Sequence record: OK905446.1
Length of the DNA stretch: 64,000 nucleotides
Reading direction: 5' to 3' (one strand)
The translations under genes were made by a program, and so were the position numbers. Of the stretch, positions 1 through 64,000 are shown one piece after another (within the stretch, counting starts at the first letter, position 1; each line of letters opens with the position of its first letter). The notes under the pieces were generated by a model. The model had not been told where the DNA came from. It saw nothing but the letters and a program-made list of their open reading frames with translations, and made no database searches.

Positions 1-106
1 AGTATCTACTTAAAGAAAACTGCATGACGGAGTAGTGCTCCGACCGAATGACACACGCAAATGAGTCCGGTTGACAAACGTTATATGTCCCAAAGTGTAC
101 TTTGGT

Positions 107-183
107 GTGGCAGTGGGTGAAGTGGAAATACCTCCGGGTTGTGATTCCGGAAGATGCGGGTTCGATCCCCGTCTGTCACCCCA
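107..183 (+). tRNA. tRNA-His(GTG)
   Basis: Cloverleaf: acceptor GTGGCAG/CTGTCAC, anticodon arm CCGGG-TTGTGAT-TCCGG, T arm GCGGG-TTCGATC-CCCGT, discriminator C180, encoded CCA 181-183. Confidence 0.95.
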
Positions 184-286
184 AAGTGCATTTAGCGAAA
201 AAAGCATTGTAGTAGCGCATGGGAATTCTGAATGCTTGAAATACCCATTAAGATCGCCAGTAGCTCATGCAATGCACTAACAATTT
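184..286 (+). ncRNA. candidate structured RNA in the His-Cys spacer
   Basis: Perfect stems 185-192/271-278 (8 bp) and 202-208/231-237 (7 bp); 219-223/244-248 would form a pseudoknot; flanked by tRNA processing sites. Confidence 0.35.
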
Positions 287-360
287 GCCCGAATCGTATA
301 ATGGAAGTATGAGGGATTGCAAATCCCGCGGTCAGAGTTCGATTCTCTGTTCGGGCTCCA
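287..360 (+). tRNA. tRNA-Cys(GCA)
   Basis: Acceptor GCCCGAA/TTCGGGC, anticodon loop TTGCAAA, T loop TTCGATT, encoded CCA. Confidence 0.95.
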
Positions 361-376
361 TTTTGAGAACTATATC

Positions 377-601
377 ATGAAACCAGAAGTTAAAGAATAC
401 TTAGACAGATCTGTTAAATTTTCAATTCGCTTGACTGAAGATAGCATTCGAAGAACTTCTGTGAAGTTGCATGAGCAAAAAGCTCACTTGCATGAATTGA
501 GAAAGCAACTTGATTGTGAACATGAAATGGTTGCTGATAATAGCGGGTTTGAATTAATTACTGCAACATGCACTAAGTGCGGTTTGCAAGATCAGTATTA
601 A
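377..601 (+). CDS. hypothetical protein (74 aa, C-terminal Cys/His zinc-ribbon-like motif)
   Basis: ORF track start at 317 overlaps tRNA-Cys; ATG at 377 after GAGAA is more plausible; CEH...CTKC motif. Confidence 0.6.
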   Translation: MKPEVKEYLDRSVKFSIRLTEDSIRRTSVKLHEQKAHLHELRKQLDCEHEMVADNSGFELITATCTKCGLQDQY

Positions 602-803
602 AGACGATGCACAAGTTGGATGTGCAAAGGGGTCGGTTATGGTTCAAGACTACGGTCTAAGAGGTTAATCGCTCGGAACTGAGCATGTTTGAGTTGCTAC
701 TTGCGAGTAGTGATTAGTGCGTAAGAAGCCCGTAGCTAGTATAATGAGTTGATAACTCGGCAGCCTAGCAGTGTCGCCAACATCGACATAACGACACAGT
801 AAT
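602..803 (+). ncRNA. candidate structured ncRNA upstream of tRNA-Leu(TAA)
   Basis: No plus-strand ORF; hairpins 608-613/621-626, 647-650/655-658 (cUACGg), 671-675/680-684, 694-701/706-713, 735-739/765-769, 746-750/754-758, 771-776/792-797. Confidence 0.5.
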
Positions 804-880
804 GCGCATGTGGTCCAATTGGCAGAGGCATGAGGTTTAAATTCTCAGGGATGGCGGTTCGAATCCGCCCATGCGTACCA
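804..880 (+). tRNA. tRNA-Leu(TAA), short variable loop
   Basis: Acceptor GCGCATG/CATGCGT, anticodon arm TGAGG-TTTAAAT-TCTCA, 5-nt variable region GGGAT, discriminator A, CCA. Confidence 0.9.
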
Positions 881-886
881 AATTTC

Positions 887-963
887 GCCCAACTAGTCCA
901 ATAGGCAGAGGCGCTAGTTTCAAACACTAGATGATCCGAGTTCGAATCTCGGGTTGGGCACCA
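887..963 (+). tRNA. tRNA-Leu(CAA), short variable loop
   Basis: Acceptor GCCCAAC/GTTGGGC, anticodon arm CTAGT-TTCAAAC-ACTAG, 5-nt variable region ATGAT, discriminator A, CCA. Confidence 0.9.
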
Positions 964-1175
964 AATTAACTTAGCAACGCGAATCGAAAGAGAGTGATTA
1001 GACCGTACGACACTATGGTCTTAAAAGAAGATATAGCTGAAAGGCTATGTGTAGACCTGCTAAGAGTCCCGTGGGTCGTTAAATTATCAAATGGGATCTG
1101 CGAAGCGCGTGGCACACGCTGGCAATAAGAGCAAATATGTGTCTGAGCATGAGAGCAGCATGCCACCGATTAAAA
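964..1175 (+). ncRNA. candidate structured ncRNA downstream of tRNA-Leu(CAA)
   Basis: Closing stem 970-976/1058-1064 encloses hairpins 1000-1006/1015-1021 and 1031-1038/1043-1050 (GAAA tetraloop); further stems 1107-1111/1115-1119 and 1147-1151/1159-1163. Confidence 0.5.
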
Positions 1176-1185
1176 GTCGCTCAGT

Positions 1186-1193
1186 TATAAATA
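1186..1193 (+). promoter_or_regulatory. T4-type late promoter TATAAATA
   Basis: Exact gp55 consensus 25 nt upstream of ORF 1219. Confidence 0.8.
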
Positions 1194-1218
1194 ATATAAA
1201 CTAACTGAGGGATAAGAC

Positions 1219-1398
1219 ATGAAATTAAAAACGTTTGATGAATATCACGACTTGACTGAGAAAGTTGAGAAGCGTGGTGACAAGTGGGTTGCTCTTTCAT
1301 CTAAAGGTCGTGTACTTGGTACACATGATACCGAGAAAGAAGCAAACGCACAGATCGCGGCTGTTGAAATTAGCAAAGCAGAACGTGGTAAGAAATAA
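1219..1398 (+). CDS. small putative internal head protein (59 aa, MKLKTFDEYHDLTEKVEKRGDKWVALSSKGRVLGTHDTEKEANAQIAAVEISKAERGKK)
   Basis: Translated by hand (below ORF-track cutoff); GAGGG RBS, late promoter, N-terminus resembles T4 capsid-targeting sequence. Confidence 0.75.
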   Translation: MKLKTFDEYHDLTEKVEKRGDKWVALSSKGRVLGTHDTEKEANAQIAAVEISKAERGKK

Positions 1399-1403
1399 TC
1401 TAC

Positions 1404-1492
1404 GGAGATATGGTCTAATGGTATGACAGCACCCTGCTAAGGTGTCGGACGTTAATAGCGTTCTCTGGGTTCGACTCCCAGTATCTCCGCCA
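1404..1492 (+). tRNA. tRNA-Ser(GCT)
   Basis: Acceptor GGAGATA/TATCTCC, anticodon loop CTGCTAA, long variable arm, discriminator G, CCA. Confidence 0.95.
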
Positions 1493-1499
1493 AATTCGC

Positions 1500-1766
1500 A
1501 ATAAGACATTGTACAGCAACTATTACTAATCAAAGAAGCAAACTTTAATAGTAATGAGGCGCACTAGCTGCTTTCTCAGTGATGACGTGAGCCCGGCGCA
1601 TTCTCGTGGTAGGAAATGGCCATTAAGACGGTGTTCGTACTGTTAAACGAAATAGGTCTCATGCCGAATCATGGGTATTCTCTTGATGAGAAACATCGAG
1701 ATAGTCAATTGAGATTTAAGGAAAAGACGATAAAACAATTCTCGAATGTCTGTGTATTGCACATCT
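1500..1766 (+). ncRNA. candidate structured ncRNA at the 3' end of the tRNA transcript
   Basis: No ORF; hairpins 1575-1578/1588-1591, 1634-1638/1647-1651, 1658-1663/1670-1675, 1681-1688/1694-1701; ends at a terminator; starts with the GACATTGTACAGCAA motif. Confidence 0.5.
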
Positions 1767-1791
1767 AAACCTGCCTTGAGCAGGTTTTTTT
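1767..1791 (+). terminator. intrinsic terminator ending the tRNA array
   Basis: AAACCTGC-CTTGA-GCAGGTTT followed by a T run. Confidence 0.85.
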
Positions 1792-1844
1792 GTTTATGGC
1801 GTTTGACAAATCGTGTAATCTGAGAATAAACAACGGGAGATCAC

Positions 1845-2222
1845 ATGTTGGTTAGTAATACAAAACGAGTTTCAATTTACAAGATGAAGCGTGTAGCTAG
1901 AATGCCTGATGCTGATGTATTCTTTCAAATGAGCCAATACGAGCATTTGAACAATAACAGCGTCAAGATTACCAATAAACTGACAGCATTCATCATACGA
2001 GGTCTATTTATTTACAGAACCGTCGTAGACTGTTCTCAAGCTGATGACCCTCATACTATGTGCGAACGACTTGAATTCGTCTCACAAGACGCTCTAAAGC
2101 GTTATATGAACATGAGTGGTAGACGTAAGCGATTCAGTTTAGACGATGTGCTATACGGGAATGAACAATGCGCATTCAATAAAGAAATCGGATTGGCAAT
2201 AACTTACTCTAGGCTATTCTAA
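1845..2222 (+). CDS. hypothetical protein
   Basis: 125-aa ORF with GGGAG RBS. Confidence 0.6.
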   Translation: MLVSNTKRVSIYKMKRVARMPDADVFFQMSQYEHLNNNSVKITNKLTAFIIRGLFIYRTVVDCSQADDPHTMCERLEFVSQDALKRYMNMSGRRKRFSLDDVLYGNEQCAFNKEIGLAITYSRLF

Positions 2223-2255
2223 ATACAGTTGAACTCAAACAATTGGAGATAGGTC

Positions 2256-2459
2256 ATGAGTGATAAAACCTTTGACAAATTCATGTCAGAATTAGAAGAA
2301 TCTCGTCCTGAAGACAAGAAGAAAAAACGTTCCATTAAAGACCGTGTAAAGTCTGGGGCAAAAAAAGCTGGTAAAGCAGCAAAGACAGGCGCTAAAGTTG
2401 CAGGTGGTGTAGCAGCGGCTGGTTTAGTAAGACAAGTAACAAAGAAATCTAACGAATAA
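2256..2459 (+). CDS. small basic protein, putative internal head protein
   Basis: GGAG/AGG RBS; N-terminus MSDKTFDKFMSELEE resembles a capsid-targeting sequence; Lys/Ala/Gly-rich. Confidence 0.65.
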   Translation: MSDKTFDKFMSELEESRPEDKKKKRSIKDRVKSGAKKAGKAAKTGAKVAGGVAAAGLVRQVTKKSNE

Positions 2460-2686
2460 TGAGCATTCACAGTAAATCGCACGCACGCGAAGGTCGTGGT
2501 CTAGGCAACGGTTTTAACGATAACTGGCGCAATAGTCCGCTTTGGAAAAACATCGGTCCCGACGCTCGTAAAAAAGACGAAGCAGGTGAAGAACCGAAAG
2601 AAGAGATCAAAGAGGTGAAGACGGAAAATTTAGATGAACTGACAGAACGCGAACGTATGCGCCGTTTGATGAGTCTAGCACACTAA
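2459..2686 (+). CDS. hypothetical protein
   Basis: TAATG coupling to the upstream ORF. Confidence 0.65.
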   Translation: MSIHSKSHAREGRGLGNGFNDNWRNSPLWKNIGPDARKKDEAGEEPKEEIKEVKTENLDELTERERMRRLMSLAH

Positions 2687-2711
2687 CCTCATATTGGCGT
2701 AACTTCTCGGT

Positions 2712-2757
2712 GGGAGATATGTGGTCAAGGCAATGGGTTCGATTCCCGTGTCTCCCG
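2712..2757 (+). other. tRNA-like minihelix (acceptor stem + T arm; no D stem, anticodon arm or CCA)
   Basis: GGGAGAT/GTCTCCC acceptor, ATGGG-TTCGATT-CCCGT T arm, 14-nt linker with TGGTC; resembles both ends of tRNA-Ser at 1404. Confidence 0.65.
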
Positions 2758-2785
2758 TATTCTATTAACTAAGAGGTGAACAATC

Positions 2786-2998
2786 ATGGAAATTCTTTCT
2801 GAATCCACACTAAAAAGCATGGAACTATCTGAAGTTTGCAAAGTACGCAAAGCACTTAATAAATTTATTGCACGTCTGCGCAAAGATTTTCGACAATTTC
2901 AATGCACCCGAGTTGATGAGAAATATTACAAAGAGCATCTTATGTACTCCACGATTGTAGATCGAATGATCGAACACAAGTTACGCCATTCACACTAA
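2786..2998 (+). CDS. hypothetical protein
   Basis: GAGGTG RBS, 70 aa. Confidence 0.7.
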   Translation: MEILSESTLKSMELSEVCKVRKALNKFIARLRKDFRQFQCTRVDEKYYKEHLMYSTIVDRMIEHKLRHSH

Positions 2999-2999
2999 C

Positions 3000-3030
3000 A
3001 AAAAAGCCCCAATTAAGGGGCTTTTCTTTT
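3000..3030. terminator. bidirectional intrinsic terminator
   Basis: AAAAAAGCCCC-AATTAA-GGGGCTTTT between convergent genes. Confidence 0.85.
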
Positions 3031-3400
3031 ATAACTTCTGCCTGATCATTAGATCATGAAGACCTTCAACGGCAAAGTCGTTGAGTCTATCAAGCTCTAG
3101 ATCCAGTTTGTCCATTGCTTGAACTAGCTCTTCGCTGATACCTTTCTTATAACGAAGCTTGTGAATCAAGCGTTTCGCGTCGAGAACATTCATTTTGATG
3201 TGCTCGAAATTGTATCTCACGACTTCATAACGGTACTTGTTTTGCTTGGCTTTCTGTTCAATGTGCAGAAGCTTGGTATGCATTTTAGCAAGACGCTTGA
3301 TACTGCGAGTGTCTTCACCTGCTTTATATCTTGCCCATTGCCTTTCAAACCACCCTTCATTTAGATATTCATCAAAAGAAATAATTTTTTCGTCTAACAT
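3029..3400 (-). CDS. putative internal head protein
   Basis: Likely start MLDEKIISFDEYLNE (capsid-targeting-like); GATAAATA late-like box at 3432-3439. Confidence 0.6.
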   Translation of the reverse strand: MLDEKIISFDEYLNEGWFERQWARYKAGEDTRSIKRLAKMHTKLLHIEQKAKQNKYRYEVVRYNFEHIKMNVLDAKRLIHKLRYKKGISEELVQAMDKLDLELDRLNDFAVEGLHDLMIRQKL

Positions 3401-3450
3401 GTTGACTTCCACTTGATAATCCTGTATTCTGTATTTATCAGTCCGAACTA

Positions 3451-3813
3451 ATGAGAATTATCATGTACATTATGATTGATGATGAGCGCAACATTAACAA
3501 CTTCACGAATGAAACTGTTCGTGATGATGAAAAGATGACGTTGCGCACATTTGAAGAAGGCATGACATTCGTCAAGCACACTAATTTAACCGACATTACG
3601 TTATTCATGGATAATGACTTAGGTGATGTCGTAGGTCGTGAGGGTTACGATATTCTCTCACATGCAATCGACCATAGCAATTTCCCTAAGACTGTTGTTA
3701 TAGTCACCAACAACCCATCTGCTCGATTTAAAATGTGTATGATGCTAAATCAAACGCAGAAGTACAAGCAAGTTGGTTCGATTTTCATGAGGTATGATAC
3801 ATGTCGCACGTAA
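3451..3813 (+). CDS. cyclic-phosphate-processing receiver-like domain protein (cREC_REC-like)
   Basis: Motifs IDDERN, RTFEE, MDNDLG, EGYDIL, VTNNPSA match the stand-alone receiver family linked to RNA repair neighbourhoods. Confidence 0.65.
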   Translation: MRIIMYIMIDDERNINNFTNETVRDDEKMTLRTFEEGMTFVKHTNLTDITLFMDNDLGDVVGREGYDILSHAIDHSNFPKTVVIVTNNPSARFKMCMMLNQTQKYKQVGSIFMRYDTCRT

Positions 3814-4169
3814 ATGTGATCTCTTCTGCTGCGAATGCAATTCGCGTAACTCTACCTAATGGCGACGTGCGTGAAGTCGTTGTTGCCGATAGCTGTCACT
3901 TCGGTCGTAACATGCAATCAGTATTCAAGGTCATCAAAGAACTTGGTGGCACAATTGAGCACCGATATGAACTAGGTGATCGCGGTCAGGGATTTATTAA
4001 CTACTGCGGTGAATATTTCAATCGTGCAGACGCATATGAGATTGCGAAAGAATGCGGTCAACCGTTTAACGACAACTATACGTTGCCTGATAATGATGGT
4101 GATGGTCGCTTGCGCCTTGACAGTTCATGTATTCGCCACTTTGACAATTCGATTAAGGATTATGTATGA
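3801..4169 (+). CDS. conserved phage hypothetical protein
   Basis: QGFIN...YFNRADAYEIA motif; overlaps both neighbours. Confidence 0.7.
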   Translation: MSHVNVISSAANAIRVTLPNGDVREVVVADSCHFGRNMQSVFKVIKELGGTIEHRYELGDRGQGFINYCGEYFNRADAYEIAKECGQPFNDNYTLPDNDGDGRLRLDSSCIRHFDNSIKDYV

Positions 4170-4504
4170 CCAAGTTATACGATACATTAGTTAGTAAAGT
4201 CGCACAGAATCGTTCAACACGCGAAGAAATGTTTGTTGTTGAACTGCACAAAGCAATAGAGCGAAAAATTGGCGGCGTTCAGGGATTTTCTTTCCCTATT
4301 AGCATTCAAGTTCAATTGCAACGTAATGAATGTTGTGATGAAATGATGACTCTAATACGCGAAGTTCTGAAGAAAGAAGGGTTTCATAACTTCGACTCGC
4401 AATTTGGTCATTACAATGGCGATCCGCGTGATATGCGCGACTACTCATACTCGTATGTGAAAATCACAATCCGAGAAAACACAAAAGCGGGGTTTCAGTC
4501 ATGA
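4166..4504 (+). CDS. hypothetical protein
   Basis: ATGA overlap; weakly similar in layout to 4501-4818. Confidence 0.7.
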   Translation: MTKLYDTLVSKVAQNRSTREEMFVVELHKAIERKIGGVQGFSFPISIQVQLQRNECCDEMMTLIREVLKKEGFHNFDSQFGHYNGDPRDMRDYSYSYVKITIRENTKAGFQS

Positions 4505-4818
4505 TTAACCACAATGAATTGCGCGTTCAAATTCAAGAGCGCGAAGTTGAACTAAAACGTACTCTATCCGAGCATTACACCAAAGAATGTGAAAAAGAGT
4601 TTATGCACGCTGTCGAATCAGAATCTAACTTTCCGATTAAGATCAAGGTGCAGATTCACGCAGCCGACAAAGACAAGCGTGGTGCGACTATCATTCGTTC
4701 ATTCTTCGAAGAGCATGGTTATCGTTCACTTCGTACATCGTACGAAACAGGCGGCAGCGTACTTGTTGAGATTTACGAGAATGGTACTAACTTGACTCGG
4801 CATCACAATTACAAATAA
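4501..4818 (+). CDS. hypothetical protein
   Basis: ATGA overlap with upstream ORF. Confidence 0.7.
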   Translation: MINHNELRVQIQEREVELKRTLSEHYTKECEKEFMHAVESESNFPIKIKVQIHAADKDKRGATIIRSFFEEHGYRSLRTSYETGGSVLVEIYENGTNLTRHHNYK

Positions 4819-4830
4819 ATTCAAAAAAGT

Positions 4831-4859
4831 GTTTACACGGGTTCAAATCCGTGTATAAT
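4831..4859 (+). promoter_or_regulatory. early sigma70-type promoter with a palindromic spacer
   Basis: GTTTAC-N17-TATAAT (T4 early consensus), A-tract UP element; TACACGG/CCGTGTA inverted repeat in the spacer. Confidence 0.8.
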
Positions 4860-4909
4860 CATCACATCAAAACGACATTATACAGCAATTTAATATGAGG
4901 AAATCAACA

Positions 4910-6346
4910 ATGTCAGCATTTATGAACGCTATGCAATCAAACGATTCACGTACAGCAAACGGTGCACTTACTCACAGCACTTCAAGCAACGAGTGTCTAA
5001 ACTTGTTCTTCGGTATTGCTGCTATGCGTGGCAACGATCAGTCTAAAACTCTGTTCAGTCGTGCGTTTGCAGAAAACCCAGAACTAGCGACTCGCATCCT
5101 GCTATGGTCTCGTGACGTTCGCGGTGGCGCAGGTGAACGTGGTACTTTCCGTACTCTATTCGCTAAACTTTGTAATGAACAGCCAGACGTTGCTCGTGCT
5201 GTAATGTCAAAAGTACCAGAATTGGGTCGTTTCGATGACTTGATTGTTGCATTCGGTACTAGTCTTGAAAAAGACGCGATCACTATGTGGTCAAATGCGA
5301 TTGTCAATGACAAAAACGGTCTTGCTGCGAAGTGGTTCCCGCGTGAAAACAGCAAAAACGGTCATGTGTTCAAGCGCACAATCAAGTCTCTTGATGTGAC
5401 TGCAAAGCAGTGGCGTAAGATTCTTGCTCTTTTGTCTGACACCGTTGAACAAAAGATGTGTGCTCAAGAATGGGATGCAATCGACTTCGGTAAGTTGCCT
5501 TCTGTAGCGTCTGCTCGTTATCAACAAGCATTCGGTCGTAACGCTTCGACACGTTACACAAGCTACATCGAATCACTTCAAAAAGGTGAAGCGAAGATCA
5601 ACGCTGCTGCATTGTTCCCATACGATGTTGTTAAAAGCGTTAGTCACGGTAACGCATCTGTAGCGAATGAGCAATGGAAAGCTCTACCGAACTACATGGA
5701 AGGTTCTGATGAGCGCATCATCCCTGTTGTAGACGTGTCTGGTTCTATGAGCACGCCGATCAACGCAGGTACTGACCGTTCAGGCGTGTCTTGTAAGCAA
5801 GTTGCAATGTCTCTAGGCATCTACGTTGCTGAACGAAACGAAGGCATCTTCAAAGACCAGTTCATTTCGTTCTCAAGTGATCCGCACTTCCACCAGTTGC
5901 GCGGTAGCTCTCTTAAAGAGCGTCTTGACAACATGAATCGCTCAGGCGAAGACATGAGCACTAACATCACCAAGTGTTTCAGCGTTCTATTAGAACGTGC
6001 GAAGAAGGCAAACCTTTCACAAGAAGAAATGCCAACTAAGTTGCTTATCATGAGCGACATGGAATTCGACGAAGCAAATCGCGGTGGTGGTTGGTATGGT
6101 CGCGGCGAAATTACTAATTTCGAAGCAATCAAAGGCATGTACGCACGTGCAGGCTATGAAATGCCTCAACTAGTGTTCTGGAACATCCGTGGTCGTATCG
6201 GTAACGTTCCTGTTAAGTCAGGCGAAGCGGGTACAGCGTTGGTTTCAGGTTGTAGTCCATCAATCTTGACTTCATTGTTGGGTGGTGAACTTGAGCCAGT
6301 CAAGATCATGCTGAAAACTGTATGCGTTGATCGCTACAGCTTTTAA
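4910..6346 (+). CDS. DUF2828-family TROVE/Ro60-like helical domain plus vWA domain protein
   Basis: TANGA, RDVRGGAGER, GRFDDL, AAKWFPRE, INAAALFPYD, MIDAS DVSGS, SDMEFD and VFWN motifs; RBS GAGG favours start 4910. Confidence 0.85.
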   Translation: MSAFMNAMQSNDSRTANGALTHSTSSNECLNLFFGIAAMRGNDQSKTLFSRAFAENPELATRILLWSRDVRGGAGERGTFRTLFAKLCNEQPDVARAVMSKVPELGRFDDLIVAFGTSLEKDAITMWSNAIVNDKNGLAAKWFPRENSKNGHVFKRTIKSLDVTAKQWRKILALLSDTVEQKMCAQEWDAIDFGKLPSVASARYQQAFGRNASTRYTSYIESLQKGEAKINAAALFPYDVVKSVSHGNASVANEQWKALPNYMEGSDERIIPVVDVSGSMSTPINAGTDRSGVSCKQVAMSLGIYVAERNEGIFKDQFISFSSDPHFHQLRGSSLKERLDNMNRSGEDMSTNITKCFSVLLERAKKANLSQEEMPTKLLIMSDMEFDEANRGGGWYGRGEITNFEAIKGMYARAGYEMPQLVFWNIRGRIGNVPVKSGEAGTALVSGCSPSILTSLLGGELEPVKIMLKTVCVDRYSF

Positions 6347-6353
6347 ATAAGCG

Positions 6354-6380
6354 AGGGCGGCAATTATGCCGCCCTTTTTG
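6354..6380 (+). terminator. intrinsic terminator
   Basis: GGGCGGC-AATTAT-GCCGCCC-TTTTT. Confidence 0.85.
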
Positions 6381-6395
6381 TTTGCAGAGGTGAAA

Positions 6396-6914
6396 ATGTT
6401 CGATTGGGAAGCAATAGAAACAGCTATCAATAACAGTCACCCGAATAGTACGATCTATGTCGGGTGTGATAGCAAGCGTAAGAGTGATATGATCAGTTAC
6501 GCTACTGTAATCATCATTCACCTTGAGGGTAGTAAAGGCGCTCAAGTATTCAAAACTATCGAAACAGAACCTGCTTACATGTCTTGTAAAGACGGTATTC
6601 GAAGTCGTTTGATGAATGAAGTATACAAAGCTGGTGAGACTGCATTGCGAGTCAAACCAATGTGTGGCCCTCGCGGGTTTGAAGTTCACGTTGACATCAA
6701 CCCTGACCCGTCACATCGTTCTCACATTGCGTATAACGAAGCTAAAGGGACTATCTTGGGATATGTGGGTCAAGAGCCCGTATTCAAGCCCGATGCGTTC
6801 GCAGCGTCTTGTGCAGCGGATTATGACGCGGTGCGCCGTGCTGATAAAATAGCAAAACGAAAAGAACTGCGAAGAGCGAAGCGAAAAGCCAATAAAGCAA
6901 ATCGTAGAAAATAG
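6396..6914 (+). CDS. YkuK/DUF458 ribonuclease H-like protein with a basic C-terminal tail
   Basis: YVGCDS, YATVIIIH, EVHVDIN, KPDAFAASCAAD motifs; GAGGTG RBS before ATG 6396. Confidence 0.75.
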   Translation: MFDWEAIETAINNSHPNSTIYVGCDSKRKSDMISYATVIIIHLEGSKGAQVFKTIETEPAYMSCKDGIRSRLMNEVYKAGETALRVKPMCGPRGFEVHVDINPDPSHRSHIAYNEAKGTILGYVGQEPVFKPDAFAASCAADYDAVRRADKIAKRKELRRAKRKANKANRRK

Positions 6915-6969
6915 TTGCAATGTGTTCTCTGCCTGATATACTTCTTGTAAATCTAATGGAGAACATATT

Positions 6970-7275
6970 ATGACACGCGGCGAATTTGAAGACTGGAAAC
7001 GAATTACCGAACGTTCTACCAACAAATGGACACTAGATGAAGTGACTCAGCACAATCGAGGTAGCTATCTGTTCTATAAAGGCGGCATTGACGGGAATTA
7101 TATTCGTGTTGAAAACGGTCGAGCGTCTATAGGGAATTATGAAGGTGCGTTGCCGCATATCGGTGAAGCATGTTTCATTGAGCTATACGCAAATACTTTT
7201 GAAAACAATGATGTTGCGATTCAACGTCTTATCGAGACGGGTGGGTTGCCATTTCTTGTTGAACTATTCAGTTAA
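6970..7275 (+). CDS. hypothetical protein
   Basis: GGAG RBS, 101 aa. Confidence 0.75.
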   Translation: MTRGEFEDWKRITERSTNKWTLDEVTQHNRGSYLFYKGGIDGNYIRVENGRASIGNYEGALPHIGEACFIELYANTFENNDVAIQRLIETGGLPFLVELFS

Positions 7276-7290
7276 TCATTTGATTATCTT

Positions 7291-7315
7291 CAGGCGCCCA
7301 TGTGGCGCCTTTTTT
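7291..7315 (+). terminator. intrinsic terminator
   Basis: AGGCGCC-CATGT-GGCGCCT-TTTTT. Confidence 0.8.
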
Positions 7316-7319
7316 GTAT

Positions 7320-7327
7320 CATAAATA
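7320..7327 (+). promoter_or_regulatory. late promoter CATAAATA
   Basis: One-mismatch T4 late box upstream of tail fibre 1; same variant precedes fibre 2. Confidence 0.7.
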
Positions 7328-7365
7328 CTGTCATATGAAATATTTCAATAAATGGAATGAAACTA

Positions 7366-10300
7366 ATGGCAGAATTACGTTCAACAACCGCGATTGGCGG
7401 TAACATAGTATGGCACGGAGGTAATTTACGTTTTGATCCGCAAGGGGAAACGGTTCTTTACAACGGCTATAAACTCTATACAGAAAATGACAAGCCAGAC
7501 CCGCATACTGATTTAACCGTACCTGTTGTTAAACTTGGTGGCGATACAATGACTGGCGACCTTGTCATTGCTAAAGCAACTGCTCAACTTCATTTAAGCA
7601 GTACTGCAAACACAGACGCAAGTTTGTACTTGACTGAAGATAGTGGTAATCACGGTGTTCGCTATCATTACGAAGGCAATGTGAATCAATGGCAAATTAT
7701 TCGCCGTGAGTCTGGGGCTGAAAATGTTGTCATGTACGGTTCTCGTTCTAATAACAACGTCGTGATTAACGGCATTGGTTACGTCAACACAACTCAGAGA
7801 ATCTTTGCAGATAACTATCACCCGAATGCAGACAAATGGACGACTGCTCGTACGTTGACATTAGCAGGCGAAGTGACTGGCTCAGTATCAATCGACGGTA
7901 CATCAAACGTAACGATTAATGCTGTTCTACCGAATCATACTACATTTGCAGAAGTTGGTATCAATGCAGCATATCCAGAATATAAAGCAACCGGCGCGAC
8001 CACAGCGGGTGTTGATACTACGGTAGATTGGGATACTCTTGTTCGTGGCGGTACATACTATAAGCTATCACAAGGTACAAATCGACCATCTGGATTTACT
8101 GGTTATTGGTATCTTCAAAACTTCACATACGGGTCTACTGAGAATACTACTCAAATTGCATACCCATACGGTCTGACTGGCAACGTTGGTACGATTGCTA
8201 TGCGTACTCAGTATAGCGACGTGTGGGAAGATTGGGTGTATATGTATCATACAGATTATCACCCGAATGCAGACAAATGGACAACTGCTCGTACGTTAAC
8301 GCTCTCGGGTGATGTTAGTGGCTCGGTATCAATTGATGGTAGCTCAAACGTTACATTGACAACTGTAGTTGCTGATGATTCTCACACTCACGATGGGCGA
8401 TACTACACTGAAGCAGAAGCCGATGGTCGATTTGTAAACTCGACTGGCGATACAATGACCGGTAACTTGACAATCGGTGCAAACGATCTTATTTTCGATG
8501 TTGGTGCCAAGATTACGCGAGAAGCAAACCCAGGTACTGCTTTAATCCCGGGTAGTGACAACTCACTGAACTTATATGCGCCTACTAACGGTAACTTGAC
8601 TGTCGTTCTATCTGCGAATGATTCAAACGACTCGTTTAACGTCGTTTCATCTGAAGGAACAGAAACAACCGGTCACGTGTATACAAGACGTTCATTCTGG
8701 GTTAATGGTCAAGGTCACACATACGCTGCTGGTAACATGTATGTCAACGATTCTCAACGAGTATTTGCGGACAACTATCACCCAAATGCTGATACGTGGA
8801 CAACTGCTCGTACGTTAACACTTTCAGGTGATGTGACTGGTTCTGTGTCAATCAATGGTAGCTCAAACGTTACATTGACTGCTACAGTAGGGAACGATTC
8901 GCACACTCACGATGGTCGATACTACACTGAAGCAGAAGCTGATGCTCGATTTGCGCCTATAGCAGGTGGCGGGTATGTTCAGAAAACCGGCGATACAATG
9001 AGTTCGTCATTGACAATTGCGGGTACTGCGGGTAATACTGAACCGTCTACTGACAACGTTAAAGTCGATTACTACGGTCTAATCGGTAATCGCGGGTCGG
9101 TATATTTGCATAACGCATACGCGGCAGGCGATGTTGCTATTGGCGTTGGTGGCATTTTCGGCACAAATCGAAAGCTAACAATTGCAAGTTCTGCTATTAC
9201 TGCTACTGTAAACATCACAGCTCCTACATTCGTTGGTGCTCTGAGTGGTAACGCATCTACTGCAACTACTGCAAAACAAGAAGCTAAGTGGACAACTGCT
9301 CGTACGTTGACAGTTGGTAAAACTGCTAAGTCAGTAGATGGGACGGGTAACGTAGCGTGGTCTGCTCAAGAGATCACGGGTACATATAGTGCCGATCAGC
9401 AAACATTTGGTACAAACAACCGTGTAACAACTGATGAATTCGTTTCATTGTTGAGTTCGAAGGGTGCGTTTTCTACGTTCTACTGGGTTTGTCGTGGTAG
9501 TTGGTCATACGCTGCACAGGTTACAGTAGATACGGGATATGGCGTATTCGGAACGGCCGGTTCGGTTATTGAAGTAATTGGTAACTCAACAACGGGTTGT
9601 ACGATTCGAGTAACTACTCCGACTACAGCATCTGGTGCAACTCAGAGACAAGAGTTCATCTATGTGAGTAACGGTACATCATACTCACCGGGTTGGCGTG
9701 CACCTTATGGTTCACATTACCACCCACTAGCCGATAAATGGACGACTGCGCGTACATTAACACTTTCGGGTGATGCAAGTGGTTCAGTATCAATTGATGG
9801 TTCAGCTAACGCTACGTTGGCAGTTACTGTTGCTGATAACAGTCATAACCACTCAAGCACGACTGGTAGTTTTACTCTTGGCGGAACACTGATTCATACC
9901 GGCACTGCTTCATACGATAAACTAAGGGTGTGGTCGAGTGGCTCTTACACAATCGGGATGACTAACAACTTGTCGTTTGGTTGGCTGGGCACTGATTATG
10001 CAATGACGTTCACTATGAACAACTCAACAACTCGTGGGTTCTTGTGGCGTGATGAGTCAGACGCTGTTACTGATGGTGCAATGTCATTGACTACTAACGG
10101 AAACCTGATGGTTAAGAACGTTATTGGTCTGGGTGGTGATACTACTCGATACATGCAGAACTCATCAAACGAGGGTAGCTGGCTTTTCCGTTCTGATAAC
10201 GGGATCACATGGCATTTCGGTGCTAGAAACACGTCATGGGTTCATAACTCAACCGATGCAACGAGTGGGTTCTATTACTATCAGGCAATTCAGTCTGCTA

Positions 10301-10623
10301 GTAACATTACTGCATATTCTGATGCGCGAGTTAAAACTAACATTGAGCGAATCGAAAACCCGCTTGATAAAATTGATAGGCTGAACGGTTACACGTATGA
10401 CCGTACTGACATTGAATGTCCGAGACAAACTGGTGTAATTGCTCAAGAAGTTCTTGAAGTTCTGCCAGAAGCTGTTGTTGAAGCTGGTGGTGACGCTGAT
10501 GGGCACTATGCAGTTGCATACGGAAACATGGTTGGTCTATTAATCGAGGGTATCAAAGAAGAGAAACGCAAGCGCGAAGCTCTTGAAGAACGTCTTGCTA
10601 GACTTGAGGCACTACTAAGTTAA
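7366..10623 (+). CDS. long tail fibre distal subunit 1 (gp36-like N-terminus, gp37-like repeats, peptidase S74 chaperone)
   Basis: MAELRSTTAIGGNIVWHGGN resembles T4 gp36 N-terminus; GDTMTG and HTH/HNH repeats; YSDARVKTNI...GVIAQEV...YGNMVGLLIEGIKE S74 domain; alternative start 7357. Confidence 0.9.
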   Translation: MAELRSTTAIGGNIVWHGGNLRFDPQGETVLYNGYKLYTENDKPDPHTDLTVPVVKLGGDTMTGDLVIAKATAQLHLSSTANTDASLYLTEDSGNHGVRYHYEGNVNQWQIIRRESGAENVVMYGSRSNNNVVINGIGYVNTTQRIFADNYHPNADKWTTARTLTLAGEVTGSVSIDGTSNVTINAVLPNHTTFAEVGINAAYPEYKATGATTAGVDTTVDWDTLVRGGTYYKLSQGTNRPSGFTGYWYLQNFTYGSTENTTQIAYPYGLTGNVGTIAMRTQYSDVWEDWVYMYHTDYHPNADKWTTARTLTLSGDVSGSVSIDGSSNVTLTTVVADDSHTHDGRYYTEAEADGRFVNSTGDTMTGNLTIGANDLIFDVGAKITREANPGTALIPGSDNSLNLYAPTNGNLTVVLSANDSNDSFNVVSSEGTETTGHVYTRRSFWVNGQGHTYAAGNMYVNDSQRVFADNYHPNADTWTTARTLTLSGDVTGSVSINGSSNVTLTATVGNDSHTHDGRYYTEAEADARFAPIAGGGYVQKTGDTMSSSLTIAGTAGNTEPSTDNVKVDYYGLIGNRGSVYLHNAYAAGDVAIGVGGIFGTNRKLTIASSAITATVNITAPTFVGALSGNASTATTAKQEAKWTTARTLTVGKTAKSVDGTGNVAWSAQEITGTYSADQQTFGTNNRVTTDEFVSLLSSKGAFSTFYWVCRGSWSYAAQVTVDTGYGVFGTAGSVIEVIGNSTTGCTIRVTTPTTASGATQRQEFIYVSNGTSYSPGWRAPYGSHYHPLADKWTTARTLTLSGDASGSVSIDGSANATLAVTVADNSHNHSSTTGSFTLGGTLIHTGTASYDKLRVWSSGSYTIGMTNNLSFGWLGTDYAMTFTMNNSTTRGFLWRDESDAVTDGAMSLTTNGNLMVKNVIGLGGDTTRYMQNSSNEGSWLFRSDNGITWHFGARNTSWVHNSTDATSGFYYYQAIQSASNITAYSDARVKTNIERIENPLDKIDRLNGYTYDRTDIECPRQTGVIAQEVLEVLPEAVVEAGGDADGHYAVAYGNMVGLLIEGIKEEKRKREALEERLARLEALLS

Positions 10624-10625
10624 TT

Positions 10626-10648
10626 AAAGCTCCTTCGGGAGCTTTTTT
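10626..10648 (+). terminator. intrinsic terminator (UUCG loop)
   Basis: AAAGCTCC-TTCG-GGAGCTTT-TTT. Confidence 0.9.
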
Positions 10649-10655
10649 GTATCTG

Positions 10656-10663
10656 CATAAATA
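10656..10663 (+). promoter_or_regulatory. late promoter CATAAATA
   Basis: 30 nt upstream of the fibre 2 start. Confidence 0.7.
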
Positions 10664-10693
10664 CATGATAAATGTACTCAATGAGAAAATAAC

Positions 10694-13600
10694 ATGGCAG
10701 AACTAAGATCAACTACCGCAATTGGTGGTAACATAGTCTGGCACGGAGGCAATCTTCGTTTTGATCCGCAAGGCGATACGATTCTGTACCAAGGCTACAA
10801 AATTTACACAGAACACGACACACCACTGCCAGGCGAACTAGGTAACGGTGGTACGACTTCTGCGTTTACAAAGACTGAAGCTGATGCACGATTCGCCCCT
10901 ATAGCGGGAGGTGGTTACGTTCAGAAGATCGGTGATACAATGACCGGTAAACTGACTAACACGGCAAATGAAATTGAAATCCGTGGTAGTTCTCCGCGTC
11001 TATTGCTTCAAGATAATGACGGTACGAAGCGTTGGTATCTAATCAACGATGGTGGCAATTTCAGCGTTCGTGAGAACGACACTGCAACAACTCGTTTCCG
11101 TATTGACGCGACTGCCGCGAACTTCATGATTGAAAATATCGACATCAACTCGAAAACAGCATTTCGTGGATTCGATTCTTGGCTGCGTATCAACGATCAG
11201 CTTGCATTCACGCAAGGCGTTTACTTTGGTGCGTCGAATATCAGAACTGATGGTCAGTTGCAAGTGGGTACAACTACGACTGATGGTCTATTGGCAACAA
11301 CTGCTGTTCTGAAATACAAAAACAACAACGTGTTTCACGACGGGTATCACCCAAATGCAGATAAGTGGACTACTGCACGCACGCTCACAACGACTCTAAC
11401 GGGCGATGTGACGGGTTCTGCGTCTATGTCTATAGATGGGTCGGCTAACGCGACTGTGACCGTTACAGCGACTGTAGCGAACGATTCGCACACTCACGAT
11501 GGTCGTTACTACACTGAGACAGAATCGGATGCTCGTTTTGCAAACGTAACTGGCGACACAATTACTGGGAAATACTTCTTCACTGAGTCTGATAGTAGCC
11601 CAACTGTAGCTGTGAATGATTCGCTTCATGGTATGTCAGCTTTCCCTATTGGCGGTAATGGTATAACTGAACCAGCCGGTACGCCTTTGATATTGCACTC
11701 AGGGACTGGCGGATCTCTTGCATACTCGCCTGATGGTGGTATCACATACCCATTCTGGGTTAACTTTGGCGGGGGTGCTTACTTTGCTGCTGATGTGACA
11801 GCACAGAACTTTGTCGGCGATCTTGTAGGCAACGCATCTACTGCATCATCTGCGGCTAAGTGGACGACTGCTCGTACTCTAACAATCGGTGCAACTGCAA
11901 AGACAGTGGACGGGACTGGTAATGTTACATGGACTGCCAAAGAGATTACGGGCGACATATACGGTGCAATGTACAAGTACAGACGCGATCATAGTGTAAA
12001 CATAAACGCGCCTGCTAAATTGCTAGATCAAGATGGGTCAGCAATCACTCGTGGATCTATTAGAGTTAGAGGTGTTGTAACGGGTACAGGTACCACTGAT
12101 ACTGCATCTAGTGCAACGTTCACGAATATAAATGGTGCATGGTCGGTTATTAATACTACTCAGAGTGGCTCAAGCAGTAACCGTGTTCGATTCTTCATTG
12201 ATACTGATGGTGATCCTGCTGTTTCAACGTGGCATACATCGAACTACGTTGTTGAGGTATATCATGAATTCGTTGATACGGGTGGAAACTATCATCCGAA
12301 TTTCTGGGGTATTGATGGGGTATTGTCTGCTGTTAACGGAACGTTGAAATACGGTAGTAACACTGTATTCCACGACGCATATCACCCAAATGCAGACAGT
12401 CTAACGACTGGACGTTTGATCAACGGTACTTCATTCAACGGTACGGCTGATATTACAACTGCGAAGTGGGGTACTGCAAGAACTCTAACACTATCTGGTG
12501 ATGCAAGTGGTTCAGTTTCATGGGACGGTTCAGCTAACGCTACGTTGTCAGTTGCTGTTGCTGATAACAGTCACAACCACAACAACTTGAGACCGAAAAG
12601 CCAGAACTGGAATACTCAGACTGATGATTTCGTAACTGGTTCATCTAGCTCAGTTGCCGGTGCTCCGACGACATCATTCATCAACTGGATTCAGTGGGGT
12701 CATAACGGCGGTTCGAAATATAGACACTCATTGTATTCATTCGCTGATGGGTCTGCAATGACTCAATTGTGGTATGGTTACAAGAACAACACGTCTGATA
12801 CTACATCAAATGCAGTTGGTCAGCGAGTGTTCATGGACAACTACCACCCGAATGCAGATACATGGACAACTGCTAGAACGTTGTCTTTATCGGGTGATGC
12901 AACTGGCTCAGTATCAATCAATGGTGGCTCAAACGTTACATTGGCAGTTACTGTTGCGAATGATTCACACACGCACGATGGTCGATACTACACCGAGTCT
13001 GAATCAAACTCTAGATTCGCACAGAATACTGAGTTCTCGACTACTCAAACATTCGCGGGTATCATCAACAAGTACCTTGCAAAAGTAACATCATCTGGTG
13101 TTCTAGAAGTTGCTCGATACATCGACTTCCACACAACTAACAGCACAGCCGATTATGATATTCGTCTAGATTGTTCATCGGCTGGCAACTTGTCGGTGGT
13201 TGGCGGTACATTGACTAGTACTACGTTTAACGCGACGGGAACTACTTCTGGTCTAGGTGTGACTTACAACGGCAAGACAGCAATTGGGGGTAGCAATGAC
13301 TCTTGGTTGAGATTGAACCCACATAGTCAGTTTTCAACGGGTATCTATTGTGGTAGTGCTGGTGTGTTGAGACACGATACGTTGATCTCAGTAGGGTCTC
13401 TTGGAAACAGCGATTCGATTGGTATTCGTAAAGGTGCACACACCACATGGGGTATTGATAAAAACGCATACATTGAAATGGGTGGCGGACCGACTACTGG
13501 TTCAACTGCATCATACTTGTGGCGTTACAAAGATACGGCTGGTGCTCGACTAAACGCTATGGATGTACTCGACCAAACTGGTCAGACTCGTCTATGGGTT

Positions 13601-13990
13601 GGTAAAAACAGCAAGTACTTCACATTTGACGTTGATGGTTCATTTACTGCTCTAGCTAACATCACGGCTTACTCAGATAAACGATTGAAAGATAACTTGG
13701 AAGAGATTGACAACGCTATCGGCAAAGTCAGTCAGCTTAAAGGTTACACATACAGTCGTATCGACGATGTAAACCCTGATACACGCTACGCGGGTGTAAT
13801 TGCTCAAGACGTTCAGAAAGTGCTTCCTGAAGTCGTACGCGAAGATTCTGAAGGGATGTTGAGTGTGGACTACGGTAACATGACTGCTCTATTGATTAAC
13901 GCAATCAACGAGCTTAATGGAAAAGTTGAAGAACTTCAAACTGAAGTGAAAGAACTTAAACGTCCGTGGTGGAAACGCTTACTTCGCTGA
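10694..13990 (+). CDS. long tail fibre distal subunit 2 (gp36-like N-terminus, gp37-like repeats, peptidase S74 chaperone)
   Basis: First 27 aa identical to fibre 1; YSDKRLKDNL...GVIAQDV...YGNMTALLINAINE S74 domain. Confidence 0.9.
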   Translation: MAELRSTTAIGGNIVWHGGNLRFDPQGDTILYQGYKIYTEHDTPLPGELGNGGTTSAFTKTEADARFAPIAGGGYVQKIGDTMTGKLTNTANEIEIRGSSPRLLLQDNDGTKRWYLINDGGNFSVRENDTATTRFRIDATAANFMIENIDINSKTAFRGFDSWLRINDQLAFTQGVYFGASNIRTDGQLQVGTTTTDGLLATTAVLKYKNNNVFHDGYHPNADKWTTARTLTTTLTGDVTGSASMSIDGSANATVTVTATVANDSHTHDGRYYTETESDARFANVTGDTITGKYFFTESDSSPTVAVNDSLHGMSAFPIGGNGITEPAGTPLILHSGTGGSLAYSPDGGITYPFWVNFGGGAYFAADVTAQNFVGDLVGNASTASSAAKWTTARTLTIGATAKTVDGTGNVTWTAKEITGDIYGAMYKYRRDHSVNINAPAKLLDQDGSAITRGSIRVRGVVTGTGTTDTASSATFTNINGAWSVINTTQSGSSSNRVRFFIDTDGDPAVSTWHTSNYVVEVYHEFVDTGGNYHPNFWGIDGVLSAVNGTLKYGSNTVFHDAYHPNADSLTTGRLINGTSFNGTADITTAKWGTARTLTLSGDASGSVSWDGSANATLSVAVADNSHNHNNLRPKSQNWNTQTDDFVTGSSSSVAGAPTTSFINWIQWGHNGGSKYRHSLYSFADGSAMTQLWYGYKNNTSDTTSNAVGQRVFMDNYHPNADTWTTARTLSLSGDATGSVSINGGSNVTLAVTVANDSHTHDGRYYTESESNSRFAQNTEFSTTQTFAGIINKYLAKVTSSGVLEVARYIDFHTTNSTADYDIRLDCSSAGNLSVVGGTLTSTTFNATGTTSGLGVTYNGKTAIGGSNDSWLRLNPHSQFSTGIYCGSAGVLRHDTLISVGSLGNSDSIGIRKGAHTTWGIDKNAYIEMGGGPTTGSTASYLWRYKDTAGARLNAMDVLDQTGQTRLWVGKNSKYFTFDVDGSFTALANITAYSDKRLKDNLEEIDNAIGKVSQLKGYTYSRIDDVNPDTRYAGVIAQDVQKVLPEVVREDSEGMLSVDYGNMTALLINAINELNGKVEELQTEVKELKRPWWKRLLR

Positions 13991-13996
13991 TAGAAG

Positions 13997-14004
13997 TATA
14001 AATA
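13997..14004 (+). promoter_or_regulatory. late promoter TATAAATA
   Basis: Exact consensus upstream of 14050. Confidence 0.8.
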
Positions 14005-14049
14005 CAGTTGACAGTCAGAGAATAAGAAACGAACATAGGAACCAATACT

Positions 14050-14625
14050 ATGAGCAAAGCAGCACAATTGTTATTAGCTGTGATCGGTACGATTCTTATC
14101 CCTCTGGCTATCACCTCAATGAGCGTGGCGACTAACTACGGTAGTATGCAGGAAGCATTACAAGTTGTACAAGAACAAGGCAAGACCGCAGTTGAGCAAA
14201 ACGCTAAAATAATGCAAGAAATGACTGACATCAAACTAACAAACGCGACACAAGCACAACAATTGATCGGACTAGAAGGGGCGCAAGCCATTATAGTTAA
14301 GAAGCAAGATGAAATGCTAGTGAAATATGGTAGTATTGAAAGCGAAGTAAAAGCATTGAGGAGTTCTTCGGAATTGGGCGACAAAAATCTAGTGAATTCA
14401 GTTGAAGGTCTTAAAACAACCCAAAGCGCGATAATGACTAAGATAGACGGTACCCATACAAGATACTCTAAAATTGAGACTGATTTAGCCAGAGTCGAAA
14501 CATTAATTAACGTTGACTCATCTGACCGATTTACGGGGAAAGATGGGAAATTACTTAATACTCGTATTGATAATCTTGAGACGAAAGTTAACGAGATTGA
14601 CACACGAACTAAGAACGTACAGTGA
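14050..14625 (+). CDS. single-pass membrane coiled-coil protein, possible holin (gene t position)
   Basis: N-terminal hydrophobic helix, late promoter, lies between fibre genes and asiA as T4 gene t does; no sequence match recognised. Confidence 0.45.
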   Translation: MSKAAQLLLAVIGTILIPLAITSMSVATNYGSMQEALQVVQEQGKTAVEQNAKIMQEMTDIKLTNATQAQQLIGLEGAQAIIVKKQDEMLVKYGSIESEVKALRSSSELGDKNLVNSVEGLKTTQSAIMTKIDGTHTRYSKIETDLARVETLINVDSSDRFTGKDGKLLNTRIDNLETKVNEIDTRTKNVQ

Positions 14626-14627
14626 CC

Positions 14628-14660
14628 GAAAAAAAGGAGAGCGAATGCTCTCCTTTTCTT
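14628..14660. terminator. bidirectional terminator
   Basis: AAAAAAGGAGAGC-GAAT-GCTCTCCTTTT between convergent genes. Confidence 0.85.
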
Positions 14661-14956
14661 TATTCTTCGTGTACAATCCAATCGTCGGCTAGAATGTCTG
14701 CTTGAGACGCAACCCAGCCCGGTTGCCATTTTTGTTCAGCCGTAAACATAGCGATATACGGTTGGCTATCTAAAGGCGTGTCTTCGCCGATATGTTTTGC
14801 AGTACGGTCATTCACTTTACGCATTGTGTCCTGAGTGTTAAAAGGAGGCAAGTAAAGTGCTGGCATTAACACAATGAACATACCCTTACCATTCCAACCC
14901 TCACGTGAGAGTTTTCGACCTGCTTTTAACGATGCTAACGCATTTCCAAATTCCAT
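14660..14956 (-). CDS. tad2: Thoeris anti-defence Tad2-like (DUF2829) protein
   Basis: FGNALASLKAGRKLSREGWNGKGMFI...GWVASQADILADDW, the DUF2829 signature. Confidence 0.85.
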   Translation of the reverse strand: MEFGNALASLKAGRKLSREGWNGKGMFIVLMPALYLPPFNTQDTMRKVNDRTAKHIGEDTPLDSQPYIAMFTAEQKWQPGWVASQADILADDWIVHEE

Positions 14957-14963
14957 AATTTAC

Positions 14964-15263
14964 CTATACATAAATGCTTTCTAAGATTGATTCACTCGTC
15001 GGAATATTTCCCCACGAGAACGTTTCACGAACTTCACGTTTAACACCACGTGGAAGTCTGGCAAACATCTGTCGAAATGACATCTGTGTGAATTCTTTGC
15101 CGGTAGTTGTTCTAAATCCTGCTTCGTTGCACATTTCTACAAAGAGTTTCTGATTTGTGACACAATCATCATATCCAAGCTTGACTAATAGTGATGCATA
15201 TGCTGCAATATCAAGGGCCAGTTCTGATGATGTGTTGTAGTTGGTAACTGATACTTCTTTCAT
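14964..15263 (-). CDS. asiA: anti-sigma70 factor AsiA
   Basis: IAAYASLLVKLG...NQKLFVEMCNEAG...TQMSFRQM aligns with T4 AsiA; syntenic position. Confidence 0.8.
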   Translation of the reverse strand: MKEVSVTNYNTSSELALDIAAYASLLVKLGYDDCVTNQKLFVEMCNEAGFRTTTGKEFTQMSFRQMFARLPRGVKREVRETFSWGNIPTSESILESIYV

Positions 15264-15265
15264 AA

Positions 15266-16081
15266 TTAAAACTCTTCTTCGTCTAATGACATTAATACTT
15301 TATCTAAATCGGATACATCTGGAATAACAATCTTTTTGTGAACTTCTTCGAGTTCATTTTCGTCATTCCAATCGTCTTCATCATTATAGTCTAAACACTC
15401 AATAACATCAACCGTCTTCTTCCCGATCTGCGCGGGGCAGTTAAGGTTCGCGGTCTTATCGTATGCGTCTACAACGTATCGCAATTTACCGATAGCGAAC
15501 GCATACAGCTTGGGTTTCTGGTTCTCATCTAGAACAAGCATTGCACATGCTTTATCTGCTGAACGTCTTACGTTAGATAGTCGTAAACCGCACGTGTAAA
15601 ACGTGGGTAATTTTTCTCGCGTCTCGCCGTCGGTGTATTTCACTTTGACTTTGTTCTGTCGAAGAATTGATTTGAACCAGTCCTCTTGCTTTTGATAATA
15701 ATGATGATAGTCGTATCGTGCCGATTTGATACGTTTCATGCCGTTGTTGGCTCTGTTAGATTCAGTGAAGTTAGCATATAGATTCATCGAGTTCAGAAAT
15801 ATCAACGACTCTGCATCCATCAACGTGATTTCTGCTCTAAAGCCGTCTAGTTTTGAACCTTTGATTCTATTGTCGTACAGCGTGTTTGTTACACAGCGCA
15901 CGTGATAGTGATCAAGTTTGCTAGTATCGATCACTTCAAATTCATACCCCGCATTCCGAACGCTTTTCGTTGGAATGATGATTTCTGCTCTGTCCATTAA
16001 TCGCCCCGACGTGCTGAATCGCACTCTTGTTGAGATAATCTGTAGATATTGTGTGGAAGATTTTCGTGACAGACATATCAC
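15266..16081 (-). CDS. hypothetical protein, acidic C-terminus
   Basis: 271-aa ORF abutting asiA. Confidence 0.7.
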   Translation of the reverse strand: MICLSRKSSTQYLQIISTRVRFSTSGRLMDRAEIIIPTKSVRNAGYEFEVIDTSKLDHYHVRCVTNTLYDNRIKGSKLDGFRAEITLMDAESLIFLNSMNLYANFTESNRANNGMKRIKSARYDYHHYYQKQEDWFKSILRQNKVKVKYTDGETREKLPTFYTCGLRLSNVRRSADKACAMLVLDENQKPKLYAFAIGKLRYVVDAYDKTANLNCPAQIGKKTVDVIECLDYNDEDDWNDENELEEVHKKIVIPDVSDLDKVLMSLDEEEF

Positions 16082-16206
16082 GAAATTCGGGTAACTGCTT
16101 TAGTTGTTCTGCGATTTGAATAGAACAGCGAACTTTCAATTGTTGTGTTTCTTTCATCGACACCTCCCGTCTTGATATTTTACTTCAAATAAGAGTCATT
16201 CTAAAC

Positions 16207-16232
16207 AAAAAAAGCGCCCGAAGGCGCTTTTG
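16207..16232 (-). terminator. intrinsic terminator
   Basis: GC-rich hairpin with TTCG loop on the minus strand followed by a T run. Confidence 0.75.
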
Positions 16233-16233
16233 A

Positions 16234-16539
16234 TTAGTTAAGTTTTGTCGTTACCTGAATTCGATGACGATCATTTTTCATATCGTAATCGGGAGCTTTA
16301 CGGTCTTGAAGCAATGAACCTAGAACGGTCGTGTAATGCTTCGACGTTTTTGTAATGCTTGAGTACACACCGCCCGGTACAGTTGGGTCGTTGTATACTT
16401 TGATGTTAACAATTTCACCTTCTTCTAGAAGAAGCTCAACGGGAGTTTGCTTATCTTCAGTCGAATACCAGTGTTTGACTAGCTTGTTGAAATTGCCGAT
16501 GTCGATTATTTTGACTGTCTTGTTGTCAATAAGTTTCAT
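16234..16539 (-). CDS. hypothetical protein
   Basis: TAATG coupling to phoH. Confidence 0.75.
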   Translation of the reverse strand: MKLIDNKTVKIIDIGNFNKLVKHWYSTEDKQTPVELLLEEGEIVNIKVYNDPTVPGGVYSSITKTSKHYTTVLGSLLQDRKAPDYDMKNDRHRIQVTTKLN

Positions 16540-17246
16540 TAATAATCTGCCTTGTCGATGATGTCAAGAGCAAGCTTACACGCACCAGAACGTACAACGT
16601 CGTTGTTCGTGAATTCAATGATCTCGATACCTGCACGCTGTTGCGTACGAATTTCGTTAACCATCCACGCTAGACCACTAACTTCTTTCTGACCAGTACG
16701 ATAGATCATCTTATGGTCGTCTTGTTTCAAGTCGCCACAGAAGACCATTTTCGTATTCTCACCGATACGAGTCATGATAGTCTGAATTTCAGTCTTGGTT
16801 AAGTTCTGAGCTTCGTCAACGACAATAAAGCAGTTGTCGAAAGTCTTACCGCGAACGAACTGAATAGGTTCAGCGTGAATGCGCTTGTTCCAGTCGCATT
16901 TGAATTTGTCTGCGCCTAGTCGGTCTTTCAATGGCTGAGTCACAGTTTGAATCCACGGTTCCATTTTCTCTTCAAGCGTACCCGGCAAGTAACCAAGTTC
17001 TTCGCCGCATGAAAGTGTTGGCTTCAAGATAATGAATTGAGTGTATTCGAATGCAGAATACATGTCTGCGCCTAGGGTAGTTGCAAGCCACGTCTTACCG
17101 GTACCCGCTGAACCAATCGCAAACACGAATGCGCCTGAACCGTCTTCTGCTACTTCTTCCCACAATGCTTCAGCGTATTGCTCTTGGTTGAAAGTCAGCA
17201 ACTCGACACGTTCAATTGTGCGTTCTTCTTTCTTCTTTTTGCCCAT
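16539..17246 (-). CDS. phoH: PhoH-family ATPase
   Basis: GSAGTGKT Walker A, LGYLPGTLEEK, RGKTF, DEAQN, CGDLKQ. Confidence 0.95.
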   Translation of the reverse strand: MGKKKKEERTIERVELLTFNQEQYAEALWEEVAEDGSGAFVFAIGSAGTGKTWLATTLGADMYSAFEYTQFIILKPTLSCGEELGYLPGTLEEKMEPWIQTVTQPLKDRLGADKFKCDWNKRIHAEPIQFVRGKTFDNCFIVVDEAQNLTKTEIQTIMTRIGENTKMVFCGDLKQDDHKMIYRTGQKEVSGLAWMVNEIRTQQRAGIEIIEFTNNDVVRSGACKLALDIIDKADY

Positions 17247-17310
17247 GTAATAGACCTTTTGTTGTGTTGTTTGACAAATTTATAGTAACTGCAATATGAC
17301 GGCAGATAAA

Positions 17311-17796
17311 CTAAAGTTTTCTGCGAATTACGTCTTTTGAGTCAATGAAGCCTTCTTTCGGCGACCAGCATTGAACTTCTTCGCTGTTACGTACGTCTAT
17401 GTGAACCCACGACATTGCCGATCCGTCTGCAAGTGGCCCGCATTCAATGAATTTCACATAAGGGAATTCGTCTGGGTTCTCTAAGATGTATTTACGTACA
17501 TCTGCTGCACTATGATTTCTGAATTTGCAATCGGCTGCTCGACCGTATTTGTGCTGAGAACGACTTGAAAGATACTTTGCCGTCGATCCATAGAAGTTTT
17601 CGTCTCTGAAACCGCTGTATTTGAACGATCCGCCCCAACTCCAATCGTTTATGGTGCAGGGACCAAAGCGTGCTCTGAGAGCGTCTAGCGTGCGTAATAG
17701 ACGGTCATCGAAAAGAGCCCAACACTGTTCGCCGTATGCAGCGTGCATTTGTGGCGTAACTAGCTCTTTAATTGAGAAATGTTTGCATTTATACAT
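17311..17796 (-). CDS. peptidase M15A-family endolysin-like protein
   Basis: SGFR, SQHKYGRAAD, WVHIDVR zinc-binding motifs. Confidence 0.85.
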   Translation of the reverse strand: MYKCKHFSIKELVTPQMHAAYGEQCWALFDDRLLRTLDALRARFGPCTINDWSWGGSFKYSGFRDENFYGSTAKYLSSRSQHKYGRAADCKFRNHSAADVRKYILENPDEFPYVKFIECGPLADGSAMSWVHIDVRNSEEVQCWSPKEGFIDSKDVIRRKL

Positions 17797-17837
17797 GATT
17801 CAGTCCTAAAAAAGGGAGCGTTATTGCTCCCTAGTAT

Positions 17838-18953
17838 TTAGTCCCAATCGTCGTCTTCATCTTCATCTTCTTCATATTCGTCTTTGAGGTCATCCCAAAG
17901 CCCTTCGAAGTGTGCAATGAATTTCTCTGGTTTGTATTGATCCCAGTAATCGAATGAACGATGGTTTACCGATTCTGTGCGCATTTCTGACATATCAAAT
18001 TCGCCGTCCATTTCCCAATAAATTTCTGGCATAGACTCTTCGATAACGTCACCGTCAGCGAATATGAAATTGAAATGACTGGCAGGAATACGACCTTTGT
18101 ATCCGAAGATACCGACGCGAGTACTCAACTTGTCTAGTCTCTTGCCAAATCGTTGATGCATATCATCGTATTTGCTACCGTCACCGCGATAATTTGGTAA
18201 CTGATAGAAAATGTCTGAGTAGCCAAGTTCCATTGCTTGATCTGAATCAGCACCCATTGTATCAATTACAACGTCGTAGTCTGACACGAGCTTACTTTCA
18301 TCTGGGATGCGTAGCTCAATAATCACTGGGAACGAGTTGTTTTTGTTCGCTGAGTGAGTCGCGTGGAACATTGCTTTATCAAGTTCAGTTGTGATGAAAA
18401 CTTTGTCTTGATGCTCAATGTTATCAAATTGAGTTTCGCCTGGGTTTGGTTTCAAGCCGAACTTTAGCATAGACTCGATGAATGTAGTCGATGTGCCGTG
18501 ATAGAACGTTTTCTGTGCCAGCTTCTTGTTAAATTCATAACGACTGGTCTCGAAATCGTGTTCAACTTCATCGTAATCTGGGTTGAATGATTGCGTGCGA
18601 CGTGTAACGCCGTTCAGATTAAGAGCTTTAATCGTCTTACGAAGCGTGTCCGACGTTACAGACGGGCGGTAAGACGAGTTGCCTATCATGTCTAATCTGC
18701 CGTTCTCAATCGTCGCGTATACCGCTTGTGCCCCTTCTTCGTACCACTGATCAACGTCGTATTCTTCGTCGAAGTCTGTACCTAGCTCACGATTGATGAA
18801 TGGAGCAAGACGTTCGAACTCCCTATCGTTGTTCCACACCCAAATATTCTTGCCGTTAGCAAGCACCTTTGAACCGTTTCGTGGTCGACCGCCACGAATG
18901 AAGACTTCAGTAACTAGCTGAAGCTCTTCCATAAAAGATTTTAGATTTTTCAT
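17838..18953 (-). CDS. ADP-ribosyltransferase-fold protein (KptA/PARP-like), putatively virion-packaged
   Basis: FYHGTS...KFGLKP...VFITT...VIIEL core; N-terminus MKNLKSFMEELQLVTEVF; AATAAATA at 18975-18982. Confidence 0.6.
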   Translation of the reverse strand: MKNLKSFMEELQLVTEVFIRGGRPRNGSKVLANGKNIWVWNNDREFERLAPFINRELGTDFDEEYDVDQWYEEGAQAVYATIENGRLDMIGNSSYRPSVTSDTLRKTIKALNLNGVTRRTQSFNPDYDEVEHDFETSRYEFNKKLAQKTFYHGTSTTFIESMLKFGLKPNPGETQFDNIEHQDKVFITTELDKAMFHATHSANKNNSFPVIIELRIPDESKLVSDYDVVIDTMGADSDQAMELGYSDIFYQLPNYRGDGSKYDDMHQRFGKRLDKLSTRVGIFGYKGRIPASHFNFIFADGDVIEESMPEIYWEMDGEFDMSEMRTESVNHRSFDYWDQYKPEKFIAHFEGLWDDLKDEYEEDEDEDDDWD

Positions 18954-19068
18954 TGTCTTCCCTCAGTTTACTTTTATTTATTACAAACCTAAAAAAGCCC
19001 CGTAAATAATGTTACTATTTGCGAACATTAACGGGGCTTTTTGGTGATTATGTTACTTATCTAGAACA

Positions 19069-19341
19069 TTACGCAGTGAATTCTTCAACTCGCTTCGCAA
19101 CACGTTCTGCACGATCTTTTGATTTCGCGTGAACGTCGTTCTGTGCTGCAAGTTCTTGCGCACGACGCTCGGCTTCTTCACGAACTCGAACTGTTTCAGC
19201 TTCATTTGCTGAGATTTGTTCTTGGTCGAACTGAGCACGTGCGCGAAGTTCATTCGCTTTTTTGTTCATGTCGTCAAGAATGTCTTCAGTTGGACGTGGA
19301 GTGTTGGTGAAGATTGCTACGATTTTTTGAAAGAATGTCAT
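19069..19341 (-). CDS. coiled-coil hypothetical protein
   Basis: Likely start MTFFQK after GAG-rich RBS. Confidence 0.7.
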   Translation of the reverse strand: MTFFQKIVAIFTNTPRPTEDILDDMNKKANELRARAQFDQEQISANEAETVRVREEAERRAQELAAQNDVHAKSKDRAERVAKRVEEFTA

Positions 19342-19348
19342 GTTTTTC

Positions 19349-19618
19349 TCACTTATTGTTGAGGCGTTTAAAGCCTTTGATGATATACTCACGATATTTG
19401 AATTCGAGTGTGTTTGACCACAAGTCGATACCGTTATTTTGAATTTGTTCAGTCACAACAACAACCCGATTTGGATCGCATTGTAGACCATCATTTAACA
19501 GCACTTTGTACTGTGTAAACCCTGTTACGATGCACGGTTCGACGCATAATCTTTCTTTAGAAAGACGAAACACAATATCTTTCATTTCGATTACATTGCC
19601 GAGTACGTCTTTATGCAT
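19349..19618 (-). CDS. hypothetical protein
   Basis: Start MHKDV overlaps the upstream stop. Confidence 0.6.
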   Translation of the reverse strand: MHKDVLGNVIEMKDIVFRLSKERLCVEPCIVTGFTQYKVLLNDGLQCDPNRVVVVTEQIQNNGIDLWSNTLEFKYREYIIKGFKRLNNK

Positions 19619-19910
19619 CTTTGAAGTCTTCCCATTGTGGGCGAGGGACAACATCTTTGCCGAAGTTGGGACCGCTAAACATATGGCGACACCACGCTTC
19701 GTAAATCAGACTTCTTCGCTCACTAGTAATTCTAGACTTCAGTTGCGACAACTCGCGATTTCCACGAACCCAAACTTTGTGATCATCACTGAATTCATAA
19801 AACCAATCAAATCCAGCACAGTCGTGAAAGAATTGATGATCGTCAGATTCAGGGATGAACTTAGGTTTAGATGGCGGAAAAGGTAAACTTGGTGATACCT
19901 CAATCGTCAT
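19611..19910 (-). CDS. conserved phage hypothetical protein
   Basis: FDWFYEFSDDHKVW motif. Confidence 0.7.
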   Translation of the reverse strand: MTIEVSPSLPFPPSKPKFIPESDDHQFFHDCAGFDWFYEFSDDHKVWVRGNRELSQLKSRITSERRSLIYEAWCRHMFSGPNFGKDVVPRPQWEDFKDA

Positions 19911-20055
19911 AGGCTTTCCCTTTGTGTTTCATTTTGCGTTTAGTCAAACGCTTCGACTTCTTCTTTCTATCTTCTTCAACTGAAGCATGATTGAAAGTGT
20001 TCATATGCTTCGCAACGAAGTTCTGAGGCTTGCTGCTTTGCTTATTCTTAGACAT
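19900..20055 (-). CDS. small basic hypothetical protein
   Basis: NFVAKHMNTFNHASV...RKMKHK; GGAG RBS before MSKNK. Confidence 0.6.
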   Translation of the reverse strand: MSKNKQSSKPQNFVAKHMNTFNHASVEEDRKKKSKRLTKRKMKHKGKAYDD

Positions 20056-20122
20056 TTTAGATTCTCCAGTTTGTTTGTCGATTCGCAGTTGATTATACAC
20101 GAATCGACAATCTTATCAACTA

Positions 20123-20389
20123 CTATTTAGCGTTTTTTCGCAATTTGTAGTTTTTGTACAGCGCGGTGCCGCTGATGTAAATCCAGAATAGCTCAATCAT
20201 GAAGCTACCTAGGTTAAAGTTGATCAGCAAGCTAATCGTAAGTAGTATAGCACCCGACATATTAGTCCACAAGTACTTATCATCGGTAGGCTTGAATTTT
20301 TCACTCGTCACCATCCAGAATGCTAGACAGATTAGAATCATACCGATAGTACCAACAACGTGACCAAAAAGAATCATAATATTTCTCAC
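20123..20389 (-). CDS. CBU_0592-like small membrane protein
   Basis: Three hydrophobic helices, YLWTNMSGAILLTISL...IELFWIYIS. Confidence 0.6.
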   Translation of the reverse strand: MRNIMILFGHVVGTIGMILICLAFWMVTSEKFKPTDDKYLWTNMSGAILLTISLLINFNLGSFMIELFWIYISGTALYKNYKLRKNAK

Positions 20390-20412
20390 TTCAAAAGGAA
20401 TTAAAAGGGCAC

Positions 20413-21294
20413 TTACGTGCCCACTGCATTACCCCAAATCCATACGTGAACACGTACAGAAACGTTGTAACCACGCTCCAATGCTTTCCCTGCGATTGAA
20501 GCCATGTAACCTTGCTGCTCTTGCTCTTCTTGAGTAGCGCCGCATGGCATAATATAAACCGGTACATCGTGTAATCGGCGTTTTGCTTTGAACTGTGCTA
20601 CCACAGCGTCAAGCTCTTCCCAACAATCTTCAGTATCTACGACGACGGGTTTTAACCAGACGTTGCCGATTTGAGCATATTCGTTAACAACTTCAGGCTT
20701 TATTGCCTTTTCAGGAACTTCGCCTGTTACATTGAATAACTTCGCTGATACGCTGAAGTTTAATGTAACTGATTGCAGCGCATTCCAGTTAATTAACGCC
20801 CACTGTTCTCTGAAGTTGGGCTTGAACTTTTGTGTGCCGTTCGTTTCAATTGTGATGTTCTTTGGGAAATTGTCGATTGAAACAAAGTACTTCATCATTT
20901 CGATGATATTTGCTTGATTCATCAACGGCTCACCGCCAGTAATCACCCAGTGAATATCTCCCCATACTCGATTAGGCAGTTTGTCAAGCATTGCTTCGCA
21001 CACGTCTGAAACTTCAGACTTTGAAGCAAGATGAGCATACTTTTTAGCCCACGTGTATGAAGAGTCACAGCCACGAGTCCATACAGGTAGTTCTTCAACT
21101 GAATTCACGTTGTTAGCTTTCGGATCATAGTCTTTGAAGTCTAATACCCATGTATCTTTGTTCGTTGGATCTTCTTGACCGAAGCCGTGACATTCAAGAT
21201 TACAGCCCCAGAAGCGAAAGAATAAACTAGCGTGACCAGTGTATTTGCCTTCGCCTTGAATGCTGTAGAACATTTCTGTCCATTTTACCTGCAT
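20413..21294 (-). CDS. queE: 7-carboxy-7-deazaguanine synthase QueE (radical SAM)
   Basis: EMFYSIQGEGKYTG, FRFWGCNLECHGF...CDSSY, ITGGEPL, IETNGT, VRVHVWIWG. Confidence 0.85.
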   Translation of the reverse strand: MQVKWTEMFYSIQGEGKYTGHASLFFRFWGCNLECHGFGQEDPTNKDTWVLDFKDYDPKANNVNSVEELPVWTRGCDSSYTWAKKYAHLASKSEVSDVCEAMLDKLPNRVWGDIHWVITGGEPLMNQANIIEMMKYFVSIDNFPKNITIETNGTQKFKPNFREQWALINWNALQSVTLNFSVSAKLFNVTGEVPEKAIKPEVVNEYAQIGNVWLKPVVVDTEDCWEELDAVVAQFKAKRRLHDVPVYIMPCGATQEEQEQQGYMASIAGKALERGYNVSVRVHVWIWGNAVGT

Positions 21295-21303
21295 ATTTGC
21301 ACC

Positions 21304-21546
21304 TTACTCTGTTGGGTTCCATACGTACAAAGGCGTTTTCTTATTACCTTTGAATTCACTGTAACCAGTCGGTATTTCACCGACTCGATTAGCTTGTCTG
21401 GCTTGTGATTTTGATTTGTATAGATCAAGATGACATACCAAGTCAGTAAGATTGAAAGTGCCAGGCACTTTCAATACTTCCTCGTCGGCAAATAACGTCT
21501 CTTGATCAGTCGGCAAAATATTGCCGTTCTCAACGATGATGTTCAT
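21304..21546 (-). CDS. small protein, possibly S4-like RNA-binding
   Basis: LTDLVCHLDLYKSKSQARQA...GNKK resembles the TyrRS C-terminal S4 motif. Confidence 0.5.
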   Translation of the reverse strand: MNIIVENGNILPTDQETLFADEEVLKVPGTFNLTDLVCHLDLYKSKSQARQANRVGEIPTGYSEFKGNKKTPLYVWNPTE

Positions 21547-22832
21547 TATATTGCCTTAATGTCTTTTATAAACTCTTTCTGTGCAGTTGTTTTCTGCCAG
21601 TAAGATAGTTCTTTCGTTGCTGCTTCAGCGTCTTTCTCAAGACGAGCAATCTCATCGTCTGTCATTTTGTCGACCGACATATTTAGAAGCTCTGTCACGT
21701 GTTCGCTGAATGCTTCATCGGCTTTAAGCTCTGCTGCAACTTCAGCACGCTTCTTACCGAACAAGACTATTGTACCAGAAACAACGCGCTTGATAAACTC
21801 AACTTTTGCAATTGCAAGTGAAGCACGATTCTGTGTGCGCTCTGTAGAGTCTTGAATACGTTTAGGTAAGAAAGACATGCGAAAGTCAACAAACCACTTC
21901 ACAAGTTCTCTCACGTCGTCAAAATGACGAATCTGATAGTTCTCGTCGATTACGTTAATGTTCTGAGTAAATGTCGTTTGCAGCTTGAGCGTCTTGATGA
22001 CTGACTCTTCAGACATCTTAGCACCACGCTTAAAGCGAACACGAAACTGAAACGTCTCGCTCGTCTCATCAACATAGCTACTGATTTTACCCTTTTCTAC
22101 GAGTTTGTCAAGTTCTAAAATGTATTTCGCGTGATCAAATCCCGTTGGGATTTCAGTAACAACCGCCGTAAGACCACTGATTTCAACTGTACCAATTTGA
22201 GCATACTTGTTGTGTTCAATCTTTTCGATTTTACCGTAGAACTCAGGGAACTTGACAACTGGTTCGCTCAATTCTTTGCCTGCTAGATGTTCAAGAACAG
22301 CTTTCTTAACCCATGCAGGGTCATGCGGTAGAATATTACAAGCGAAACCCGTTGCAATACCTTGAATACCGTTCATGAGAACCATCGGCAAAACAGGTAC
22401 GTAAAACTGTGGCGGTACGTGTTCAACGTCTTTGTGCTCTGGTGACAAGTGAATGTCTTTGAAGTACAGATTGAAGTTATCGTGTAGCTTCGCATAGACG
22501 TAACGAGCAGATGCAGATTCTTTAACCATTCGCGAACCGAAGTTACCGCGACCTTGAACAATCGGTACGTTGTTCGTCCATTCTGCTGCCATTAGTGCTA
22601 GAGCGTCTTGTGCCGAAGTCTCGCCGTGGTTGTAACCAATCTTTGACACTGAGCTACCTAATGCAGCAACCTTGTCAAAACTCGTTGCAGCGTCTTTTAA
22701 GACGTTGTAGAGAACGAAACGCTGAACGGGCTTGAGTCCATCAATCCCGTTTGCCATTGCTCGATTCTCGATTGTGTACATAGCGTATTCTAACGCTTCA
22801 TCATTAACGATACTTGATAGTGTACGTTGCAT
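21546..22832 (-). CDS. 52: DNA topoisomerase II medium subunit (gp52, GyrA-like)
   Basis: DGLKPVQR, YNHGETS, GNFGS, SARY active-site Tyr. Confidence 0.97.
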   Translation of the reverse strand: MQRTLSSIVNDEALEYAMYTIENRAMANGIDGLKPVQRFVLYNVLKDAATSFDKVAALGSSVSKIGYNHGETSAQDALALMAAEWTNNVPIVQGRGNFGSRMVKESASARYVYAKLHDNFNLYFKDIHLSPEHKDVEHVPPQFYVPVLPMVLMNGIQGIATGFACNILPHDPAWVKKAVLEHLAGKELSEPVVKFPEFYGKIEKIEHNKYAQIGTVEISGLTAVVTEIPTGFDHAKYILELDKLVEKGKISSYVDETSETFQFRVRFKRGAKMSEESVIKTLKLQTTFTQNINVIDENYQIRHFDDVRELVKWFVDFRMSFLPKRIQDSTERTQNRASLAIAKVEFIKRVVSGTIVLFGKKRAEVAAELKADEAFSEHVTELLNMSVDKMTDDEIARLEKDAEAATKELSYWQKTTAQKEFIKDIKAI

Positions 22833-22877
22833 ATTACCCTCAAATGAAAATCGGGGCTTTGCAGCCCCTCAAAGAGT

Positions 22878-23882
22878 TTATTTACGCTTCTTAGATAGCA
22901 TTGTCATCTTAGCAAGCATTTCCCATTTAGTCGGTGATGTTAGCATCATATCAGCAATGTGTAAACATGTACGAAGAGATAGAGTACGCAGTTCAAGCAT
23001 GTGATTTTCGATCCAAACTAGCATTTCAGTGATTTGTGAGCCGTTTAGACCAAGGTCTTCTAGCATAGTAGTTGCAGTAACAACTTGCTTGATGCGAACC
23101 ATGATTTCTTCTTTCGTGTGAACACCAAGGTCAAGGTAGATGCTACGTGAAATCAGTGCGCTGAAGTGAGGTGATAGCTTAGTGTTTGCATCAAGTTCAC
23201 GGTCGAAATCTTTGTTAGAGATAAAGATTACAGTGCCTTCAAACAAGAATTCTTGTTCAATACCTTGCTCTTCTAGGTAAGTGCTTGCTTTGTTCCAAGA
23301 AACCCAACGCTCTTCACCAGTGTCTAGAGCAGCTTTCAAGATGTTTAGTTGATCTTCATCTTTGAAAACGTCTACGTCATCTAGAAGAAGAACTGAACCT
23401 TCGTGACGACATTCCCACAGTTTAGTGAACAGACCAATACCAGAACATGTACCAGCAACTTTCTTGAATTCGATGTCGCCGCGCTCTTGTGCGTTGTTCA
23501 GTTCACGCTCAAGCGTGAATGTTTTACCAACACCTGCTGCACCTGAAATGATAAGAGACTTAACATGACCCGCGATTGCACCTACAGTGAAGATGTCCAT
23601 TGCTTCGAACGCTTCAGTGATACGAGCTTGAATTTGCTCTTCTGATTCAGCTTCAATTACAGGCGCTAGTGCAGGCACTGCTGTTTGTGATGCGTCAGCT
23701 TCATCTACGTATTGTACGTCTTCTTTGTTAACACGAATCGTACGGACTGCACCGTCAAGCATGATTTTCATACGACCATTTTTTGGTGCTGCGTCTGAGC
23801 TATTCCAAACTTTCTCGATTAGAGTGAAAGTGCCGTTGATTTCAGTGTTGCGGTAAAGTGCGTTGGTGATGATAGCTTGCAT
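22878..23882 (-). CDS. nrdC.10: AAA-type ATPase, T4 NrdC.10 homologue
   Basis: SLIISGAAGVGKT, LLLDDVDVF, KAALDTGE, SRSIYLDLGVHT. Confidence 0.9.
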   Translation of the reverse strand: MQAIITNALYRNTEINGTFTLIEKVWNSSDAAPKNGRMKIMLDGAVRTIRVNKEDVQYVDEADASQTAVPALAPVIEAESEEQIQARITEAFEAMDIFTVGAIAGHVKSLIISGAAGVGKTFTLERELNNAQERGDIEFKKVAGTCSGIGLFTKLWECRHEGSVLLLDDVDVFKDEDQLNILKAALDTGEERWVSWNKASTYLEEQGIEQEFLFEGTVIFISNKDFDRELDANTKLSPHFSALISRSIYLDLGVHTKEEIMVRIKQVVTATTMLEDLGLNGSQITEMLVWIENHMLELRTLSLRTCLHIADMMLTSPTKWEMLAKMTMLSKKRK

Positions 23883-23919
23883 ATTTTCTCTCTTTTAAGT
23901 TAAGTCGTTTGAGATTCTG

Positions 23920-23976
23920 TATCTCGTTTCGATGTAGCTATAATAGGCAATTACTAATCACCACGCAACCACTTTT
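23920..23976 (-). promoter_or_regulatory. early promoter cassette
   Basis: TTGCGT-N17-TATTAT followed by the leader AGCTACATCGAAACGAG. Confidence 0.8.
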
Positions 23977-23992
23977 TTCATTTTTTTTAAAT

Positions 23993-24208
23993 TTATTTCC
24001 AATCAGTGTCATTGCCGACACGAATCAGACTTTGACGCTTCTTACAGTGCTTGCATTCACGCTTGCCGCCTTTTGTATATTCCCATGAGTGCCAACCGAA
24101 CACACAGAAGATTTTCAAAAGCCATTGATTGTTAGCTACAATCGCCCATGCAGTTGCCCCAAGTAGTATACTTCCCATTATAAACCTCTCATTAGTTGTG
24201 ATTTGCAA
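23993..24208 (-). CDS. small membrane protein with Cys/His motif
   Basis: TM helix, then CVFGWHSW...CKHC. Confidence 0.65.
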   Translation of the reverse strand: MQITTNERFIMGSILLGATAWAIVANNQWLLKIFCVFGWHSWEYTKGGKRECKHCKKRQSLIRVGNDTDWK

Positions 24209-24756
24209 GTTTTCAGCTTGCGCATAGTCGTGATGATTTTATTTGCGTAATTTTCAGCACGTGGCTCCCATTCTTTACCTTTGTAAAACCCGCCATTATA
24301 GCTTGCATAGATTTCACGCCAGTTGTTGTTACCGCGAATCTTTTTCCAGTATTGTAGTTCTTCTACAGCTAATTGTACTGAAACTGTGCGGTCGGTTAGA
24401 AGTATAGTCTTGACATCTTCAGGGTTATCAAGATCGTACGCACCGAAATCTCTACCAGCTTCTTGCCAACGCTTCAGACGTGTTGTAGCAGTCTTGATGT
24501 TGTTTTGCATTAAACCGTAGTCTTTGGTTCGATTGTTAATCATTTGCAACCCAGCACTTGATTCAACAATTGTAATCGACGCTAATGACCAACTCAAGTC
24601 ATTGTACCACCCGTTTAAAAAGACTGCACGCACATTGTGCCATTGTTTCTCGGACAGTTCTTGACCGTTGAATTTAACGTTGCATTGTGTACTAGCAGAT
24701 GCATTGAACGCGCAAACTGCTAGAAGCAGCGTAATTAGCTTTTTCATTTTTCTCAC
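24178..24756 (-). CDS. vs.1: secreted lytic transglycosylase-like protein, T4 Vs.1 homologue
   Basis: Signal peptide, VESSAG, YGLMQNN, ASYNGG. Confidence 0.85.
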   Translation of the reverse strand: MRKMKKLITLLLAVCAFNASASTQCNVKFNGQELSEKQWHNVRAVFLNGWYNDLSWSLASITIVESSAGLQMINNRTKDYGLMQNNIKTATTRLKRWQEAGRDFGAYDLDNPEDVKTILLTDRTVSVQLAVEELQYWKKIRGNNNWREIYASYNGGFYKGKEWEPRAENYANKIITTMRKLKTCKSQLMRGL

Positions 24757-24820
24757 TCATGTCGATTCAGCAATCACAGAATACAAAAAAGGGCTGACTA
24801 CTGTCAACCCTTTTCTTTAA

Positions 24821-25120
24821 TTATTTTATTCTAGCATCCCATCGGGACTCTTCAATAGAATGAATCTTTGCTTTGAAGTCGTCAAATCCGCCGATGTGAA
24901 CACCGTCAAAGAATACTTGCGGTAAAGTTTTTAGCTCTTTACCTAGTTCATGCATACGACGTTCAAGTTCTTCGCGATTGTGTGCATGTGATTCTGTGAT
25001 TTTTTCTTTTGCAAGCGGGATGAAGTCAAAGATCATGCCGCGAGTCTCAGCTAGTCGTTTTGCTTTTAAGCAAGGAACGCAGCGAAAATCGCTTTCGTCC
25101 CAACCAAATATTTCTACCAA
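24821..25120 (-). CDS. nrdC: glutaredoxin NrdC
   Basis: CVPC, LPQVF, HIGGFDD. Confidence 0.92.
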   Translation of the reverse strand: MVEIFGWDESDFRCVPCLKAKRLAETRGMIFDFIPLAKEKITESHAHNREELERRMHELGKELKTLPQVFFDGVHIGGFDDFKAKIHSIEESRWDARIK

Positions 25121-25121
25121 A

Positions 25122-26246
25122 TTACACCTCTAACGTTTTTAGGAATTCAGGGCGTACAGTTGAATCAATTTGACCAACTAGGTACGAACTAAGTTCAGCT
25201 TCTTGCGCTGCCACTTGTACTGAATCACTATTTAGCCACTTGCGAATCCATGGCAATGGGTGCTTACGACGAGGGTATGGGCTATTCAAACCAACCGAAC
25301 GCATACGACTATCAGCTAGGTATTCAACGTATTCACTTAGAATCTGAGCATTAAGACCTGGAACTGTGCCTTGAGCAAACAGTGAGTGTGCCCACTCTTT
25401 CTCTTGCTCAACAACTTGCATGAAAATCTTTTCAGCTTCTGATTGAAGTCGAAGAGAAATTTCTGCCATTTCTGGGTCATCTTTGTAGTTTTGCCAGATG
25501 GTGATAAGTGCTTGAGTACCTTTTAGGTGAAGCTGTTCATCACGAGCAATCAGTTTCATTACTTTCGCGTTGCCTTCCATAATACCTTGCTCTGCAAAGT
25601 TGAAAGTACATGCGAATGAAACATAGAAACGAATTGCTTCAAGTGCGTTTACTGCGTGCATACACAAGTAAAGTGCTTCTTTAACTGCACTTTCTTGCAT
25701 AAGAAAGTGAGCTTCGTCAAGATTCATCGTTTTAAGCTGGTTAAGCTTTTGCGTTTCAGAAATCAGTTTGTCATAATGCTCAGTAACTGCTTCAGCACGA
25801 GCCATGATTGACTTGTCGAGTACGATTTCGTCAAACACCGCACTTGGGTTTGAATACAAGTTACGCATGATGTGCGTGTAAGAACGACTGTGAATGGTTT
25901 CACTGAAGTCCCACGTCGTGATCCAGTTTTCAAGCGAGTTGTCACTACAGATAGGCAAGAATGCGATATTAGGCGCACGACCTTGCACAGAGTCTAGCAG
26001 TGATTGATATTTCAGGTTTTGCGTGAACACGTGTTTCCAGTGCTCAGGCATTCGATCAAATTCTTGAGAGTCAAGAGTCAAATCGACTTCTTCTGGTCGC
26101 CAGAAGAAAGAAAGTTGTTTTTCAGTAAGCTGTTCGAATACACCGTGCTTAACAGTTTCGAATCGAGAAATGTTTGGGTCTTCGCCCAAGAAAAGAGGTT
26201 GACCAAGATGGTCAACCTTATTTTTATTGAAAATCGTTTTAGACAT
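25122..26246 (-). CDS. nrdB: class Ia ribonucleotide reductase beta subunit
   Basis: FFWRPEEVDL, ETIHSRSY, LEAIRFYVSF, ARDEQLH; no intron seen. Confidence 0.97.
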   Translation of the reverse strand: MSKTIFNKNKVDHLGQPLFLGEDPNISRFETVKHGVFEQLTEKQLSFFWRPEEVDLTLDSQEFDRMPEHWKHVFTQNLKYQSLLDSVQGRAPNIAFLPICSDNSLENWITTWDFSETIHSRSYTHIMRNLYSNPSAVFDEIVLDKSIMARAEAVTEHYDKLISETQKLNQLKTMNLDEAHFLMQESAVKEALYLCMHAVNALEAIRFYVSFACTFNFAEQGIMEGNAKVMKLIARDEQLHLKGTQALITIWQNYKDDPEMAEISLRLQSEAEKIFMQVVEQEKEWAHSLFAQGTVPGLNAQILSEYVEYLADSRMRSVGLNSPYPRRKHPLPWIRKWLNSDSVQVAAQEAELSSYLVGQIDSTVRPEFLKTLEV

Positions 26247-26255
26247 CTATCTACC

Positions 26256-28481
26256 TTAAACCTTGCAACCGTCACAGTCTTCCCCGTCTTCAGTGCCGTC
26301 AGCACCGTCACGAGTGTTAGAATAGTAAAGAGTTTTGATACCGTAATGGCTACAGAACGCTAGTTCTTCGAAAATACGTTCCATCGGGATCTTACCATTA
26401 GGGAACTTTGATGGATCATAGTATTGGTTTGCTGAAATACTTTGATCAACAAACTTCTGCATGATTGCAACTAGCGTTAGATAACCGAAGTTATCTCGTT
26501 CACACACTTTCCACGCAAGACCGTATTCGTCTTTCAGCAAATCAACTTCAGGCACAACTTGGTTGAATACCCCGTCTTTTGACTGCTTAGTTGACACTAG
26601 ACCACGTGGCGGCTCAATGCCGTTCGTGCTGTTACTAATCTGAGAACTACTTTCACATGGCATGAAAGCGGAAGTTGTATCATTTCGCATACCGTAACGA
26701 ATAACGTCAGCGCGAAGTGCTTCCCATTCTAGATTATAATTCGGTTTAACAAGCTTATCAACATTTTTGTTGTACCAGTCAATTGGCAATTGACCTTTCG
26801 CCCATCGTGTCTTACGATGCAACTTGTTCGCGCCACGTTCTTTAGCTAGATGCATTGATGCTTGAATGTTGTAGTAAGACATTGCTTCCATCCATTCATG
26901 CACAAGATATTTAGCTGAAGCATCATACCCAACAAAGTTCTTAGCTAAGAAATACGCAAAGTTAGTGATACCAACACCCAATGCACGTCTGAATTTCGCC
27001 TTCTCAGCGGCTTCTACTGGATAATCTTGGTAATCAAGTAGATTGTCAAGCGCACGCATAACGATTGGAGCAAGCTTCGCGAATTCACTTGGTGATTCGA
27101 TTGCACCTAAGTTGTATGCTGCAAGTGTACAAAGCGCGATCTCTTCGTCTGCTGTACCAAGTGGGTACGTCGGAAGCGCGATTTCCATACACAAGTTCGA
27201 TTGCTTGATCGCTTCGATGTATGGCGACTGTGCATTCAAGTTGTCAACAAAGATCGGGTAGATACGACCAGTACCTGCACGCTCTTGACCAAACATACTG
27301 AATAGCTCAGTTGCTTTGATGCGTTTCTTGCGAACTTTCGGGTCAGCTTCTAGCTCAAGATACAGCCTTTCGAACTGTTCTGGGTTTGTGTGATATTCAC
27401 CATATAGAGCACCGTGACGTTCGTCAGGGCTGAACAGTGTGATGTAGTCGTTATCAACAAGACGTTGCATCATCAATCGACTGATTGAAACGCTGTAGTC
27501 TAGATGACGAATACGGTTTTCTTCAACACCTTTGTTGTTCTTCAGTACAAGCAGTTTTTCAACTTCTAAGTGCCAAATCGGGTAAGTCAACGTCGCAGCA
27601 CCACCACGTACGCCACCTTGAGAACACGATTTAACCGCAGTCTGAAAGTGTTTCCAGAATGGAATTACGCCAGTGTGACGAATTTCACCTGCTCGAACGA
27701 CTGAACCCTCAGCACGAATAGCACCACCATTCACACCAATACCTGCGCGTTTGCTGATGTAATCAACGATTGCTTCAGATACTTTGTTAATCGAACGTAG
27801 AGAGTCACCCGATTCGATTTTAACACACGAGCTAAATTGACGTGTCGGGGTACGAACGCCTGCCATGATCGGTGTTGGTAGTGAAAGTTTCTGAGTTGAA
27901 ACCGCGTTGTAGAAGTCAACAACGTGTTTGATTCTATCGTATTTCTCTTCTTGGTGTAGACACATAGCAATTAGCATATAAGCGTATTGCGGTGTTTCGT
28001 AGATTGCACCAGTACCACGGTTTTTACACAAGTACTTTTCTTTGAACTGCATCACGCCAGCGTATGCGAATTCAAAATCTCGCTCGTGTTGAATAAGAGA
28101 TTCGATATATTCTAGCTCGTCGTCAGACCATTTCTGAAGAATTTCAGGGTCATACACGCCGATGGCTGTGTTTTTCTCGATAAGTTGTTTGAATGGAATA
28201 GGGTCGAACTGACCATATACATCTTTGCGAAGACCATACATAGCAAGACGAGCCGAAACATATTGATAGTCTGGCTCGTCTACTGAAATGCTATCGGCAG
28301 CGATTTTGATCGCTGCCTTTTGAATGTCTTTGCTCGTCATACCGTCGCTAAGTTGAGCTTTAACGCGGTCAAGTAGTTGATGCGGATCGACTGTGGTGTT
28401 TTTACAAGCGTCTGCTAAAACGCGCATCAATTTACTTTCTTCAAATTCTTCTGTAATGCCAGAAGACTTCACTACAAGCAT
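26256..28481 (-). CDS. nrdA: class Ia ribonucleotide reductase alpha subunit with ATP cone
   Basis: VVKSSG ATP cone, PTPIMAG, FSSCV, SNLCMEI, MPCESSS, C-terminal CDGCKV. Confidence 0.97.
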   Translation of the reverse strand: MLVVKSSGITEEFEESKLMRVLADACKNTTVDPHQLLDRVKAQLSDGMTSKDIQKAAIKIAADSISVDEPDYQYVSARLAMYGLRKDVYGQFDPIPFKQLIEKNTAIGVYDPEILQKWSDDELEYIESLIQHERDFEFAYAGVMQFKEKYLCKNRGTGAIYETPQYAYMLIAMCLHQEEKYDRIKHVVDFYNAVSTQKLSLPTPIMAGVRTPTRQFSSCVKIESGDSLRSINKVSEAIVDYISKRAGIGVNGGAIRAEGSVVRAGEIRHTGVIPFWKHFQTAVKSCSQGGVRGGAATLTYPIWHLEVEKLLVLKNNKGVEENRIRHLDYSVSISRLMMQRLVDNDYITLFSPDERHGALYGEYHTNPEQFERLYLELEADPKVRKKRIKATELFSMFGQERAGTGRIYPIFVDNLNAQSPYIEAIKQSNLCMEIALPTYPLGTADEEIALCTLAAYNLGAIESPSEFAKLAPIVMRALDNLLDYQDYPVEAAEKAKFRRALGVGITNFAYFLAKNFVGYDASAKYLVHEWMEAMSYYNIQASMHLAKERGANKLHRKTRWAKGQLPIDWYNKNVDKLVKPNYNLEWEALRADVIRYGMRNDTTSAFMPCESSSQISNSTNGIEPPRGLVSTKQSKDGVFNQVVPEVDLLKDEYGLAWKVCERDNFGYLTLVAIMQKFVDQSISANQYYDPSKFPNGKIPMERIFEELAFCSHYGIKTLYYSNTRDGADGTEDGEDCDGCKV

Positions 28482-28513
28482 CAAAATTCCCTCGTTTGTT
28501 AATTGTTTTCTAT

Positions 28514-29005
28514 TTATTGATCGAAATCAACCTCACTCTCGTTGCCTTCAATTTCTGAAGAAGATTTCACACGAATCTTGTGGGCTTCGATGATGCGTTG
28601 ACGGTATTTGCTGTTGCGTTCTTTATAACACGTTCTCAAGTTCACATAAACTTTACCCGTTTGTGCTTTGTTGATTGTAATGCCGACCATGTATGGCGAA
28701 TCTGGCTTGTTGCCGTACACATTGATGTGCTTCGGTCGCTCGTCTGCTGGCATATTTGCAAGCTCTAAAATTTCGTCTTGGTGATTTTTAATCAAACGAC
28801 CAACGATGATTTCAAAAACACGAGCAGGGAACGAGTGATCCATAATGCGATCAATCACGTGATAGTCCATCGTGACGTAAATACCTTTGTCTACAGCACC
28901 ATGTCGATGTGCAACTTTATTGATGTACTCACGACCTTCACGAAGGACTTTGTAACGGTTAGTACCGTTGAATACTGATTCATATGCCATATCATTTGTC
29001 TCCAA
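28514..29005 (-). CDS. hypothetical protein
   Basis: 163-aa ORF in the nrd operon. Confidence 0.75.
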   Translation of the reverse strand: METNDMAYESVFNGTNRYKVLREGREYINKVAHRHGAVDKGIYVTMDYHVIDRIMDHSFPARVFEIIVGRLIKNHQDEILELANMPADERPKHINVYGNKPDSPYMVGITINKAQTGKVYVNLRTCYKERNSKYRQRIIEAHKIRVKSSSEIEGNESEVDFDQ

Positions 29006-29198
29006 TTTTCTTCAATAGAAAGTTTAATATTTTTCGCGTGCCTTCCGGCGTCTCAGAATGTTTCTCAAACGAGTATATTGTCTCGTCGTCGAGCGTGTTG
29101 AGATAATCGCATATTTTTATCTGCGTTTCAACACTTAATTTCACGAACGGTAGTTCTTCTACACGCAAGCGAACTAGGTCTTGAGATAATAGTCGCAT
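28992..29198 (-). CDS. hypothetical protein
   Basis: First gene after promoter TTGACT-N17-TAGACT at about 29231-29259. Confidence 0.7.
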   Translation of the reverse strand: MRLLSQDLVRLRVEELPFVKLSVETQIKICDYLNTLDDETIYSFEKHSETPEGTRKILNFLLKKIGDK

Positions 29199-29266
29199 TG
29201 TTTAATTCCCAGTCTGCTTGAGATACAATTAGTCTACAGAAAAACACACTAGGAGTCAACACTTTT

Positions 29267-30268
29267 ATGAAAAAAGTTCGCTACGTCGTGACGGACTTTA
29301 TGTTAGGCATTGGCGGTGGGATTTATACATTCATTCAAGACCACGTTCGATTAATGAAATCACTCAACTGTGATGCAAAGGTCATCGTACTCGGTGATGA
29401 ATCATGCCCACACGTGAAACACTGGGATTTTGGATGCGACTTCGTACTGACTCGACGCTCGTATAAAGACTATAAAGCAAATGCAATGGTCATTAAGGCA
29501 CTTGACTCTGAAGCAATCATTTACACGCATTCATATGAGGCACTTCGTGCTTGCATAGAAGCAAAACGTCATTGCTATAATCAACATCACTTTGGCGACT
29601 TGATTGTTCCCGACTCATATCGACAATACATGGACATCAATCAGATTTACAACTTACCTCAATGGCGACACATGATGTCAACATCATTGGTTACGAATGT
29701 AGCTCAATCAAATGGCATTGCTCAATGGGGAATAGAAGTAATCGGTGGCAATCACGTAACAGCGTTTGAACCATTCGAATTACCTGAAGTTACACAAGCT
29801 GATATAGACGCCGCTGAAGAATCTGATGTGATTATCGTATCTGGCGCATACAAGCGTAAGCAAATGCCTGAAATGCTGCGTGTGCTTGCACACAGCGGGC
29901 TTAAAGTTCGAGTGTTTACAACTGATCCTATTAAAGTCCCATCGGGTTTAGATTGCGTTGTAGAAACTTGTCAGAGACGCGAACGAGTAATCGCGCATAT
30001 GATGAAAAGCAAAGTTCTATTGCACATGTCTCACATTGAGATTATGCCATATGCAGTACTCGAAGCGTGCCAGTACATACCATGCATTGTTCAACATGAC
30101 GCACCGTATACACGAGATTTCATTTTCCCGGTAATGCGAGGCGATATAAACAGTGATACATTGATTGACATTATTCATAATGCAATCTCAACAAAACATC
30201 AACAATTTGACATTGAGAAGTATCGAGTAGATGCTAAAACACATTGGAAAGAACTCTGGGGCTTATGA
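29267..30268 (+). CDS. GT-B fold glycosyltransferase (GT4-like)
   Basis: N-terminal GIGGG loop, YKRKQ, SHIEIMPYAVLEA (EX7E). Confidence 0.75.
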   Translation: MKKVRYVVTDFMLGIGGGIYTFIQDHVRLMKSLNCDAKVIVLGDESCPHVKHWDFGCDFVLTRRSYKDYKANAMVIKALDSEAIIYTHSYEALRACIEAKRHCYNQHHFGDLIVPDSYRQYMDINQIYNLPQWRHMMSTSLVTNVAQSNGIAQWGIEVIGGNHVTAFEPFELPEVTQADIDAAEESDVIIVSGAYKRKQMPEMLRVLAHSGLKVRVFTTDPIKVPSGLDCVVETCQRRERVIAHMMKSKVLLHMSHIEIMPYAVLEACQYIPCIVQHDAPYTRDFIFPVMRGDINSDTLIDIIHNAISTKHQQFDIEKYRVDAKTHWKELWGL

Positions 30269-30537
30269 TGAAACCAAATTTTAAAATACTAGAAATCGAC
30301 AAATGGGAACACGCGGTAGTAATTGATTGGGGCGACAATTGCGTTTACAAACACAAGCTACCCCCTGAAATCGTCGAGAACGATTTACCACTTGAATCAA
30401 TCATATTCATTCTTGAAGATCTTCGCCCTAGACCACCAGAGATTCAGTCATTGAAGACTCTAACCGAGTTGATGACTGGCACAATCGACGCTGAACGCGA
30501 CGAAGAATTTCAATCACTATTGGACGACTTGGATTAA
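30265..30537 (+). CDS. small acidic hypothetical protein
   Basis: ATGA overlap with the GT; TAATG coupling to the rSAM gene. Confidence 0.7.
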   Translation: MMKPNFKILEIDKWEHAVVIDWGDNCVYKHKLPPEIVENDLPLESIIFILEDLRPRPPEIQSLKTLTELMTGTIDAERDEEFQSLLDDLD

Positions 30538-31589
30538 TGGACAAATTTGGATTCAAAGACGGGAAAAAGCCACTATGTGGCTCTCCCTTTAACACACGCG
30601 ACGCGAAGCCAGACGGCTATCATATCTGCTGCTCACAATTAAGTGAGCCATTTCCGAACGTTGAAGATTGGTGGCATAGTGACATCATCAACGAGCACCG
30701 CGCCAAGATGTTTGATTACGACACGCTGCCAGAGTACTGCAAAGAATGCATGAGCTACGGTGAACTGTCCGACCAGAAGTATTTCGAATATGAAGCACTT
30801 GAAGAACACCCACGGACGATTCAAATATTGATGTCGAATAAGTGTAACCTAGCGTGTCGAATGTGCTACGGCAAGAACAGCAAATCATACATGGATTTGT
30901 ACGACATCGAAGACACATACGACTACAAACAGCTTGATTTCAGTATCCCGAAAGGTGTTGAAACTGTTGTTCTGTATGGCGGCGAACCATTCATGGACAA
31001 GCGAACAGTCGAAGTTCTAACTGAAGTCATGGAAGAAACAAAAGCTGAAGTTTACATTCTGACCAACGGGACTGTACTTCACACGCCATTAGCTAAGAAA
31101 ATTCTAGCAATCTGCAAAAAGTACAAAGACCGTTTGGTATTCACAATCTCATGTGATGGTGGCAAAGAAAGGAACGAATACATTCGTCAGAATATCGACC
31201 ACGACTTGATGCTTGCTAATGTGCCGCTATTGAAAGAACACAGCAAGCACGTTTGTATGCACCACACTCTAAGTCGAATGAGTTATGACACGATTTACGA
31301 CTTCATTCAAGTTGCTGAAAAAGCTCAAGTGTTTGTTGACTTCGGTACAGTAAAAGCACCTCGTGAAATGTCAATCAAGTTCATGGATCCTAAGATCATC
31401 AAAGCTGCAATGAAAACGCAGTATGAGCAAATGAAGGGCATGGAAGAGGGGTATTACAAAGCAGAATTGTTTAGATGCTTGAAGCAAATGCTATCAGTTG
31501 AATACGAACATCGACCTGAATACGACGTTGAATTTGAAAAGAAAATGAAATACATGGACAATCAGATTCAAATCAAAATGGTGAAATAA
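30537..31589 (+). CDS. radical SAM enzyme with N-terminal twitch/SPASM domain
   Basis: CGSPF...CC...CKEC then CNLACRMC, YGGEP, LTNGT. Confidence 0.9.
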   Translation: MDKFGFKDGKKPLCGSPFNTRDAKPDGYHICCSQLSEPFPNVEDWWHSDIINEHRAKMFDYDTLPEYCKECMSYGELSDQKYFEYEALEEHPRTIQILMSNKCNLACRMCYGKNSKSYMDLYDIEDTYDYKQLDFSIPKGVETVVLYGGEPFMDKRTVEVLTEVMEETKAEVYILTNGTVLHTPLAKKILAICKKYKDRLVFTISCDGGKERNEYIRQNIDHDLMLANVPLLKEHSKHVCMHHTLSRMSYDTIYDFIQVAEKAQVFVDFGTVKAPREMSIKFMDPKIIKAAMKTQYEQMKGMEEGYYKAELFRCLKQMLSVEYEHRPEYDVEFEKKMKYMDNQIQIKMVK

Positions 31590-31618
31590 GAAAGGGAGCA
31601 TTTAGCTCCCTTTTTGTT

Positions 31619-32143
31619 TCAGTGCTCAACCCAATTTAGTTCGTATACTGGACAGAAACGGGAAGGGAATTCTTCTGGCGTCACTTCATACACTTCTTCA
31701 GTATCTTCATCAATCAGTACGAGTTTAGTACCTGCACAGTAAATAACTTTCAAAGAAACCAAGTCGTTATCACCGACAAATATATCAATGTACTCGCCTT
31801 CTTTGATTTCAACTTCTTTTCGTACTGTTTCTAATTTCTCAACTTCATACTTCATTGAAGTGTTAATAGTAACACGTTTTTCAAAATCACCGTCTACGTC
31901 ATGAAACAGCCAATCCACTTGCAACGTGCCAATGTGACCGTTGTGCATGACGAAACTCTTGTGAGTTTCTTTTTGCAGAAATACAAATGGACCAGTTGGT
32001 GATTCACTGTGTACTAGAACCAAATCTTTAAGAGTTTGCACGTTGTCTGCTTTAAAAACAACTGCTACAACTTGACCAGCCCCTGCGTGAATGCGACGAG
32101 TTTTCTTAACAGTTTCGCGTACTTCTTTAGTTGTCATGAACAT
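31619..32143 (-). CDS. hypothetical protein
   Basis: 174-aa ORF with RBS. Confidence 0.75.
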   Translation of the reverse strand: MFMTTKEVRETVKKTRRIHAGAGQVVAVVFKADNVQTLKDLVLVHSESPTGPFVFLQKETHKSFVMHNGHIGTLQVDWLFHDVDGDFEKRVTINTSMKYEVEKLETVRKEVEIKEGEYIDIFVGDNDLVSLKVIYCAGTKLVLIDEDTEEVYEVTPEEFPSRFCPVYELNWVEH

Positions 32144-32204
32144 AATGTTTCCTTCTTGATTTGTGAGGTTTGATTATGGGGCTTTTCAGCCCCGTTGTCA
32201 ATGA

Positions 32205-32477
32205 TTAAATTGCATAATCTTCGATTTTCTTACCAATTCCTTGATATGCTTCAGAGCCATAGCAAGGGTCGATTTCTGACCAATGAGCAGTATCAAGGCG
32301 ACCTGCTTTGTTGATTTTCTCAGCAAAACGCGCTGCACGTTCACCGTCATCACCGAAATTAGTGCCTTGAAGTGCAAATCGAAAACCGCATGGTAGTTCG
32401 GCTACAATGTAAAAGTACTCGTTCTCGTTGTAGTCGATGTCGCTGCGTTCAAAAGCGTGGAAGTCTGTGATAATCAT
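32205..32477 (-). CDS. conserved phage hypothetical protein
   Basis: First gene after promoter cassette; WSEIDPCYGSEAY. Confidence 0.75.
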   Translation of the reverse strand: MIITDFHAFERSDIDYNENEYFYIVAELPCGFRFALQGTNFGDDGERAARFAEKINKAGRLDTAHWSEIDPCYGSEAYQGIGKKIEDYAI

Positions 32478-32502
32478 AATGTTCTCTCTTAGTTAGTCGA
32501 TG

Positions 32503-32554
32503 TCGTTTCGATGTAGCTATAATACGAAAAAAGGGCTGCCGAAGCAACCCTTTT
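32503..32554 (-). promoter_or_regulatory. promoter/terminator hybrid cassette (PeSL-like)
   Basis: TTGCTT-N17-TATTAT overlapping hairpin GGGTTGC-TTCG-GCAGCCC-TTTTTT; 49 bp identical to 35188-35236. Confidence 0.85.
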
Positions 32555-32572
32555 ATTGTGATTCGCATCACA

Positions 32573-33292
32573 TTATTTGTTTAATTCAACTTCTAGCTTT
32601 AGCATTTCACACTGAAGAACTAGACCTTTAACTTCGTCATAGTGCTTAGTTGTTAGTTGCTCGCCAGCATCGACTACGCTCATCAATCGAACTTTCGCAC
32701 GATTACAGTCTGACACTGAACCACGTAGTTCTCGAACTAGCTCAGGTGACAGAAGAACGTCTTCGTTGATTACAACTGTGTCTTCAAGAATCTTTTCAGC
32801 TTTGATTTCTTTCTTGCTGAATTCTTGCTCTTCGATGACTACACGGTCTTTCGCTGCTTCAGCTTCAGCTTGTGCCTTTGCAATCTGAGCGTTGATTCGT
32901 GCGCGGTCAGTTTGATTACACTGATCAAGAAGAGTGATGCCGTACTTCATTTTCCACTGACCTGATAGACTGTAGTCTTTCTCTGCCATACGATGTTCGC
33001 GCTCTGCTGCGATTACAGAGTCGATTACATCACAGAAAGGCACTTCTTCATTTGCACGCGGAACTGGCTTCTGACCGAAGTGTACGCGCTGTTTGACTAC
33101 GTTAGCGTACATATCGTCGTAGCGACTCAAGAAGCTTGGTGCTGCGAACACGTTTAGCATGTCTTTTTCAGTTTGAGACATCACTGGTAGAGCAGCTTTA
33201 AGCTGATCAGTTGCTGCATTGTCGATAGTGTCAGTACAACCAGTTAGAACTACTGATGCTGCTAGGGCTGCGATTGCGATTATTTTTTTCAT
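32573..33292 (-). CDS. lipoprotein, paralogue of 45714-46418
   Basis: Lipobox VLTGC; shared PFCDVI, QWxxxYGI, DCNRAK, LEVELNK. Confidence 0.8.
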   Translation of the reverse strand: MKKIIAIAALAASVVLTGCTDTIDNAATDQLKAALPVMSQTEKDMLNVFAAPSFLSRYDDMYANVVKQRVHFGQKPVPRANEEVPFCDVIDSVIAAEREHRMAEKDYSLSGQWKMKYGITLLDQCNQTDRARINAQIAKAQAEAEAAKDRVVIEEQEFSKKEIKAEKILEDTVVINEDVLLSPELVRELRGSVSDCNRAKVRLMSVVDAGEQLTTKHYDEVKGLVLQCEMLKLEVELNK

Positions 33293-33303
33293 GATGTTCT
33301 CTC

Positions 33304-33564
33304 TTATTTTTCAAATTTGATGTAGAAGTATTGGCGACCATTTCGAGGCGCAGGTACACAAGTCAAGTAAGGTTGCATGCCTTCAGGACATTGATCAAAA
33401 AACTCAGGATTTAGGCGCTTAACAACGTACCAAAATTCGCTGCGCTTTTCTTCCCACTGTTCAAGTGCTTTCTTTCTGAATTTCATTGGTTTATGAAACA
33501 GTACAAAGTATGCACGTCGGTGTAGCCAATGATTCTGAATATGAAGCGTTACTTCGTCTTTCAT
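33304..33564 (-). CDS. hypothetical protein
   Basis: 86-aa ORF with GAGAG RBS. Confidence 0.7.
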   Translation of the reverse strand: MKDEVTLHIQNHWLHRRAYFVLFHKPMKFRKKALEQWEEKRSEFWYVVKRLNPEFFDQCPEGMQPYLTCVPAPRNGRQYFYIKFEK

Positions 33565-33625
33565 GATATTGTTCTCTCGTTAGGCGTTGAGTGACATATT
33601 ACAGCCACTCAACTACCTTTGTCAA

Positions 33626-34885
33626 CTATTTTTTGAAATGAATTTGCATATTTTCTTCAACGTCACGTAGAACGTCGTAGTCTTTAACAAATTTATCAAA
33701 CACAGAACCGTCACCGAAAGTAAAGCTTGATTGCTCTTTGATACTTTCAATCGCGTTCAGGAGATCTTGATATTCTTGGTCATCTGAATCATACCAATCT
33801 GCGAAACGGTCTTTTAGACTACTTAGAGACAGTTCTGTGCGCTCAGTACGCACGACATCAAGTTCAACGTGCTCTTCGTAATGATATGGGTTCTTCTTCG
33901 CTTCGATGATGTCAGCAAGCTTACGAAGACGTTTAGCATGTTCTGCGGTGTCGTAGTCTTGACCACAAGTCATAACAGGCGCAAATTCGTAGTTGTTGTT
34001 TTGCATCCAAAGTGCGCACCACTTAGCACCAATCACTGCTTCTGCAATCTTCTCAACCATTTCAGGCTTTTCTCTCAAATCACGATTGAATGATTTGTGC
34101 GCAAACCAATCTGAACGCTCATCGCCGAGTTCGAGTCGGTCTTCAGCCAGCCATTCAACCATTTGACTGAAGCTCTTGTCTGCTTGATCACGTGTATATG
34201 GCTCATTTGTTCGCTCATTGATCTCACCTGCGTCAGCCTTAGCATAAAGCTCGTCACGCATGTCAATCATTCGCTTCTGTTGTTGCTCAGATAGAGCGTC
34301 AAAACCCGATACAGAGCCATTGTACTTGTCTGTAAGGCGTTTCATGTCGTCAGCAAACGTGTACTTCTTCGCGTCTTCACCCCACCCCTCAGATTTAGTA
34401 CCAGCAAGCATCATTTGATACACTTCTTCGTGCATTGCCATTTTCACGACCGCAGTTTCATTACCATGACCACCCTTCACACGAAGAGAACCACTGTGTT
34501 CCATGTCTTGCAATTGAGCCATGTCTGAGATCTCGTCGATTTCCATGTAATCATGATATTCGTTGTAATCTTCGAGTGTCTTGCCTTCGGCGACGCGATT
34601 CGGCACATAACGACTGTTGATTGCTGCAAGAGTCAGTTCAGCCATTTCAGAGTCTTCGAACTCATAGTTGTTATAATCCGCGTATTTGCCGAGCAAAGGG
34701 TAGCCGATAATCGAGAAATTATCCCAAGGGTAGCAACCACATCCCATCATGATGTTTTTAAACAGACCTTGACGACCGTAATAGTTCGTAGCGAATGCGT
34801 CCATTTCTAAGAAAAAGACACGCGCAAGACTGCCTTCTTGAATTGGTGTACGAGTGATTGCGCAAGTTGTGTTAAATGAACCCAT
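33626..34885 (-). CDS. hypothetical protein (419 aa)
   Basis: Long ORF, GGAG RBS, MGSFNTTCAIT N-terminus. Confidence 0.85.
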   Translation of the reverse strand: MGSFNTTCAITRTPIQEGSLARVFFLEMDAFATNYYGRQGLFKNIMMGCGCYPWDNFSIIGYPLLGKYADYNNYEFEDSEMAELTLAAINSRYVPNRVAEGKTLEDYNEYHDYMEIDEISDMAQLQDMEHSGSLRVKGGHGNETAVVKMAMHEEVYQMMLAGTKSEGWGEDAKKYTFADDMKRLTDKYNGSVSGFDALSEQQQKRMIDMRDELYAKADAGEINERTNEPYTRDQADKSFSQMVEWLAEDRLELGDERSDWFAHKSFNRDLREKPEMVEKIAEAVIGAKWCALWMQNNNYEFAPVMTCGQDYDTAEHAKRLRKLADIIEAKKNPYHYEEHVELDVVRTERTELSLSSLKDRFADWYDSDDQEYQDLLNAIESIKEQSSFTFGDGSVFDKFVKDYDVLRDVEENMQIHFKK

Positions 34886-34894
34886 TGTTGTCTC

Positions 34895-35164
34895 CTATAG
34901 ACCGTGTTTTTCTGCGTGTTGTTTCCAAAGAGTCGGAGCAAGTTTACGTGCTTTACTGCGAACATCAGCCCAGTTTTTACCCGAAGCAACCACTTTACCA
35001 ATATCATCACCAGCAAATGAAATTACTTTGAAACCGAAATCTTTCAAGTCGTTCTTGAAAACACAGTAAATGATGTTACAACCGTTTACGGTGAATATTG
35101 TTTCTTTCTCGCCGTCAAAGTCATGTGTGCGTTGTTTGATTTTTAGTTTAGCTGCTGTAGTCAT
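34895..35164 (-). CDS. hypothetical protein
   Basis: First gene after promoter cassette. Confidence 0.75.
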   Translation of the reverse strand: MTTAAKLKIKQRTHDFDGEKETIFTVNGCNIIYCVFKNDLKDFGFKVISFAGDDIGKVVASGKNWADVRSKARKLAPTLWKQHAEKHGL

Positions 35165-35187
35165 AATGTTCTCTTTGTTTTCGTCTT

Positions 35188-35236
35188 TCGTTTCGATGTA
35201 GCTATAATACGAAAAAAGGGCTGCCGAAGCAACCCT
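35188..35236 (-). promoter_or_regulatory. promoter/terminator hybrid cassette (PeSL-like)
   Basis: 49-bp exact copy of 32503-32551; also terminates nadV. Confidence 0.85.
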
Positions 35237-35269
35237 AAATTTACGATTTTTAGTGATCTATGTCACGTT

Positions 35270-36763
35270 TTACGCAGTTACAATCTTTTTAGCAATTTTC
35301 CATTCACCTTCGTTGAGGAAATTTGCTTGTACGTCAGACAGTTTACGCGCTTCTTCAAGTGAGAAGTCAGCAACTGTTACACCATTTTCGAAGATTGTTT
35401 GCATCACGCTTTTCGGATGTACGCGATTTTCGTAATCTTCAGAAGAGAACGTCACGTAACCACGCGCTGCTGGGTTTGGATTTTCTGCATCAACTGCAAT
35501 CAAGTCCAAGAATCCCGCCTTTGATGCTTTAGTCGGATCAGTCTTTGGCATTTTGAACACGCTAACGTATTCACCATTGATGATCGCAGCACTCATTTTC
35601 ATTGCGAAACGTTGAGTATCACGGTCTAGTTGTTGAAGCAAACCACCACCCATACCGAATGCAATGTTTTCTGCTGACCAGCCTTTACTTTCCATGTAAG
35701 ACAAGATTCGACGAATTTCTTCGATGTTCACGCCGTCGCCTTGAATGATGCGGAAACTTGGGTGTAGAACTTTGTAACCTTTGCTGTTGACTGTGTAGCC
35801 AACGTTCTTACCAAGAATCTCAAGACCTTTCATTACGACATCTACAGGCACACCAGAGTCAGGACGAGCAACGAAAGTACCGCCTTTGCTGATGATTAGC
35901 TCTTTAAAGCGACCAGTTGACACACGATTCATTGCTGCTTCGTAGTCATAGCTGTCCATTACGCAAGCGTATAGACCGCCACCCCATTGCTCGATAGAGT
36001 TCAAGAACGCAAGGTCTTCACCTGCTTCTTTGTAGATTGTAGTTGTTGAGTGTTCACGTGCAGGGATAGAGAATCCCGCAATGAAATCTTCAACGTCTTC
36101 AGCGTATAGTTCTTCAACTGCAATCAACGCTTCTACAGTGTCAGTTCCCAAGAAGTTTTTCAAGTGAGCAGAGCCGCCAATAGCTGCTGATTCGCCACTT
36201 GATACACCACGCGAACCAAAGTCGTGAAGTTTGAATGGCTCGATTTGAGGAATAAGCTCATCATCAACCGTAATGTTCATGAACTGGCGAATGATTTTCT
36301 TAACTTCAAACGAGATTGTTGCTACAGTTGTTGGGTACCAAATAGCACGCAAGATAAACGTTTCAAGATAGCCAGGTAGCCAGCCGAATCGTGGATCTGT
36401 GTTTTCAACCGTCAAGATAGGGTGTTTAACTGGTACTACAGTACCTTCTTTTACCGCACGAATCTTAATTGGCAGCTTGCCTTTTAGTTCGTTAACGATG
36501 ATGTCCCAACCCTTATCATTGAAGACTTCTGAACCGAAGTGCTTTTTGAACAGACGTTTCGCACGCTTGACATCGTTCATTGAAACACCCTTTTCGAGAA
36601 TACGACACATGTATGCCATACCATCGATCATAATTTTGTCGAACTTGCCGCCCCGGCTTTCAACATAATATTGACTGTACTCTAGACCACGAGGGAATTG
36701 AGACCAGTGTGAAACTTTGTAGCTGTCAGTTGCGATTGCGATATTTTGAGTAAGATTTAGCAT
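35270..36763 (-). CDS. nadV: nicotinamide phosphoribosyltransferase
   Basis: TDSYKVSH, HDFGSRG, GTDT, PAREHST, RPDSG, IQGDG, FGMGGGLLQ, RDT. Confidence 0.97.
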   Translation of the reverse strand: MLNLTQNIAIATDSYKVSHWSQFPRGLEYSQYYVESRGGKFDKIMIDGMAYMCRILEKGVSMNDVKRAKRLFKKHFGSEVFNDKGWDIIVNELKGKLPIKIRAVKEGTVVPVKHPILTVENTDPRFGWLPGYLETFILRAIWYPTTVATISFEVKKIIRQFMNITVDDELIPQIEPFKLHDFGSRGVSSGESAAIGGSAHLKNFLGTDTVEALIAVEELYAEDVEDFIAGFSIPAREHSTTTIYKEAGEDLAFLNSIEQWGGGLYACVMDSYDYEAAMNRVSTGRFKELIISKGGTFVARPDSGVPVDVVMKGLEILGKNVGYTVNSKGYKVLHPSFRIIQGDGVNIEEIRRILSYMESKGWSAENIAFGMGGGLLQQLDRDTQRFAMKMSAAIINGEYVSVFKMPKTDPTKASKAGFLDLIAVDAENPNPAARGYVTFSSEDYENRVHPKSVMQTIFENGVTVADFSLEEARKLSDVQANFLNEGEWKIAKKIVTA

Positions 36764-36830
36764 GTTATGGCTCCCATTTTATGCATTTTGTTGAGATTCA
36801 ATTATGAATCATTTTTGACTGTTGTTAAAC

Positions 36831-38009
36831 TTAAAATTTAAACTCATTCACTGCCATTGACTTATCGGCTGCGCTCCAAATCATCGTTCCGATTTCTTGT
36901 GGCGTTAACCGATCTTTCAATTTTTTAAAGTTGCTATACACCAGTTTGTGTGCTGACATAGCTCGTTCTACGGGACAGTGACCCCGCTTAATCAACCAAT
37001 TGTTGAAATTACTAACTGCTTTCTTGATGTCAATATCAATCACATCACTATCCATATAGCAATGCGGCTCGATTATAAAGTGTCTCTTTACGCCACACGG
37101 CGGACACCAATGCATACCATGCCAGTAATTTTGAGACTTTGACAATTCAGTTGTCGAGCACATAAGTGCCGCTGCAATATGCAGTATACCAGTCGAGTGA
37201 GTGATCACGATAGATGCTTTCTGGTTGATATACTCAGCTACATCTTTCAAAGAACCCTCAATGTATTCAACGTCATTGTCAATTGAATCAACAATTTCTT
37301 TGACTGATGCTTCATTGTTGTGAATAACAAACGTCAGCTTCGGCAAACGCTTCATGTACGAATTCATTTCTCTAATAAATTCAATGTACTCATCGTTCGT
37401 CCATCGCCGTTGGGACGTTGCATCATCACATACATGAAACACAAATCTTTTTTCAATTTCAGTGTAGCTCGGTCTACCACTGAAGTTCCATTTCAAGTCA
37501 AGAAGATATGATTCTTCTTCACAATGTATACCAAAGTATTCTTCTAGAATAATTCGATTCACTTCATTGAAATGAAACCAAATTGGGAATTGTAAGCTGT
37601 TAAAGTGTGATGTGTTGATCACTATGTCGAAATAATCATAGTCAATCGGCAGATTCGCACTTAACATGCTAGTTATCTTAGTATCTGCGACAATATCGCT
37701 GCGAATGTCTCTGTACGCTATGCAGCCACTTGAAATGTTATACTGAACATACAAATCAACTTCGCCGATTTCATCGAAATTTTCGATGTTTACCAGAGAT
37801 ACTTTCCCATTTAACTCATGCAGACTTATCATATATTCGATGAGAGGAAACAATTCATTGTGAAACGTGTACGTATGCATCGGTATGAATATTTCGAACT
37901 CTTTATCGTTTTTTGATAATGCATGAGCAAATTTCATTAAAGGGGCGAATGCGATGATAGAATCACCGACATTCGTACCGGGGATGTCAGCGATTATGCG
38001 AAACATCAA
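36831..38009 (-). CDS. GT9 (heptosyltransferase-like) glycosyltransferase
   Basis: VGDSII, RRWTNDEY, SLKDVAEYI, ITHSTGILHIAAAL. Confidence 0.75.
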   Translation of the reverse strand: MMFRIIADIPGTNVGDSIIAFAPLMKFAHALSKNDKEFEIFIPMHTYTFHNELFPLIEYMISLHELNGKVSLVNIENFDEIGEVDLYVQYNISSGCIAYRDIRSDIVADTKITSMLSANLPIDYDYFDIVINTSHFNSLQFPIWFHFNEVNRIILEEYFGIHCEEESYLLDLKWNFSGRPSYTEIEKRFVFHVCDDATSQRRWTNDEYIEFIREMNSYMKRLPKLTFVIHNNEASVKEIVDSIDNDVEYIEGSLKDVAEYINQKASIVITHSTGILHIAAALMCSTTELSKSQNYWHGMHWCPPCGVKRHFIIEPHCYMDSDVIDIDIKKAVSNFNNWLIKRGHCPVERAMSAHKLVYSNFKKLKDRLTPQEIGTMIWSAADKSMAVNEFKF

Positions 38010-38022
38010 ACACCCCTTTCAA

Positions 38023-38259
38023 TTAAGCTGTCATATCAGTAGGCAGCTTAACTTCTTTCGCTTCAGCTTTTTCAGCTTCGACTTTCACTTCCGGCGCAGC
38101 TTCAACTTTCACTTCTTGTTTAGGGAAGCCGCAGTTGATTGCGCCGATGTTGCACATTTCAATACCAGGGTTACCACCTAGCGCACCAGTTGCCATAGCA
38201 CCAGTTGAGAAAGTAGCGGATAGTAAAAGTGCAGTTGCGATTGCTTTGAAGTTTTTCAT
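38023..38259 (-). CDS. small secreted protein
   Basis: Signal peptide MKNFKAIATALLLSATFSTGAMA; C-terminal EVKVEA repeats. Confidence 0.75.
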   Translation of the reverse strand: MKNFKAIATALLLSATFSTGAMATGALGGNPGIEMCNIGAINCGFPKQEVKVEAAPEVKVEAEKAEAKEVKLPTDMTA

Positions 38260-38399
38260 GTGTATTTCCTTTATATTGTTTAAATGTTATCTTTTCGTTT
38301 TGTTTAACTTCTTTCTTGAAGTTGTGATAAGTATTACATGAACAAAACGAACTGTCAATACTTTTTTCAAAAAAAATTAAAAAAAATTTCGAGGTTGTA

Positions 38400-38975
38400 A
38401 TGAAAAGGACAATCATCATAGATGTAGACGGGGTTCTGCTTAATTGGAAAGCCAACTTGCCGTTCTTCATGATGCAACTAGGCATGTTCGACAATCTGAA
38501 TATGAATGGCTCGAAAACAGATAGCGACGCACGCTCTTTATTTATGAACGTTAGCGAAATGCAGCTTGGAAAGCTCATAGGGGCATATAACGAACATGAG
38601 TGTGCAAAGTACATACCAGCATACGAAGACGCTTACGAGTCGTTACGTGCGCTTTCAGATAGGTATAACGTTATTGCTCTAACCAAGTTCAGCATGAGTC
38701 GAACAGCATGGACAAATCGAGTACACAATCTAAACGCACTGTTTCCAAACATGATCAGCGAAGTCATTTCAATTGAATACTTCGACTCAAAGGCAAAGTA
38801 CGTTGAGAAATTGCGAGAATTACATGACGTGAGATATTTCATCGACGATTCACAAGACAATATCCGAGAAATCAAAGATGCATTCAAGGATATTCAATGC
38901 ATTCACGTTGACCGTGAATCAGATCACTTGAATGCATTGAAGTACGCTATATATACAAGTAGCATTTTTAACTAA
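38400..38975 (+). CDS. 30.2: HAD-family phosphatase, T4 30.2 homologue
   Basis: DVDGVLLNW, NLNALFP, YFIDD. Confidence 0.85.
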   Translation: MKRTIIIDVDGVLLNWKANLPFFMMQLGMFDNLNMNGSKTDSDARSLFMNVSEMQLGKLIGAYNEHECAKYIPAYEDAYESLRALSDRYNVIALTKFSMSRTAWTNRVHNLNALFPNMISEVISIEYFDSKAKYVEKLRELHDVRYFIDDSQDNIREIKDAFKDIQCIHVDRESDHLNALKYAIYTSSIFN

Positions 38976-38985
38976 GGATTAACAC

Positions 38986-40110
38986 ATGAAACCACTATGT
39001 TATATGCCGTTCAAGCAACTATTGACTAGAGCCAACAACCAGATTTCATTCTGTTGTTCGGCTGATTATGAATGGTTCACTGATGAGACGACACTAGCAG
39101 ACGCATGGAACGATGAGAAGATGGTCGCATATCGTGAAGCTATGCTAAATCACGATATGAGCAAGCTATCGGCAGCTTGCCAGAAATGTATAACCGATAA
39201 CGACCCCGCACGACTTACTGAATATGATGTTCCAGTATCGCCAATCATGCCCGAAGATTCCGTTAAATGGCTGTTGGTATTCCCTAGCAATGAATGCAAC
39301 CAAGCATGTCGATACTGCTACAGCAAACTATCCGACTTGAAGGCGAGATTCTTCAACGAAGAAGACTCAAGTACAAGATTCAACGACCTGAGCACAACGA
39401 TTAACACGGTAAGCAAAGGATTATCTTCATTGACAATTCTAGGTGGCGAAATCACTAGAGCTTCAAATGGCCCCGAAGTTCTTCGTAATGTCGGTGAAAT
39501 TAACGCGCCAGTTCATATATTCACGAATGGTTCAAGTCTTACACTAGCTGATGGTTCAAGCTTGATTGATTCACTCAAAGAGGCAAACGCATCGACTATA
39601 TTCGTTTCAATCGACGGATTGAGAAAAAGCCAAGACTACATACGAATCTTCTCAGACATAGAACGAGCTAAGGCTAACATCGAGATCATGAGCAAGCACT
39701 TTGATGTGGTGATCACTGGTACGGTATCGAATGTATTACTTGAACATTTAGAAACATTCGTTTCAGATTTCTACGAGACGTATGATGGAGATCGAGTTCG
39801 TTTGTCGGTGAACGTTGTCGGTGAACCAGAAAACCCATATTCGATCTACAATATACCTGATTCATACAAGAAGATTCTCGTTGAACGTTTCAAGAAATTG
39901 CAAGAGAAATATATCGGGCTGGATAGAGAGGACTTGTCTAGACCATTCAAATTTGTCAATGAATGTCTGAATTTAGAACATAGTGAATGTAAGTTCAACC
40001 CAGAATTCTTTGTGCTGAACAATCGCATTGACCAAAAGTCAAAAACTGATTTGAAGACGACTTCACCTGAATTTTACGAACAAGTGAAGCCGTATGACTT
40101 GATTATATAA
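38986..40110 (+). CDS. radical SAM enzyme with N-terminal twitch/SPASM domain
   Basis: CYMPF...CC...CQKC then CNQACRYC, LGGE, FTNG. Confidence 0.9.
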   Translation: MKPLCYMPFKQLLTRANNQISFCCSADYEWFTDETTLADAWNDEKMVAYREAMLNHDMSKLSAACQKCITDNDPARLTEYDVPVSPIMPEDSVKWLLVFPSNECNQACRYCYSKLSDLKARFFNEEDSSTRFNDLSTTINTVSKGLSSLTILGGEITRASNGPEVLRNVGEINAPVHIFTNGSSLTLADGSSLIDSLKEANASTIFVSIDGLRKSQDYIRIFSDIERAKANIEIMSKHFDVVITGTVSNVLLEHLETFVSDFYETYDGDRVRLSVNVVGEPENPYSIYNIPDSYKKILVERFKKLQEKYIGLDREDLSRPFKFVNECLNLEHSECKFNPEFFVLNNRIDQKSKTDLKTTSPEFYEQVKPYDLII

Positions 40111-41092
40111 TCACGTTACGTTCAAATTCGCTTAGGAACTTGTTATAACCACTAGCGAATTGTTTGGCTAGTGGTAACGGCTGTTTATTGAGGTACGGCA
40201 ATTGAACATGAATTATGTCATCAATTGTCGTCTTCGGGATAGTCGTCACGCTAAGGTGATGTGGGAAAGTACACATATTCGCAATGATATTGACTTTCCC
40301 ATTTTTCAAATGGGTTGGGTTTATCTCAAACAACATTTCATCGTACAAGTCAACGAAATGATGTATGGATTTATTCGTCATCGTATACTCAACTGCCAAA
40401 TGTATGTTCGGGATGTCGTCGATTGAGTCTAGAACTTTATTGATAGTTCGGTAGATTCTTTCTTGCTTTGCCCCGAACCTCACTTCCTCATTGAATTCCT
40501 TTGGACCATCCATTGAGAAAATCAATGTCACGTCACATTTCAATCGCTGTATCGCTTTCAAAAAACGTTCAGGGAATACAGTACCATTAGACGTAAAGAT
40601 GAATCGTTCGACTTTATCAGGGTCAAGATTCTCAATGATTTCAGCAATCTTCTTGTCTAGAACTGGGTTGCCACCCGAAATCGCAACTGAGCGAGTGTCT
40701 TTCAAGAATGGAATCACATCAAAGTTGTTCTCAATAATCCCCAATTTACCATCATTGTATTTCTTGTCGTAGCTGTGAGAAATCGACGAGCTACACATTT
40801 CACATGCATACTCACATTTATTCGACCGAGCAATAAACAATTCTTGAAAATTCAACTCGACGATGGTTTCAGTTGGCTTGACTTCAGAAGTCACAAGACC
40901 GTCTCTCATGCTTTTACAAGTGCGACAAGATTCTGGGATTTCGCCAGCAATGACCTGCTTACGGAGTTCGATAATCTCATCACTATTCCAAAATGAAATA
41001 TCAGGGTACACTTTCTGACCGGGCATCGAACATATTTTGAAACCGTCTGGTGTAATAGACGGCGATAGAAATGGTGATATGCAATATTTCAT
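40103..41092 (-). CDS. radical SAM enzyme with N-terminal twitch/SPASM domain
   Basis: CISPF...C...CRTC then CEYACEMC, SGGNP, TSNGT. Confidence 0.9.
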   Translation of the reverse strand: MKYCISPFLSPSITPDGFKICSMPGQKVYPDISFWNSDEIIELRKQVIAGEIPESCRTCKSMRDGLVTSEVKPTETIVELNFQELFIARSNKCEYACEMCSSSISHSYDKKYNDGKLGIIENNFDVIPFLKDTRSVAISGGNPVLDKKIAEIIENLDPDKVERFIFTSNGTVFPERFLKAIQRLKCDVTLIFSMDGPKEFNEEVRFGAKQERIYRTINKVLDSIDDIPNIHLAVEYTMTNKSIHHFVDLYDEMLFEINPTHLKNGKVNIIANMCTFPHHLSVTTIPKTTIDDIIHVQLPYLNKQPLPLAKQFASGYNKFLSEFERNVII

Positions 41093-41094
41093 AG

Positions 41095-41988
41095 TTACCC
41101 TATATGTTTAAATCCCGCCGATGTCTGTTTGCCGGGAGTTTGTTTTGACACCGCGTGCCATTGATTGTTTCGTTTCACAGCACACACTTTGTAAATCAAC
41201 CCGTATGTATCTCGTGAAATGTTGCTGAATGCAAAGCTACCAATCCCGAAGAAAACTCGTTTGCTACCGCGATAATATTCAACGAGTGAAATCCATTCAT
41301 CTAGCGATACACTCTCCGCCTGAGCTACAAAGCATTCGGTTTCTGCAAGAACATGATCAATAGTCTCGACAATCGGCTGCGAATCAACCATCACTGTACC
41401 ACGAAAGTTCTTCTTCTTGATCAAGTCAATGCACGCTTGTTTGTCAAACGTGTCAATCATAATACCGCGATAGTTATCCATGCAATATTCTTCGCCATTT
41501 ATCAGTATGTCACTATGCATGGCTACTGGTGCTTTATCGCCAGAAGAAACATAGAATATGCGCGAGAACATGTCACGAGCTTTATCACTCTGTTCTTGAG
41601 TTGAACTAGAACGACCGATCTGAGCATAAGCTGACCCAACACCGAAATCGTTATTCTGTAGAACGTCACGGCAGTGGTGCAATATAGTACCGACTGTGCT
41701 TGAATACCACAATTCATTGTACAACAATGTTTCGATCATATTACCGTATTGCAGCTTGCTTCTGTCTCGAATAGTCACCGTTACCGCCGCCTGCCCCCTT
41801 TCAATAAACGTGCCTTCAGGAACATGCTTAATTTCGATGAAATCATACTCGTTAACTTTCTCAACTAACGAGTCAATCCCATACAGATAAAACCCGTGAG
41901 TTCGACTACCGAAGTACCATTGAGCACCTTGAACATCTTCTCGATAACTATGCTCAAACTTATCGGCTGTGTGTTCGATTAAATTCAT
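41095..41988 (-). CDS. divergent, compact NAMPT/NAPRT-like type II phosphoribosyltransferase
   Basis: Collinear with NadV: VPEGT, WYSSTVGT, AMHS, IDTFD, VDSQ, FFGIG, RDT, GKQTSAG. Confidence 0.75.
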   Translation of the reverse strand: MNLIEHTADKFEHSYREDVQGAQWYFGSRTHGFYLYGIDSLVEKVNEYDFIEIKHVPEGTFIERGQAAVTVTIRDRSKLQYGNMIETLLYNELWYSSTVGTILHHCRDVLQNNDFGVGSAYAQIGRSSSTQEQSDKARDMFSRIFYVSSGDKAPVAMHSDILINGEEYCMDNYRGIMIDTFDKQACIDLIKKKNFRGTVMVDSQPIVETIDHVLAETECFVAQAESVSLDEWISLVEYYRGSKRVFFGIGSFAFSNISRDTYGLIYKVCAVKRNNQWHAVSKQTPGKQTSAGFKHIG

Positions 41989-42649
41989 CTAAAAATTCCT
42001 TGATTTTATCTACCGTATCAGACCCAAACATGTGATTAGCCATTGCAGATATAGCAACATCATTCACAATTTCAGTAAGTCGGTCGATGTCGGGATTATC
42101 AGTGAACATAGAACTAACATGTGCATCAACACACTTACTACAACGACCGCAATTATTATCGCGATTGTAACAATGTTGCAGAGTATTTGCATCAATCCCA
42201 TATTCATGAGCTAGTTGTATAATCTCACGTTTCGTCTTGGTTATAAACGGCTGCTCTATTCTACATTCTCGTCCAAGCAACTTAGACCACATATCAGCGA
42301 TTTCGTCTGAATGTTCGATTGTCGCATCATAGTAAAAGTCGTCACCATTCAGCGTACCGCGATAAATCACAGACGGTCTAAACGCATGAAACACAGCGTT
42401 GAACATCATTGTGTTGCGACCGATTAAATCTGGATTTCGCGGAGTCTTGAACTCGTACGGATCGTGCTGAATATGCAGAAGTTCAGGCATTTCAATGATA
42501 GTAGTTTCAGGTGGTAGCTTTTCTATTTCGAATTCATCAATAGAAAAGCCCCATTTGAAATAAACAGGATGAGGCTTTCTATCGAGAAATTCATATAAAA
42601 CCAAGCTATCTAACCCCGAAACAAGTATGATTTCATCATAGCTGGTCAC
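41960..42649 (-). CDS. QueC-like PP-loop ATPase with C-terminal zinc site
   Basis: SGLDS, GRN, PFITKTKREII, CY...CGRCSKC; GTG start at 42649 after GGAG. Confidence 0.8.
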   Translation of the reverse strand: MTSYDEIILVSGLDSLVLYEFLDRKPHPVYFKWGFSIDEFEIEKLPPETTIIEMPELLHIQHDPYEFKTPRNPDLIGRNTMMFNAVFHAFRPSVIYRGTLNGDDFYYDATIEHSDEIADMWSKLLGRECRIEQPFITKTKREIIQLAHEYGIDANTLQHCYNRDNNCGRCSKCVDAHVSSMFTDNPDIDRLTEIVNDVAISAMANHMFGSDTVDKIKEFLDEFNRTHSR

Positions 42650-43286
42650 GAAGCACTCCAGATTGTCTATAGTAGATTGAATGCACAAACTTATTACAAT
42701 TAGCTACAACTCGCTCGATGTAACCTTCATCTATGAATTGACTATACATCATCATGACATGAAAGTAAATTTCCCACGGGAACACTAGCGTATACATGCT
42801 GTTTCGTTTGTTCTCTTCATCGGGCTTGAAGTCTTTGGTATTGATACTAACGCATTCTTTAACCAAATCAATAGCTCGATAGTAAGCTTCCAAATCACCG
42901 TGTTTTGAAATGTTGTAGTTGGCTATGCAGACACGAGGATTGATTAACCCTTCTCGTTCGCCATTTCTTTTCACTACAAAATCATCAACGTCTCCCGGTT
43001 GCCAAGCACAATGCCAACGACCTGCATCAATGAAACTGGATACGCCGTATGTCTTGTCCATGAAAAAGTTATCCACAGAGATATACACATACTCTTCGGG
43101 TAGTTCTCTTTCGAATGACAGTCGTGGCATTTCAAAGTCAAGTTCAAGATCAGTGATGCAAACAACTCGACCTTTTTTGTGTGTTTCTATGAATGACCCG
43201 ACAAATATAGCCAGTTGATTCAACTGGCTCATGTCATTGATCGATGTGTGAATTACGTAATCATACATTATCGAAATTACCCCCAA
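42636..43286 (-). CDS. hypothetical protein in the modification operon
   Basis: Overlaps both neighbours; no family recognised. Confidence 0.7.
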   Translation of the reverse strand: MGVISIMYDYVIHTSINDMSQLNQLAIFVGSFIETHKKGRVVCITDLELDFEMPRLSFERELPEEYVYISVDNFFMDKTYGVSSFIDAGRWHCAWQPGDVDDFVVKRNGEREGLINPRVCIANYNISKHGDLEAYYRAIDLVKECVSINTKDFKPDEENKRNSMYTLVFPWEIYFHVMMMYSQFIDEGYIERVVANCNKFVHSIYYRQSGVLRDQL

Positions 43287-44118
43287 GTTTTAGTATCGTA
43301 TCGCGATAAAGTTCGTAGTTGAATTCAACATCTTCAACACTACCATACAGACCTGACATTGGTGACGATATGATTCGATTCACAATCGTCTTATGGTCTT
43401 CGCCAGTACGTTCTGCAATGTCCCACACTGTTTTCACAAACGCTGTGTATGTACCAACAAACTTTTCTGAATCAATGAAGTCGATTTCTTTGTCATACAT
43501 CAACGCACTAAACCAGAATTCAGACGTAGTTGGTAACCAAACTCGCTTTGCCGATTTCAATACATCTATACCTGAGATTTTATTGGATAGCACTTTCTTC
43601 GAATCGTATCGAGTCTTGAGCATATTCATGTAATACACAGACGTAATCGGGTGCGGCTTAATAACAGCGTCGGGGTATTGTTCAAATACCAAATCTAGCT
43701 TGTCAAAATCAACTGCAATTTCTAATACATTTGTCCCACACAGAAACACAACGTTGTCATATTGCAGAAATCTAGGCTTTGATGATAGTTTATATTTGTC
43801 AGCGTGGTCGAACTCTCGAAAGTAGTCGTGAATGTAGTCAGACGGATTTTGGTAGGCATGTTCGAATATTTTCCGCTGGAAATCATCGTTCATGTATTTC
43901 AGGTGAATGAAACTGATTTGAGACACCCATTCATGAACACCGATGTTGCCGCCGTCATTGTGATTGATGTCGAAATTGCAAGGGATATTGTTCGAATTCA
44001 ATAAACTGACAATGTCCATGCACATGGCACGAACATTGTCTGCACAGTGACGCAGTTTAAGCGTCCCTATGCGACTCATATTATTGAAACCCGTCATTTC
44101 ATTGTTGTTTGGGTTCAT
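43261..44118 (-). CDS. KpsC/KpsS-like (capsule synthesis) glycosyltransferase
   Basis: DKY, VIKPHP, VLKSAKRVWLPTTSEFWFSALMYDKEI resemble the beta-Kdo/sialyl-transferase GT-B C-terminal lobe. Confidence 0.55.
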   Translation of the reverse strand: MNPNNNEMTGFNNMSRIGTLKLRHCADNVRAMCMDIVSLLNSNNIPCNFDINHNDGGNIGVHEWVSQISFIHLKYMNDDFQRKIFEHAYQNPSDYIHDYFREFDHADKYKLSSKPRFLQYDNVVFLCGTNVLEIAVDFDKLDLVFEQYPDAVIKPHPITSVYYMNMLKTRYDSKKVLSNKISGIDVLKSAKRVWLPTTSEFWFSALMYDKEIDFIDSEKFVGTYTAFVKTVWDIAERTGEDHKTIVNRIISSPMSGLYGSVEDVEFNYELYRDTILKLGGNFDNV

Positions 44119-44320
44119 ACTTTTCCACTATCTCACTAAGGCTATCATCATATGACTGCAAAATCATATCACGCTCACTCTCAAGTGAGGCAATGTGATC
44201 GATGATAGCTTCACTATTAGCAGTCATAGACTCAACTAAATTTTCAATAATCTTTTCTAGGCGTTTATTCGCGTCTTCGAGTTTCGAAACACGCGCCTCT
44301 AGATCTTCATTATAACTCAT
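44099..44320 (-). CDS. small coiled-coil protein
   Basis: LEARVSKLEDANKRLEKIIENL heptads. Confidence 0.7.
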   Translation of the reverse strand: MSYNEDLEARVSKLEDANKRLEKIIENLVESMTANSEAIIDHIASLESERDMILQSYDDSLSEIVEKYEPKQQ

Positions 44321-44332
44321 GTTTATTTCTCA

Positions 44333-44839
44333 CTAAACGGGAACTTGTGTTGTACGTGTTGTATTGTATGCGGTCGAACGGCTGGTATTATACGTCGTTG
44401 TCCACGTTGTAGTGTAACCAGTTGAACGAGTTGTGTTGTACGACGTTGAACGAGTTGTACTTCTAGATGTTGCATACGTCGTGCTGTAACTACCTTTTGT
44501 TACCGATGTTGTTACAGTCGTGTTGTAAGTGGTAGTATATGTCGTTGTTCTCGTTGACTGATACGTGGTATTTCGAGTAGTTGAACGTGACGTTGAATTC
44601 GACGTTGAATACGTTGTACTACGTGATGTCGAATACGTTGTACTACGTGATGAAAGACGATAGACGCCACGCAAGTTAGCTAAACTTATCGCGCCTGATG
44701 TTGGCACGTGGTTATTTTCAGTAATGTTCGGAACGATACCACCACCTCGGTAATACTGAGACAGCGAAGCAGCGCCGGTTTTGCTGAAATAATCACGCAC
44801 GGTACCAATTGAAATAGCACCAGTTGTAGGTGTTGGCAT
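44333..44839 (-). CDS. Thr/Ser-rich tetrapeptide-repeat protein with a phage fibre-tip-like N-terminal domain
   Basis: N-terminus GAISIG...SLSQYYRGG...VPTSGAISL; C-terminal 106 aa contain 66 Ser/Thr; 24-nt tandem repeat at 44607-44652. Confidence 0.8.
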   Translation of the reverse strand: MPTPTTGAISIGTVRDYFSKTGAASLSQYYRGGGIVPNITENNHVPTSGAISLANLRGVYRLSSRSTTYSTSRSTTYSTSNSTSRSTTRNTTYQSTRTTTYTTTYNTTVTTSVTKGSYSTTYATSRSTTRSTSYNTTRSTGYTTTWTTTYNTSRSTAYNTTRTTQVPV

Positions 44840-44870
44840 GTTAGTAATTCCTTATTAGTCCATATAGAAC

Positions 44871-44878
44871 TATTTATG
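44871..44878 (-). promoter_or_regulatory. late promoter CATAAATA
   Basis: Same box as before both tail fibre genes; 31 nt upstream of ATG 44839. Confidence 0.7.
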
Positions 44879-44908
44879 CGAGTTGACTGTCCAACCCGCA
44901 CTAGGAAA

Positions 44909-45757
44909 TTACTGCTTAGATTTAGCTTGAATATGTTTGGCTAGTCGTGCATAGTCTTGAGTTGTCCACATTTGCGGAAACTGAGATTTCAATACTTCAG
45001 CTTGTTTGTATTCTTCTGCGCTCACGATTTGAGATTTCGCAATACGCTGTGGATACTTTGAAGCATTCAATGCATAACAGTAATCATCATCGAACGGGTC
45101 GTCACCGATAATATAATGCTTTTCGTTCGCATGATAAACATGTTCTGGATCAAAAAGCTGAATCTTATGCGCTTCAACAAAATCAAGATCTACAAGTGCC
45201 GCAGCTTCTTCAGCTTCTGCAATTGCTGCCTCAAGTTCGTCGTCAGTTACACCATGTTCGTTATGATTAACCGGATCAGGTCGACCTTCGGCAAAACCTT
45301 GAGAGTCGTCGAACAACTCAACTGCTTGAAGTTCAGCAAGTGCTAGATGCACGTCAGTTGAATCAATGTATTGAGCATTCAACGATACAAGATCAGGTCG
45401 CCAGAATTTCACATCATCAAGATTGCCGAGATAATGCGACTGACATTTGCCAATCTCGTTTGTTGATGTCTTGTATTCAACTGGCAGGTCGCCGAGTACT
45501 GGTTCATTGAACCCGATGTCACGCCAATGAAACTCACGAACAACCCATGATGGTAGTACTGACTTGTTATAAACATCACCTGTTCGAACTTCAGGACAGT
45601 TGCGCCATTCACGCACTGAGCTTTCGTCGTTGTTTGCATTAGAGATAATGTCAAACGGGTGCATTTTGATTCTTAGTTCTTCGATTGCCTGATGTGTGTG
45701 TAGCATATGATTCTCACTTATTAAGTTCAACTTCAAGTTGATGCATTTTACATTCAA
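44909..45757 (-). CDS. hypothetical protein
   Basis: Long ORF; start may be at 45706. Confidence 0.75.
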   Translation of the reverse strand: MNVKCINLKLNLISENHMLHTHQAIEELRIKMHPFDIISNANNDESSVREWRNCPEVRTGDVYNKSVLPSWVVREFHWRDIGFNEPVLGDLPVEYKTSTNEIGKCQSHYLGNLDDVKFWRPDLVSLNAQYIDSTDVHLALAELQAVELFDDSQGFAEGRPDPVNHNEHGVTDDELEAAIAEAEEAAALVDLDFVEAHKIQLFDPEHVYHANEKHYIIGDDPFDDDYCYALNASKYPQRIAKSQIVSAEEYKQAEVLKSQFPQMWTTQDYARLAKHIQAKSKQ

Positions 45758-46418
45758 TGATTAGCTTACGTGCGTCTGAGCCGTCGGCTTGCGTCAATGG
45801 CTTGCCAGCTTGGGTAAGCGTCAACAATTTCGTTTTAGCACGGTTACAGTCGCGTGCAGACTCGATTAAGTAATCATACTCGTGCGGATCAAGTAATTCA
45901 ACCGTCGCGTCGTTGACATCGTTGAGCGTTTTGATTTGCGTCGATTGTGCTTCAGCTTCACGACGAACTAGGTCAGCTTTCATTTCAAGCTCTTCAATTC
46001 TCGCGGCTGCTTCGTCGAGTGATTCTGGCTTAACATAACCACATTGCTCATTCAAGCTAATCCCGTACTGAGAACGCCACTGATTGTTGAACGTACGTTC
46101 GTATGTGTTGCGAATGCCTTCTTCCGATTTACCAATCGCTGCAATCACGTCACAGAACGGGATTTTACTGTCGTCGCGACGTACAGCACTTTCACCGTAT
46201 TTGTTTCGAGTTGCAAGAGCCCGCCATGTTTCTTTGTACAAGTAGTTGCTACCGTCAGCGTCTGCTAACCAGTAGTTAATCATTTCTCGCTCTTTAGCAT
46301 TGACTACTTTTTCAACGACCTTGAATGTCGGGTCAGTTTTGTCTTTAAGCGTTGGGGCAGGCTTACTACAACCAGCAAGTGTTGCAACTGCTAACGCGAC
46401 TAGAATTGCTCTTTTCAT
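45714..46418 (-). CDS. lipoprotein, paralogue of 32573-33292
   Basis: Lipobox TLAGC; shared motifs with the paralogue. Confidence 0.8.
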   Translation of the reverse strand: MKRAILVALAVATLAGCSKPAPTLKDKTDPTFKVVEKVVNAKEREMINYWLADADGSNYLYKETWRALATRNKYGESAVRRDDSKIPFCDVIAAIGKSEEGIRNTYERTFNNQWRSQYGISLNEQCGYVKPESLDEAAARIEELEMKADLVRREAEAQSTQIKTLNDVNDATVELLDPHEYDYLIESARDCNRAKTKLLTLTQAGKPLTQADGSDARKLIIECKMHQLEVELNK

Positions 46419-46497
46419 CTAATACTCCTAATATTACTAACTTCACTAAAACCACTAATACTACTAAGATGAGACGGAATTTTTCCGCCTCTTTGGT

Positions 46498-46914
46498 TTA
46501 TTTCGCTTCGCTTTTCTCGATTAAACGACCACTCAAGTCTGTTACACCGTAGACGAAATCGTTGTTGAATGCTTCCCAATCGTAGAATGCTTCATGGTGT
46601 TCACACAAATCAAAACCATCGTACGTGTTAAGCTTCTTCGTTGAAATGCTACTGTAAATCAAGTTTTGTTTCTTCAGCGACAATATCTTGTTGATCAAAG
46701 ACATGTCACTGCAAGTTCCAGAATAATTGTACTCGTCGTATACAATTTTGATATTGCGACGATCATGTTTGTTAACTAGAACAACTGCACGACACTTGAT
46801 GTCACCATCACTATGCCATTTGCTATCAGTCACTGAAAATGATTGCTGCTTGGTATATCCTGCAACTCTCCATTCAGGGTCACCGGATATAGAATACCAG
46901 ATTTTCTTTAACAT
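46498..46914 (-). CDS. hypothetical protein
   Basis: GAGG RBS. Confidence 0.7.
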   Translation of the reverse strand: MLKKIWYSISGDPEWRVAGYTKQQSFSVTDSKWHSDGDIKCRAVVLVNKHDRRNIKIVYDEYNYSGTCSDMSLINKILSLKKQNLIYSSISTKKLNTYDGFDLCEHHEAFYDWEAFNNDFVYGVTDLSGRLIEKSEAK

Positions 46915-46923
46915 ATTGACCTC

Positions 46924-47172
46924 TTAAAGTGTGATGCGAGTATGACGACCGTCAAACTCAGTTTTAAGACCTGCATGGCGAAGAAGAGATTCTAAGTCAG
47001 CTAGATTTGGTACAGTGTACTTGCCGGATTCGCGTAGAACACGTGCGTAGTCTGATACGAAGTTATCTGAGCCAGCTTTCATTGCGTACTCAATAACAAA
47101 GTTCGTGAATACGCCGGCTGCTTGCTCGTTCTCGTCCCACCACATTAGAAGTTTTCGTAGATTGATTTTCAT
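46924..47172 (-). CDS. hypothetical protein
   Basis: First gene after promoter cassette. Confidence 0.75.
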   Translation of the reverse strand: MKINLRKLLMWWDENEQAAGVFTNFVIEYAMKAGSDNFVSDYARVLRESGKYTVPNLADLESLLRHAGLKTEFDGRHTRITL

Positions 47173-47202
47173 AATGTTCTCTTTTTTTGTTTAACTCGTC
47201 AT

Positions 47203-47250
47203 TTGATGTAGCTATAATACAGAAAGTGGCTGCATAGAGCAACCACTTTT
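47203..47250 (-). promoter_or_regulatory. promoter/terminator hybrid cassette
   Basis: TTGCTC-N17-TATTAT within hairpin AAGTGGTTGC/GCAGCCACTT. Confidence 0.8.
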
Positions 47251-47256
47251 CTTCAA

Positions 47257-47586
47257 TTAGTGTAAAATAACGTACATTGTTACCAAACTAGCTGCATGTA
47301 AGAACTGGTCTAAGCCAATGACTTGGAAGAACTTACGAGTTTCACCTTTCGCCCAAAGTGAGCTTGTCATTTTTGAAGTCGCATAGTCAACGACCATATG
47401 CATCATGCCAGTTAAGATTGCAAACACGATACCGAATGGCAAGAAACAGATTGCATACGTGATGCAGTGTCTTGCTAATGGCCAAATGTTTTTGCTCTTG
47501 TTTAACGCTTGATGTTCAGTCTGTACGAAGAAATCAGCGATAAAATGCACTGCGAACAGTGCAAGTAAAGTCGTTAAACTGATCAT
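47257..47586 (-). CDS. DUF3307 membrane protein
   Basis: HFIADFFVQ...K, H...D, GLDQFLH. Confidence 0.8.
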   Translation of the reverse strand: MISLTTLLALFAVHFIADFFVQTEHQALNKSKNIWPLARHCITYAICFLPFGIVFAILTGMMHMVVDYATSKMTSSLWAKGETRKFFQVIGLDQFLHAASLVTMYVILH

Positions 47587-48053
47587 TCAATCACCTTTAG
47601 TGGTTCGAATCGAACAGAATCTTCTTTGGTAGCCCATGCTTGATAAACACGCGCTTTCGAGTTTTCAGTTTCGATGCGTTTCTTAATTGCTGATTCGGCT
47701 AACGAACGTGCTTCGCTTTCTGTTTTAGCACACCAGCCGCTTGGTTTCCAATTATCGAAGATAATACCTTCGTTGAGTTCTTGCGTGTACCAGTAGTAAC
47801 CGTTACCTAAATCACCACAGTCACGTCCGTAGTCTTTGTTGTATTCATAGACTACACGATATTTCAACAATGGCTTTTCAGCTAATGGATCGGACTGAAT
47901 CACTTTAGTGCCGATTACGCCTAGCGCAACTGCGATTGCAAGTGATACAAGTGGCTTTGCTTTTACGAATTCATTCAATTTTTCTAACATTGTTTTACTC
48001 TCTTGTTGTGGTTCTGGTTGATTGACTGGTATACCGTTTTCGTAGATGATCAT
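47583..48053 (-). CDS. single-pass membrane hypothetical protein
   Basis: TM helix; ATGA overlap. Confidence 0.7.
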   Translation of the reverse strand: MIIYENGIPVNQPEPQQESKTMLEKLNEFVKAKPLVSLAIAVALGVIGTKVIQSDPLAEKPLLKYRVVYEYNKDYGRDCGDLGNGYYWYTQELNEGIIFDNWKPSGWCAKTESEARSLAESAIKKRIETENSKARVYQAWATKEDSVRFEPLKVIE

Positions 48054-48532
48054 AATTTCAAATCTGAGTAATTGATGATTACCATCGACGTGTGAATGTA
48101 CGACTGTGCAAGCTGACCGTTGTCTTCTGAATAGTTGTACGTGAATGCGTAACCTTCAGTGTGCTGGTGCTTAGTAATACCAGTCACTCGTACAATCTCT
48201 TCACCACCTTTGAATGGCTTACCGGATTTCTTGACAACTTGCTTGCCGATTGCGTGCAACGGATCGTTGATTTCGCAAAGCGTTTTGTCGATTCGTTTCT
48301 CAACGCGACTGATCTCAGCTAAGATTTTGTCGTTCATTTCGTCGCGCTTCTGCCACATGTATTGAATGTTGTCTGGCAACGCTGACATAACACGCTGACC
48401 ACGATGCGACAAATCATCGTTTAACGCTTCTTGAAACGTAATGTCAGTGTCAAACAAACCAACGGCTGTGCGTGTTCTCAGCATTTGACGTGTCATTTCT
48501 TCTTGTGATTTCATTTCCAAAACTCCCACCAA
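48050..48532 (-). CDS. hypothetical protein
   Basis: Operon packing; start uncertain. Confidence 0.65.
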   Translation of the reverse strand: MVGVLEMKSQEEMTRQMLRTRTAVGLFDTDITFQEALNDDLSHRGQRVMSALPDNIQYMWQKRDEMNDKILAEISRVEKRIDKTLCEINDPLHAIGKQVVKKSGKPFKGGEEIVRVTGITKHQHTEGYAFTYNYSEDNGQLAQSYIHTSMVIINYSDLKL

Positions 48533-48984
48533 CGTTTATCTTTTTTAGGTACATCGGCGTAATCAACACCGATTCTGCGGTCTCTATTCTTACGACGTTC
48601 ACTAGAAGATGTTTCACATTCTGCTTGAGTGTGCGTCGGTTTATAAGCTGCTTTCTTCGGCTTGAATTTATTTGCAATTTGTTCTTGAGTGCGAGTCTTC
48701 TTAAATTGCATTGCTTCATCATAAGCTTCACGCAACTGTCTTGCTTGCTCGTACGTGAATACCTTTTCAGTTGTATTCCCATTCCAGATTTCACAGAAGT
48801 TACTAAGCCAAAGGGAAACCCCGTTTTCGAAGTTGACGCGAAACGTCGTAGTTTCAAATTTATCGGGTGTCTCTCGCATAACACGACACATTTCATCGAC
48901 TGTATCTTGCATGATATGACGCTCTGGTTTAGCAGGCGAGCGACCTTCAAGTTCGTAATCTGACCAACCTTTACTCATTTTCAA
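48511..48984 (-). CDS. hypothetical protein
   Basis: Operon packing; ends WWEFWK. Confidence 0.7.
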   Translation of the reverse strand: MKMSKGWSDYELEGRSPAKPERHIMQDTVDEMCRVMRETPDKFETTTFRVNFENGVSLWLSNFCEIWNGNTTEKVFTYEQARQLREAYDEAMQFKKTRTQEQIANKFKPKKAAYKPTHTQAECETSSSERRKNRDRRIGVDYADVPKKDKRWWEFWK

Positions 48985-49396
48985 CCTCTATTTTAATTTC
49001 GTGAAGATAATTCTTCGGGGAATTACCAAACTGTTCACCGTAACCTAAACGCACGTGATACACCGTTTCAGTTGATTCAATGACAATGTGACGGTTTAAT
49101 CGTCTCATGTATGCGTTGTTATAACGATCTGAGATAGACTGATTAACAACTGAAATTACATGTTGTAGATCGTCGTGATGAAACTCAGGCAGTTCTTCAC
49201 CGTCTTTTTGAACACCCCACAATTTGTAAGTTCCACGTATTGTTTTTGTATTTGCCCAATGCTCTTCACCATGAAGAATCATTGATGCTGTCCAATCAGC
49301 ACTGTGTTCGATGTCGCCTACAGTGAGGCGACTAACGTCTTTCTTCATAATTACTTCCTGAAAATTTGAAATGATGCACATGCATATGGCGACCAC
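48971..49396 (-). CDS. hypothetical protein
   Basis: Real start probably MKKDV at about 49348. Confidence 0.65.
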   Translation of the reverse strand: MVAICMCIISNFQEVIMKKDVSRLTVGDIEHSADWTASMILHGEEHWANTKTIRGTYKLWGVQKDGEELPEFHHDDLQHVISVVNQSISDRYNNAYMRRLNRHIVIESTETVYHVRLGYGEQFGNSPKNYLHEIKIEVENE

Positions 49397-49680
49397 GACG
49401 GCTTGAACTCAGCAACGTAATCATCTGGAAGCATGTCGTTAAACTCGCGTAGAACGCTCTCAATCGCTTTCTGAGACGTTTTTCGACTAATCCCAACAAA
49501 GCGTACGCTCTTACCGTCAACGTTGCTACGATGCGTTGACGTGCGTTTCTCGCGGTACAGTTTATGATAACCAATATTGTTAGTTCGAAGCACTTCTTTA
49601 AAGAGCTTTGTAACAAGATCATTTGATGATACAGAAGCGTGACCGAAGTGCGTGTCGCTCATTACAGTGATTGTAGTCAT
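49351..49680 (-). CDS. hypothetical protein
   Basis: First gene after early promoter. Confidence 0.75.
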   Translation of the reverse strand: MTTITVMSDTHFGHASVSSNDLVTKLFKEVLRTNNIGYHKLYREKRTSTHRSNVDGKSVRFVGISRKTSQKAIESVLREFNDMLPDDYVAEFKPSWSPYACASFQIFRK

Positions 49681-49717
49681 AATTTTCTCTCTTTCTGTGT
49701 TTCGTTTCTATAGACAC

Positions 49718-49746
49718 ATATTAGGCAAATTTTAAACACTCGTCAA
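49718..49746 (-). promoter_or_regulatory. early promoter
   Basis: TTGACG-N17-TAATAT with upstream A tract. Confidence 0.75.
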
Positions 49747-49775
49747 TAACTTTTTCAATTATTTTCTTCAGACCT

Positions 49776-49802
49776 AAAAAAGCCCCAATTAAGGGGCTTT
49801 CG
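49776..49802 (-). terminator. intrinsic terminator
   Basis: 25 nt identical to 3000-3024. Confidence 0.8.
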
Positions 49803-50174
49803 TTATCGCCAATCTTTGAAAGAATCGTATGGCGTTTTCTCGATGTTAAAAACATTCTGACCGTAGATTCGATTTACTTTATCTACAGACCAACCTTTGA
49901 GAAACTTGTGAATGTACTCGCGTGGGATAATCTGATCTATCATGCAGTATCGGATGCTTGAATTGTAGTTCACTGGCGAGTCGTCAAGCATATCAAGTTC
50001 GTAATCTCGATTGCCGAATTGATCTTCTTTCAATAGCAAGCGACATTTCACTTGTGGTCGTCTAGTAGTCACTGTCCATAAATCTACCGTCTCTGAACGA
50101 CCGACGACAACCCACTTGCGCTTAGACACCATACTTTTTAGAATCTTGATCATTATACACCTCTTTGAACACAC
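49803..50174 (-). CDS. hypothetical protein
   Basis: Operon packing. Confidence 0.65.
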   Translation of the reverse strand: MCSKRCIMIKILKSMVSKRKWVVVGRSETVDLWTVTTRRPQVKCRLLLKEDQFGNRDYELDMLDDSPVNYNSSIRYCMIDQIIPREYIHKFLKGWSVDKVNRIYGQNVFNIEKTPYDSFKDWR

Positions 50175-50379
50175 GCTTTTTATGAAGCTCTTTTATGTGC
50201 TTGATTTGTAGAAATTGCACTAGCTCTTCTGGCGTGTCGCGCTCAACGATGTAGTCACCACCGTAACCGTTATCGCGCTTGACGTGTCGCCAGAATGGAA
50301 AGTACCATGTTTTAAACTGCATACGATAATAAATTCGACCGTATCCGTCTTCACACTTTACTATTCTTTGCTTCATCAC
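50122..50379 (-). CDS. hypothetical protein
   Basis: GAGG RBS. Confidence 0.65.
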   Translation of the reverse strand: MMKQRIVKCEDGYGRIYYRMQFKTWYFPFWRHVKRDNGYGGDYIVERDTPEELVQFLQIKHIKELHKKRVFKEVYNDQDSKKYGV

Positions 50380-50659
50380 GCAACCTCATGCATCTTTGAG
50401 TATTCCACCATCGATCTTTCTCTTCTCGAACGATGTTCCATTTGCTGACATGCTTCAGCAAATCTTTCCAACCGCGGTCATCACTCTTTTTAGGTACGGG
50501 AATGCTCGATGTGACTCGATGCATATCTTGACCGCAGTGTTGGCAAGTACAACTTGGTCGATCTCTCTCCCATGTCGTACAAGCAATCGAGATCTCTCGT
50601 TTTGTCGTTCTGCAATCGAAGCAGACTAACGTAGTACTAGGCATTACGATTCCAACCAT
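50351..50659 (-). CDS. zinc-finger-like hypothetical protein
   Basis: CFDC...CQHC. Confidence 0.65.
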   Translation of the reverse strand: MVGIVMPSTTLVCFDCRTTKREISIACTTWERDRPSCTCQHCGQDMHRVTSSIPVPKKSDDRGWKDLLKHVSKWNIVREEKDRWWNTQRCMRLRDEAKNSKV

Positions 50660-51171
50660 TTCAACGTGCGTTCTAAACGCTTCGGGTTAAACCAGTTGTT
50701 GATGAAGTCTTTGCAATTGCTCTGACCTTGTTTCTTCACACCACAGAAACGATGCTGATAAGACTTCTTGATGACTTTTTCACCACAACCGGGACATTCG
50801 AATTCATCACCGATATTCATTTCATCGGCAATCATATAGCGAGTCTTTGCAAGCTTCTTGCGTGCTGCATCTGACATACCAACATCTTGCATTAGATGGT
50901 TCTGATATACCTTGTGTCTAGCAACGTCAGGGTAGTTCTCGAATGTAATATCGAGATACCGTACTGATTGTTGTGACATTGCTTGTAGCAACTCGCGTTT
51001 GATTCGGAACATGTCGAACATATCATCTACGGGGTGCAATGAAATGTGCTCGTCTTCATCTTCTAAAACGTTACGGGGTGTAACGTCTCGTTTTGTTAGT
51101 TCACCAACCAATTGCTCAAGCTGGTGAACTCGCTTCTTTAACGCTAGGATTTCTGCTCGGTAACTATTCAT
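50644..51171 (-). CDS. hypothetical protein with C-terminal Cys motif
   Basis: CPGC...FC...NC. Confidence 0.75.
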   Translation of the reverse strand: MNSYRAEILALKKRVHQLEQLVGELTKRDVTPRNVLEDEDEHISLHPVDDMFDMFRIKRELLQAMSQQSVRYLDITFENYPDVARHKVYQNHLMQDVGMSDAARKKLAKTRYMIADEMNIGDEFECPGCGEKVIKKSYQHRFCGVKKQGQSNCKDFINNWFNPKRLERTLKWLES

Positions 51172-51178
51172 GATTAAC

Positions 51179-51793
51179 CTATGCTATGATGTCTTGGATG
51201 CGAGTCATATATTGCATTGTCAATACTATTCGCGTCGTGTCTTTCTCAGACATCTTAGCAGGCGCATGTAATATATCGCCGTTGAATAGTGCAATCAAAC
51301 CACGCTTGTGTTTCATCGTGTATACAAGCTGATTCACATCATCATTAGCGTAGAAATGCGTGCCTTCGTCTGAATACCCACATGGCATGTACAGAATCGT
51401 CATTTTAGCATCACGGTGATACAGAAGATTTCCACGCGCATTATCGTAGTAATGTGGCTTGTATCGGTGTATTCTCTCGCGAGAAAATAATGGCTTTAGT
51501 TCTTCGATTGTGAATTCGTGATTGAACTCACCTTTGATGAAATCGAGAACGTGCTGAAGAAGCTGCGTTGATAACTCGGTTAGCTCTTCATCGTCTGCAA
51601 GCTCGAACATATCACCTTGCAATATCGCGTCACGATCTTTAACATGATGGCAAAACTCAAAGATATTATCACCATGTTGCCAATCAAGTTCTTTATTGAG
51701 TGCGATTTCAAACGAATCGACCAACTCAGGTGGCAATAGATCTTCAATCAACACGAATGAACAACCATCAACTTTAAATTTTTCGTATTTCAT
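51179..51793 (-). CDS. 2OG-Fe(II) oxygenase
   Basis: YHRD, GTHF, ILHAP, RIVL (HxD...H...R). Confidence 0.85.
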   Translation of the reverse strand: MKYEKFKVDGCSFVLIEDLLPPELVDSFEIALNKELDWQHGDNIFEFCHHVKDRDAILQGDMFELADDEELTELSTQLLQHVLDFIKGEFNHEFTIEELKPLFSRERIHRYKPHYYDNARGNLLYHRDAKMTILYMPCGYSDEGTHFYANDDVNQLVYTMKHKRGLIALFNGDILHAPAKMSEKDTTRIVLTMQYMTRIQDIIA

Positions 51794-52422
51794 GCGATTA
51801 CTTCTCTAATCGGCTTCATATGGGGTGGGAACACAAACTGCCATACCATTTTGTAGCGATACTCATCTAACGGTGATGGTCTCGCGCTACAATGCATAAT
51901 ATCACTTGCATTGAAGATAGCAACCGATCCGCGCTTGTGTTCAAGCGTGTGAATGTGCTTGTTTCTATCACCGTCCGCATAGAAATACGTACCTTCATCG
52001 TTCTGGTCGCAAGGCATATACATGAATGTCACACCTTTGCTGTCATAGTGAAACAACATTTCATCGTTTGCATGTTCATAGTATGACGTATTGAATCGAA
52101 ATGCATATTCCCAAACGTTGATCTTACGCAGTTCGTCTTTATCATACTTGCAGTCAAATTCAGATTCAATGATCTCTAGAATTCGTTCAAGAATGGATTC
52201 AGCAAGTTCAGCAAATACGCCAGTACGCAATGGGTATTGGTCACCTTGCAATACTGCCGTTTTGTCTTTGACAATCGTATTGAACTCGAAGATATTATCA
52301 GCATGATCCCACGAAGGGATGTTTTTAAGCGTGTGTTCAATCAGATCGACGACTTCAGGTTCTAGAAAGTCGTCAATGCGAATGAATGGCTTACCGTCAA
52401 CTTGAAATTTATTGATTTTCAT
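51790..52422 (-). CDS. 2OG-Fe(II) oxygenase, tandem paralogue
   Basis: FHYD, GTYF, IMHCS, RYK; shared DNIFEF and LQGD motifs. Confidence 0.85.
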   Translation of the reverse strand: MKINKFQVDGKPFIRIDDFLEPEVVDLIEHTLKNIPSWDHADNIFEFNTIVKDKTAVLQGDQYPLRTGVFAELAESILERILEIIESEFDCKYDKDELRKINVWEYAFRFNTSYYEHANDEMLFHYDSKGVTFMYMPCDQNDEGTYFYADGDRNKHIHTLEHKRGSVAIFNASDIMHCSARPSPLDEYRYKMVWQFVFPPHMKPIREVIA

Positions 52423-52905
52423 TTATTCACCGAATGTTATTGCTCTGTTCTGTGTTGGGTTAGCAAAACGGATTAAATGGCTGAACTTCAAAATAACTTC
52501 ATCTTGGCTGAAGTAGTAACCGCCGATAAAACAACCATTATCATGGTGTGGTCGTAATGAAACACTCATCAAGCGACTACCTGCAAGCTCTTCACACTTA
52601 TCAATTGCAGCAGCAGTATCCCAAAGATTACCATGAAATTCTTCATAGTGATAACCTTTATTCTTAAATACAATACCACCTTTCATACGTAGCTTAAACG
52701 TACGACCGCCAAATCCGCCCTTCTCACCGATTGTGAAGTGACGCCAAACGCCGTCTGTGTTACTAATTAGAAAGCGTCCATGACGTTCGTAAATAGCTTC
52801 ACGAGGTAAACGGTCTACGATTAGATTAAAGCAGCCTTGCGCGATAGGTTCACCACACATCATCCCTGTGGATAAGTTGTTAATATGAATTGCATAGACT
52901 TTCAT
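52423..52905 (-). CDS. hypothetical protein
   Basis: GFGGRTF, LWD motifs; operon packing. Confidence 0.75.
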   Translation of the reverse strand: MKVYAIHINNLSTGMMCGEPIAQGCFNLIVDRLPREAIYERHGRFLISNTDGVWRHFTIGEKGGFGGRTFKLRMKGGIVFKNKGYHYEEFHGNLWDTAAAIDKCEELAGSRLMSVSLRPHHDNGCFIGGYYFSQDEVILKFSHLIRFANPTQNRAITFGE

Positions 52906-53729
52906 TACGCACCTACAATTTGTTTCAAGTCACGAGCAATTTTCTCGTAACGTTCTGCCATGATTTCGTTTGTCACGCTTTCGCGCATAGAAACAAGAGT
53001 GTCACCGCGCAATGCGTCAGCTTCTTTCTCAAGCTTCTCGATGTACATACGAAGATTAGATGAAAGACCGTCAGCAACATCATGATTCCATGCCATGCGT
53101 TTGTTGCTGAAACGCTTATCTTCAGTCACTTCGCGAATGAACTCAAACGGAGCGACGAATGAATCTGCTTCTTCTTCGTCTTTGAATTCAGCTTCGATGA
53201 TGTAAAACGGACGATTTGTTAGACGATCAGCGTCATAATGCACTTCGTCAACTTCGCCTGTCCACCGAACTTTCTGAATCAAGCCGGTCGGTTGAACTTC
53301 AGTTGTGTTTCGATTTAGCTCATCGTCTTTGTCAATCGCGTCGGTGATCAGGTCAGCATAACCCCATACTAACGGGATATTGATTTCTCGCTTCGAGATA
53401 CCATCGCCATGAGGTAGCTTGATTGTGAATTCTAGCTTGTCAAAGAACAGTTCAGAAGTCGTCAAGCGCATACGAGCACCTAGCTTGCGTAGATTAACGC
53501 CAGTTAGATCAGGACAGTCTTTAGGTGCGTCTATGACGTACTCGCGACCTTTCTTAACTTTGCTGTTAATGTGAAACGCGCCGTCGATGTAGCTAACTTC
53601 GTCTTTCTTAAAGTAACGCTGAAAGATATTAAGCTTCATTGCACCATTATCACGATAGTGCAACCAATTTACAAACTCTCGGTATTGCTCAGAAGTTACT
53701 AGCCATTTACGTTCGATTTCAATTTCCAT
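52905..53729 (-). CDS. CYTH-domain (triphosphate tunnel metalloenzyme) protein
   Basis: EIEIERKWLV, REIN, KVRW, IIEAEF, FSN. Confidence 0.8.
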   Translation of the reverse strand: MEIEIERKWLVTSEQYREFVNWLHYRDNGAMKLNIFQRYFKKDEVSYIDGAFHINSKVKKGREYVIDAPKDCPDLTGVNLRKLGARMRLTTSELFFDKLEFTIKLPHGDGISKREINIPLVWGYADLITDAIDKDDELNRNTTEVQPTGLIQKVRWTGEVDEVHYDADRLTNRPFYIIEAEFKDEEEADSFVAPFEFIREVTEDKRFSNKRMAWNHDVADGLSSNLRMYIEKLEKEADALRGDTLVSMRESVTNEIMAERYEKIARDLKQIVGA

Positions 53730-54016
53730 TATTCTGCCGCTCGTGTAATAAAGTTGTCGTTCTCATCAAGTCCGTGGTATTCTTTGTAATGCGCATCGAC
53801 TAGTTGCTTAACAATCGTTGCATTTAACCCGCGTGCTGCTTGAATGAGTTTAATATCGTGCTCGATTGATGTAATCTGCACTGCAATATCAGTGATTATT
53901 GCTTGAACCGTTGCAATGTCACTACCTTGTTTGTGAGGTAACGCGACAACCCACCCGAATTGTTCTTTCTTCAGAGATTCAAGCTTTTCGTTTAGTAAGT
54001 CAAGTGTATATTGCAT
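53729..54016 (-). CDS. hypothetical protein
   Basis: TAATG coupling. Confidence 0.7.
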   Translation of the reverse strand: MQYTLDLLNEKLESLKKEQFGWVVALPHKQGSDIATVQAIITDIAVQITSIEHDIKLIQAARGLNATIVKQLVDAHYKEYHGLDENDNFITRAAE

Positions 54017-54288
54017 TAGACAGTCTCCACAGTTTTGTCTAGCTTACCGCATTTGGCACATTTAAGAATGATGATACGCTTTCGCTTGGTAAGCTCTTCA
54101 AGGGCGTATGAATTACGAGCCGATGGGACTTTACCCGTCATTTCACCGTATTTCTCACCCATTGATTGTGATGTCTCGTCGATGACTTTGACCCAATCAT
54201 GCTTGCACTTGTCTTTTTTGGTGATAAGAAACACAGCAATGCAAGCACATACTAATGAAAATATACCCCATTCCATGATTAGCTCCAC
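54016..54288 (-). CDS. membrane-anchored Cys/His protein
   Basis: TM helix, CKHDW...CAKCG. Confidence 0.7.
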   Translation of the reverse strand: MELIMEWGIFSLVCACIAVFLITKKDKCKHDWVKVIDETSQSMGEKYGEMTGKVPSARNSYALEELTKRKRIIILKCAKCGKLDKTVETV

Positions 54289-54743
54289 TTACGGTCGAAA
54301 GAAACAGTGTTGATGATGTAATCTTGAATATCACTACACCACTCGATTGTGTAACGCTGCTCGTGTGTGCATATACGATCTTCGTTCCACGTGACTGAGC
54401 ATTCATTGATTAGATTCTCAACGTCAGTGATTGTACGTTCGCTTGCACGCTCTGAGAACAACACGTCGAATGAATCTTCAGTGATGATAACAATCGTGTA
54501 GCTATTGCTATGAAAGTTGATTGTCGCGTCAACTGGATCAAGCACATTGAAGTGTTCATAAAGAGACACGCGAGGGTGGATCGCTTCGAATACGAATTGA
54601 TTGTACTTTGCAGCGTACAAGCGAATGGCAGTACCTTCGACATTGTGAATCATTTCTTCCCAAATACGAAGCCCAGTTTCGCGTTCAACATCGGTGTAAG
54701 ACCAAAGTACAGGTGATAGTGGGTTAATCATAAGTTTCTCCAA
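54279..54743 (-). CDS. hypothetical protein
   Basis: Operon packing. Confidence 0.7.
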   Translation of the reverse strand: MEKLMINPLSPVLWSYTDVERETGLRIWEEMIHNVEGTAIRLYAAKYNQFVFEAIHPRVSLYEHFNVLDPVDATINFHSNSYTIVIITEDSFDVLFSERASERTITDVENLINECSVTWNEDRICTHEQRYTIEWCSDIQDYIINTVSFDRKWS

Positions 54744-55034
54744 TTAAAGTGAAATACCGTAAACGCGGTCAGTGTCGTTTTCTTCGTAGATTTCAAGAAG
54801 CAGTTCTGACATAGATTCGTTGAAGATTAGACCGCATTCATCTTCAAAGTCAAAGTCGCTTTCTTTTACTGCATTTGCAAGAGCAAGAACATCTTCACGA
54901 GACATTACTAGATGGTACAACGTGTAACTAGAAACATGCTTCTTTTGAACGAAGTTCATGATTGGCGCGCTTAATGCTGAATCAAGAGTCGCAAAGATGG
55001 CTAGTTGTTCTTGGTTAGTAGATAGTGTAATCAT
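54744..55034 (-). CDS. hypothetical protein
   Basis: Start MITLST after the conserved GAGAACATT leader. Confidence 0.75.
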   Translation of the reverse strand: MITLSTNQEQLAIFATLDSALSAPIMNFVQKKHVSSYTLYHLVMSREDVLALANAVKESDFDFEDECGLIFNESMSELLLEIYEENDTDRVYGISL

Positions 55035-55046
55035 AATGTTCTCTTT

Positions 55047-55106
55047 CGTATCTCGTTTCGATAAAGCTATGATACGAAAAAGGGCTGCACAATGCAACCC
55101 TTTTTT
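55047..55106 (-). promoter_or_regulatory. promoter/terminator hybrid cassette
   Basis: TTGCAT-N17-TATCAT within hairpin GGGTTGCA/TGCAGCCC-TTTTT. Confidence 0.8.
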
Positions 55107-55108
55107 GA

Positions 55109-55264
55109 TTATTTTTTGCCTTTAGCGTGACACTTATCACAAAGCATTAGACCGACACCATCACTTGATGCATCGTCAGCCCCACATACTTCGCATTTGA
55201 TTGGCTTTCTACCTACGCAAATCCCGATCAGTACGAATGCCAACACGATTAACAGTGTTTTCAT
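55109..55264 (-). CDS. small membrane zinc-finger protein (51 aa)
   Basis: Hand translation MKTLLIVLAFVLIGICVGRKPIKCEVC...CDKC; ATGA overlap. Confidence 0.6.
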   Translation of the reverse strand: MKTLLIVLAFVLIGICVGRKPIKCEVCGADDASSDGVGLMLCDKCHAKGKK

Positions 55265-55539
55265 AGAACCACACCTACATCTTTCAAGAACACTTTGTTA
55301 CCTTTGTATTCAAAGTATTTCCCACGTTTGCGATCATCGAGAACAGCAGTGAAGCGAACAATACCAACTCGACCTGTAATGTTGTTTCTAAGTGCATACG
55401 CGATTCGGTTTGCATTTCTAGAAATCTCGGCAATCACGAGTTGCTTATTACCTAGATTAACATTGGTGTACGCGAATGGCACATGAAACCAGTTGTATTG
55501 CATTTCAGTACCAGACGCATTGAAGAACGTAGTTTTCAT
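55261..55539 (-). CDS. hypothetical protein
   Basis: Operon packing. Confidence 0.7.
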   Translation of the reverse strand: MKTTFFNASGTEMQYNWFHVPFAYTNVNLGNKQLVIAEISRNANRIAYALRNNITGRVGIVRFTAVLDDRKRGKYFEYKGNKVFLKDVGVVL

Positions 55540-55540
55540 T

Positions 55541-55912
55541 TTAGTACTCGTAGTTTTCTAGTTCAGCGCGAAGCTCTTCGGTGAGTTCAACTTCGGTGTT
55601 CGTTGTTTCATTGCAAGTAACAAACCACTTGCCGTCGCGGAACATGTAGTCGTATTCTTGTTCTTGAACGTCAGCGTAGATCTCAAGTTCTTCGCCGCGA
55701 TCACGATGATAGAAAACACTGTCTTCAATCGTACCGCTAAGTGAGCTACAGTTACCTTGATCGATAAGTGCGTTGACTTCGCTTTCAGTACGATAGAACT
55801 CGATTAGAGTTTGTGCTACGCCACCATCCCACATACCGCCATCCCAGTGACAGTAGATTGAACGAATTGTGCCGTCGATGTTTGTAATGCTAATGCTTGA
55901 ATTTGTGCTCAT
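55541..55912 (-). CDS. conserved phage hypothetical protein
   Basis: SIYCHWDG, GNCSSL, EYDYMF. Confidence 0.8.
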   Translation of the reverse strand: MSTNSSISITNIDGTIRSIYCHWDGGMWDGGVAQTLIEFYRTESEVNALIDQGNCSSLSGTIEDSVFYHRDRGEELEIYADVQEQEYDYMFRDGKWFVTCNETTNTEVELTEELRAELENYEY

Positions 55913-56024
55913 TAAATCTTCCTCAATATGTTAACGATTGAATTTTCGTTCATTATAACCCAAGGAGCTTAACAGTGTCGCAAGACACTGAGCTCCGCAG
56001 GAACGCCGATTTTTTGTACTATTT

Positions 56025-56768
56025 CTATACAGGTACGTATTCAGTTGCCGAGCCGTGTGCGCCTTCGATGGTACGTGGCACGGCTTTCTCAACAACCCCG
56101 TTGAAATTAAAGTCAGCAAGCGAGATTGCACCTTGCTGATCGTCACCATTTCCGAATTCATTCACTGGGTTTACGTCTACCTTGATGATGTCTTCGGCAG
56201 GGTACACCTCGTTTTCGGGAATTGTGTAGAAAACACCGCCCGTGTGATACAGAAGCTTCCATCTTCCCCAACCATCCTCGGTAAACGTCTGAACACGGAA
56301 GATAGCGTTGCGCCTTGGCATCTGAATCGTGTAGCGAGTGTCACACTCAGGGCAATGGCGTACTGAACGACCTTTATTGTCCCACGAACGTGCGCTAAGA
56401 ACGCTGTAGTCGTCAGTATCGCATAGACATTTATCGTCTGGGGTTTGATAGTGATAGCGCATGATCTCAACGGAAGTCGCAATACCGCAGAAGTATGGCG
56501 CGTGAATTGCTTCTTTTGGCACACGCTCGTCAATAACGTAGGCATAACGATAGTTTTGTTGCTTATTGTCTCTAAACAATAGCACTTCGATTTGCCCGTC
56601 AGGCAAGTAACCGTTAGCGACTAGATGTTGAAGATTCTCTGCCCATAGATTGACAAAGTAATAGCCTTGTGTGTTGCTACAGTAATTGCCGTGTGCGAAT
56701 GGGAATGAACCTGATACACCACATAGAGACATCATACCAACTTTCGCGTCTATTTTAATTTTTTTCAT
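56025..56768 (-). CDS. Cys-rich hypothetical protein
   Basis: Likely start MKKIKID; CLC...CPEC. Confidence 0.7.
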   Translation of the reverse strand: MKKIKIDAKVGMMSLCGVSGSFPFAHGNYCSNTQGYYFVNLWAENLQHLVANGYLPDGQIEVLLFRDNKQQNYRYAYVIDERVPKEAIHAPYFCGIATSVEIMRYHYQTPDDKCLCDTDDYSVLSARSWDNKGRSVRHCPECDTRYTIQMPRRNAIFRVQTFTEDGWGRWKLLYHTGGVFYTIPENEVYPAEDIIKVDVNPVNEFGNGDDQQGAISLADFNFNGVVEKAVPRTIEGAHGSATEYVPV

Positions 56769-56917
56769 TTGATACCACATCTGAGATAAGTGAAACACCG
56801 AATCCGATTACAACCATAGCAGGTGCGACAAGCATCATAGGGTTGTGTGCGTATAGAGTAGGCGACATTACGCCTACTGCATAGATTGATACTATTCGAA
56901 ATAGCGTGAATATTGCT

Positions 56918-57190
56918 TTAGGCATCTTTCTTACCACGCTTGAGCTTACCAATCAGAACCTGAAATGGCTTTTTAATATCACCAAAGAACGTTTCTTTGT
57001 TCTTGTCATACATGAACATGACTAGCACTACACTCATACCGATACTCATTCCCGGCATTAGACCGATTAGCATTGGTACATACGACTCATACATTGATGA
57101 AGCAGTCCACAAGTTTAGGAGAACAAGACTCGCATGAAGATAAGTCAATACTACGTGTGGTAGCCAGATAGTTTGCTTTGCTTCAGTCAT
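56918..57190 (-). CDS. membrane protein
   Basis: Two hydrophobic helices; GGAG RBS. Confidence 0.7.
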   Translation of the reverse strand: MTEAKQTIWLPHVVLTYLHASLVLLNLWTASSMYESYVPMLIGLMPGMSIGMSVVLVMFMYDKNKETFFGDIKKPFQVLIGKLKRGKKDA

Positions 57191-57192
57191 TG

Positions 57193-57432
57193 TTAGTCTC
57201 CCAACTCAAGTACTTCGATGATTTCTGAAATTGCCATGCCAGCCGCGACATCTGCGCCTAGTCGTGCAATAGCCATACCTCGGATTTCACCTTCAGTTAG
57301 ACCGTCGATGATCTCAACTGCGTCGCGAATCGGAGATGTTGCGTGATACACAGTCTGACCAACTGGATCGTCAATGAAGTCGTCTACTGTGCGTGATACG
57401 CTGTCTACTACGCTATCAAAAATACCAAACAT
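57193..57432 (-). CDS. hypothetical protein
   Basis: GAGG RBS. Confidence 0.75.
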   Translation of the reverse strand: MFGIFDSVVDSVSRTVDDFIDDPVGQTVYHATSPIRDAVEIIDGLTEGEIRGMAIARLGADVAAGMAISEIIEVLELGD

Positions 57433-57443
57433 GATGTGTCCTC

Positions 57444-57746
57444 TTAGTGAAAAGTAAGTGTTGCGTTGTCTGCTAGGCGAAATAGATTTGACTCATCGAG
57501 TCTTGAATCGCCGACGAATGTGTAAATGCTGTCTTCGTCGAACACTGCAACATATGCACCACGAATCAACCCGACGTGAGTGGTGAACACTTCTTCAGTG
57601 CGAATGTTCTGTACTCGAATCGGCATACCGACTTGTACAATTTGTTCGATGTCAAAGGCTGTTAACTTCAGCATATCAATTTCCTTATTTGAATAGTTCG
57701 TTTTTAGAGTCTGCGTATAGTGAGCGATACTTTGAAGCACGCTCAA
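57444..57746 (-). CDS. hypothetical protein
   Basis: Real start probably MLKLT at about 57675. Confidence 0.6.
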   Translation of the reverse strand: MSVLQSIAHYTQTLKTNYSNKEIDMLKLTAFDIEQIVQVGMPIRVQNIRTEEVFTTHVGLIRGAYVAVFDEDSIYTFVGDSRLDESNLFRLADNATLTFH

Positions 57747-58038
57747 ACTTGTACATGCCAGTTTCCATTAGTTCAGCGTTGTCAAGAAACGCATATGTTT
57801 CTTTTTCTACGTTGATGCGACACAAGCTAGTACGGTCATCATTCATTACGCGGTACACGTTTGAGTGATCAATTGATGCATTCTCAAGAAAAGCTTTTTC
57901 GAACTCATCAAGTGCAACGATAACCCAGCCGTCAGCTTGGTTGAATTCATTGTTGAACCAACCTAGTACTTCGGTTGTGATTTCAAGTTCGATGTGAGTT
58001 GTGCTTGTTACTGCGTTGTCTCGTAGAAAAGTTCTCAT
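57685..58038 (-). CDS. hypothetical protein
   Basis: Start MRTFL after the conserved leader. Confidence 0.75.
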   Translation of the reverse strand: MRTFLRDNAVTSTTHIELEITTEVLGWFNNEFNQADGWVIVALDEFEKAFLENASIDHSNVYRVMNDDRTSLCRINVEKETYAFLDNAELMETGMYKFERASKYRSLYADSKNELFK

Positions 58039-58049
58039 AATGTTCTCTT

Positions 58050-58110
58050 TCGTATCTCGTTTCGATGTAGCTATATTAAGGCTATTCGACATTTCATGCA
58101 ACCGTTTTTT
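58050..58110 (-). promoter_or_regulatory. early promoter cassette
   Basis: TTGCAT-N17-TAATAT; leader shared with the 55047 cassette. Confidence 0.8.
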
Positions 58111-58150
58111 GCAATTTTTTCAATAAACCGAAAAAAGACGCCTCGGCGTC

Positions 58151-58372
58151 TTAAAAGTATGATGGTTCATAGAACTGACCGAAGTACACGATACCAATAC
58201 ACGTGAAAAATGTCACGATGCAGATTTTGATGATCGTTGGTCGGTCTTCGTCGTTGCTTGGCAAGTCGCCAAGTGCGCCCGCGGTCATGAATGCCAAGAA
58301 CCCACTAATAATCGCCAGTAGAGTAAAGATTAATGGCGATTTGATGATCATGAAGTGAATTGCGTCAAACAT
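58151..58372 (-). CDS. small membrane protein
   Basis: Two TM helices. Confidence 0.7.
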   Translation of the reverse strand: MFDAIHFMIIKSPLIFTLLAIISGFLAFMTAGALGDLPSNDEDRPTIIKICIVTFFTCIGIVYFGQFYEPSYF

Positions 58373-58374
58373 TA

Positions 58375-58641
58375 CTAACCTCGTCTAGGTGCTAGTTCTG
58401 GTAAATGACTCATGACAGTATCCTTCGACCATGCCATGCCGTATGCGATTACATAATCCCAATCGACACCTTTCTTCATTGTGCCGTTTAGAATCTCACT
58501 GCGTTCGATGTCGTCTGCAATATCTGCAAGGAAATGCTCTTCATGGAAGAACCAGCCGCAGTTGCAGAAAATATGACCTAAGTGTTCGCGTTCACCGTTT
58601 TCATGAACGGCAAAGAAATGTGCAGTACTAGGTGCGCTCAT
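58375..58641 (-). CDS. hypothetical protein
   Basis: Operon packing. Confidence 0.7.
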   Translation of the reverse strand: MSAPSTAHFFAVHENGEREHLGHIFCNCGWFFHEEHFLADIADDIERSEILNGTMKKGVDWDYVIAYGMAWSKDTVMSHLPELAPRRG

Positions 58642-58837
58642 TTTTCAAGTCCTTAAAGTAGAAGTTGCCACCGTGTGCTATCTTCATATAAGAATGAGCA
58701 GCACGCTTTTTATCCGGGTTGCCGTGAAAGAAGCTAAGATCGCGCATTATCTCTTCCATGAGTAATGTTTTCTCGCGATTATTCAAGTCCCTTAACTTGC
58801 TTCGTATGTCATCAAGCTTTGATTCGTCTATTTGCAT
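58628..58837 (-). CDS. hypothetical protein
   Basis: TAATG coupling. Confidence 0.7.
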   Translation of the reverse strand: MQIDESKLDDIRSKLRDLNNREKTLLMEEIMRDLSFFHGNPDKKRAAHSYMKIAHGGNFYFKDLKNERT

Positions 58838-59340
58838 TACATTAAAAACCGTCGTTCGAGTTTTTCACGAACTTCATCGAAGACATTCATCATCGTTTCG
58901 AGGTGATAGCGATCACGTTTAAGATAACGACCGTCAGCGTATCGACTTTTCTGAAGAGCGATTTCGATGATCTCAATGTCTTTATCGCAGTAGCTAACCC
59001 ACCATTCAGCATGAATCGGGTACTCTTCATCGACAAGATGATGCGGGTAATACAAGTAAAGTCTAGATGTATCGCCATTGTAAATGCGATCTGCTTCTTC
59101 TTGTCGTAGTCGAGTCATGATTTTATGACGTTTGCCGTCGATGATTGCGTTTTTCAACGTGCGAGACACTGCCATTGTATGACATTGAGCCATTCTAAAA
59201 CGCTGCTCTTCAGTTAGCATTTTACAATCACGCCAATACGGTTCGACTTTATCAAATACGTAATGCAGACATTGCATTTCTTCATGAGTGCTGTGCTCGA
59301 AGTTCTCACGTAAATTGAATTTCTTATACGCCATCGCCAA
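58837..59340 (-). CDS. hypothetical protein
   Basis: Operon packing. Confidence 0.7.
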   Translation of the reverse strand: MAMAYKKFNLRENFEHSTHEEMQCLHYVFDKVEPYWRDCKMLTEEQRFRMAQCHTMAVSRTLKNAIIDGKRHKIMTRLRQEEADRIYNGDTSRLYLYYPHHLVDEEYPIHAEWWVSYCDKDIEIIEIALQKSRYADGRYLKRDRYHLETMMNVFDEVREKLERRFLM

Positions 59341-59617
59341 TCCAACCTTTTGTACGCAATTGCTCGTAGCCGTTAAGCATTACTTGACAATCAACGCTAT
59401 TACGGTCGAGATCGTGAATGAATGCAAGCTGTAACGCTTTGTCGAGTGCTTGCGGTAGTGCGTTATCAAAGACAACTGCCACAACGTCTGTGTCTGGGAA
59501 ACGTTTTGTAAATTCACCGGTTGTTTTGAAGACGCCATTTACGGCGTCTTTTACTTCGTCCCACGTGTTCATGAGTTTGCCTCTTCGTATTCGTTTTTCA
59601 TGCCTTCTTTGTGCCAT
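59324..59617 (-). CDS. hypothetical protein
   Basis: Real start probably MNTWD at 59572. Confidence 0.6.
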   Translation of the reverse strand: MAQRRHEKRIRRGKLMNTWDEVKDAVNGVFKTTGEFTKRFPDTDVVAVVFDNALPQALDKALQLAFIHDLDRNSVDCQVMLNGYEQLRTKGWIGDGV

Positions 59618-60243
59618 ACGTAAATTGCGTATGCTGCGTTGGCTAAGAATACACAGTATTCAGCAGCGACTACAATCACACCTTGAGTGCTGTAATTCAC
59701 GATACACACGACGTTTACTGCTAACCAGAACCACCACGCTTCGACTTTACGTTGGATCATGAGCATGAATGCCATTACGCTTGCAACGGTCGTAAATGCA
59801 TCTTGAACAGCGAGTTCAGCCGGCACGTGAACATAGTCTGTCACGAGCAGAGACCCACTGAAATGCATGATTGGGTCGATGAAGTACGCGAGTGCAGCAG
59901 TACCAACCAAAGTCGTTACAAGAGCAGCTACGAACTTTCGCATTTTCAAGTATCTGATCTTGACTTCGTTCTCACCTTGCTTGTTCCATTGATAGAAGCC
60001 GACTATCGACATAGCAATGAAGAATCCCTGCAAGAGAACGTCGCTATACAACTGAATCTGGAAGAACAGAATTGCAAACCCGATACAGTTCACAATGCCG
60101 ACGGTGAAGTTGTGCTTCATGTTCATTCGCGCCATGATTACGCAAACTAAACCAGTGATTGTAGCCCAAAGTTCTAGACCTGAGACTGCATATGTACCGA
60201 TTGAAAACACGGTATGGTTGATATTAAACAGTAGTTCAAACAT
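59569..60243 (-). CDS. pnuC: nicotinamide riboside transporter PnuC
   Basis: ELWATITG, LYSDVLLQ, GFYQW, DAFTT, QRKVEAWWFW. Confidence 0.95.
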   Translation of the reverse strand: MFELLFNINHTVFSIGTYAVSGLELWATITGLVCVIMARMNMKHNFTVGIVNCIGFAILFFQIQLYSDVLLQGFFIAMSIVGFYQWNKQGENEVKIRYLKMRKFVAALVTTLVGTAALAYFIDPIMHFSGSLLVTDYVHVPAELAVQDAFTTVASVMAFMLMIQRKVEAWWFWLAVNVVCIVNYSTQGVIVVAAEYCVFLANAAYAIYVWHKEGMKNEYEEANS

Positions 60244-60267
60244 AATATATTTCTCTCAAATTGATTG

Positions 60268-60534
60268 TTAGCGACGTAGTTTGTTCAGCTTGTCGAACAC
60301 ATCATTGCCATATACGAGTTGCATTAGCTGCTCATATGCCCATTGCGTGTCGAGTTCTCGTTCGTTAAGCTCGTCTTCAAGATAAGATTGTGCAAGTTTC
60401 ACGAGTTTTGATTCGATTTCTTGAACTGGTGTCTTGTCAATTACGACTTTGATACTACCAAGTAATTCGCGTTCAGCTTCACGTCGCGCTAGTTCTTCGC
60501 GAAGATCGTTTTCAGTGTAATTTTTCAAACTCAT
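60268..60534 (-). CDS. hypothetical protein
   Basis: GGAG RBS; promoter TTGACA-N17-TAACAT at about 60562-60590. Confidence 0.75.
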   Translation of the reverse strand: MSLKNYTENDLREELARREAERELLGSIKVVIDKTPVQEIESKLVKLAQSYLEDELNERELDTQWAYEQLMQLVYGNDVFDKLNKLRR

Positions 60535-60574
60535 TCTTAGTTCTCCTGTGTTGATGTCATCATGTTACATGGGT

Positions 60575-60599
60575 TATAAATACCTGTCAAGTATAAATA
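60575..60599 (+). promoter_or_regulatory. tandem late promoters
   Basis: TATAAATA at 60575-60582 and 60592-60599. Confidence 0.65.
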
Positions 60600-60630
60600 C
60601 AGTATATCTTATCAAAATAAGGAGAAAGAT

Positions 60631-60651
60631 ATGACAACTCCAACACATTAA
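60631..60651 (+). pseudogene. 6-codon mini-ORF (MTTPTH), possible remnant of a deleted late gene
   Basis: AAGGAG RBS and two late promoters but stop after 6 codons. Confidence 0.35.
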
Positions 60652-60671
60652 TCTAACTGACTAGCATTGCG

Positions 60672-61031
60672 CTAGCCTTTTTTAATGTATTTCTTCCCGA
60701 CTCCCGTGAGGAATCGAACAATGAATGGTGTGGCGATTAACAACCAAACGACTGCGCTCTGCTCTAGTACGAATAAGCTGATTAGCATTAAAACCGTACC
60801 GCAGATCAAGTCAAGCATGAAATACGCTATCGCGTGATCGTCAGATTCCATGTAATTGCCAAACAGCCAACTCCACTTGAACGACTGGTATTTGTCTGCA
60901 TACTCAACGAACGGGAATTCAGTTCTGAACATGAAGTTCACAAGAAACCCACCAGCGCATAGCACAACTGGTATTAGCAAGTTGATAAGCCACGCCAGAA
61001 TCACAATTGATGCTATCGTTTTCATTAACAT
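60672..61031 (-). CDS. membrane protein
   Basis: Three to four hydrophobic helices. Confidence 0.7.
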   Translation of the reverse strand: MLMKTIASIVILAWLINLLIPVVLCAGGFLVNFMFRTEFPFVEYADKYQSFKWSWLFGNYMESDDHAIAYFMLDLICGTVLMLISLFVLEQSAVVWLLIATPFIVRFLTGVGKKYIKKG

Positions 61032-61423
61032 TTCTTCACCTTAATAACGACTGTTCGAATCACTGCAAACAATAGAATTGCAGCAGGGATGATTGGGAAT
61101 AAGTTGCCTAGTAGAAATAACACGCCAAGCACTACCACATCAAAACATATGAATGTGAAACACCAGAATGGCAGATCATCGTACGAATTCTTTTCGAAAT
61201 GCGCTCGTTGCTCTTCAGTAAACAACCCGCCGTATTTGAAACCCTGCAAACGGTCGAGATAGTGACCCCATTCGATGTTCATCATGAACGCGCCTTTTAA
61301 AAACAGCGTGACTACGATTGCAATTACAACAATTGCTAAGTTAATACCCCAGACTATGAACATTTTACTTTCTCTTTTAGCATTGATACATGACAAGCGG
61401 TCTCGTGAAGACGCTCTTCCCAA
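61025..61423 (-). CDS. membrane protein, similar in layout to 60672-61031
   Basis: Real start probably MFIVW at about 61363. Confidence 0.6.
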   Translation of the reverse strand: MGRASSRDRLSCINAKRESKMFIVWGINLAIVVIAIVVTLFLKGAFMMNIEWGHYLDRLQGFKYGGLFTEEQRAHFEKNSYDDLPFWCFTFICFDVVVLGVLFLLGNLFPIIPAAILLFAVIRTVVIKVKKC

Positions 61424-62334
61424 TTCTGACCTTTCTGAACAGTCATAAACGGCTTACCGGTTTTAATCAAGAGTTCTCGTGCGATTTCAAACCACAGTTC
61501 TCGTTCACCTTGCGATTGAGTACGAGTGCCGTCTTGAACAAACTCACAGTTCGGGCGAAACAGCACATACGCATCAATGCTTTCATATGCAGCTAGTGCT
61601 TTCAGCAATGTTGGTGTTTCATTGAACTGAAAGTGACTGTAAACAGCCGACGTAATGGCAGAAGAATCAACGATTACAGTGTCACTTTCTTTGCCAGTTG
61701 CTTCAATACGTGCAGTTTGTGCAATTGCGAACTCTAGAACGTCGTGCTCAGTGTAGTGATTGTCGCTCATGATGTCGCGTGCTGCTTCAAGCACGAGTTC
61801 ATAACCGTTTGCAGCCGCGATTGATGCTGCGTTCCATGACTTGCCGCATGACTCGGGACCGATGAATGCAATACGTGTTACTCGATCTTGCTGTGCGCTC
61901 GGGCTGTAGAACTCGTGTGAATTGTTCTCGCGAACCGACGTGCTTGAGCAAGGTGTGATCTCGCGTTCTTCGTCGTAAATGATTCCATCAAAGTTACCGT
62001 ACTCAGCACAGTAATTGATGTATTGTTCTGAACCAACGAACGCATCAATTTCTGGATAGTTGTCGTCGATGTACGCTGCCCATTGCTTCGATACTTCGCG
62101 ATCCGATTCTGACTTGTTAGACAAACCTTCGTCGCTTGGACAAATCACACTAATGCGAATGCGATTCCCGAAATCTTGGTGCATCCACTTCATGCGAGTT
62201 TCGACATCAATCGGATCGCTGTCTTCAGTGCAAAGCAGTACGGTAACTTTATCTGCTAATGACAATGCGTATTTGATTAGCTTAAAGTGACCTTGATGGT
62301 AGTTGTTAAATTTTCCAATTACACCCGCGTGCAT
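61354..62334 (-). CDS. nadR: NadR-like NMN adenylyltransferase / ribosylnicotinamide kinase
   Basis: GKF...HQGH, GSEQY, GPESCGKS, VDSSAITS, DGTR. Confidence 0.92.
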   Translation of the reverse strand: MHAGVIGKFNNYHQGHFKLIKYALSLADKVTVLLCTEDSDPIDVETRMKWMHQDFGNRIRISVICPSDEGLSNKSESDREVSKQWAAYIDDNYPEIDAFVGSEQYINYCAEYGNFDGIIYDEEREITPCSSTSVRENNSHEFYSPSAQQDRVTRIAFIGPESCGKSWNAASIAAANGYELVLEAARDIMSDNHYTEHDVLEFAIAQTARIEATGKESDTVIVDSSAITSAVYSHFQFNETPTLLKALAAYESIDAYVLFRPNCEFVQDGTRTQSQGERELWFEIARELLIKTGKPFMTVQKGQNWEERLHETACHVSMLKEKVKCS

Positions 62335-62702
62335 ACTTTATTCCTCAGATAGTCAAGATGTTCAGCAAATTCTTCGTATGATTTGATGTCATTCTCCCTG
62401 AAATAAATGATCATGTCAAGAGAATGTTTGTCATCGTCGTACGTTTGAATCAATTCATCTTCGTAGAACAGTCCATTAGTGTTCACAATCGTCAGTCTAT
62501 TCATATCCATTCTATGATGCGAACGGATATGCCAACGTCTCAATTCTTTAACACGCTCTTTGATTTGTGGTTCTACTCGCTTCATGATGTTATGCAAGTT
62601 ATGCAGACGACGAATATCATGCGGCTTTCGTTTTAAATTTGCAACCGCTGTTTCTAACAAGTCGAAATCAGCAGGCAACCCTTTGCGTTCGTTGTCGTTC
62701 AT
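62319..62702 (-). CDS. hypothetical protein
   Basis: GAGG RBS; overlaps nadR start. Confidence 0.7.
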   Translation of the reverse strand: MNDNERKGLPADFDLLETAVANLKRKPHDIRRLHNLHNIMKRVEPQIKERVKELRRWHIRSHHRMDMNRLTIVNTNGLFYEDELIQTYDDDKHSLDMIIYFRENDIKSYEEFAEHLDYLRNKVCTRV

Positions 62703-62813
62703 TTTCGAAGACCTCGTTCCTTTTTATCGTCTTCGACTGTTTTACTTGCATGACTCACAACGGGTTCGTCTGCGTAAACCTTTTCACCTCGCTTCACTAC
62801 ACCATGATATGAA

Positions 62814-63029
62814 TCAGCCTGCTTCGTCGAACCATTCTTTCCAACACGAAAGTTCGTCTTCTGTGCAAAGCGAAGTTTCACAACTAGACCCTTCTCGTGT
62901 TTCGTTGCATTCTCGTATACTACTTTCATAATTATTTTCCCACATTTGATCAACAGCCTTGTTGAATTCGTCGAATCCCATCGGTGTTAAGTCTTGCAGG
63001 GATAGCGTTGACTGCATACTATCCCACAT
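62814..63029 (-). CDS. acidic hypothetical protein
   Basis: Follows 63033 ORF; overlaps alternative ORF 62699-62953. Confidence 0.5.
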   Translation of the reverse strand: MWDSMQSTLSLQDLTPMGFDEFNKAVDQMWENNYESSIRECNETREGSSCETSLCTEDELSCWKEWFDEAG

Positions 63030-63032
63030 AAA

Positions 63033-63464
63033 TTAGTTATCGTAATTGTCGTAACATGGCATCCACGAGTGACAAACACTATTCGAGCGAATGTATCCGT
63101 TGCGACCTCGATATGTTTCTACGCGATCATTGTAAATCTTGTTCTCAGTAAAAATATGATCGCCTACGTATAGCATATCATCACCAGGGAAATCAGTCAC
63201 GCGCAACGTCATTGAATGACCTTTCGTCGTTTTGATAAGACAACGTGTAGATCTCTTTGATGCTTTACAATGACTCACGGAAGTTATTTTTCCATAGTCA
63301 TATGTCGTTGTCTTTATAACGTCGTCTGATTTAGTGGCTGCTGAGAAAACCAACAGACCAATAAACATAATCCCAACAATACACGCAAAATGAATTGCTG
63401 AAAGGCAGAACGTTAACGCTGGGTCTTCTTTATAGTCTTTTTTGAAGTCTTCGATGAATTTCAT
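63033..63464 (-). CDS. membrane-anchored hypothetical protein
   Basis: GAGAACATT leader; TM helix; early promoter at about 63492-63519. Confidence 0.75.
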   Translation of the reverse strand: MKFIEDFKKDYKEDPALTFCLSAIHFACIVGIMFIGLLVFSAATKSDDVIKTTTYDYGKITSVSHCKASKRSTRCLIKTTKGHSMTLRVTDFPGDDMLYVGDHIFTENKIYNDRVETYRGRNGYIRSNSVCHSWMPCYDNYDN

Positions 63465-63552
63465 AATGTTCTCTCTCTAGTTGATGAGTTCATTATACGT
63501 ATCTGATATTAATTTGCAACCATTAAAAACAAAAAAAGACGCCGAAGCGTCT

Positions 63553-64000
63553 TTAAAAGTGAGGAACTTCACGTATTTCAATAAATGAAGCGAAGTTACC
63601 CACTCGATAGTCAGGTGAGTTGAACGCCTGACCGTTGTTGATCTGAAATGCAGGAACTGTAGTCACTGTTCCCGTTCCATTTAATCGACCGTATAGACTA
63701 ATTCGAACCCAACTATTAGCAGGTGCTCTGAACGACCCATTGAACTCAGCGGTTACAATAAACCCGTCCCCTGATATATTGAACGAACGCCCGTTGCTCC
63801 CGATTGGAGGTCTAACTTGCGTCCACGTCCCGTCAATCCCGTTTGTTGAATCCAATGAAACCTCAATGACGTTACTAAAGTAAACAGATGCCGCCGCCGC
63901 ACTACCCGCAGTCTTTTGTAGCATAATCGAACCTACGATCTGAACACCCTTGCCTCGTTCATTATACATGATAATTCGATTCGAGTCGTCTACAGAAAAC
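63553..64000 (-). CDS. partial CDS (C-terminal beta-rich domain), runs off the window
   Basis: Frame stays open to the window end; terminator hairpin just downstream. Confidence 0.7.
   Translation of the reverse strand, partial: FSVDDSNRIIMYNERGKGVQIVGSIMLQKTAGSAAAASVYFSNVIEVSLDSTNGIDGTWTQVRPPIGSNGRSFNISGDGFIVTAEFNGSFRAPANSWVRISLYGRLNGTGTVTTVPAFQINNGQAFNSPDYRVGNFASFIEIREVPHF

What the first reader, a model, noticed from the sequence alone, without database searches (positions are those of the whole stretch)
184..6914. tRNA-array-linked RNA repair/RNP module: structured ncRNAs, receiver-like domain, TROVE-like vWA protein and RNase H-like nuclease
Seen: next to the tRNA array lie several structured non-coding spacers, a tRNA-like minihelix, a cREC_REC-like receiver, a DUF2828 TROVE-like/vWA protein and a YkuK RNase H-like protein with a basic tail. 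Established: Ro60/Rsr (TROVE+vWA) binds tRNA-mimicking Y RNAs and partners with nucleases or RtcB, and cyclic-phosphate receiver domains occur in RNA repair neighbourhoods. Inference: a phage RNP that protects, repairs or clears tRNAs cut by host anticodon nucleases, with one of the spacer RNAs acting as a Y-RNA analogue.
Basis: partly seen in the sequence, partly recalled or inferred. Interest (0 to 1): 0.8.

Follow-up and report, generated by a model that had tools for sequence, protein, structure and literature searches.

The report
Ro60-like RNA module beside phage tRNAs
At the end of a Vibrio phage's tRNA gene cluster lie conserved non-tRNA RNAs and genes for a Ro60-type ring-shaped RNA-binding protein and an RNase H-like nuclease; these two genes sit next to tRNA genes in many unrelated phages, which points to a phage-made tRNA surveillance or repair particle whose RNA partner is still unknown.

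Summary
The window is Vibrio phage VS1, a KVP40-like T4-type jumbo phage. The DUF2828/DUF7788 protein models as a full-length Ro60 (TROVE ring plus vWA domain with an intact MIDAS motif). Relatives of it occur in 711 phage records. In a mycobacteriophage relative, a YrlA-type Y RNA lies just downstream.

Across 85 viral loci, 38 have tRNA or tmRNA genes within 10 kb on the same strand, and 15 have them within 1 kb. The YkuK-like gene keeps four invariant acidic residues. It recurs beside the Ro-like gene, inside tRNA arrays, and next to CCA-adding enzymes or cREC plus ligase. Other Ro-like loci carry RtcB or Rnl ligases.

A tRNA/RNA-repair context is therefore supported. It is a loose, mosaic neighbourhood and not an operon. 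No Y RNA was detected in the window.

Two spacers are real structured RNAs:
- E1 (1053-1166) is a covarying pseudoknot. It is not coupled to Ro; on plasmids it follows a ShosT-like phosphoribosyltransferase gene.
- S4 (1493-1790) has a terminal stem and shares a 17-nt motif with the Ro gene's leader. It is the best Y-like candidate.

The link to anticodon nucleases is untested.

The parts
107..183 (+). tRNA-His (GTG). The last five tRNAs of the array begin here.
   Evidence: ARAGORN; Rfam tRNA, 48 bits.
287..360 (+). tRNA-Cys (GCA)
377..601 (+). Small ORF (74 aa from the ATG) inserted between tRNA-Cys and tRNA-Leu. It is present in nt-1 and QD01 and absent in KVP40.
804..963 (+). tRNA-Leu (TAA) at 804-880 and tRNA-Leu (CAA) at 887-963
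964..1052 (+). Spacer S3a with two stable hairpins; 99% identical to KVP40
   Evidence: Fold z = -2.48; identity.
1053..1166 (+). E1: structured RNA of about 115 nt. Its 5' domain is an H-type pseudoknot, followed by a small hairpin and a variable 3' domain. It belongs to a family not in Rfam.
   Evidence: Covariation: 92% of cells paired against 29-52% when slid; 4 of 5 pseudoknot pairs are compensatory. Model R1 scores 68.9 bits at 1052-1121. Homologues lie in phage tRNA arrays and downstream of plasmid PRTase genes.
1219..1398 (+). Small ORF (59 aa), homologue of KVP40.0311, lying between E1 and tRNA-Ser
1404..1492 (+). tRNA-Ser (GCT), the last tRNA of the array
1493..1790 (+). S4: conserved RNA of about 300 nt, running from the 3' end of tRNA-Ser to an intrinsic terminator (1767-1787). 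A terminal stem joins 1498-1510 to 1745-1760. The 17-nt motif lies at 1503-1519. A weakly conserved 38-50-aa ORF (1616-1768) overlaps it.
   Evidence: The terminal stem appears in the MFE, the centroid and the RNAalifold consensus. Hairpins show compensatory changes in nt-1. Terminator. ORF length and frame are not conserved.
1845..2686 (+). Three small genes of unknown function (1845-2222, 2256-2459, 2459-2686)
   Evidence: PHROGs 20301, 24717 and 5438.
2712..2757 (+). tRNA-like minihelix: acceptor-like stem 2712-2718 with 2750-2756, T arm 2733-2749, a 14-nt linker, and no D or anticodon arm
   Evidence: Sequence. The spacer is 96-98% identical in KVP40, nt-1 and ValKK3, while most neighbouring genes are 70-84%. 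T-loop word statistics. Absent in the D48x phages.
2786..2998 (+). Small gene (70 aa) followed by a two-way terminator at 3002-3025
3029..3412 (-). Gene on the opposite strand (127 aa), homologue of KVP40.0305
3451..3813 (+). cREC_REC protein (120 aa): a receiver-like domain predicted in the literature to open cyclic phosphates
   Evidence: Pfam PF20274, 2.7e-14. Asp pairs in IMIDDE and FMDNDLG. Literature: PMC7824862, PMC9503650.
3801..4818 (+). Three small genes: arn.3-like (3801-4169), 4166-4504 and 4501-4818
   Evidence: PHROGs 839, 15681 and 15675; KVP40 annotation note.
4832..4909 (+). Promoter-like site (TTTACA, 16 nt, TATAAT at 4832-4859, with hairpin 4836-4853) and the leader of the Ro-like gene, which carries the 17-nt motif at 4872-4888
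4910..6346 (+). Ro60-like protein (DUF2828 TROVE-type helical ring plus DUF7788 vWA with MIDAS). The ORF is open from 4895; the likely start is 4910.
   Evidence: Pfam and PHROG 850. AlphaFold model, pLDDT 80.6. Foldseek top hits are Ro60/TROVE structures, E 1.6e-7 to 2.3e-5. Invariant D280, S282, S284, T356 and D388.
6353..6376 (+). Intrinsic terminator-like hairpin after the Ro-like gene
   Evidence: 10 pairs, 7 of them G-C, followed by a T run.
6396..6914 (+). YkuK-like RNase H-like protein (172 aa) with invariant D25, E75, H98, D100 and D142 and a Lys/Arg-rich C-terminal tail
   Evidence: Pfam PF04308, 7e-17; PHROG 11311; alignment A7.

Best explanation
This is the 3' end of the phage's tRNA operon, followed by an early-gene block that encodes a Ro60-type RNA surveillance system.

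**Shown.**
- The 478-aa protein models with the Ro60 architecture: a helical TROVE ring plus a vWA/MIDAS domain.
- It is paired with a YkuK-like RNase H-superfamily protein with four invariant acidic residues throughout the KVP40-like group, and again in several unrelated phages.
- Both genes recurrently sit beside or inside tRNA arrays.
- In other phages the same genes neighbour RtcB or Rnl ligases, CCA-adding enzymes and cREC.

**Inferred mechanism.**
- As in Ro60/Rsr, the ring would take the single-stranded 3' end of misfolded, unprocessed or cleaved tRNA-like RNA into its hole.
- The YkuK nuclease, with its basic tail, would trim or destroy that RNA, much as PNPase does for Rsr.
- cREC would open 2',3'-cyclic phosphate ends, so that the phage's ligases or CCA-adding enzyme (encoded elsewhere) can finish a repair.
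- The substrates could be the phage's own array transcripts, or tRNAs cut by host nucleases.
- A Y-like partner RNA is not established. S4 is the best candidate and the tRNA-like minihelix is second. E1 is not a candidate.
For: - **Fold.** Foldseek of the model (pLDDT 80.6, pTM 0.81) returns only Ro60/TROVE structures at the top. These are 9kop, 9l5y (Thermus phage phiLo Ro60), 1yvr, 1yvp, 9nfa and 9nep, with 513-584 aligned columns, TM 0.50-0.58 and probability 1.0. vWA-only hits follow at E >= 0.015.
- **MIDAS.** The DxSxS, T and D residues are invariant in 40 homologues.
- **Family.** There are 711 phage records, including mycobacteriophage proteins annotated 'Ro-like RNA binding protein'. 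In phage Jobypre a YrlA match (RF02553, 39 bits, E 6e-6) lies 130 nt downstream on the same strand. This agrees with PMC4201824.
- **tRNA linkage.** 38 of 85 loci have a tRNA or tmRNA gene within 10 kb, 15 within 1 kb, all on the same strand, in 14 of 15 clusters at 70% identity. Among contigs of at least 100 kb the figure is 17 of 23. The phage Alf5 array starts 166 nt after the gene.
- **RNA-repair neighbours.** P100 has tRNAs, ROOL RNA, the Ro-like gene, an HD protein and RtcB. GAP32 has an Rnl ligase directly upstream. 16 of 85 loci carry an Rnl, CCA-adding, kinase or cREC-type neighbour.
- **YkuK.** The Ro-like gene is within 5 kb in KVP40-like phages and in L096, L136, L137, L139 and L143. 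YkuK is embedded in tRNA arrays in L143, L142 and L140. It lies next to a CCA-adding enzyme in L139 and L067, near one in L144, and near cREC plus ligase in L140.
- **S4.** Terminal stem and shared 17-nt motif: 2 matches in 64 kb against 0.02 expected, conserved in five relatives.
Against: - Nothing here shows RNA binding, nuclease activity or any substrate.
- In the window the genes are not an operon. The Ro-like gene has its own promoter-like site and terminator, and three genes of unknown function separate it from cREC.
- cREC was not found by tblastn in phage 1.081.O. It is rare next to Ro-like genes (3 of 85 loci).
- No RNA ligase lies in 1-7400.
- The largest Ro-like cluster (29 loci) almost never has tRNAs nearby.
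- No whole-genome background for tRNA proximity was computed, and the loci are phylogenetically clustered.
- There is no YrlA or Y_RNA hit in the window or in 11 environmental loci.
- Pfam and PDB sequence searches do not place the protein in TROVE itself.
Confidence: 0.45

Rival explanations
1. There is no module. The cREC, Ro-like and YkuK genes are independent accessory genes that accumulate, like tRNAs and homing endonucleases, in a plastic region between conserved blocks. Their proximity reflects shared insertion hot spots and shared early transcription, not joint function.
For: - Gene content between the array and the Ro-like gene varies among close relatives. cREC was not found in 1.081.O, where an Ig-like gene sits in that stretch. 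A homing endonuclease lies upstream of the Ro-like gene in D480. ValKK3 has 2 kb of extra genes.
- The Ro-like gene has its own promoter-like site and terminator.
- 29 related loci lack tRNAs.
- The neighbours of Ro-like genes are mosaic, not fixed.
Against: - The Ro-like/YkuK pairing survives in at least six lineages with 34-93% protein identity and different gene orders.
- Distances to the nearest tRNA pile up below 1 kb. That is 15 of the 38 loci with any tRNA within 10 kb, against about 4 if they were spread evenly.
- The recurring neighbours all belong to RNA-end chemistry: RtcB, Rnl, CCA-adding enzymes and cREC.
Confidence: 0.25
2. The Ro-like protein and the nuclease act on host RNA, not on phage tRNAs. 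As Rsr with exonucleases helps degrade rRNA under stress, the pair would help dismantle host ribosomal or transfer RNA for takeover and nucleotide recycling.
For: - Established knowledge: Rsr/Ro60 with PNPase degrades structured RNA, including rRNA (summarised in PMC4201824).
- The gene has an early-type sigma-70-like promoter.
- The phage invests heavily in nucleotide metabolism nearby (nrdABC and NadV in the KVP40 map).
Against: This reading does not explain the tight, same-strand adjacency to phage tRNA genes, or the repeated neighbourhood of ligases and CCA-adding enzymes, which build RNA ends rather than degrade them.
Confidence: 0.1
3. This concerns E1 only. E1 is the RNA partner (antitoxin or regulator) of a ShosT-like phosphoribosyltransferase carried by plasmids. 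The phage copies, expressed from tRNA arrays without the protein, would act as decoys against such a system and would have nothing to do with the Ro-like protein.
For: - E1 follows a ~250-aa PRTase gene by 60-110 nt on the same strand in 12 bacterial or metagenomic loci and on plasmids. In Pluralibacter, where no PRTase ORF was seen upstream, E1 ends in a terminator.
- The PRTase matches ShosT at 3e-8 to 6e-8 and a retron III-A PRTase effector at 4e-4.
- E1-carrying phages lack the PRTase.
- E1 is absent from about 80 Ro-like loci.
- E1 occurs in T5-like Vibrio phages.
Against: - Toxicity of this PRTase and any RNA-protein contact are untested.
- The ShosT similarity covers only the C-terminal PRPP-binding part.
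- E1 is single-copy and lies downstream of the gene, unlike ToxI-type antitoxins.
- In the Pluralibacter chromosome E1 stands without an obvious PRTase.
Confidence: 0.2

Closest known systems
Bacterial Rsr/Ro60 with YrlA Y RNAs and the rsr-yrlBA-rtcBA repair operon (Salmonella, Deinococcus; PMC4201824, PMC7790460)
   Same: - Ring-plus-vWA protein fold.
- The gene lies next to tRNA-like RNA genes on the same strand.
- RtcB or other ligases are neighbours in some phage relatives.
   Different: - The sequence family is DUF2828/DUF7788, not Pfam TROVE.
- No YrlA is detectable here.
- The neighbour is a YkuK-type nuclease, not RtcB/RtcA, and no PNPase link is known.
- Real tRNA arrays occupy the place of the Y RNA.
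Mycobacteriophage 'Ro-like RNA binding protein' with YrlA-like RNA
   Same: Same protein family (31-34% identity, E 1e-74). The genes are phage-borne, with a tRNA close by.
   Different: Those phages have a recognisable YrlA 130 nt downstream. VS1 has a terminator and then the YkuK gene at that position.
Thermus phage phiLo Ro60 (PDB 9l5y, 9kop; PMC12135203)
   Same: It is among the best structural matches to the model (E 1.6e-7, TM 0.56-0.58). It is a phage-encoded Ro60.
   Different: Only 16% identity. By sequence profile the two align only weakly, around the MIDAS region (E 0.6).
cRec and ROT/TROVE genes of jumbo phages (Iyer et al. 2021, PMC7824862; 2022, PMC9503650)
   Same: Those surveys already report cRec domains and a ROT/TROVE protein in subsets of jumbo phages and assign them to RNA repair.
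   Different: The passages retrieved by term searches (cREC, TROVE, YkuK, KVP40, Ro60; 'YkuK' occurs 0 times in either paper) do not describe the pairing with YkuK, the physical linkage to tRNA arrays, or the RNAs E1 and S4. The papers were not read in full.
T4 stable RNAs rnaC and rnaD (species 1 and 2) at the end of the T4 tRNA cluster
   Same: They are non-tRNA RNAs of unknown function, transcribed with the tRNA cluster and placed at its 3' end. rnaC carries a T-arm-like element, like the VS1 minihelix.
   Different: There is no detectable sequence or model similarity to E1 or S4.
ROOL (and, from my own knowledge, GOLLD) large RNAs in phage genomes
   Same: They are structured non-coding RNAs. 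In Listeria phage P100 a ROOL match lies inside the tRNA array, 1 kb upstream of the Ro-like gene.
   Different: E1 and S4 are much smaller and match neither family.
ShosTA and retron type III-A PRTase effectors; type III toxin-antitoxin pairs such as ToxIN (comparison for E1 only)
   Same: A PRTase of the toxin-like clade sits next to a structured RNA on mobile elements. From my own knowledge, a precedent exists of phages copying an RNA antitoxin.
   Different: No ShosA, no reverse transcriptase and no RNA repeats are present. The RNA lies downstream of the gene. Toxicity is unknown.

Membership tests
Ro60 / TROVE-vWA (Rsr) proteins | Helical-repeat ring followed by a vWA domain, over the full length | tested here: met
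   The eight top Foldseek matches are all Ro60/TROVE structures, with 513-584 aligned columns, TM 0.50-0.58 and E 1.6e-7 to 2.3e-5. Ring closure itself was not measured on the model.
Ro60 / TROVE-vWA (Rsr) proteins | MIDAS motif (DxSxS, then T, then D) in the vWA domain | tested here: met
   D280, S282, S284, T356 and D388 are invariant in 40 homologues.
Ro60 / TROVE-vWA (Rsr) proteins | Sequence membership in the Pfam TROVE family, or significant sequence similarity to solved Ro60 proteins | tested here: not met
   Pfam gives DUF2828 plus DUF7788 only. The profile search against PDB reaches TROVE proteins only at E 0.6. The relationship is visible by fold, not by sequence.
Ro60 / TROVE-vWA (Rsr) proteins | A Y RNA (YrlA type) encoded within a few kb on the same strand | tested here: not met
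   No RF02553 or RF00019 match in 1-7400 at E <= 10. The feature is met in family member Jobypre.
Ro60 / TROVE-vWA (Rsr) proteins | Binds misfolded RNA 3' ends and Y RNA | not testable with these tools
   -
cREC_REC (cyclic-phosphate processing receiver domain) | Pfam PF20274 above its curated cut-off | tested here: met
   54 bits against 27.
cREC_REC (cyclic-phosphate processing receiver domain) | Receiver-type acidic residues (two Asp positions) | tested here: met
   IMIDDE (D10, D11) and FMDNDLG (D54, D56) in the translation. Judged by eye, not by a structural alignment.
cREC_REC (cyclic-phosphate processing receiver domain) | Neighbourhood of RNA ligase, Nudix, sirtuin or 2H genes, as described in PMC7824862 and PMC9503650 | tested here: not met
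   None lies in window 1-7400. A cREC plus ligase pair lies 2 kb from a YkuK gene in L140.
YkuK / DUF458 (PF04308, RNase H-like) | Pfam model above cut-off and conserved acidic residues | tested here: met
   62 bits against 25. D25, E75, D100 and D142, plus H98, are invariant in 25 homologues.
YkuK / DUF458 (PF04308, RNase H-like) | RNase H-like three-dimensional fold | not tested
No solved relative was found by sequence.
tRNA (for the minihelix 2712-2757) | Cloverleaf with D and anticodon arms | tested here: not met
   Not called by ARAGORN or Rfam tRNA. Only the acceptor-like stem and the T arm are present.
T4 rnaC/rnaD stable RNAs | Sequence or structure homology to T4 rnaC or rnaD | tested here: not met
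   blastn finds only T-arm words. Model R1 and an S4 profile do not hit the T4 region. Only the position in the cluster is alike.
Type III toxin-antitoxin RNA (for E1) | Tandem RNA repeats next to a toxin gene | tested here: not met
   E1 is single-copy and lies downstream of the PRTase gene. Toxicity is not testable here.

The most novel reading that the evidence does not exclude
E1 is a new RNA class that works with a ShosT-like phosphoribosyltransferase on plasmids, as antitoxin, regulator or substrate. Vibrio and Aeromonas phages of two unrelated families would have captured the RNA alone into their tRNA arrays as a counter-defence decoy. In parallel, S4 or the minihelix would be a new kind of Y RNA for DUF2828-type Ro proteins.
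Probability: 0.15. Interest if true: 0.8.

Novelty: new variant of a known kind. Interest (0 to 1): 0.62.

Why it matters
Ro60 is a conserved RNA quality-control protein, and its role in phages is unknown. This work shows three things:
- A large, previously 'DUF'-labelled phage family (711 phage records and more than 7,800 database proteins) has the Ro60 fold.
- It sits beside tRNA genes in many phage lineages.
- It is repeatedly paired with an uncharacterised RNase H-like protein and with RNA-end enzymes.

Together these give a concrete, testable system for how large phages look after the tRNAs they bring along. This is timely because host tRNA-cleaving defences are known to select for phage tRNAs.

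Two unannotated structured RNAs also come out of the analysis. One of them, E1, is shared between phage tRNA arrays and a plasmid phosphoribosyltransferase module and has no Rfam family.

Tried and rejected
- **E1 as the Y-RNA analogue: rejected.** A covariance model finds E1 only in KVP40-like phages and Aeh1 among 85 sources (1.4 Mb). It finds E1 in none of the other Ro-like loci. It does find E1 in T5-like Vibrio phages and in plasmid PRTase loci.
- **Known RNA families: none.** There is no Rfam match for E1, S4 or the minihelix at E <= 10, and none for the bacterial E1 copies.
- **Homology of E1 or S4 to T4 rnaC/rnaD: none**.
- **Thermodynamic stability as evidence of structure: uninformative.** z ranges from -2.5 to +1.0.
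- **cREC as a constant partner of the Ro-like gene: rejected** (3 of 85 loci; not found in 1.081.O).
- **Sequence-only link to solved Ro60: failed**.
- **S4 as a protein gene: unlikely but not excluded.** The 38-50-aa ORF changes frame or length in VS1, QD01 and nt-1 and is missing in D482.
- **The T-arm-like hairpin in the Ro-like promoter (4836-4853).** It is not T-loop-like in nt-1, ValKK3 or 1.081.O, so it is probably incidental.
- **KVP40 infection transcriptome.** None was found in the paper library.

Full report
**Identity of the window.** The first 8 kb are 100% identical to Vibrio phage VS1 (OK905446.1, 124001-132000). They are 86-97% identical to KVP40-like T4-type jumbo phages. In KVP40 the homologous stretch is the end of a ~30-tRNA array, followed by hypothetical genes, an 'RNA-binding protein', a PF04308 protein and the long tail fibre gene.

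**Observation check.**
- ARAGORN and Rfam agree on five tRNAs at 107-1492.
- Pfam confirms cREC_REC (3451-3813), DUF2828 plus DUF7788 (4895-6346) and RNaseH_like PF04308 (6366-6914). PHROGs place every ORF of the block in phage families, most of them of unknown function.
- PHROG alignments and ribosome-binding sites put the likely starts at 4910 and 6396.
- The minihelix is a 7-bp acceptor-like stem plus a T arm with a canonical T loop, and it has no D or anticodon arm.
- The T-loop word GGTTCRAWTCC occurs three times in the 64 kb against 0.07 expected: in tRNA-Leu, in the minihelix, and in a hairpin within the Ro-like gene's promoter.
- The non-coding stretches S3a, S4 and the minihelix spacer are 97-99% identical to KVP40. 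Most neighbouring genes are 72-84% identical. This argues for function at the nucleic-acid level.
- Folding energies alone are not exceptional.

**The Ro-like protein.**
- A 40-sequence alignment gave an AlphaFold model with pLDDT 80.6 and pTM 0.81.
- Against the PDB, the eight best Foldseek matches are all Ro60/TROVE proteins aligned over the whole length. They are the Thermus phage phiLo Ro60, a TROVE-domain crystal structure, and Xenopus and human Ro60 with and without RNA. E-values run from 1.6e-7 to 2.3e-5 and TM from 0.50 to 0.58. After these come vWA-only hits at E >= 0.015.
- The MIDAS residues are invariant.
- By sequence alone the link is invisible, and Pfam files the protein under DUF2828/DUF7788 and not under TROVE.
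- The family is large: more than 7,800 database hits and 711 phage records spanning Felixounavirus, Herelleviridae, Campylobacter, Staphylococcus, Enterococcus, Bacillus and jumbo phages, and mycobacteriophages whose copy is annotated 'Ro-like RNA binding protein'.
- In mycobacteriophage Jobypre, Rfam's YrlA model matches 130 nt downstream of that gene on the same strand (39 bits, E 6e-6). This fits the report that YrlA-like RNAs lie within 4 kb of Ro60 genes in bacteria and 22 phages (PMC4201824).
- So DUF2828-type proteins are Ro60 relatives by fold, and one member sits next to a YrlA-like match.

**Linkage to tRNA genes.**
- Of 85 viral or metagenomic loci encoding a relative (46-93% identity), 38 have a tRNA or tmRNA gene within 10 kb. 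Seventeen have one within 2 kb and 15 within 1 kb. Every one of these RNA genes is on the strand of the Ro-like gene.
- 14 of 15 clusters at 70% identity contain such a locus.
- Among contigs of at least 100 kb the count is 17 of 23. Random placement relative to one array would give roughly 15-25%; this is my estimate, not a computed control.
- One large cluster (29 loci) has almost no tRNAs nearby.
- In cultured phages, the Alf5 array starts 166 nt after the gene. Listeria phage P100 has tRNAs, a ROOL RNA match, the Ro-like gene, an HD phosphohydrolase and RtcB within 8 kb. GAP32 has an Rnl-type RNA ligase directly upstream.
- By tblastn, 16 of 85 loci carry an Rnl ligase, a CCA-adding-enzyme-like gene, an AAA_33 kinase-like gene or cREC within 10 kb.

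**The YkuK-like protein.**
- The family is small: 62 database hits.
- Its alignment shows invariant D25, E75, H98, D100 and D142, which fits a metal-dependent RNase H-superfamily active site. The basic tail is confined to the T4-like subgroup.
- Contexts: directly after the Ro-like gene in all KVP40-like phages, in D480, in 1.081.O and in L096. Within 5 kb of a Ro-like gene in L136/L067, L137, L139 and L143. Inside tRNA arrays in L143, L142 and L140. Next to a CCA-adding enzyme in L139 and L067, and near one in L144. About 2 kb from cREC plus a ligase in L140.
- The fold itself could not be modelled.

**cREC.** The domain is well scored and keeps the receiver-type aspartates. The literature predicts that it opens cyclic phosphates in RNA repair and NAD-derived metabolism, without experimental proof (PMC7824862, PMC9503650). 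In this gene block it is dispensable (not found in 1.081.O), and it is rarely found next to Ro-like genes.

**The RNAs: E1 (1053-1166).**
- E1 also occurs, always within tRNA arrays and usually just 5' of tRNA-Ser, in D48x Vibrio phages, in Aeromonas T4-like phages and in T5-like Vibrio phages.
- Its 5' domain is an H-type pseudoknot. On 21 sequences, 92% of cells pair, against 29-52% when the partners are slid. Four of the five pseudoknot pairs show compensatory changes, and one pair shows GC, CG, AU, UA and GU.
- The same RNA is found in a few bacterial chromosomes, in metagenomes and on Enterobacterales plasmids. There it lies 60-110 nt downstream of a ~250-aa phosphoribosyltransferase gene weakly similar to the ShosT toxin. 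In Pluralibacter, where no PRTase ORF was seen upstream, E1 is followed by a terminator.
- The phages that carry E1 lack that protein.
- E1 has no Rfam family and is absent from the other Ro-like loci. It is therefore not the Y-RNA analogue; its role is open.

**The RNAs: S4 (1493-1790).**
- S4 runs from the last tRNA to a terminator.
- It keeps a terminal stem between its two ends in all relatives. D482 has matching shortenings on both strands of that stem.
- Internal hairpins are replaced by different but still pairing sequences in nt-1. The middle part varies in length.
- S4 shares a 17-nt motif with the leader of the Ro-like gene: two matches in 64 kb against 0.02 expected. The motif is conserved at both places in KVP40, nt-1, ValKK3, VH7D and 1.081.O.
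- A terminal stem formed by the two ends is the general Y-RNA layout, so S4 is the best candidate partner. This is inference only.

**The RNAs: the minihelix.** It is conserved in the KVP40 subgroup, absent in D48x, and resembles the T-arm-bearing 3' part of T4 rnaC. It could equally be an RNase P/Z processing signal inside the mRNA.

**Synthesis.**
- Shown: a Ro60-fold protein, a conserved pairing with a YkuK-type protein, recurrent physical linkage of both to tRNA arrays, a mosaic of RNA-end enzymes around them in other phages, and two real structured RNAs in the spacers.
- Inferred: that they form a particle acting on tRNA-like RNA, that cREC takes part, and that S4 is a partner.
- Untested: any connection with host anticodon nucleases.

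**Prior knowledge.** Earlier surveys already noted cRec and ROT/TROVE proteins in jumbo phages as RNA-repair components (PMC7824862). I did not find three things described in the library that I searched: the tRNA-array linkage, the YkuK pairing, and the E1 and S4 RNAs. For the two surveys this rests on term searches, not a full reading.

Noticed in passing
window 1053-1166; L132:5188-6127; L145:2699-3651; L146:2636-3636; L104:6158-6330: The E1 RNA of the phage tRNA array also occurs on Enterobacterales plasmids and in some chromosomes. There it lies directly downstream of an unannotated-function phosphoribosyltransferase gene weakly like the ShosT toxin. This is a two-part module with no Rfam family.
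   Followed up: partly
window 1503-1519 and 4872-4888: A 17-nt motif is shared by the 5' end of the S4 RNA and the leader of the Ro-like gene, and it is conserved at both sites in five related phages. What binds it is unknown.
   Followed up: partly
window 4836-4853: A hairpin in the spacer of the Ro-like gene's promoter-like site carries a T-loop-like word (GGTTCAAATCC). On the minus strand it reads as a terminator-like site. It is not T-loop-like in nt-1, ValKK3 or 1.081.O.
   Followed up: partly
L151:1968-2519 (Listeria phage P100): A ROOL RNA match (86 bits, just under Rfam's cut-off of 99) lies inside the tRNA array, 1 kb upstream of the Ro-like gene. An HD phosphohydrolase and RtcB lie downstream.
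   Followed up: no
L061, L068, L073, L076, L079 (viral contigs): Phage-encoded tmRNA genes lie 4-8 kb downstream of the Ro-like gene on the same strand in five contigs. Three contigs (L079, L085, L140) also carry CTA-anticodon (amber suppressor-type) tRNAs, and L143 carries a tRNA-SeC call.
   Followed up: no
window 377-601 and 602-803: A 74-aa ORF plus 200 nt of non-coding DNA are inserted between tRNA-Cys and tRNA-Leu. They are shared with nt-1 and QD01 (and partly ValKK3) but absent in KVP40, where the two tRNAs are 2 nt apart.
   Followed up: partly
L148:5868-6458 (Vibrio phage D480): A homing endonuclease gene sits on the opposite strand immediately upstream of the Ro-like gene and replaces most of the leader found in the KVP40 group.
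   Followed up: no
L004:60-140 and L001:5006-5080: A second, paralogous copy of the 3' part of S4 (TAGTCAAYTG...AAAGACGA.AAAACA...TTGTCTGT) lies further upstream in the tRNA arrays of D482, KVP40 and VH7D.
   Followed up: no
L139:5784-8349 and L067:15761-18550: A YkuK gene is directly followed by a CCA-adding-enzyme-like gene and an NMN-adenylyltransferase/Nudix fusion gene in two unrelated contigs, each with a Ro-like gene and a tRNA-Ser a few kb upstream.
   Followed up: partly
window 7357-64000 (by homology to KVP40, L133): The rest of the window holds long tail fibre genes on the plus strand. On the other strand it then holds asiA, phoH, topoisomerase gp52, nrdABC, NadV, and queuosine-type (QueC- and QueE-like) and radical SAM genes.
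   Followed up: no

What the first reader, a model, noticed from the sequence alone, without database searches (positions are those of the whole stretch)
1505..4888. Shared 15-nt motif GACATTRTACAGCAA at the 5' end of a candidate ncRNA and in the DUF2828 mRNA leader
Seen: GACATTGTACAGCAA at 1505-1519 (12 nt after tRNA-Ser) and GACATTATACAGCAA at 4874-4888 (between promoter and RBS of the TROVE-like gene) match at 14/15. TACAGCAA recurs at 4951-4958 inside the gene. Inference: an RNA site bound by the DUF2828 protein in both its ncRNA partner and its own leader (autoregulation), or a shared processing site. This physically links the ncRNA and the protein.
Basis: partly seen in the sequence, partly recalled or inferred. 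Interest (0 to 1): 0.72.

Follow-up and report, generated by a model that had tools for sequence, protein, structure and literature searches.

The report
Ro-like protein's RNA signature, also in leader
The shared 15-base motif is real: it is the conserved stem-plus-ACAGCAA signature of small RNAs that sit beside a Ro60-like gene in many phages, a miniature copy lies over that gene's own ribosome-binding site and start codon, and the same signature defines the so far function-less Class I RNAs of Dictyostelium.

Summary
The window is Vibrio phage VS1, a KVP40-like phage.

The 15-mer has three parts. GACAUU is the 5' strand of a closing helix. Two free bases follow, then an invariant ACAGCAA. 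In each copy the exact complement AAUGUC lies downstream, at 1745-1750 and at 4909-4914; the second contains the start codon.

A general descriptor (6-bp helix, NN, ACAGCAA, then the complement followed by UG or AG) finds about 110 units on the gene strand next to DUF2828 genes in 78 metagenomic phage loci. Shuffled sequence gives 2-6. Units also occur in FelixO1-like, Listeria and mycobacteriophages. The helix sequence varies freely but always pairs.

The protein model matches Ro60 structures over its full length. Long units contain YrlA-like, tRNA-like cores. Short units are hit by the Rfam Dictyostelium Class I RNA model, whose consensus has the same architecture.

Miniature units sit directly before the DUF2828 start codon in several independent lineages.

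Best reading: this is the protein's RNA-binding module, reused as a translational operator on its own mRNA. Binding and regulation are inferred, not shown.

The parts
1404..1492 (+). tRNA-Ser(GCU), the last tRNA of the cluster. The ncRNA unit follows 5 nt after its CCA.
   Evidence: ARAGORN; Rfam tRNA, 58 bits.
1498..1503 (+). Outer helix, 5' strand GCAAUA. It pairs with 1755-1760.
   Evidence: MFE fold. RNAalifold finds compensatory changes: GC to UA in 3 sequences and CG to AU in 1. In phage 1.081.O the pair is GUAAAU/AUUUAC.
1504..1510 (+). Inner closing helix, 5' strand A+GACAUU.
   Evidence: Exact complement at 1745-1751. Recovered by the MFE fold and by alifold. Across paralogous and cross-lineage units the helix covaries: ATT/AAT, AAT/ATT, CAA/TTG, CGT/ACG, TAG/CTA and others.
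1511..1519 (+). Two-base spacer (GU) followed by the family-wide invariant ACAGCAA, predicted to be single-stranded.
   Evidence: Invariant in all units. The spacer varies.
1520..1744 (+). Variable body of the long ncRNA unit. No conserved ORF and no tRNA-like domain detected.
   Evidence: ORF 1616-1768 is frameshifted or absent in relatives. No Rfam hit. Alignment and alifold.
1745..1754 (+). Inner helix 3' strand AAUGUC+U, then GUG. The UG after the helix is conserved family-wide.
1755..1760 (+). Outer helix, 3' strand UAUUGC.
1767..1794 (+). Intrinsic terminator (8-bp stem plus a T run) that ends the tRNA/ncRNA transcript.
   Evidence: The stem shows compensatory changes.
4832..4859 (+). 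T4-type early promoter: A-tract, GTGTTTACA, 16-nt palindromic spacer, GTATAAT. The inferred start near 4866 puts the motif at about +8.
   Evidence: 11 of 12 matches. Conserved in relatives. T4-like early promoter features are described in PMC1524935. The start site is inferred, not mapped.
4874..4888 (+). Leader mini-unit: 5' helix strand GACAUU, spacer AU, then ACAGCAA.
   Evidence: Model R1, trained without any leader, scores 4872-4918 at 21.7 bits (E about 0.01). That is the only hit in the 64-kb window.
4897..4900 (+). Shine-Dalgarno GAGG, lying inside the 29-nt loop of the leader mini-unit.
4909..4914 (+). Leader mini-unit 3' helix strand AAUGUC. It contains the start codon AUG at 4910-4912.
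4910..6346 (+). Ro60-like protein gene, 478 aa (Pfam DUF2828 plus the vWA-like DUF7788).
   Evidence: Pfam E = 1e-28 and 5e-46. The AF2 model (pLDDT 84, pTM 0.84) matches Ro60 structures 9KOP, 1YVR and 2I91 over their full length (E about 1e-8, TM 0.5-0.63). The MIDAS residues D275, S277 and S279 are invariant.

Best explanation
The motif is the 5' half of a conserved RNA module.

- A 6-7-bp closing helix begins with G; in VS1 it is GACAUU/AAUGUC.
- Its 5' strand is followed by two free bases and an invariant single-stranded ACAGCAA.
- Its 3' strand is followed by UG.

The module caps a variable body and marks the Y-RNA-like partner RNAs of phage Ro60-like (DUF2828/DUF7788) proteins.

VS1 carries one long unit in the window (1498-1760). 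It is probably co-transcribed with the tRNA cluster and ended by the terminator at 1767-1794. Two further units lie just upstream of the window. A miniature unit sits in the 5' UTR of the Ro-like gene (4874-4914), with the SD in its loop and the AUG in its 3' strand.

The most likely mechanism is that the Ro-like protein binds helix plus ACAGCAA on its partner RNAs. When protein is in excess it binds the look-alike site on its own mRNA and blocks 30S loading. That is autogenous translational repression by molecular mimicry.

Shown here by computation: conservation, helix covariation, co-location and co-occurrence with the gene, the Ro60 fold, and recurrence of leader units.

Inferred: transcription and processing of the RNA, physical binding, and the direction of regulation.
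For: - Both copies are conserved while flanks drift.
- Every copy has the exact complement of its first 6 nt downstream, and different copies use different helix sequences.
- In 78 DUF2828 loci, 120 of 214 ACAGCAA sites on the gene strand have the complement at spacer 2. Background is about 15% for other registers and for the opposite strand; binomial p = 1e-43.
- The descriptor gives 109 hits, 108 of them on the gene strand, against 2-6 in shuffles.
- On 20 short units, 50 cells change on both sides and 5 of 6 pairs vary.
- Model R1 finds further units in 14 of the 28 loci that lacked strict units, all on the gene strand. In 0.92 Mb of motif-containing control loci it gives only 2 hits at E < 0.01.
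- Units co-occur with the gene: 27/19/0/113, p = 2e-18.
- The protein has a Ro60 fold.
- Long units have YrlA-like cores.
- Leader mini-units lie 13-18 nt before the ATG in L056, L061/L063, L065, L066 and L092. There is another in L143. R1 recognises them at 29-32 bits, and the VS1 and K575 leaders at 22-26 bits.
- The MFE fold of the VS1 leader forms the GACAUU/AAUGUC stem.
Against: - There are no binding data and no expression data for VS1.
- The leader hairpin alone is weak: -3.7 kcal/mol, no better than shuffles.
- Within the KVP40 group the leader helix is invariant, so it shows no covariation there. AAUGUC overlaps the conserved Met-Ser codons and may be constrained by coding.
- FelixO1-like, MsGreen and many metagenomic loci have no leader unit, and two KVP40-like phages lost it to a homing-endonuclease insertion. 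Autoregulation through it cannot be essential.
- At least 14 of 78 loci, and phage phiAS5, show no unit within the flanks available.
- The 3' flank of the VS1 leader unit is AG, not the usual UG.
Confidence: 0.6

Rival explanations
1. The module is a maturation or processing signal. It would be recognised by a nuclease or repair enzyme (host RNase E, P or Z, or the neighbouring RNase H-like DUF458 or cREC proteins) that excises these RNAs from tRNA-cluster and operon transcripts, rather than being the binding site of the Ro-like protein. On this view the leader copy marks a cleavage site that separates or trims the mRNA.
For: Units lie between tRNAs or directly abut genes, so they must be processed out. 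The conserved positions are at the unit boundaries: the 5' G and the 3' C-UG. An RNase H-like gene and a cREC gene flank the Ro-like gene in VS1.
Against: The hosts range from Mycobacterium and Listeria to Vibrio and E. coli, so a shared host nuclease specificity is unlikely. The only partner found consistently is the Ro-like gene. DUF458 and cREC are not seen next to the gene in FelixO1-like phage HY02 or in MsGreen. Conserved ends are also what Ro-Y RNA recognition predicts (PMC4201824).
Confidence: 0.15
2. The leader copy is functional but is not a repressor. It could be a minimal unit that recruits the nascent protein in cis (RNP assembly), or it could protect or stabilise the mRNA 5' end. 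Alternatively it is simply a decaying remnant of a full unit that once preceded the gene.
For: In L054/L055/L081 and L143 a full-size or short unit lies in the 5' UTR directly before the gene, so a path from full unit to mini unit is plausible. The leader unit is dispensable in VH1_2019 and D480.
Against: Helix strand and ACAGCAA are kept in the leader while the spacer and flanks vary, which argues for selection and against decay. The placement over or next to the SD and AUG, seen independently in several lineages, is what a translational operator predicts.
Confidence: 0.17
3. The motif is a DNA-level element. Its reverse complement, TTGCTGTA[T/C/A]AATGTC, looks like an extended -10 promoter on the minus strand; or the motif is a homing-endonuclease target.
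For: The variable motif position coincides with the least conserved -10 position. A homing endonuclease gene is inserted at exactly this leader in two relatives.
Against: In other lineages the helix part changes completely and no TAnAAT remains, yet pairing with a distal complement is preserved. 108 of 109 units lie on the gene strand. There is no conserved -35 and nothing on the minus strand to transcribe.
Confidence: 0.02
4. The two copies are a chance match, or a neutral relic of a duplicated tRNA trailer.
For: The pair alone is only p about 0.04 in shuffles. In VS1 and KVP40 both copies follow a GGTTC-type hairpin at a similar distance.
Against: The motif is conserved amid diverging flanks. 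The T-arm-like promoter spacer is not conserved in sequence in ValKK3 or K575. The module recurs in hundreds of loci with covariation.
Confidence: 0.01

Closest known systems
Bacterial and phage Y RNAs (YrlA, Rfam RF02553) with Ro60/Rsr, including the mycobacteriophage YrlA RNAs (Chen et al. 2014, PMC4201824) and Thermus phage phiLo Ro60 with Yrl1/2 (PMC12135203)
   Same: The ncRNAs are encoded on the same strand within a few kb of a Ro60-fold protein. Their 5' and 3' ends pair in a stem next to a conserved 5'-strand motif. The bodies are variable, and in long units they carry T, acceptor-like and D arms. The Rfam YrlA model hits long units in MsGreen, L245, L057 and L067 at 31-39 bits.
   Different: The protein belongs to the DUF2828/DUF7788 family and has no Pfam TROVE hit. 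The conserved motif is ACAGCAA after a G-initiated helix, with a 3' C-UG, not GNCGAAN0-1G or GGUCCGA. All YrlA scores are below the gathering score of 69. The VS1 in-window unit has no detectable tRNA-like domain. Many units are 50-65-nt minimal hairpins. Leader operator copies have not been described for Ro/Y systems in the papers I read.
Dictyostelid Class I RNAs (Rfam RF01414; Aspegren 2004; Avesson 2011; Kjellin et al. 2021, PMC7919456)
   Same: The architecture and sequence signature are the same. The RNAs are about 56-60 nt. A short 6-bp stem joins the 5' and 3' ends, with an invariant 5'-most G and compensatory changes. The motif (C)CUUACAGCAA follows the 5' strand directly. The loop is variable and A/U-rich, and the 3' end reads C-UG(U). 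The Dictyostelium model hits five phage short units over its full length at 24-32 bits. Four of them have start coordinates that match the descriptor call: L256:1673, L057:11844, L057:6430 and L064:4727. The fifth is HY02 7923.
   Different: The phage scores are below the gathering score of 41.5. The phage units are encoded beside a Ro-like gene and in tRNA clusters, not behind DUSE promoters. Class I RNAs are reported as unique to Dictyostelia, and their only proven direct binder is the RRM protein Rnp1A. Whether Dictyostelia encode a DUF2828 protein could not be tested here. Homology versus convergence remains open.
Autogenous translational operators that mimic the protein's primary RNA site (T4 RegA, gp32 and gp43; ribosomal proteins L1, S8 and S15; E. 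coli ThrRS). This comparison rests on established knowledge; the T4 cases are reviewed in PMC3014915.
   Same: A copy of the protein's cognate RNA element sits in the 5' UTR of its own mRNA and overlaps or abuts the SD and AUG.
   Different: Repression has not been demonstrated here. The element varies in placement between lineages: the AUG is in the stem in VS1, whereas the SD lies 2-4 nt after the stem in L056-type leaders.

Membership tests
Y RNA / YrlA (Ro60-associated ncRNA, RF02553) | Encoded near a Ro60-type protein gene, on the same strand | tested here: met
   The VS1 unit lies 3.1 kb upstream of the gene on the same strand. In other lineages units are directly adjacent. 108 of 109 units are on the gene strand. 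The protein has a Ro60 fold.
Y RNA / YrlA (Ro60-associated ncRNA, RF02553) | The 5' and 3' ends pair in a stem that carries the protein-binding site | tested here: met
   The inner and outer helices are predicted and covary. Binding itself cannot be tested with these tools.
Y RNA / YrlA (Ro60-associated ncRNA, RF02553) | Conserved 5' motif GNCGAAN0-1G (YrlA) or GGUCCGA (animal Y RNA) | tested here: not met
   The conserved element is NN-ACAGCAA. The definition of the YrlA motif is taken from PMC4201824.
Y RNA / YrlA (Ro60-associated ncRNA, RF02553) | tRNA-like domain (T and D arms) | tested here: not met
   There is no tRNA or YrlA hit in window 1493-1795. The domain is present in sister units of other phages: HY02 unit 4, MsGreen, L245, L057 and L067.
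Y RNA / YrlA (Ro60-associated ncRNA, RF02553) | Reaches the Rfam gathering score (69 bits) | tested here: not met
   The best phage units score 31-39 bits. The VS1 units get no hit.
Dictyostelid Class I RNA (RF01414) | Short stem joining the 5' and 3' ends, with an invariant 5'-most G and compensatory changes | tested here: met
   The first pair is G-C in 20 of 20 aligned units and in 93% of 140 units. Five of six pairs covary.
Dictyostelid Class I RNA (RF01414) | 11-nt motif next to the 5' stem strand (CCUUACAGCAA; T3, C6, C9, A10 and A11 near-invariant) | tested here: met
   The phage consensus is tT-ACAGCAA directly after the stem. VS1 has GU-ACAGCAA and AU-ACAGCAA.
Dictyostelid Class I RNA (RF01414) | Length 42-65 nt and a 3' end reading C-UGU | tested here: inconclusive
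   Short phage units are 49-65 nt and are followed by UGU or UGG. The VS1 in-window units are 263 nt (followed by UGU) and 41 nt (followed by AG). The 58-nt VS1 unit lies just outside the window.
Dictyostelid Class I RNA (RF01414) | Reaches the Rfam gathering score (41.5 bits) | tested here: not met
   Five phage units score 24.4-31.8 bits. The VS1 leader is not hit.
Dictyostelid Class I RNA (RF01414) | DUSE promoter about 60 nt upstream; restricted to Dictyostelia | tested here: not met
   The phage units are driven by phage or tRNA-cluster promoters. The definition is taken from PMC7919456.
Ro60 / TROVE protein | Pfam TROVE domain, or sequence similarity to a solved Ro60 | tested here: not met
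   Only DUF2828 and DUF7788 are hit. The sequence search of the PDB finds no Ro60.
Ro60 / TROVE protein | Helical-repeat ring plus a C-terminal vWA domain with a MIDAS motif | tested here: met
   The AF2 model aligns over its full length to 9KOP, 9L5Y, 1YVR, 1YVP and 2I91 (E about 1e-8). D275-x-S277-x-S279 is invariant.
Ro60 / TROVE protein | Binds a Y RNA | not testable with these tools
   Only genomic association is available.
Autogenous translational operator (mimicry type) | The own 5' UTR holds a copy of the protein's cognate RNA element that overlaps the SD or AUG | tested here: met
   In VS1 the SD is in the loop and the AUG is in the stem. Other lineages have the stem 2-4 nt before the SD. 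A model trained without leaders recognises them.
Autogenous translational operator (mimicry type) | Protein-dependent repression of its own translation | not testable with these tools
   This needs a reporter assay or toeprinting.

The most novel reading that the evidence does not exclude
The stem-NN-ACAGCAA...stem-UG module defines an ancient ribonucleoprotein: a DUF2828-type Ro-like protein with its small partner RNAs. It would be shared by phages of Proteobacteria, Firmicutes and Actinobacteria and, through the Class I RNAs, by dictyostelid amoebae.

On this reading the abundant Class I RNAs are the Y-RNA equivalents of a DUF2828 protein. Their function has been unknown since 2004 and they are reported as unique to Dictyostelia. 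A candidate partner is the uncharacterised DdR-21-interacting protein DDB_G0281243. The VS1 leader copy would then be the first example of this RNP regulating its own synthesis.
Probability: 0.3. Interest if true: 0.92.

Novelty: new variant of a known kind. Interest (0 to 1): 0.8.

Why it matters
DUF2828 'RNA-binding' proteins occur in hundreds of sequenced phages (711 records) and in thousands of metagenomic proteins. Hosts include Listeria, Staphylococcus, Campylobacter, E. coli/Salmonella, Vibrio and Mycobacterium. No RNA partner has been defined for these proteins outside the mycobacteriophage YrlA predictions.

This work gives three things:
- a simple, testable RNA signature for that partner;
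- a minimal candidate binding site of about 30-40 nt, the leader mini-units;
- a concrete regulatory hypothesis.

The module also joins two RNA classes that have been treated as unrelated: Y-RNA-like YrlA and Dictyostelium Class I RNAs. That suggests a direct experiment on a 20-year-old orphan RNA class. It should also improve phage annotation, because these regions are now often called as spurious small ORFs.

Tried and rejected
- **Minus-strand promoter reading of the reverse complement.** Rejected on strand bias and because no -10-like sequence remains in other lineages.
- **tRNA-trailer duplication.** This idea came from the T-arm-like promoter spacer. The spacer sequence is not conserved; only its palindromic character is.
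- **A descriptor that demanded GAC at the helix start.** It found nothing in 78 metagenomic DUF2828 loci. L245 showed that GAC is lineage-specific, and the generalised descriptor then worked.
- **Pairing of ACAGCAA with the conserved internal block UAGCUGC.** There is no covariation: K575 has GCCG.
- **Expression evidence from Listeria phage CKA15.** The paper's most-transcribed region maps to a ROOL RNA, not to the units. The other two regions could not be placed.
- **The in-gene TACAGCAA.** It is coding and has no partner helix.
- **Rfam on the VS1 long unit and on the leader.** No family is hit.
- **Sequence search of the PDB for Ro60.** Negative; only the fold search was positive.
- **Whether Dictyostelium has a DUF2828 protein.** No tool reaches eukaryotic genomes by taxon, the top 120 homologues are all phage-like, the literature searches were empty, and Avesson 2011 is not held.

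Full report
**Identity and observation**

The window is identical to Vibrio phage VS1 (OK905446.1), from about position 124,001. VS1 is a KVP40-like member of the genus Schizotequatrovirus.

One is at 1505-1519, 12 nt after tRNA-Ser(GCU). The other is at 4874-4888. The second lies between a T4-type early promoter and the ribosome-binding site. The promoter is an A-tract, GTGTTTACA, a 16-nt spacer and GTATAAT at 4832-4859 (features as in PMC1524935). The SD GAGG is at 4897-4900 and the ATG at 4910.

The gene encodes a 478-aa protein with Pfam DUF2828 and DUF7788.

By itself the pair is only modestly improbable: shuffles give 0.29 matches on average, and 4 of 100 give two or more.

**Conservation**

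I fetched 13 KVP40-like relatives at 76-98% identity.
- Copy 1 is invariant in 12 of them. Phage 1.081.O has GACATTTTTCAGCAA.
- Copy 2 is kept as GACATT-NN-ACAGCAA in every relative that has this leader.
- The bases between the -10 box and the motif, and between the motif and the SD, differ in sequence and length.
- Two relatives, VH1_2019 and D480, have a minus-strand homing endonuclease gene inserted just upstream of the gene. They lack the leader unit.
- The ORF at 1616-1768 is frameshifted or absent in relatives, so the region after tRNA-Ser is non-coding.

**What the 15-mer is**

In every copy the first six bases have their exact reverse complement downstream, followed by UG or AG.
- GACATT at 1505 pairs with AATGTC at 1745-1750.
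- GACATT at 4874 pairs with AATGTC at 4909-4914, which contains the start codon.
- A paralogous unit further up the tRNA cluster uses GACAAT/ATTGTC.

E. coli FelixO1-like phage HY02 has a DUF2828 protein 45% identical to the VS1 one. It carries four units in the tRNA cluster directly after the gene, with GACCAA/TTGGTC and GACCGT/ACGGTC. A 3-bp outer helix also covaries perfectly there: GAC/GTC, TGC/GCA, AGC/GCT and TAC/GTA.

Single-sequence folds recover the closing helix in all cases. RNAalifold on ten KVP40-like sequences recovers two helices. The inner one is 1504-1510 with 1745-1751. The outer one is 1498-1503 with 1755-1760 and has compensatory changes.

So the motif has three parts: a helix strand, two free bases and ACAGCAA.

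**Generalisation**

Requiring GAC at the helix start found nothing in 78 metagenomic viral loci that encode DUF2828 homologues of 46-54% identity. Locus L245 has five tandem units after its DUF2828 gene. It showed that only the helix, the spacer and ACAGCAA are general.

The general descriptor is a 6-bp helix, NN, ACAGCAA, then within 450 nt the complement followed by [A/C/U]G. On those 78 loci (1.24 Mb) it gives 109 hits. Of these, 108 are on the gene strand, and most lie within a few hundred bases downstream of the gene, often in tandem. Shuffled sequence gives 2-6 hits.

A test that does not depend on the descriptor gives the same answer. Of 214 ACAGCAA sites on the gene strand, 120 have the exact complement of the hexamer at spacer 2. 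Other registers and the opposite strand give about 15%; binomial p = 1e-43. There are 48 distinct helix sequences. The first pair is G-C in 93% of units.

On an alignment of 20 short units, five of six pairs change on both sides, in 50 cells. These units were chosen by complementarity, so the figure shows diversity rather than proof.

A covariance model built from these short units (R1) finds 23 more units, all on the gene strand, in 14 of the 28 loci that lacked strict units. In 0.92 Mb of control loci that contain TACAGCAA but no DUF2828 gene it finds two hits at E < 0.01. At least 64 of 78 loci therefore carry units.

Among 159 loci fetched purely by DNA pattern, the counts are:

| | DUF2828 gene in locus | No DUF2828 gene in locus |
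|---|---|---|
| Unit present | 27 | 19 |
| Unit absent | 0 | 113 |

Fisher p = 1.7e-18. Several of the 19 unit-only loci are truncated FelixO1-like fragments.

Units also sit directly next to the gene in two further groups:
- Mycobacterium phage MsGreen has three units after its 'Ro-like RNA binding protein', which is DUF2828+DUF7788 by Pfam.
- Listeria phage LP-125 has three units before the gene.

**The protein**

Sequence searches do not reach Ro60. An AlphaFold model (pLDDT 84, pTM 0.84) does. It aligns over its full length with Thermus phage phiLo Ro60 (9KOP, 9L5Y) and Xenopus Ro60 (1YVR, 1YVP, 2I91), at E about 1e-8 and TM 0.5-0.63. The MIDAS residues D275, S277 and S279 are invariant.

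The neighbouring genes fit RNA repair or processing. In VS1 they are a cREC receiver-like gene at 3451-3810 and an RNase H-like DUF458 gene at 6396-6911. In LP-125 they are an RtcB-like ligase gene and an RNA ligase gene. This matches the published view of phage TROVE systems (PMC7824862).

**Relation to known RNAs**

Long units contain a T arm, an acceptor-like hairpin and a D arm in the YrlA order. The Rfam YrlA model hits them at 31-39 bits, below its gathering score of 69, in MsGreen, L245, L057 and L067. The published YrlA signature GNCGAAN0-1G (PMC4201824) is not the conserved element here.

Short units are hit by the Rfam model of Dictyostelium Class I RNAs (RF01414) over its full length, at 24-32 bits against a gathering score of 41.5. 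Four of the five hits start at the position my descriptor calls: L256:1673 (a 58-nt VS1 unit just outside the window), L057:11844, L057:6430 and L064:4727. The fifth is HY02 7923.

The model consensus printed has the same architecture as the phage module. It has a 6-bp stem beginning with G, then CUU-ACAGCAA, an A/U-rich variable loop, the 3' strand and UG. Kjellin et al. (PMC7919456) define Class I RNAs by these same features. They report them as unique to Dictyostelia and of unknown function.

The DdR-21 pull-down partners listed in the preprint are Rnp1A/CIBP, GuaB, NdkC and the uncharacterised DDB_G0281243. I could not test whether Dictyostelia encode a DUF2828 protein. This link therefore remains a strong resemblance. 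Homology is not established.

**The leader copy**

The VS1 leader unit (4874-4914) has the SD in its 29-nt loop and the AUG in its 3' strand. The stem is the predicted MFE structure, but it is weak on its own: -3.7 kcal/mol, no better than shuffles.

Leaders of DUF2828 genes in other, independent lineages carry 30-31-nt mini-units. Their 3' strand is followed by UG and then, 0-3 nt later, by the SD, with the ATG 13-18 nt away. These are L056, L061/L063, L065, L066 and L092, plus a 5-bp variant in L080/L085. L143 has a short unit, and L054/L055/L081 have a full tRNA-like unit, abutting the SD.

Model R1 was trained without any leader. It scores these mini-units at 29-32 bits, the K575 leader at 25.5 bits and the VS1 leader at 21.7 bits (E about 0.01). 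The VS1 leader is the only hit in the whole window.

In the KVP40-group leader alignment the conserved blocks are the -35 box, the -10 box, GACATT, ACAGCAA, the SD and AATGTCAG. The two spacer bases vary, exactly as in the ncRNA units.

**Mechanism and confidence**

I am about 90% confident that the motif is part of a functional, structured RNA module specific to DUF2828-associated RNAs.

I am about 70% confident that the Ro-like protein binds it. The grounds are the analogy with Ro60 and Y RNA, where the protein contacts mainly the 5' strand of the terminal stem (PMC4201824), together with co-occurrence across very different hosts.

I am about 50-55% confident that the leader copy acts as an autogenous translational repressor site.

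The rivals are a processing signal, a non-repressive or decaying leader unit, a DNA-level element, and chance. They are weighed in the Rival explanations section. The leader unit is absent from many lineages and was lost in two KVP40-like phages, so it cannot be essential.

**Verdict**

The module is a new variant of the Ro/Y-RNA kind, and it has an unexpected, testable connection to Dictyostelium Class I RNAs.

Noticed in passing
window 4836-4855: The 16-nt spacer of the early-type promoter of the Ro-like gene is a palindrome (hairpin). Its sequence differs among KVP40-like phages, but its pairing is kept by compensatory changes. The scan also lists it as a minus-strand terminator-like site. 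Its role is unknown.
   Followed up: partly
window 2716-2757: A tRNA-like minihelix lies between two small ORFs. It has an acceptor-like stem (GGGAGA/TCTCCC) and a T-arm (GGGTTCGATTCCC). ARAGORN does not call it, and its only Rfam hit is a 10.9-bit match to the tmRNA 3' end.
   Followed up: no
L008 7678-8313 and L010 5926-6552 (VH1_2019, D480): A minus-strand homing endonuclease gene is inserted directly upstream of the Ro-like gene. The leader unit is replaced, leaving only TTACAGCAATG with no partner helix, and the first codons change to MTS. This is a natural knock-out of the leader element.
   Followed up: partly
L257 3471-4022 (Listeria phage LP-125): A ROOL RNA (RF03087, 87 bits, E = 3.5e-16) sits behind a strong promoter, about 1 kb upstream of the Ro-like gene. 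By coordinate transfer it corresponds to the unidentified 'most transcribed region' 26,236-26,727 of phage CKA15 in PMC12282133.
   Followed up: partly
L256 1673-1730 and 2867-3078 (VS1, just left of the window): Two further units of the same family lie in the VS1 tRNA cluster. One is a 58-nt Class I-like unit (GTAATC/GATTAC). The other is a unit of about 211 nt (GACAAT/ATTGTC).
   Followed up: yes
L015 5935-5975 (phage HY02): The promoter of the HY02 Ro-like gene overlaps an 8-bp palindrome, GACAGACT...AGTCTGTC, that spans the -35 to -10 region. It may be an operator. It is not a family unit.
   Followed up: no
window 601-803 and 964-1218: These are long spacers between tRNA genes with no convincing ORF and no ACAGCAA unit. 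They may be other non-coding RNAs of the tRNA cluster.
   Followed up: no
window 3451-3810 and 6396-6911: A cREC (cyclic-phosphate processing receiver) domain gene and an RNase H-like DUF458 gene flank the Ro-like gene. Together with the RtcB-like and RNA ligase genes near the Listeria phage homologue, this points to an RNA repair or processing context.
   Followed up: partly
L081 1652-3687: The Ro-like gene match spans 2036 nt for 478 aa, so the gene carries an insertion of about 600 nt. An intron or an intein is possible.
   Followed up: no
literature (PMC12282133): The Ro-like protein of Listeria phage CKA15 (CKA15_055) was detected in purified virions at 57% sequence coverage. If that is general, the RNP or the protein may be packaged and delivered on infection.
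   Followed up: no

Follow-up and report, generated by a model that had tools for sequence, protein, structure and literature searches.

We find that Vibrio phage VS1 carries a cassette, headed by a late-promoter-like box, in which a threonine-rich repeat protein with fibre-adhesin-like features is followed by a predicted glycosyltransferase and other enzymes, and that the same pairing recurs in many unrelated phages. This suggests a dedicated, still uncharacterised system for decorating a virion protein, a reading that we regard as about evenly balanced; both the chemistry and the virion location remain inferred. The window analysed, 64,000 nucleotides long, is 100% identical to VS1 (OK905446.1), a 248-kb KVP40-like phage of the Straboviridae, and the cassette corresponds to KVP40.0254-0260. 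Three comparative results are new: the almost constant association of the glycosyltransferase family with Thr/Ser-rich ORFs, the recurrence of the fuller cassette in at least ten phage lineages, and the joint presence or absence of the repeat protein and the enzymes in Vibrio straboviruses.

The first-pass annotation had described seven packed minus-strand genes behind a box shared with both tail-fibre genes, and this observation is confirmed. The genes, here p1 to p7, are p1 (44333-44839), p2 (44099-44320, after a 12-nt gap), p3 (43261-44118, overlapping p2 by 20 nt), p4 (42636-43268, overlapping p3 by 8 nt), p5 (41960-42649 or 41960-42688, overlapping p4), p6 (41095-41988, overlapping p5 by 29 nt) and p7 (40103-41092, after a 2-nt gap), all on the minus strand. 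The box, CATAAATA, a T4-type late-promoter-like element with C at the first position, lies at 44871-44878 on the minus strand, 31 nt before the p1 ATG. An identical box lies 29 and 30 nt before the two tail-fibre genes at 7357 and 10694, whose products of 1088 and 1098 aa carry Phage_T4_gp36 and Peptidase_S74 domains. By count alone the box is not above chance (4 copies against 2.8 expected), but three of the four copies have this fixed spacing to a start codon, and the box and its flanks are conserved at -39 and -40 in QD01 and KVP40 despite about 72% DNA identity. First-position variants of the late consensus are used in T4 (PMC2988020). However, a NATAAATA box also precedes nrdA, so that the box alone does not prove late timing, for which no transcript data exist, and in 6E35.1a and F86 it differs by one base.

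The first product, p1 (168 aa; KVP40.0254 in KVP40; phrog_30374 at 2.7e-66), is 30% Thr and 17% Ser. An N-terminal domain of roughly 60 aa, with two copies of a T/S-G-x-I-S...(R/Y)G motif around YYRGG-x-VP, is followed by about 26 tetrapeptide units of the form [R/Y/W/N/V]-x-T-[T/S], with a lag-4 autocorrelation of 0.6-0.75, arranged in two arms separated by a central T-K-G-S turn, and by a hydrophobic C-end. It has neither a signal peptide nor a lipobox. Homologues occur in five Vibrio-phage lineages, and p1-like proteins also occur in five of the sibling cassettes described below (L089, L090, L091, L179 and L182). The N-terminal domain is modular: homologues occur in 80 IMG/VR contigs and in Xanthomonas, Ralstonia, Stenotrophomonas and Synechococcus phages; members of the family have Gly-rich (Gly_rich_2) C-termini and, in one weak case, a GP38-adhesin-like C-terminus, and in RTH11 and S-SSM7 they sit near tail-fibre genes.

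The second product, p2 (73 aa; phrog_5851), is a small helical or coiled-coil-like protein with only weak bZIP-type hits and a conserved (V/I)(D/E)-H-I-(A/S/G)-x-L-(D/E) motif. It always lies between p1 and the glycosyltransferase, and homologues occupy the same position in L089, L090, L091, L180 and L182. Its role is unknown, a chaperone or adaptor function being an inference.

Fold and profile comparison had been proposed beforehand as a check of the domain calls; each call holds, though only weakly. The third product, p3 (285 aa), is a compact predicted GT-B glycosyltransferase with an invariant K-P-H-P motif and an S-E motif, and resembles CMP-ulosonic-acid (Kdo or sialic acid) transferases. 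It has no Pfam hit of its own and no Pfam glycosyltransferase model reaches its threshold, but the profile of its family (201 representatives with conserved motifs) hits KpsC (6mgb) at 0.023 across the HP and S-S/E motifs, and relatives give weak Pfam hits to Capsule_synth, GT52 and polyST. The AF2 model has a pLDDT of 92.3, and its top Foldseek hits in the PDB are all GT-B, including the KrKA Kdo transferase-CMP complex at 1.5e-3, although these matches are weak (E about 1e-3, TM 0.2-0.3). Protein O-glycosyltransferases acting on Ser-rich repeats (SdgB, GtfA/B, OGT) are among them, and Foldseek against BFVD finds Tetraselmis virus 'capsule polysaccharide biosynthesis' proteins. The fourth product, p4 (210 aa counted from the ATG at 43268; phrog_30897), accompanies p3 in every full cassette, with homologues in L089, L090, L091, L179 and L182. 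Its fold is unknown: searches of Pfam, NCBIfam and the PDB returned no hit, an alignment of six lineages gave 40 invariant columns, and AF2 gave no usable model (pLDDT 41).

The fifth product, p5, starts either at the GTG at 42649 or at the TTG at 42688, and was called QueC-like. It is a QueC-family PP-loop enzyme with an invariant SG[L/I]DS loop and a C-x6-C-x2-C-x2-C metal site, but it lies nearest to Cap9, the protein-conjugating branch of that family: its profile hits Cap9 (9nto_B) at 5.3e-5 over the full length, against 0.032 and a partial match for QueC (2pg3). Pfam QueC matches the C-terminal half only (6.5e-9), TIGR00364 scores 30.6 bits against a cut-off of 150, and the PADLOC CBASS-type QueC model matches over the full length at 1.2e-11. 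The sixth product, p6 (297 aa), is a truncated and divergent NAMPT/NAPRT-family protein (Pfam NAPRTase at 3.3e-7; PRK09198 at 67 bits against a cut-off of 405), for which NAMPT hits in the PDB cover two short segments only. It is 20% identical to the NadV encoded in the window, with about 80 residues missing and the His of the G-S-A-H segment replaced by Tyr. The last product, p7 (329 aa; phrog_14086), is a radical SAM enzyme with an N-terminal Cys-rich, twitch-type domain and a C-x3-C-x2-C cluster motif (Pfam Radical_SAM at 6.6e-11; NF033640 N_Twi_rSAM at 8e-32, 110.8 bits against a cut-off of 170), with weak viperin-model hits. A convergent paralogous N-twitch radical SAM gene (38986-40110, plus strand; 374 aa, 22% identical to p7) overlaps p7 by 8 nt at its 3' end and is kept next to p7 in KVP40, 6E35.1a and F86, and could be a further member of the unit. 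As the first-pass annotation stated, a canonical nadV (35270-36763) and a QueE-like gene (20413-21294) are also present in the window.

Whether such genes co-occur in other genomes had been named in advance as a point on which the proposal could fall, and the neighbourhoods of the glycosyltransferase family were surveyed. In 79 of 85 loci holding a p3-family gene, a Thr/Ser-rich ORF of 160-1550 aa (T 40%, S 15%, almost no Pro) ends a median 145 nt upstream on the same strand; four of the other six loci have less than 600 nt of upstream sequence and so could not be assessed. After dereplication the association is found in 29 of 30 clusters at 90% identity and 7 of 8 at 50%, whereas such ORFs occur about 0.1 times per 8 kb in control phage loci. 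The fuller cassette, in the order p1-like (N-domain/Thr-repeat) protein, small helical p2-like protein, glycosyltransferase, 216-aa (p4-like) protein and radical SAM enzyme, is found in five Vibrio strabovirus lineages, KVP40, VS1/QD01, 6E35.1a, D479 (with rearranged order) and F86, and in the sibling cassettes L089, L090 (a P1-like element), L091, L179 and L182. Sibling cassettes lack p5 and p6, which are thus lineage-specific accessories rather than core genes, and one sibling carries a GalE-like sugar epimerase.

The cassette often sits beside tail-fibre genes. L089 and L090 place it directly after Peptidase_S74 or P1-type tail-fibre genes, and in another locus, L180, the p2-like gene and the glycosyltransferase directly follow a 1676-aa Peptidase_S74 fibre gene. 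Caulobacter phage Lullwater has tail fibre gp40, Thr/Tyr-rich gp41, then glycosyltransferase-like gp42, and Caulobacter phage Cr30 has fibre-like gp253, Thr/Tyr-rich gp254, glycosyltransferase-like gp255, then the neck protein. Among Vibrio straboviruses, VH7D-type phages carry in the same slot an N-domain protein with a globular non-Thr C-terminus and none of the enzymes, and nt-1 and K566/K567 lack both p1 and the enzymes. As the genes are adjacent, this joint presence and absence could however be plain linkage.

The first-pass annotation had proposed that the operon builds an unusual sugar or nucleoside and attaches it to the Ser/Thr array of p1, giving a decorated fibre tip; our analysis supports this only in part. 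The enzymes and the Thr/Ser-rich gene do form a conserved unit, and the glycosyltransferase family is found almost exclusively directly downstream of Thr/Ser-rich ORFs. The gene structure, the domain families, the GT-B fold (as a prediction), the conservation, and the co-occurrence of the glycosyltransferase family with Thr/Ser-rich ORFs and with tail-fibre genes rest on the analysis itself, while late transcription, virion location, the identity of p1 as acceptor, the donor sugar and every step involving p4 to p7 are inferred. The scenario we favour is a late-expressed maturation cassette for one protein, p1, whose N-terminal domain, being shared with many phage proteins with variable, adhesin-like C-termini, would probably anchor it to the virion, most likely to a fibre; the fibre tip is a lead only. 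In this view p3, helped by p2 and p4, would transfer a sugar onto the Thr/Ser hydroxyls of p1, the motifs suggesting a CMP-activated ulosonic acid such as Kdo or a nonulosonate supplied by the host, and p7 would either tailor the attached group or modify p1 directly, the Cap9-like ligase p5 and the NAMPT-like p6 of the Vibrio-phage lineages having the same two options. There is no direct evidence that p1 is modified or present in the virion, nor that p5 and p6 build the attached group. The radical SAM enzymes of sibling cassettes resemble protein-modifying maturases as much as sugar enzymes, so that direct radical modification of p1 is an equally open route. Published virion mass spectrometry of the relative 6E35.1a (PMC12028318) detected none of the enzymes, as expected for non-structural proteins, and did not list p1, but is neutral for p1, whose ORF was not annotated and was thus absent from the search database. 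The Thr-rich arrays, moreover, almost lack proline and look like ordered beta structure rather than a mucin-like acceptor, and neighbouring genes (a GT9 heptosyltransferase-like gene here, PagP in relatives) point to cell-envelope targets.

Four alternative scenarios are considered: an anti-defence island, host envelope remodelling, radical modification of p1 and DNA hypermodification. The first, although unlikely in our view, survives best. The claim that no such gene set was known in T4-like phages is partly outdated, as the published analysis of 6E35.1a presents VP6E351A_0314-0326 (p3 onwards) as an ancestral 'anti-defence island' swapped as a unit in K566/K567 (PMC12028318). The Cap9-like QueC, the NAMPT-like protein and the viperin-like radical SAM enzymes would then make or destroy a nucleotide-type small molecule that counters host immunity, such as NAD depletion or CBASS, p1 to p4 being mere neighbours. 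The PADLOC match of p5, pVip model matches to the radical SAM enzymes (5e-8 to 8e-13), the proximity (3 kb) of nadV, the NARP2 gene, and the fact that the locus is a replacement hot spot are in line with this. However, the published label rests on annotation only, without experiments on the block, and the pVip hits are generic radical SAM core matches far below family cut-offs. Furthermore, p6 has lost about 80 core residues and the conserved His, p5 and p6 are missing from sibling cassettes in which p1, p2, the glycosyltransferase, p4 and a radical SAM enzyme persist, those cassettes sit in tail-fibre modules, and the unit is headed by a late-type box shared with the fibre genes.

Host envelope remodelling is slightly less likely still. 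Here p3 and its partners would act on lipopolysaccharide or capsule of the infected cell, for example for superinfection exclusion or release, and p1 would be a secreted or surface protein, or unrelated. The nearest sequence and fold relatives of p3 are lipid A and capsule enzymes (LpxB, KpsC, KrKA and WaaC), the GT9 heptosyltransferase-like gene lies at 36831-38009, PagP-like genes occupy the equivalent region in VH7D, nt-1 and K566, and K566 gained 'lipid A biosynthesis' genes there (PMC12028318). However, this scenario explains neither the association of 29 of 30 glycosyltransferase clusters with a Thr/Ser-rich ORF directly upstream, nor the location of the pair between the tail-fibre and holin/terminase or neck genes in T7-like and T4-like Caulobacter phages, and the absence of a signal peptide or lipobox in p1 also speaks against it.

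A RiPP-like radical modification is likewise unlikely. The radical SAM enzyme(s) would act directly on the regularly spaced aromatic, basic and Thr residues of p1, forming cross-links or performing C-beta oxidation or epimerisation that rigidify a fibre-like hairpin, with glycosylation secondary or absent. Every full cassette has at least one radical SAM gene, and in siblings the best family matches, all below cut-off, are protein- or peptide-modifying maturases: PapB, anaerobic sulfatase maturase, and the YhhB, DynA, GrrM, XyeB and AmcB cyclophane formers. The p7 enzyme gives weaker hits of the same kind. The p1 repeats also place W/Y two residues before a Thr in a strict period of 4, and the two arms flank a conserved G-x-G-K turn. 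On the other hand, peptide maturases dominate the NCBIfam radical SAM models, which biases the ranking, and no leader or recognition element was identified. The radical SAM subfamily is not the same in all cassettes, since the twitch-type profile did not find the sibling enzymes, and most glycosyltransferase/Thr-rich pairs in marine contigs have no radical SAM gene nearby, only 17 loci having one.

Finally, DNA hypermodification by p5, p6 and p7 as extra 7-deazaguanine-pathway paralogues is suggested by the QueC-family and radical SAM annotations (Prokka-type records name these genes queC and queE) and by the dPreQ0-type DNA bases made in this phage family (PMC12028318), but is very unlikely, as a complete canonical set (FolE, QueD, QueE, QueC, DpdA, QueF) lies elsewhere in KVP40 (PMC8056088), p5 fails the QueC equivalog cut-off and has an altered PP-loop, p7 is not QueE-like beyond the radical SAM core, and VH7D-type and nt-1 phages lack the cassette yet keep the deazaguanine genes.

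The sequence is 100% identical to Vibrio phage VS1 (OK905446.1, 248 kb), 88 to 89% identical to VS2 and QD01, and about 72% identical over the block to KVP40 and its close relatives, in which the block corresponds to KVP40.0254-0260. Seven minus-strand ORFs (p1 to p7) fill 40103-44839, with gaps of 2 to 12 nt or overlaps of 8 to 29 nt. A CATAAATA box lies 31 nt before the p1 start codon, and the same box lies 29 and 30 nt before the two gp36/Peptidase_S74 tail-fibre genes at 7357 and 10694. We rejected the idea that the number of boxes is itself significant, since four copies are present against 2.8 expected. What carries weight is the fixed spacing, together with conservation of the box and about 25 flanking bases in QD01 and KVP40; in the more distant 6E35.1a and F86, the corresponding element differs at one position. 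The box has C at the first position of the eight-base T4 late element, and first-position variants are known in T4. However, a similar AATAAATA box (28511-28518, minus strand) lies 29 nt upstream of the start of nrdA, the ribonucleotide reductase large-subunit gene, so that the box and its spacing are not exclusive to structural genes. A literature search for a Schizotequatrovirus transcriptome returned nothing relevant and no transcript data were found. Taken together, these observations leave assignment of the box as a late promoter going neither way; late timing is therefore plausible, but not demonstrated. A canonical nadV (35270-36763) and a QueE-like gene (20413-21294) are also present, and the canonical QueC, QueE and DpdA genes of KVP40 are catalogued elsewhere in that genome (PMC8056088). 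The gene block and promoter-like box described in the first-pass annotation are thus confirmed.

The first gene product, p1 (168 aa), has a conserved N-terminal domain of about 60 aa, followed by two arms of [R/Y/W/N/V]-x-T-[T/S] tetrapeptides separated by a short Lys/Gly turn, with a lag-4 autocorrelation of 0.6 to 0.75. It is not a chance ORF in a repeat, as its N-domain has homologues in more than 80 contigs and the repeat frame is kept in ten lineages. The next product, p2, is a 73-aa helical protein. Word-indexed homologue searches with p3, the p1 N-domain and p4 found only near-identical phage proteins, and more distant relatives were reached by an exhaustive profile search and by pattern scans. 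PDB sequence and profile searches found nothing meaningful for p3 alone, p4, p5 alone or the p1 N-domain. No relative of p4 was detectable outside these cassettes, and its AF2 model, made from a two-sequence alignment, was unusable (pLDDT 41), so that no fold search was run on it.

The 285-aa protein p3 has no Pfam family at E <= 0.1 apart from a chance hit. The exhaustive profile search found 201 representative relatives sharing DKY, G-S-N, K-P-H-P, S-G and S-E motifs. K154, H156 and P157 are invariant in 64 relatives, P155 is invariant as well among the 11 closest, and S199 and E200 are nearly invariant. The family profile hits KpsC structures (E = 0.023), and both motifs align with the HP and S-S-Q motifs of KpsC. 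Single relatives touch the Capsule_synth, GT52 and polysialyltransferase models, but only 2 of 64 touch Capsule_synth (PF05159), at E = 1e-3, and p3 itself reaches no curated threshold. Fold searching had been named in advance as a check. An AF2 model of p3 built on 64 sequences has a pLDDT of 92.3, and its top Foldseek matches in the PDB are all GT-B enzymes, with a probability of up to 0.97, although E is only about 1e-3 and TM scores are 0.2 to 0.3. LpxB and a retaining Kdo transferase-CMP complex (KrKA, the second-best match) come first, and the protein O-glycosyltransferases SdgB, GtfA/B and OGT are among the matches. In BFVD, the matches are the Cr30-length homologue, algal-virus 'capsule polysaccharide biosynthesis' proteins and glycosyltransferases. 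The predicted two-Rossmann-domain fold and the motifs therefore agree with HP-motif GT-B enzymes, while the sequence similarity is weak. Two scans of species-representative bacterial genomes for the p3 family found no relative, and the module therefore looks phage-restricted, although only narrow patterns were used.

The idea that p5 is a spare canonical QueC was rejected. It scores 30.6 bits with TIGR00364 against an equivalog cut-off of 150.3, over the C-terminal part only, and its Pfam QueC hit (PF06508), although above the gathering score (36 against 22), covers only model positions 116-200. Instead of the canonical SGGxDS PP-loop and C(x)8CxxCxxC zinc site (PMC13329287), it has an SG[L/I]DS loop, one residue shorter and invariant in five lineages, and a C-x6-C-x2-C-x2-C motif; both are conserved variants of the canonical motifs. 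Its best solved relative is Cap9 (9nto_B, E = 5.3e-5 over residues 14-188 of 191), whereas canonical QueC scores 0.032. The PADLOC CBASS-type QueC model gives the same picture (positions 9-182 of 190, 1.2e-11). The operon partners of Cap9, the TGT-like Cap10 and a CD-NTase, were not found in the cassette or its flanks. The sixth protein, p6, is a shortened NAMPT relative of 297 aa against 497 aa for NadV. It has no NAMPT_N hit and scores 67 bits with PRK09198 against a cut-off of 405. In a pairwise alignment with the phage's own NadV it lacks about 80 core residues and has Tyr in place of the His of the G-S-A-H stretch; PRTase activity was not assayed. The last protein, p7 (40103-41092, minus strand), appears to be a radical SAM enzyme of the N-terminal-twitch type, as do its convergent neighbour (38986-40110, plus strand) and a third paralogue (30537-31589, plus strand), so that three such genes lie within 11 kb, the first two overlapping by 8 nt at their 3' ends. 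The C-x3-C-x2-C motif and N-terminal cysteines are present in p7, and NF033640 is its best hit (8e-32 over the whole length), but with 110.8 bits against a cut-off of 170, which settles membership of that family in neither direction. All three paralogues score below this cut-off and give weak viperin-model hits.

The comparative evidence decides the reading. The p1 N-domain is a widespread phage module, found in 80 IMG/VR contigs and in Xanthomonas, Ralstonia, Stenotrophomonas and Synechococcus phages, where it is joined to quite different C-termini. None of those contigs carries the enzymes except KVP40 itself. Some of these C-termini match Gly_rich_2, one weakly matches the gp38 adhesin family (20.8 bits against a Pfam threshold of 25), and several of the genes sit by tail-fibre genes.

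Whether repeat genes and such enzymes occur together in other genomes had been set beforehand as a test that could overturn the reading, and the outcome supports its core idea. Starting from the p3 family in IMG/VR plus five look-ups, we examined 85 loci. In 79 of them, a Thr/Ser-rich ORF ends a median 145 nt upstream on the same strand, and four of the remaining six have too little upstream sequence to be examined. After dereplication, the figure is 29 of 30 clusters at 90% identity, 14 of 15 at 70% and 7 of 8 at 50%, whereas the background density of such ORFs in control phage loci is about 0.1 per 8 kb. The partner proteins are 160 to 1550 aa long and contain 40% Thr, 15% Ser and 9% Asn, with regularly spaced F/Y/R and almost no Pro. 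In the marine IMG/VR contigs (loci L095 to L173), very long Thr-rich proteins (up to 1547 aa) begin with repeated V-N-D-x-G-T-L-R-type motifs and end in a small conserved domain. Each is followed by the glycosyltransferase, a 315-aa unknown gene, and then convergent GT29-like (weak hit), phrog_28018, nrdB and nrdA genes. None of these proteins has any annotation, and PHROGs and Pfam gave no function for the Thr-rich partners or the 315-aa gene.

The full cassette (p1-like, p2-like, glycosyltransferase, p4-like, radical SAM) recurs beyond the five Vibrio strabovirus lineages. In L089, an 82-kb contig, it lies between Peptidase_S74 fibre genes and includes a GalE-like epimerase. In L090, a P1-like element, it lies directly after the P1-type fibre genes, and its p1 is 379 aa. 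Loci L091, L179 and L182 also carry it. In these siblings, p5 and p6 are replaced by an unrelated, unannotated family of about 250 aa (L089 9442-11041, in two tandem copies; L090 8458-9210; L179 2885-3649; L182 8477-9127), which has no Pfam hit and for which PHROGs gave no function, so the QueC-like and NAMPT-like genes are lineage-specific accessories. Caulobacter phage Lullwater (T7-like) has tail fibre gp40, Thr/Tyr-rich gp41, then GT-like gp42, and Caulobacter phage Cr30 (T4-like) has fibre-like gp253, Thr/Tyr-rich gp254, GT-like gp255, then the neck protein.

Within Vibrio straboviruses, the repeat protein and the enzymes are present together or absent together. Linkage alone could produce this pattern, which is therefore weaker evidence than the recurrence across families. 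The slot after the phrog_13539 gene (44909-45757 and downstream; loci L084, L085 and L088) is a replacement hot spot in Schizotequatrovirus-like phages. VH7D-type phages carry there an N-domain protein with a globular C-terminus and none of the enzymes, together with PagP in VH7D; nt-1 carries an FG-GAP protein, NadV and PagP; K566 and K567 carry a different island with a lipoprotein (475 aa in K566), three radical SAM enzymes and a glycosyltransferase, together with PagP in K566.

A study of Schizotequatroviruses (ISME J 2025, PMC12028318) labels VP6E351A_0314-0326 (p3 onwards) an ancestral 'anti-defence island', replaced in K566/K567. Its annotation table tags the QueC-like protein with a CBASS QueC hit and the radical SAM enzyme with a viperin hit. 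Absence of the repeat protein from virions had been put forward as a result that would refute the reading, and the virion proteome of that study (94 proteins) lists none of the cassette proteins. However, the re-annotation used as search database does not contain the p1 ORF, so that this data set is silent on p1. The ORF (L003 13569-14102; L086 and L087 around 9001; GenBank QZI87587.1 / MYOV011v1_p0320) is annotated in MW824377 ('putative cell wall mannoprotein'), but is not called in the later OZ-series records of the 6E35 group or in the annotation table of the study, where tiny ORFs, some on the opposite strand, are called over it instead. This is a systematic gap in gene calling for low-complexity ORFs, which propagates into proteomics databases. 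A lipoprotein-like gene two genes upstream of p1 (45714-46418, minus strand; lipobox signal, phrog_8733) has a 6E35.1a homologue detected at low counts (4 and 2) in purified particles. We found no paper describing the Thr-repeat/glycosyltransferase pairing.

The question arises as to what such a cassette does. The best-supported reading, which we hold with no more than moderate confidence, is that p1 is a late, fibre-associated accessory protein and that the downstream genes mature it. The step with most support is sugar transfer by p3 to the Thr/Ser array, given the predicted fold, the motifs and the near-obligate adjacency to such arrays. The HP-motif kinship suggests a CMP-activated ulosonic acid supplied by Gram-negative hosts, which would explain why minimal two-gene versions need no sugar-synthesis genes; this is inferred from the motifs only, donor use not having been assayed. 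The roles of p2 and p4 (always present) and of the radical SAM enzymes are not known. Several points weigh against this reading: no modification, virion location or timing has been measured, the Pro-poor repeats look like ordered beta structure, the similarities of p3 are weak, and the surrounding region in relatives carries envelope-modifying genes, PagP and a GT9-like gene. The GT9 (heptosyltransferase I/RfaF-like) gene of VS1 (36831-38009, minus strand), next to nadV, is present in QD01 but absent from KVP40, and points to a second, possibly LPS-directed, sugar activity. The interpretation proposed in the first-pass annotation is thus partly supported: its core idea, enzymes dedicated to the adjacent Thr/Ser-rich protein, is supported by co-occurrence across phage families, whereas an unusual sugar or nucleoside built by the QueC-like, PRTase and radical SAM enzymes, and a fibre-tip location, are not established, and the QueC-like and PRTase genes are not core.

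Direct radical chemistry on the regularly spaced aromatic and Thr residues is a live alternative or addition, since the radical SAM enzymes of sibling cassettes resemble protein-modifying maturases, with scores far below the cut-offs. As in systems of cyclophane-forming three-residue enzymes or anaerobic sulfatase maturase, a radical SAM enzyme is encoded beside a repeat substrate with regularly spaced aromatic and beta-branched residues. However, p7 appears to have an N-terminal twitch-type domain instead of a C-terminal SPASM domain, no leader peptide was identified, and the substrate would be a 17 to 40 kDa protein. In addition, p5 and p6 could add or tailor a carboxylated heterocycle; the Cap9 precedent and the phage's own deazaguanine pathway make a nucleobase-type adduct conceivable, but unproven. 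Taken to its furthest, and this we consider unlikely although not excluded, p1 would be a virion fibre protein matured like a giant RiPP, its repeat hairpin cross-linked or oxidised by the radical SAM enzyme. In Vibrio phages it would additionally carry a nucleobase- or nucleotide-derived group installed by the Cap9-like p5 and the NAMPT-like p6, using the phage's 7-deazaguanine pathway. That would be a phage-encoded counterpart of protein deazaguanylation, on a structural protein, combined with Kdo-type O-glycosylation.

Phage-encoded modification of a virion protein is already known, and virion glycosylation has so far been documented mainly in mycobacteriophages (O-glycosylation; Freeman et al. 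2023, Cell Host Microbe 31:1216; PMC10527164; listed in PMC12801897). There, phage-encoded glycosyltransferase genes sit next to the structural gene whose Ser/Thr-rich segment they modify, resulting in a decorated virion; the acceptors are C-terminal extensions of the capsid and tail-tube proteins, and the enzymes ordinary GT-A or GT-B families in actinobacteriophages. Here the acceptor would be a separate small repeat protein with its own anchoring domain, and the glycosyltransferase belongs to an HP-motif, Kdo/sialyl-transferase-like family accompanied by radical SAM, QueC-family and NAMPT-like genes, whose enzymology is unexplored. Adjacency to a Thr/Ser-rich ORF and, in several phages, tail-fibre neighbours were observed, but as p1 has not been placed in the virion and glycans were not examined, these observations do not say whether the cassette is a system of this type, and nothing has been shown biochemically. 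In the glycosylation of bacterial Ser-rich repeat adhesins (GtfA/GtfB on SRRPs, SdgA/SdgB on SD-repeat proteins), a dedicated GT-B enzyme is likewise encoded beside a low-complexity repeat protein and modifies Ser hydroxyls along the array. Those enzymes, however, are UDP-GlcNAc-dependent GT4-type enzymes of Gram-positive cocci, p3 is half their size and has the KPHP motif of CMP-sugar enzymes, and the matches are at fold level only (E about 1e-2). The KpsC/KpsS, WbbB and KrKA Kdo transferases and bacterial sialyltransferases share the HP motif, but act on lipid- or glycan-linked acceptors, not proteins.

Cap9 and QatC are QueC-family enzymes that conjugate a 7-deazaguanine to a protein N-terminus (bioRxiv 10.1101/2025.04.06.647259; PMC13279940; PMC13329287), and the phage itself encodes the pathway to the carboxy-deazaguanine substrate. 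Yet the similarity of p5 is weak, no QatA, QatB or QatD is present, and the context is a phage structural-type cassette, not a bacterial defence operon. T2/T6-type gp38 tail-fibre tip adhesins share with the p1 N-domain family a modular architecture, with a conserved N-terminal attachment part and a variable C-terminal binding part, but p1 itself has no gp38 similarity, and attachment to a fibre tip was not examined.

If the reading is right, a widespread module, occurring in T4-like, T7-like and P1-like phages and in many marine viral contigs, decorates an accessory fibre-like protein, its components being a Thr-rich repeat protein and an HP-motif glycosyltransferase, with optional radical SAM, QueC-family and other enzymes. 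A Gram-negative and marine counterpart of mycobacteriophage virion glycosylation would bear on phage adsorption, on how phage particles are recognised, and on how 'auxiliary metabolic' or 'anti-defence' genes are annotated. The analysis also gives a testable cellular role for three orphan families (p2, p4 and the 250-aa family) and for a Cap9-like QueC paralogue in a virus. Finally, a DUF2828/DUF7788 gene lies upstream of the tail-fibre genes of VS1 (4895-6346, plus strand), and the same domain pair lies near the sibling cassette in L182 (3292-4740), which suggests that this contig comes from a related phage type.
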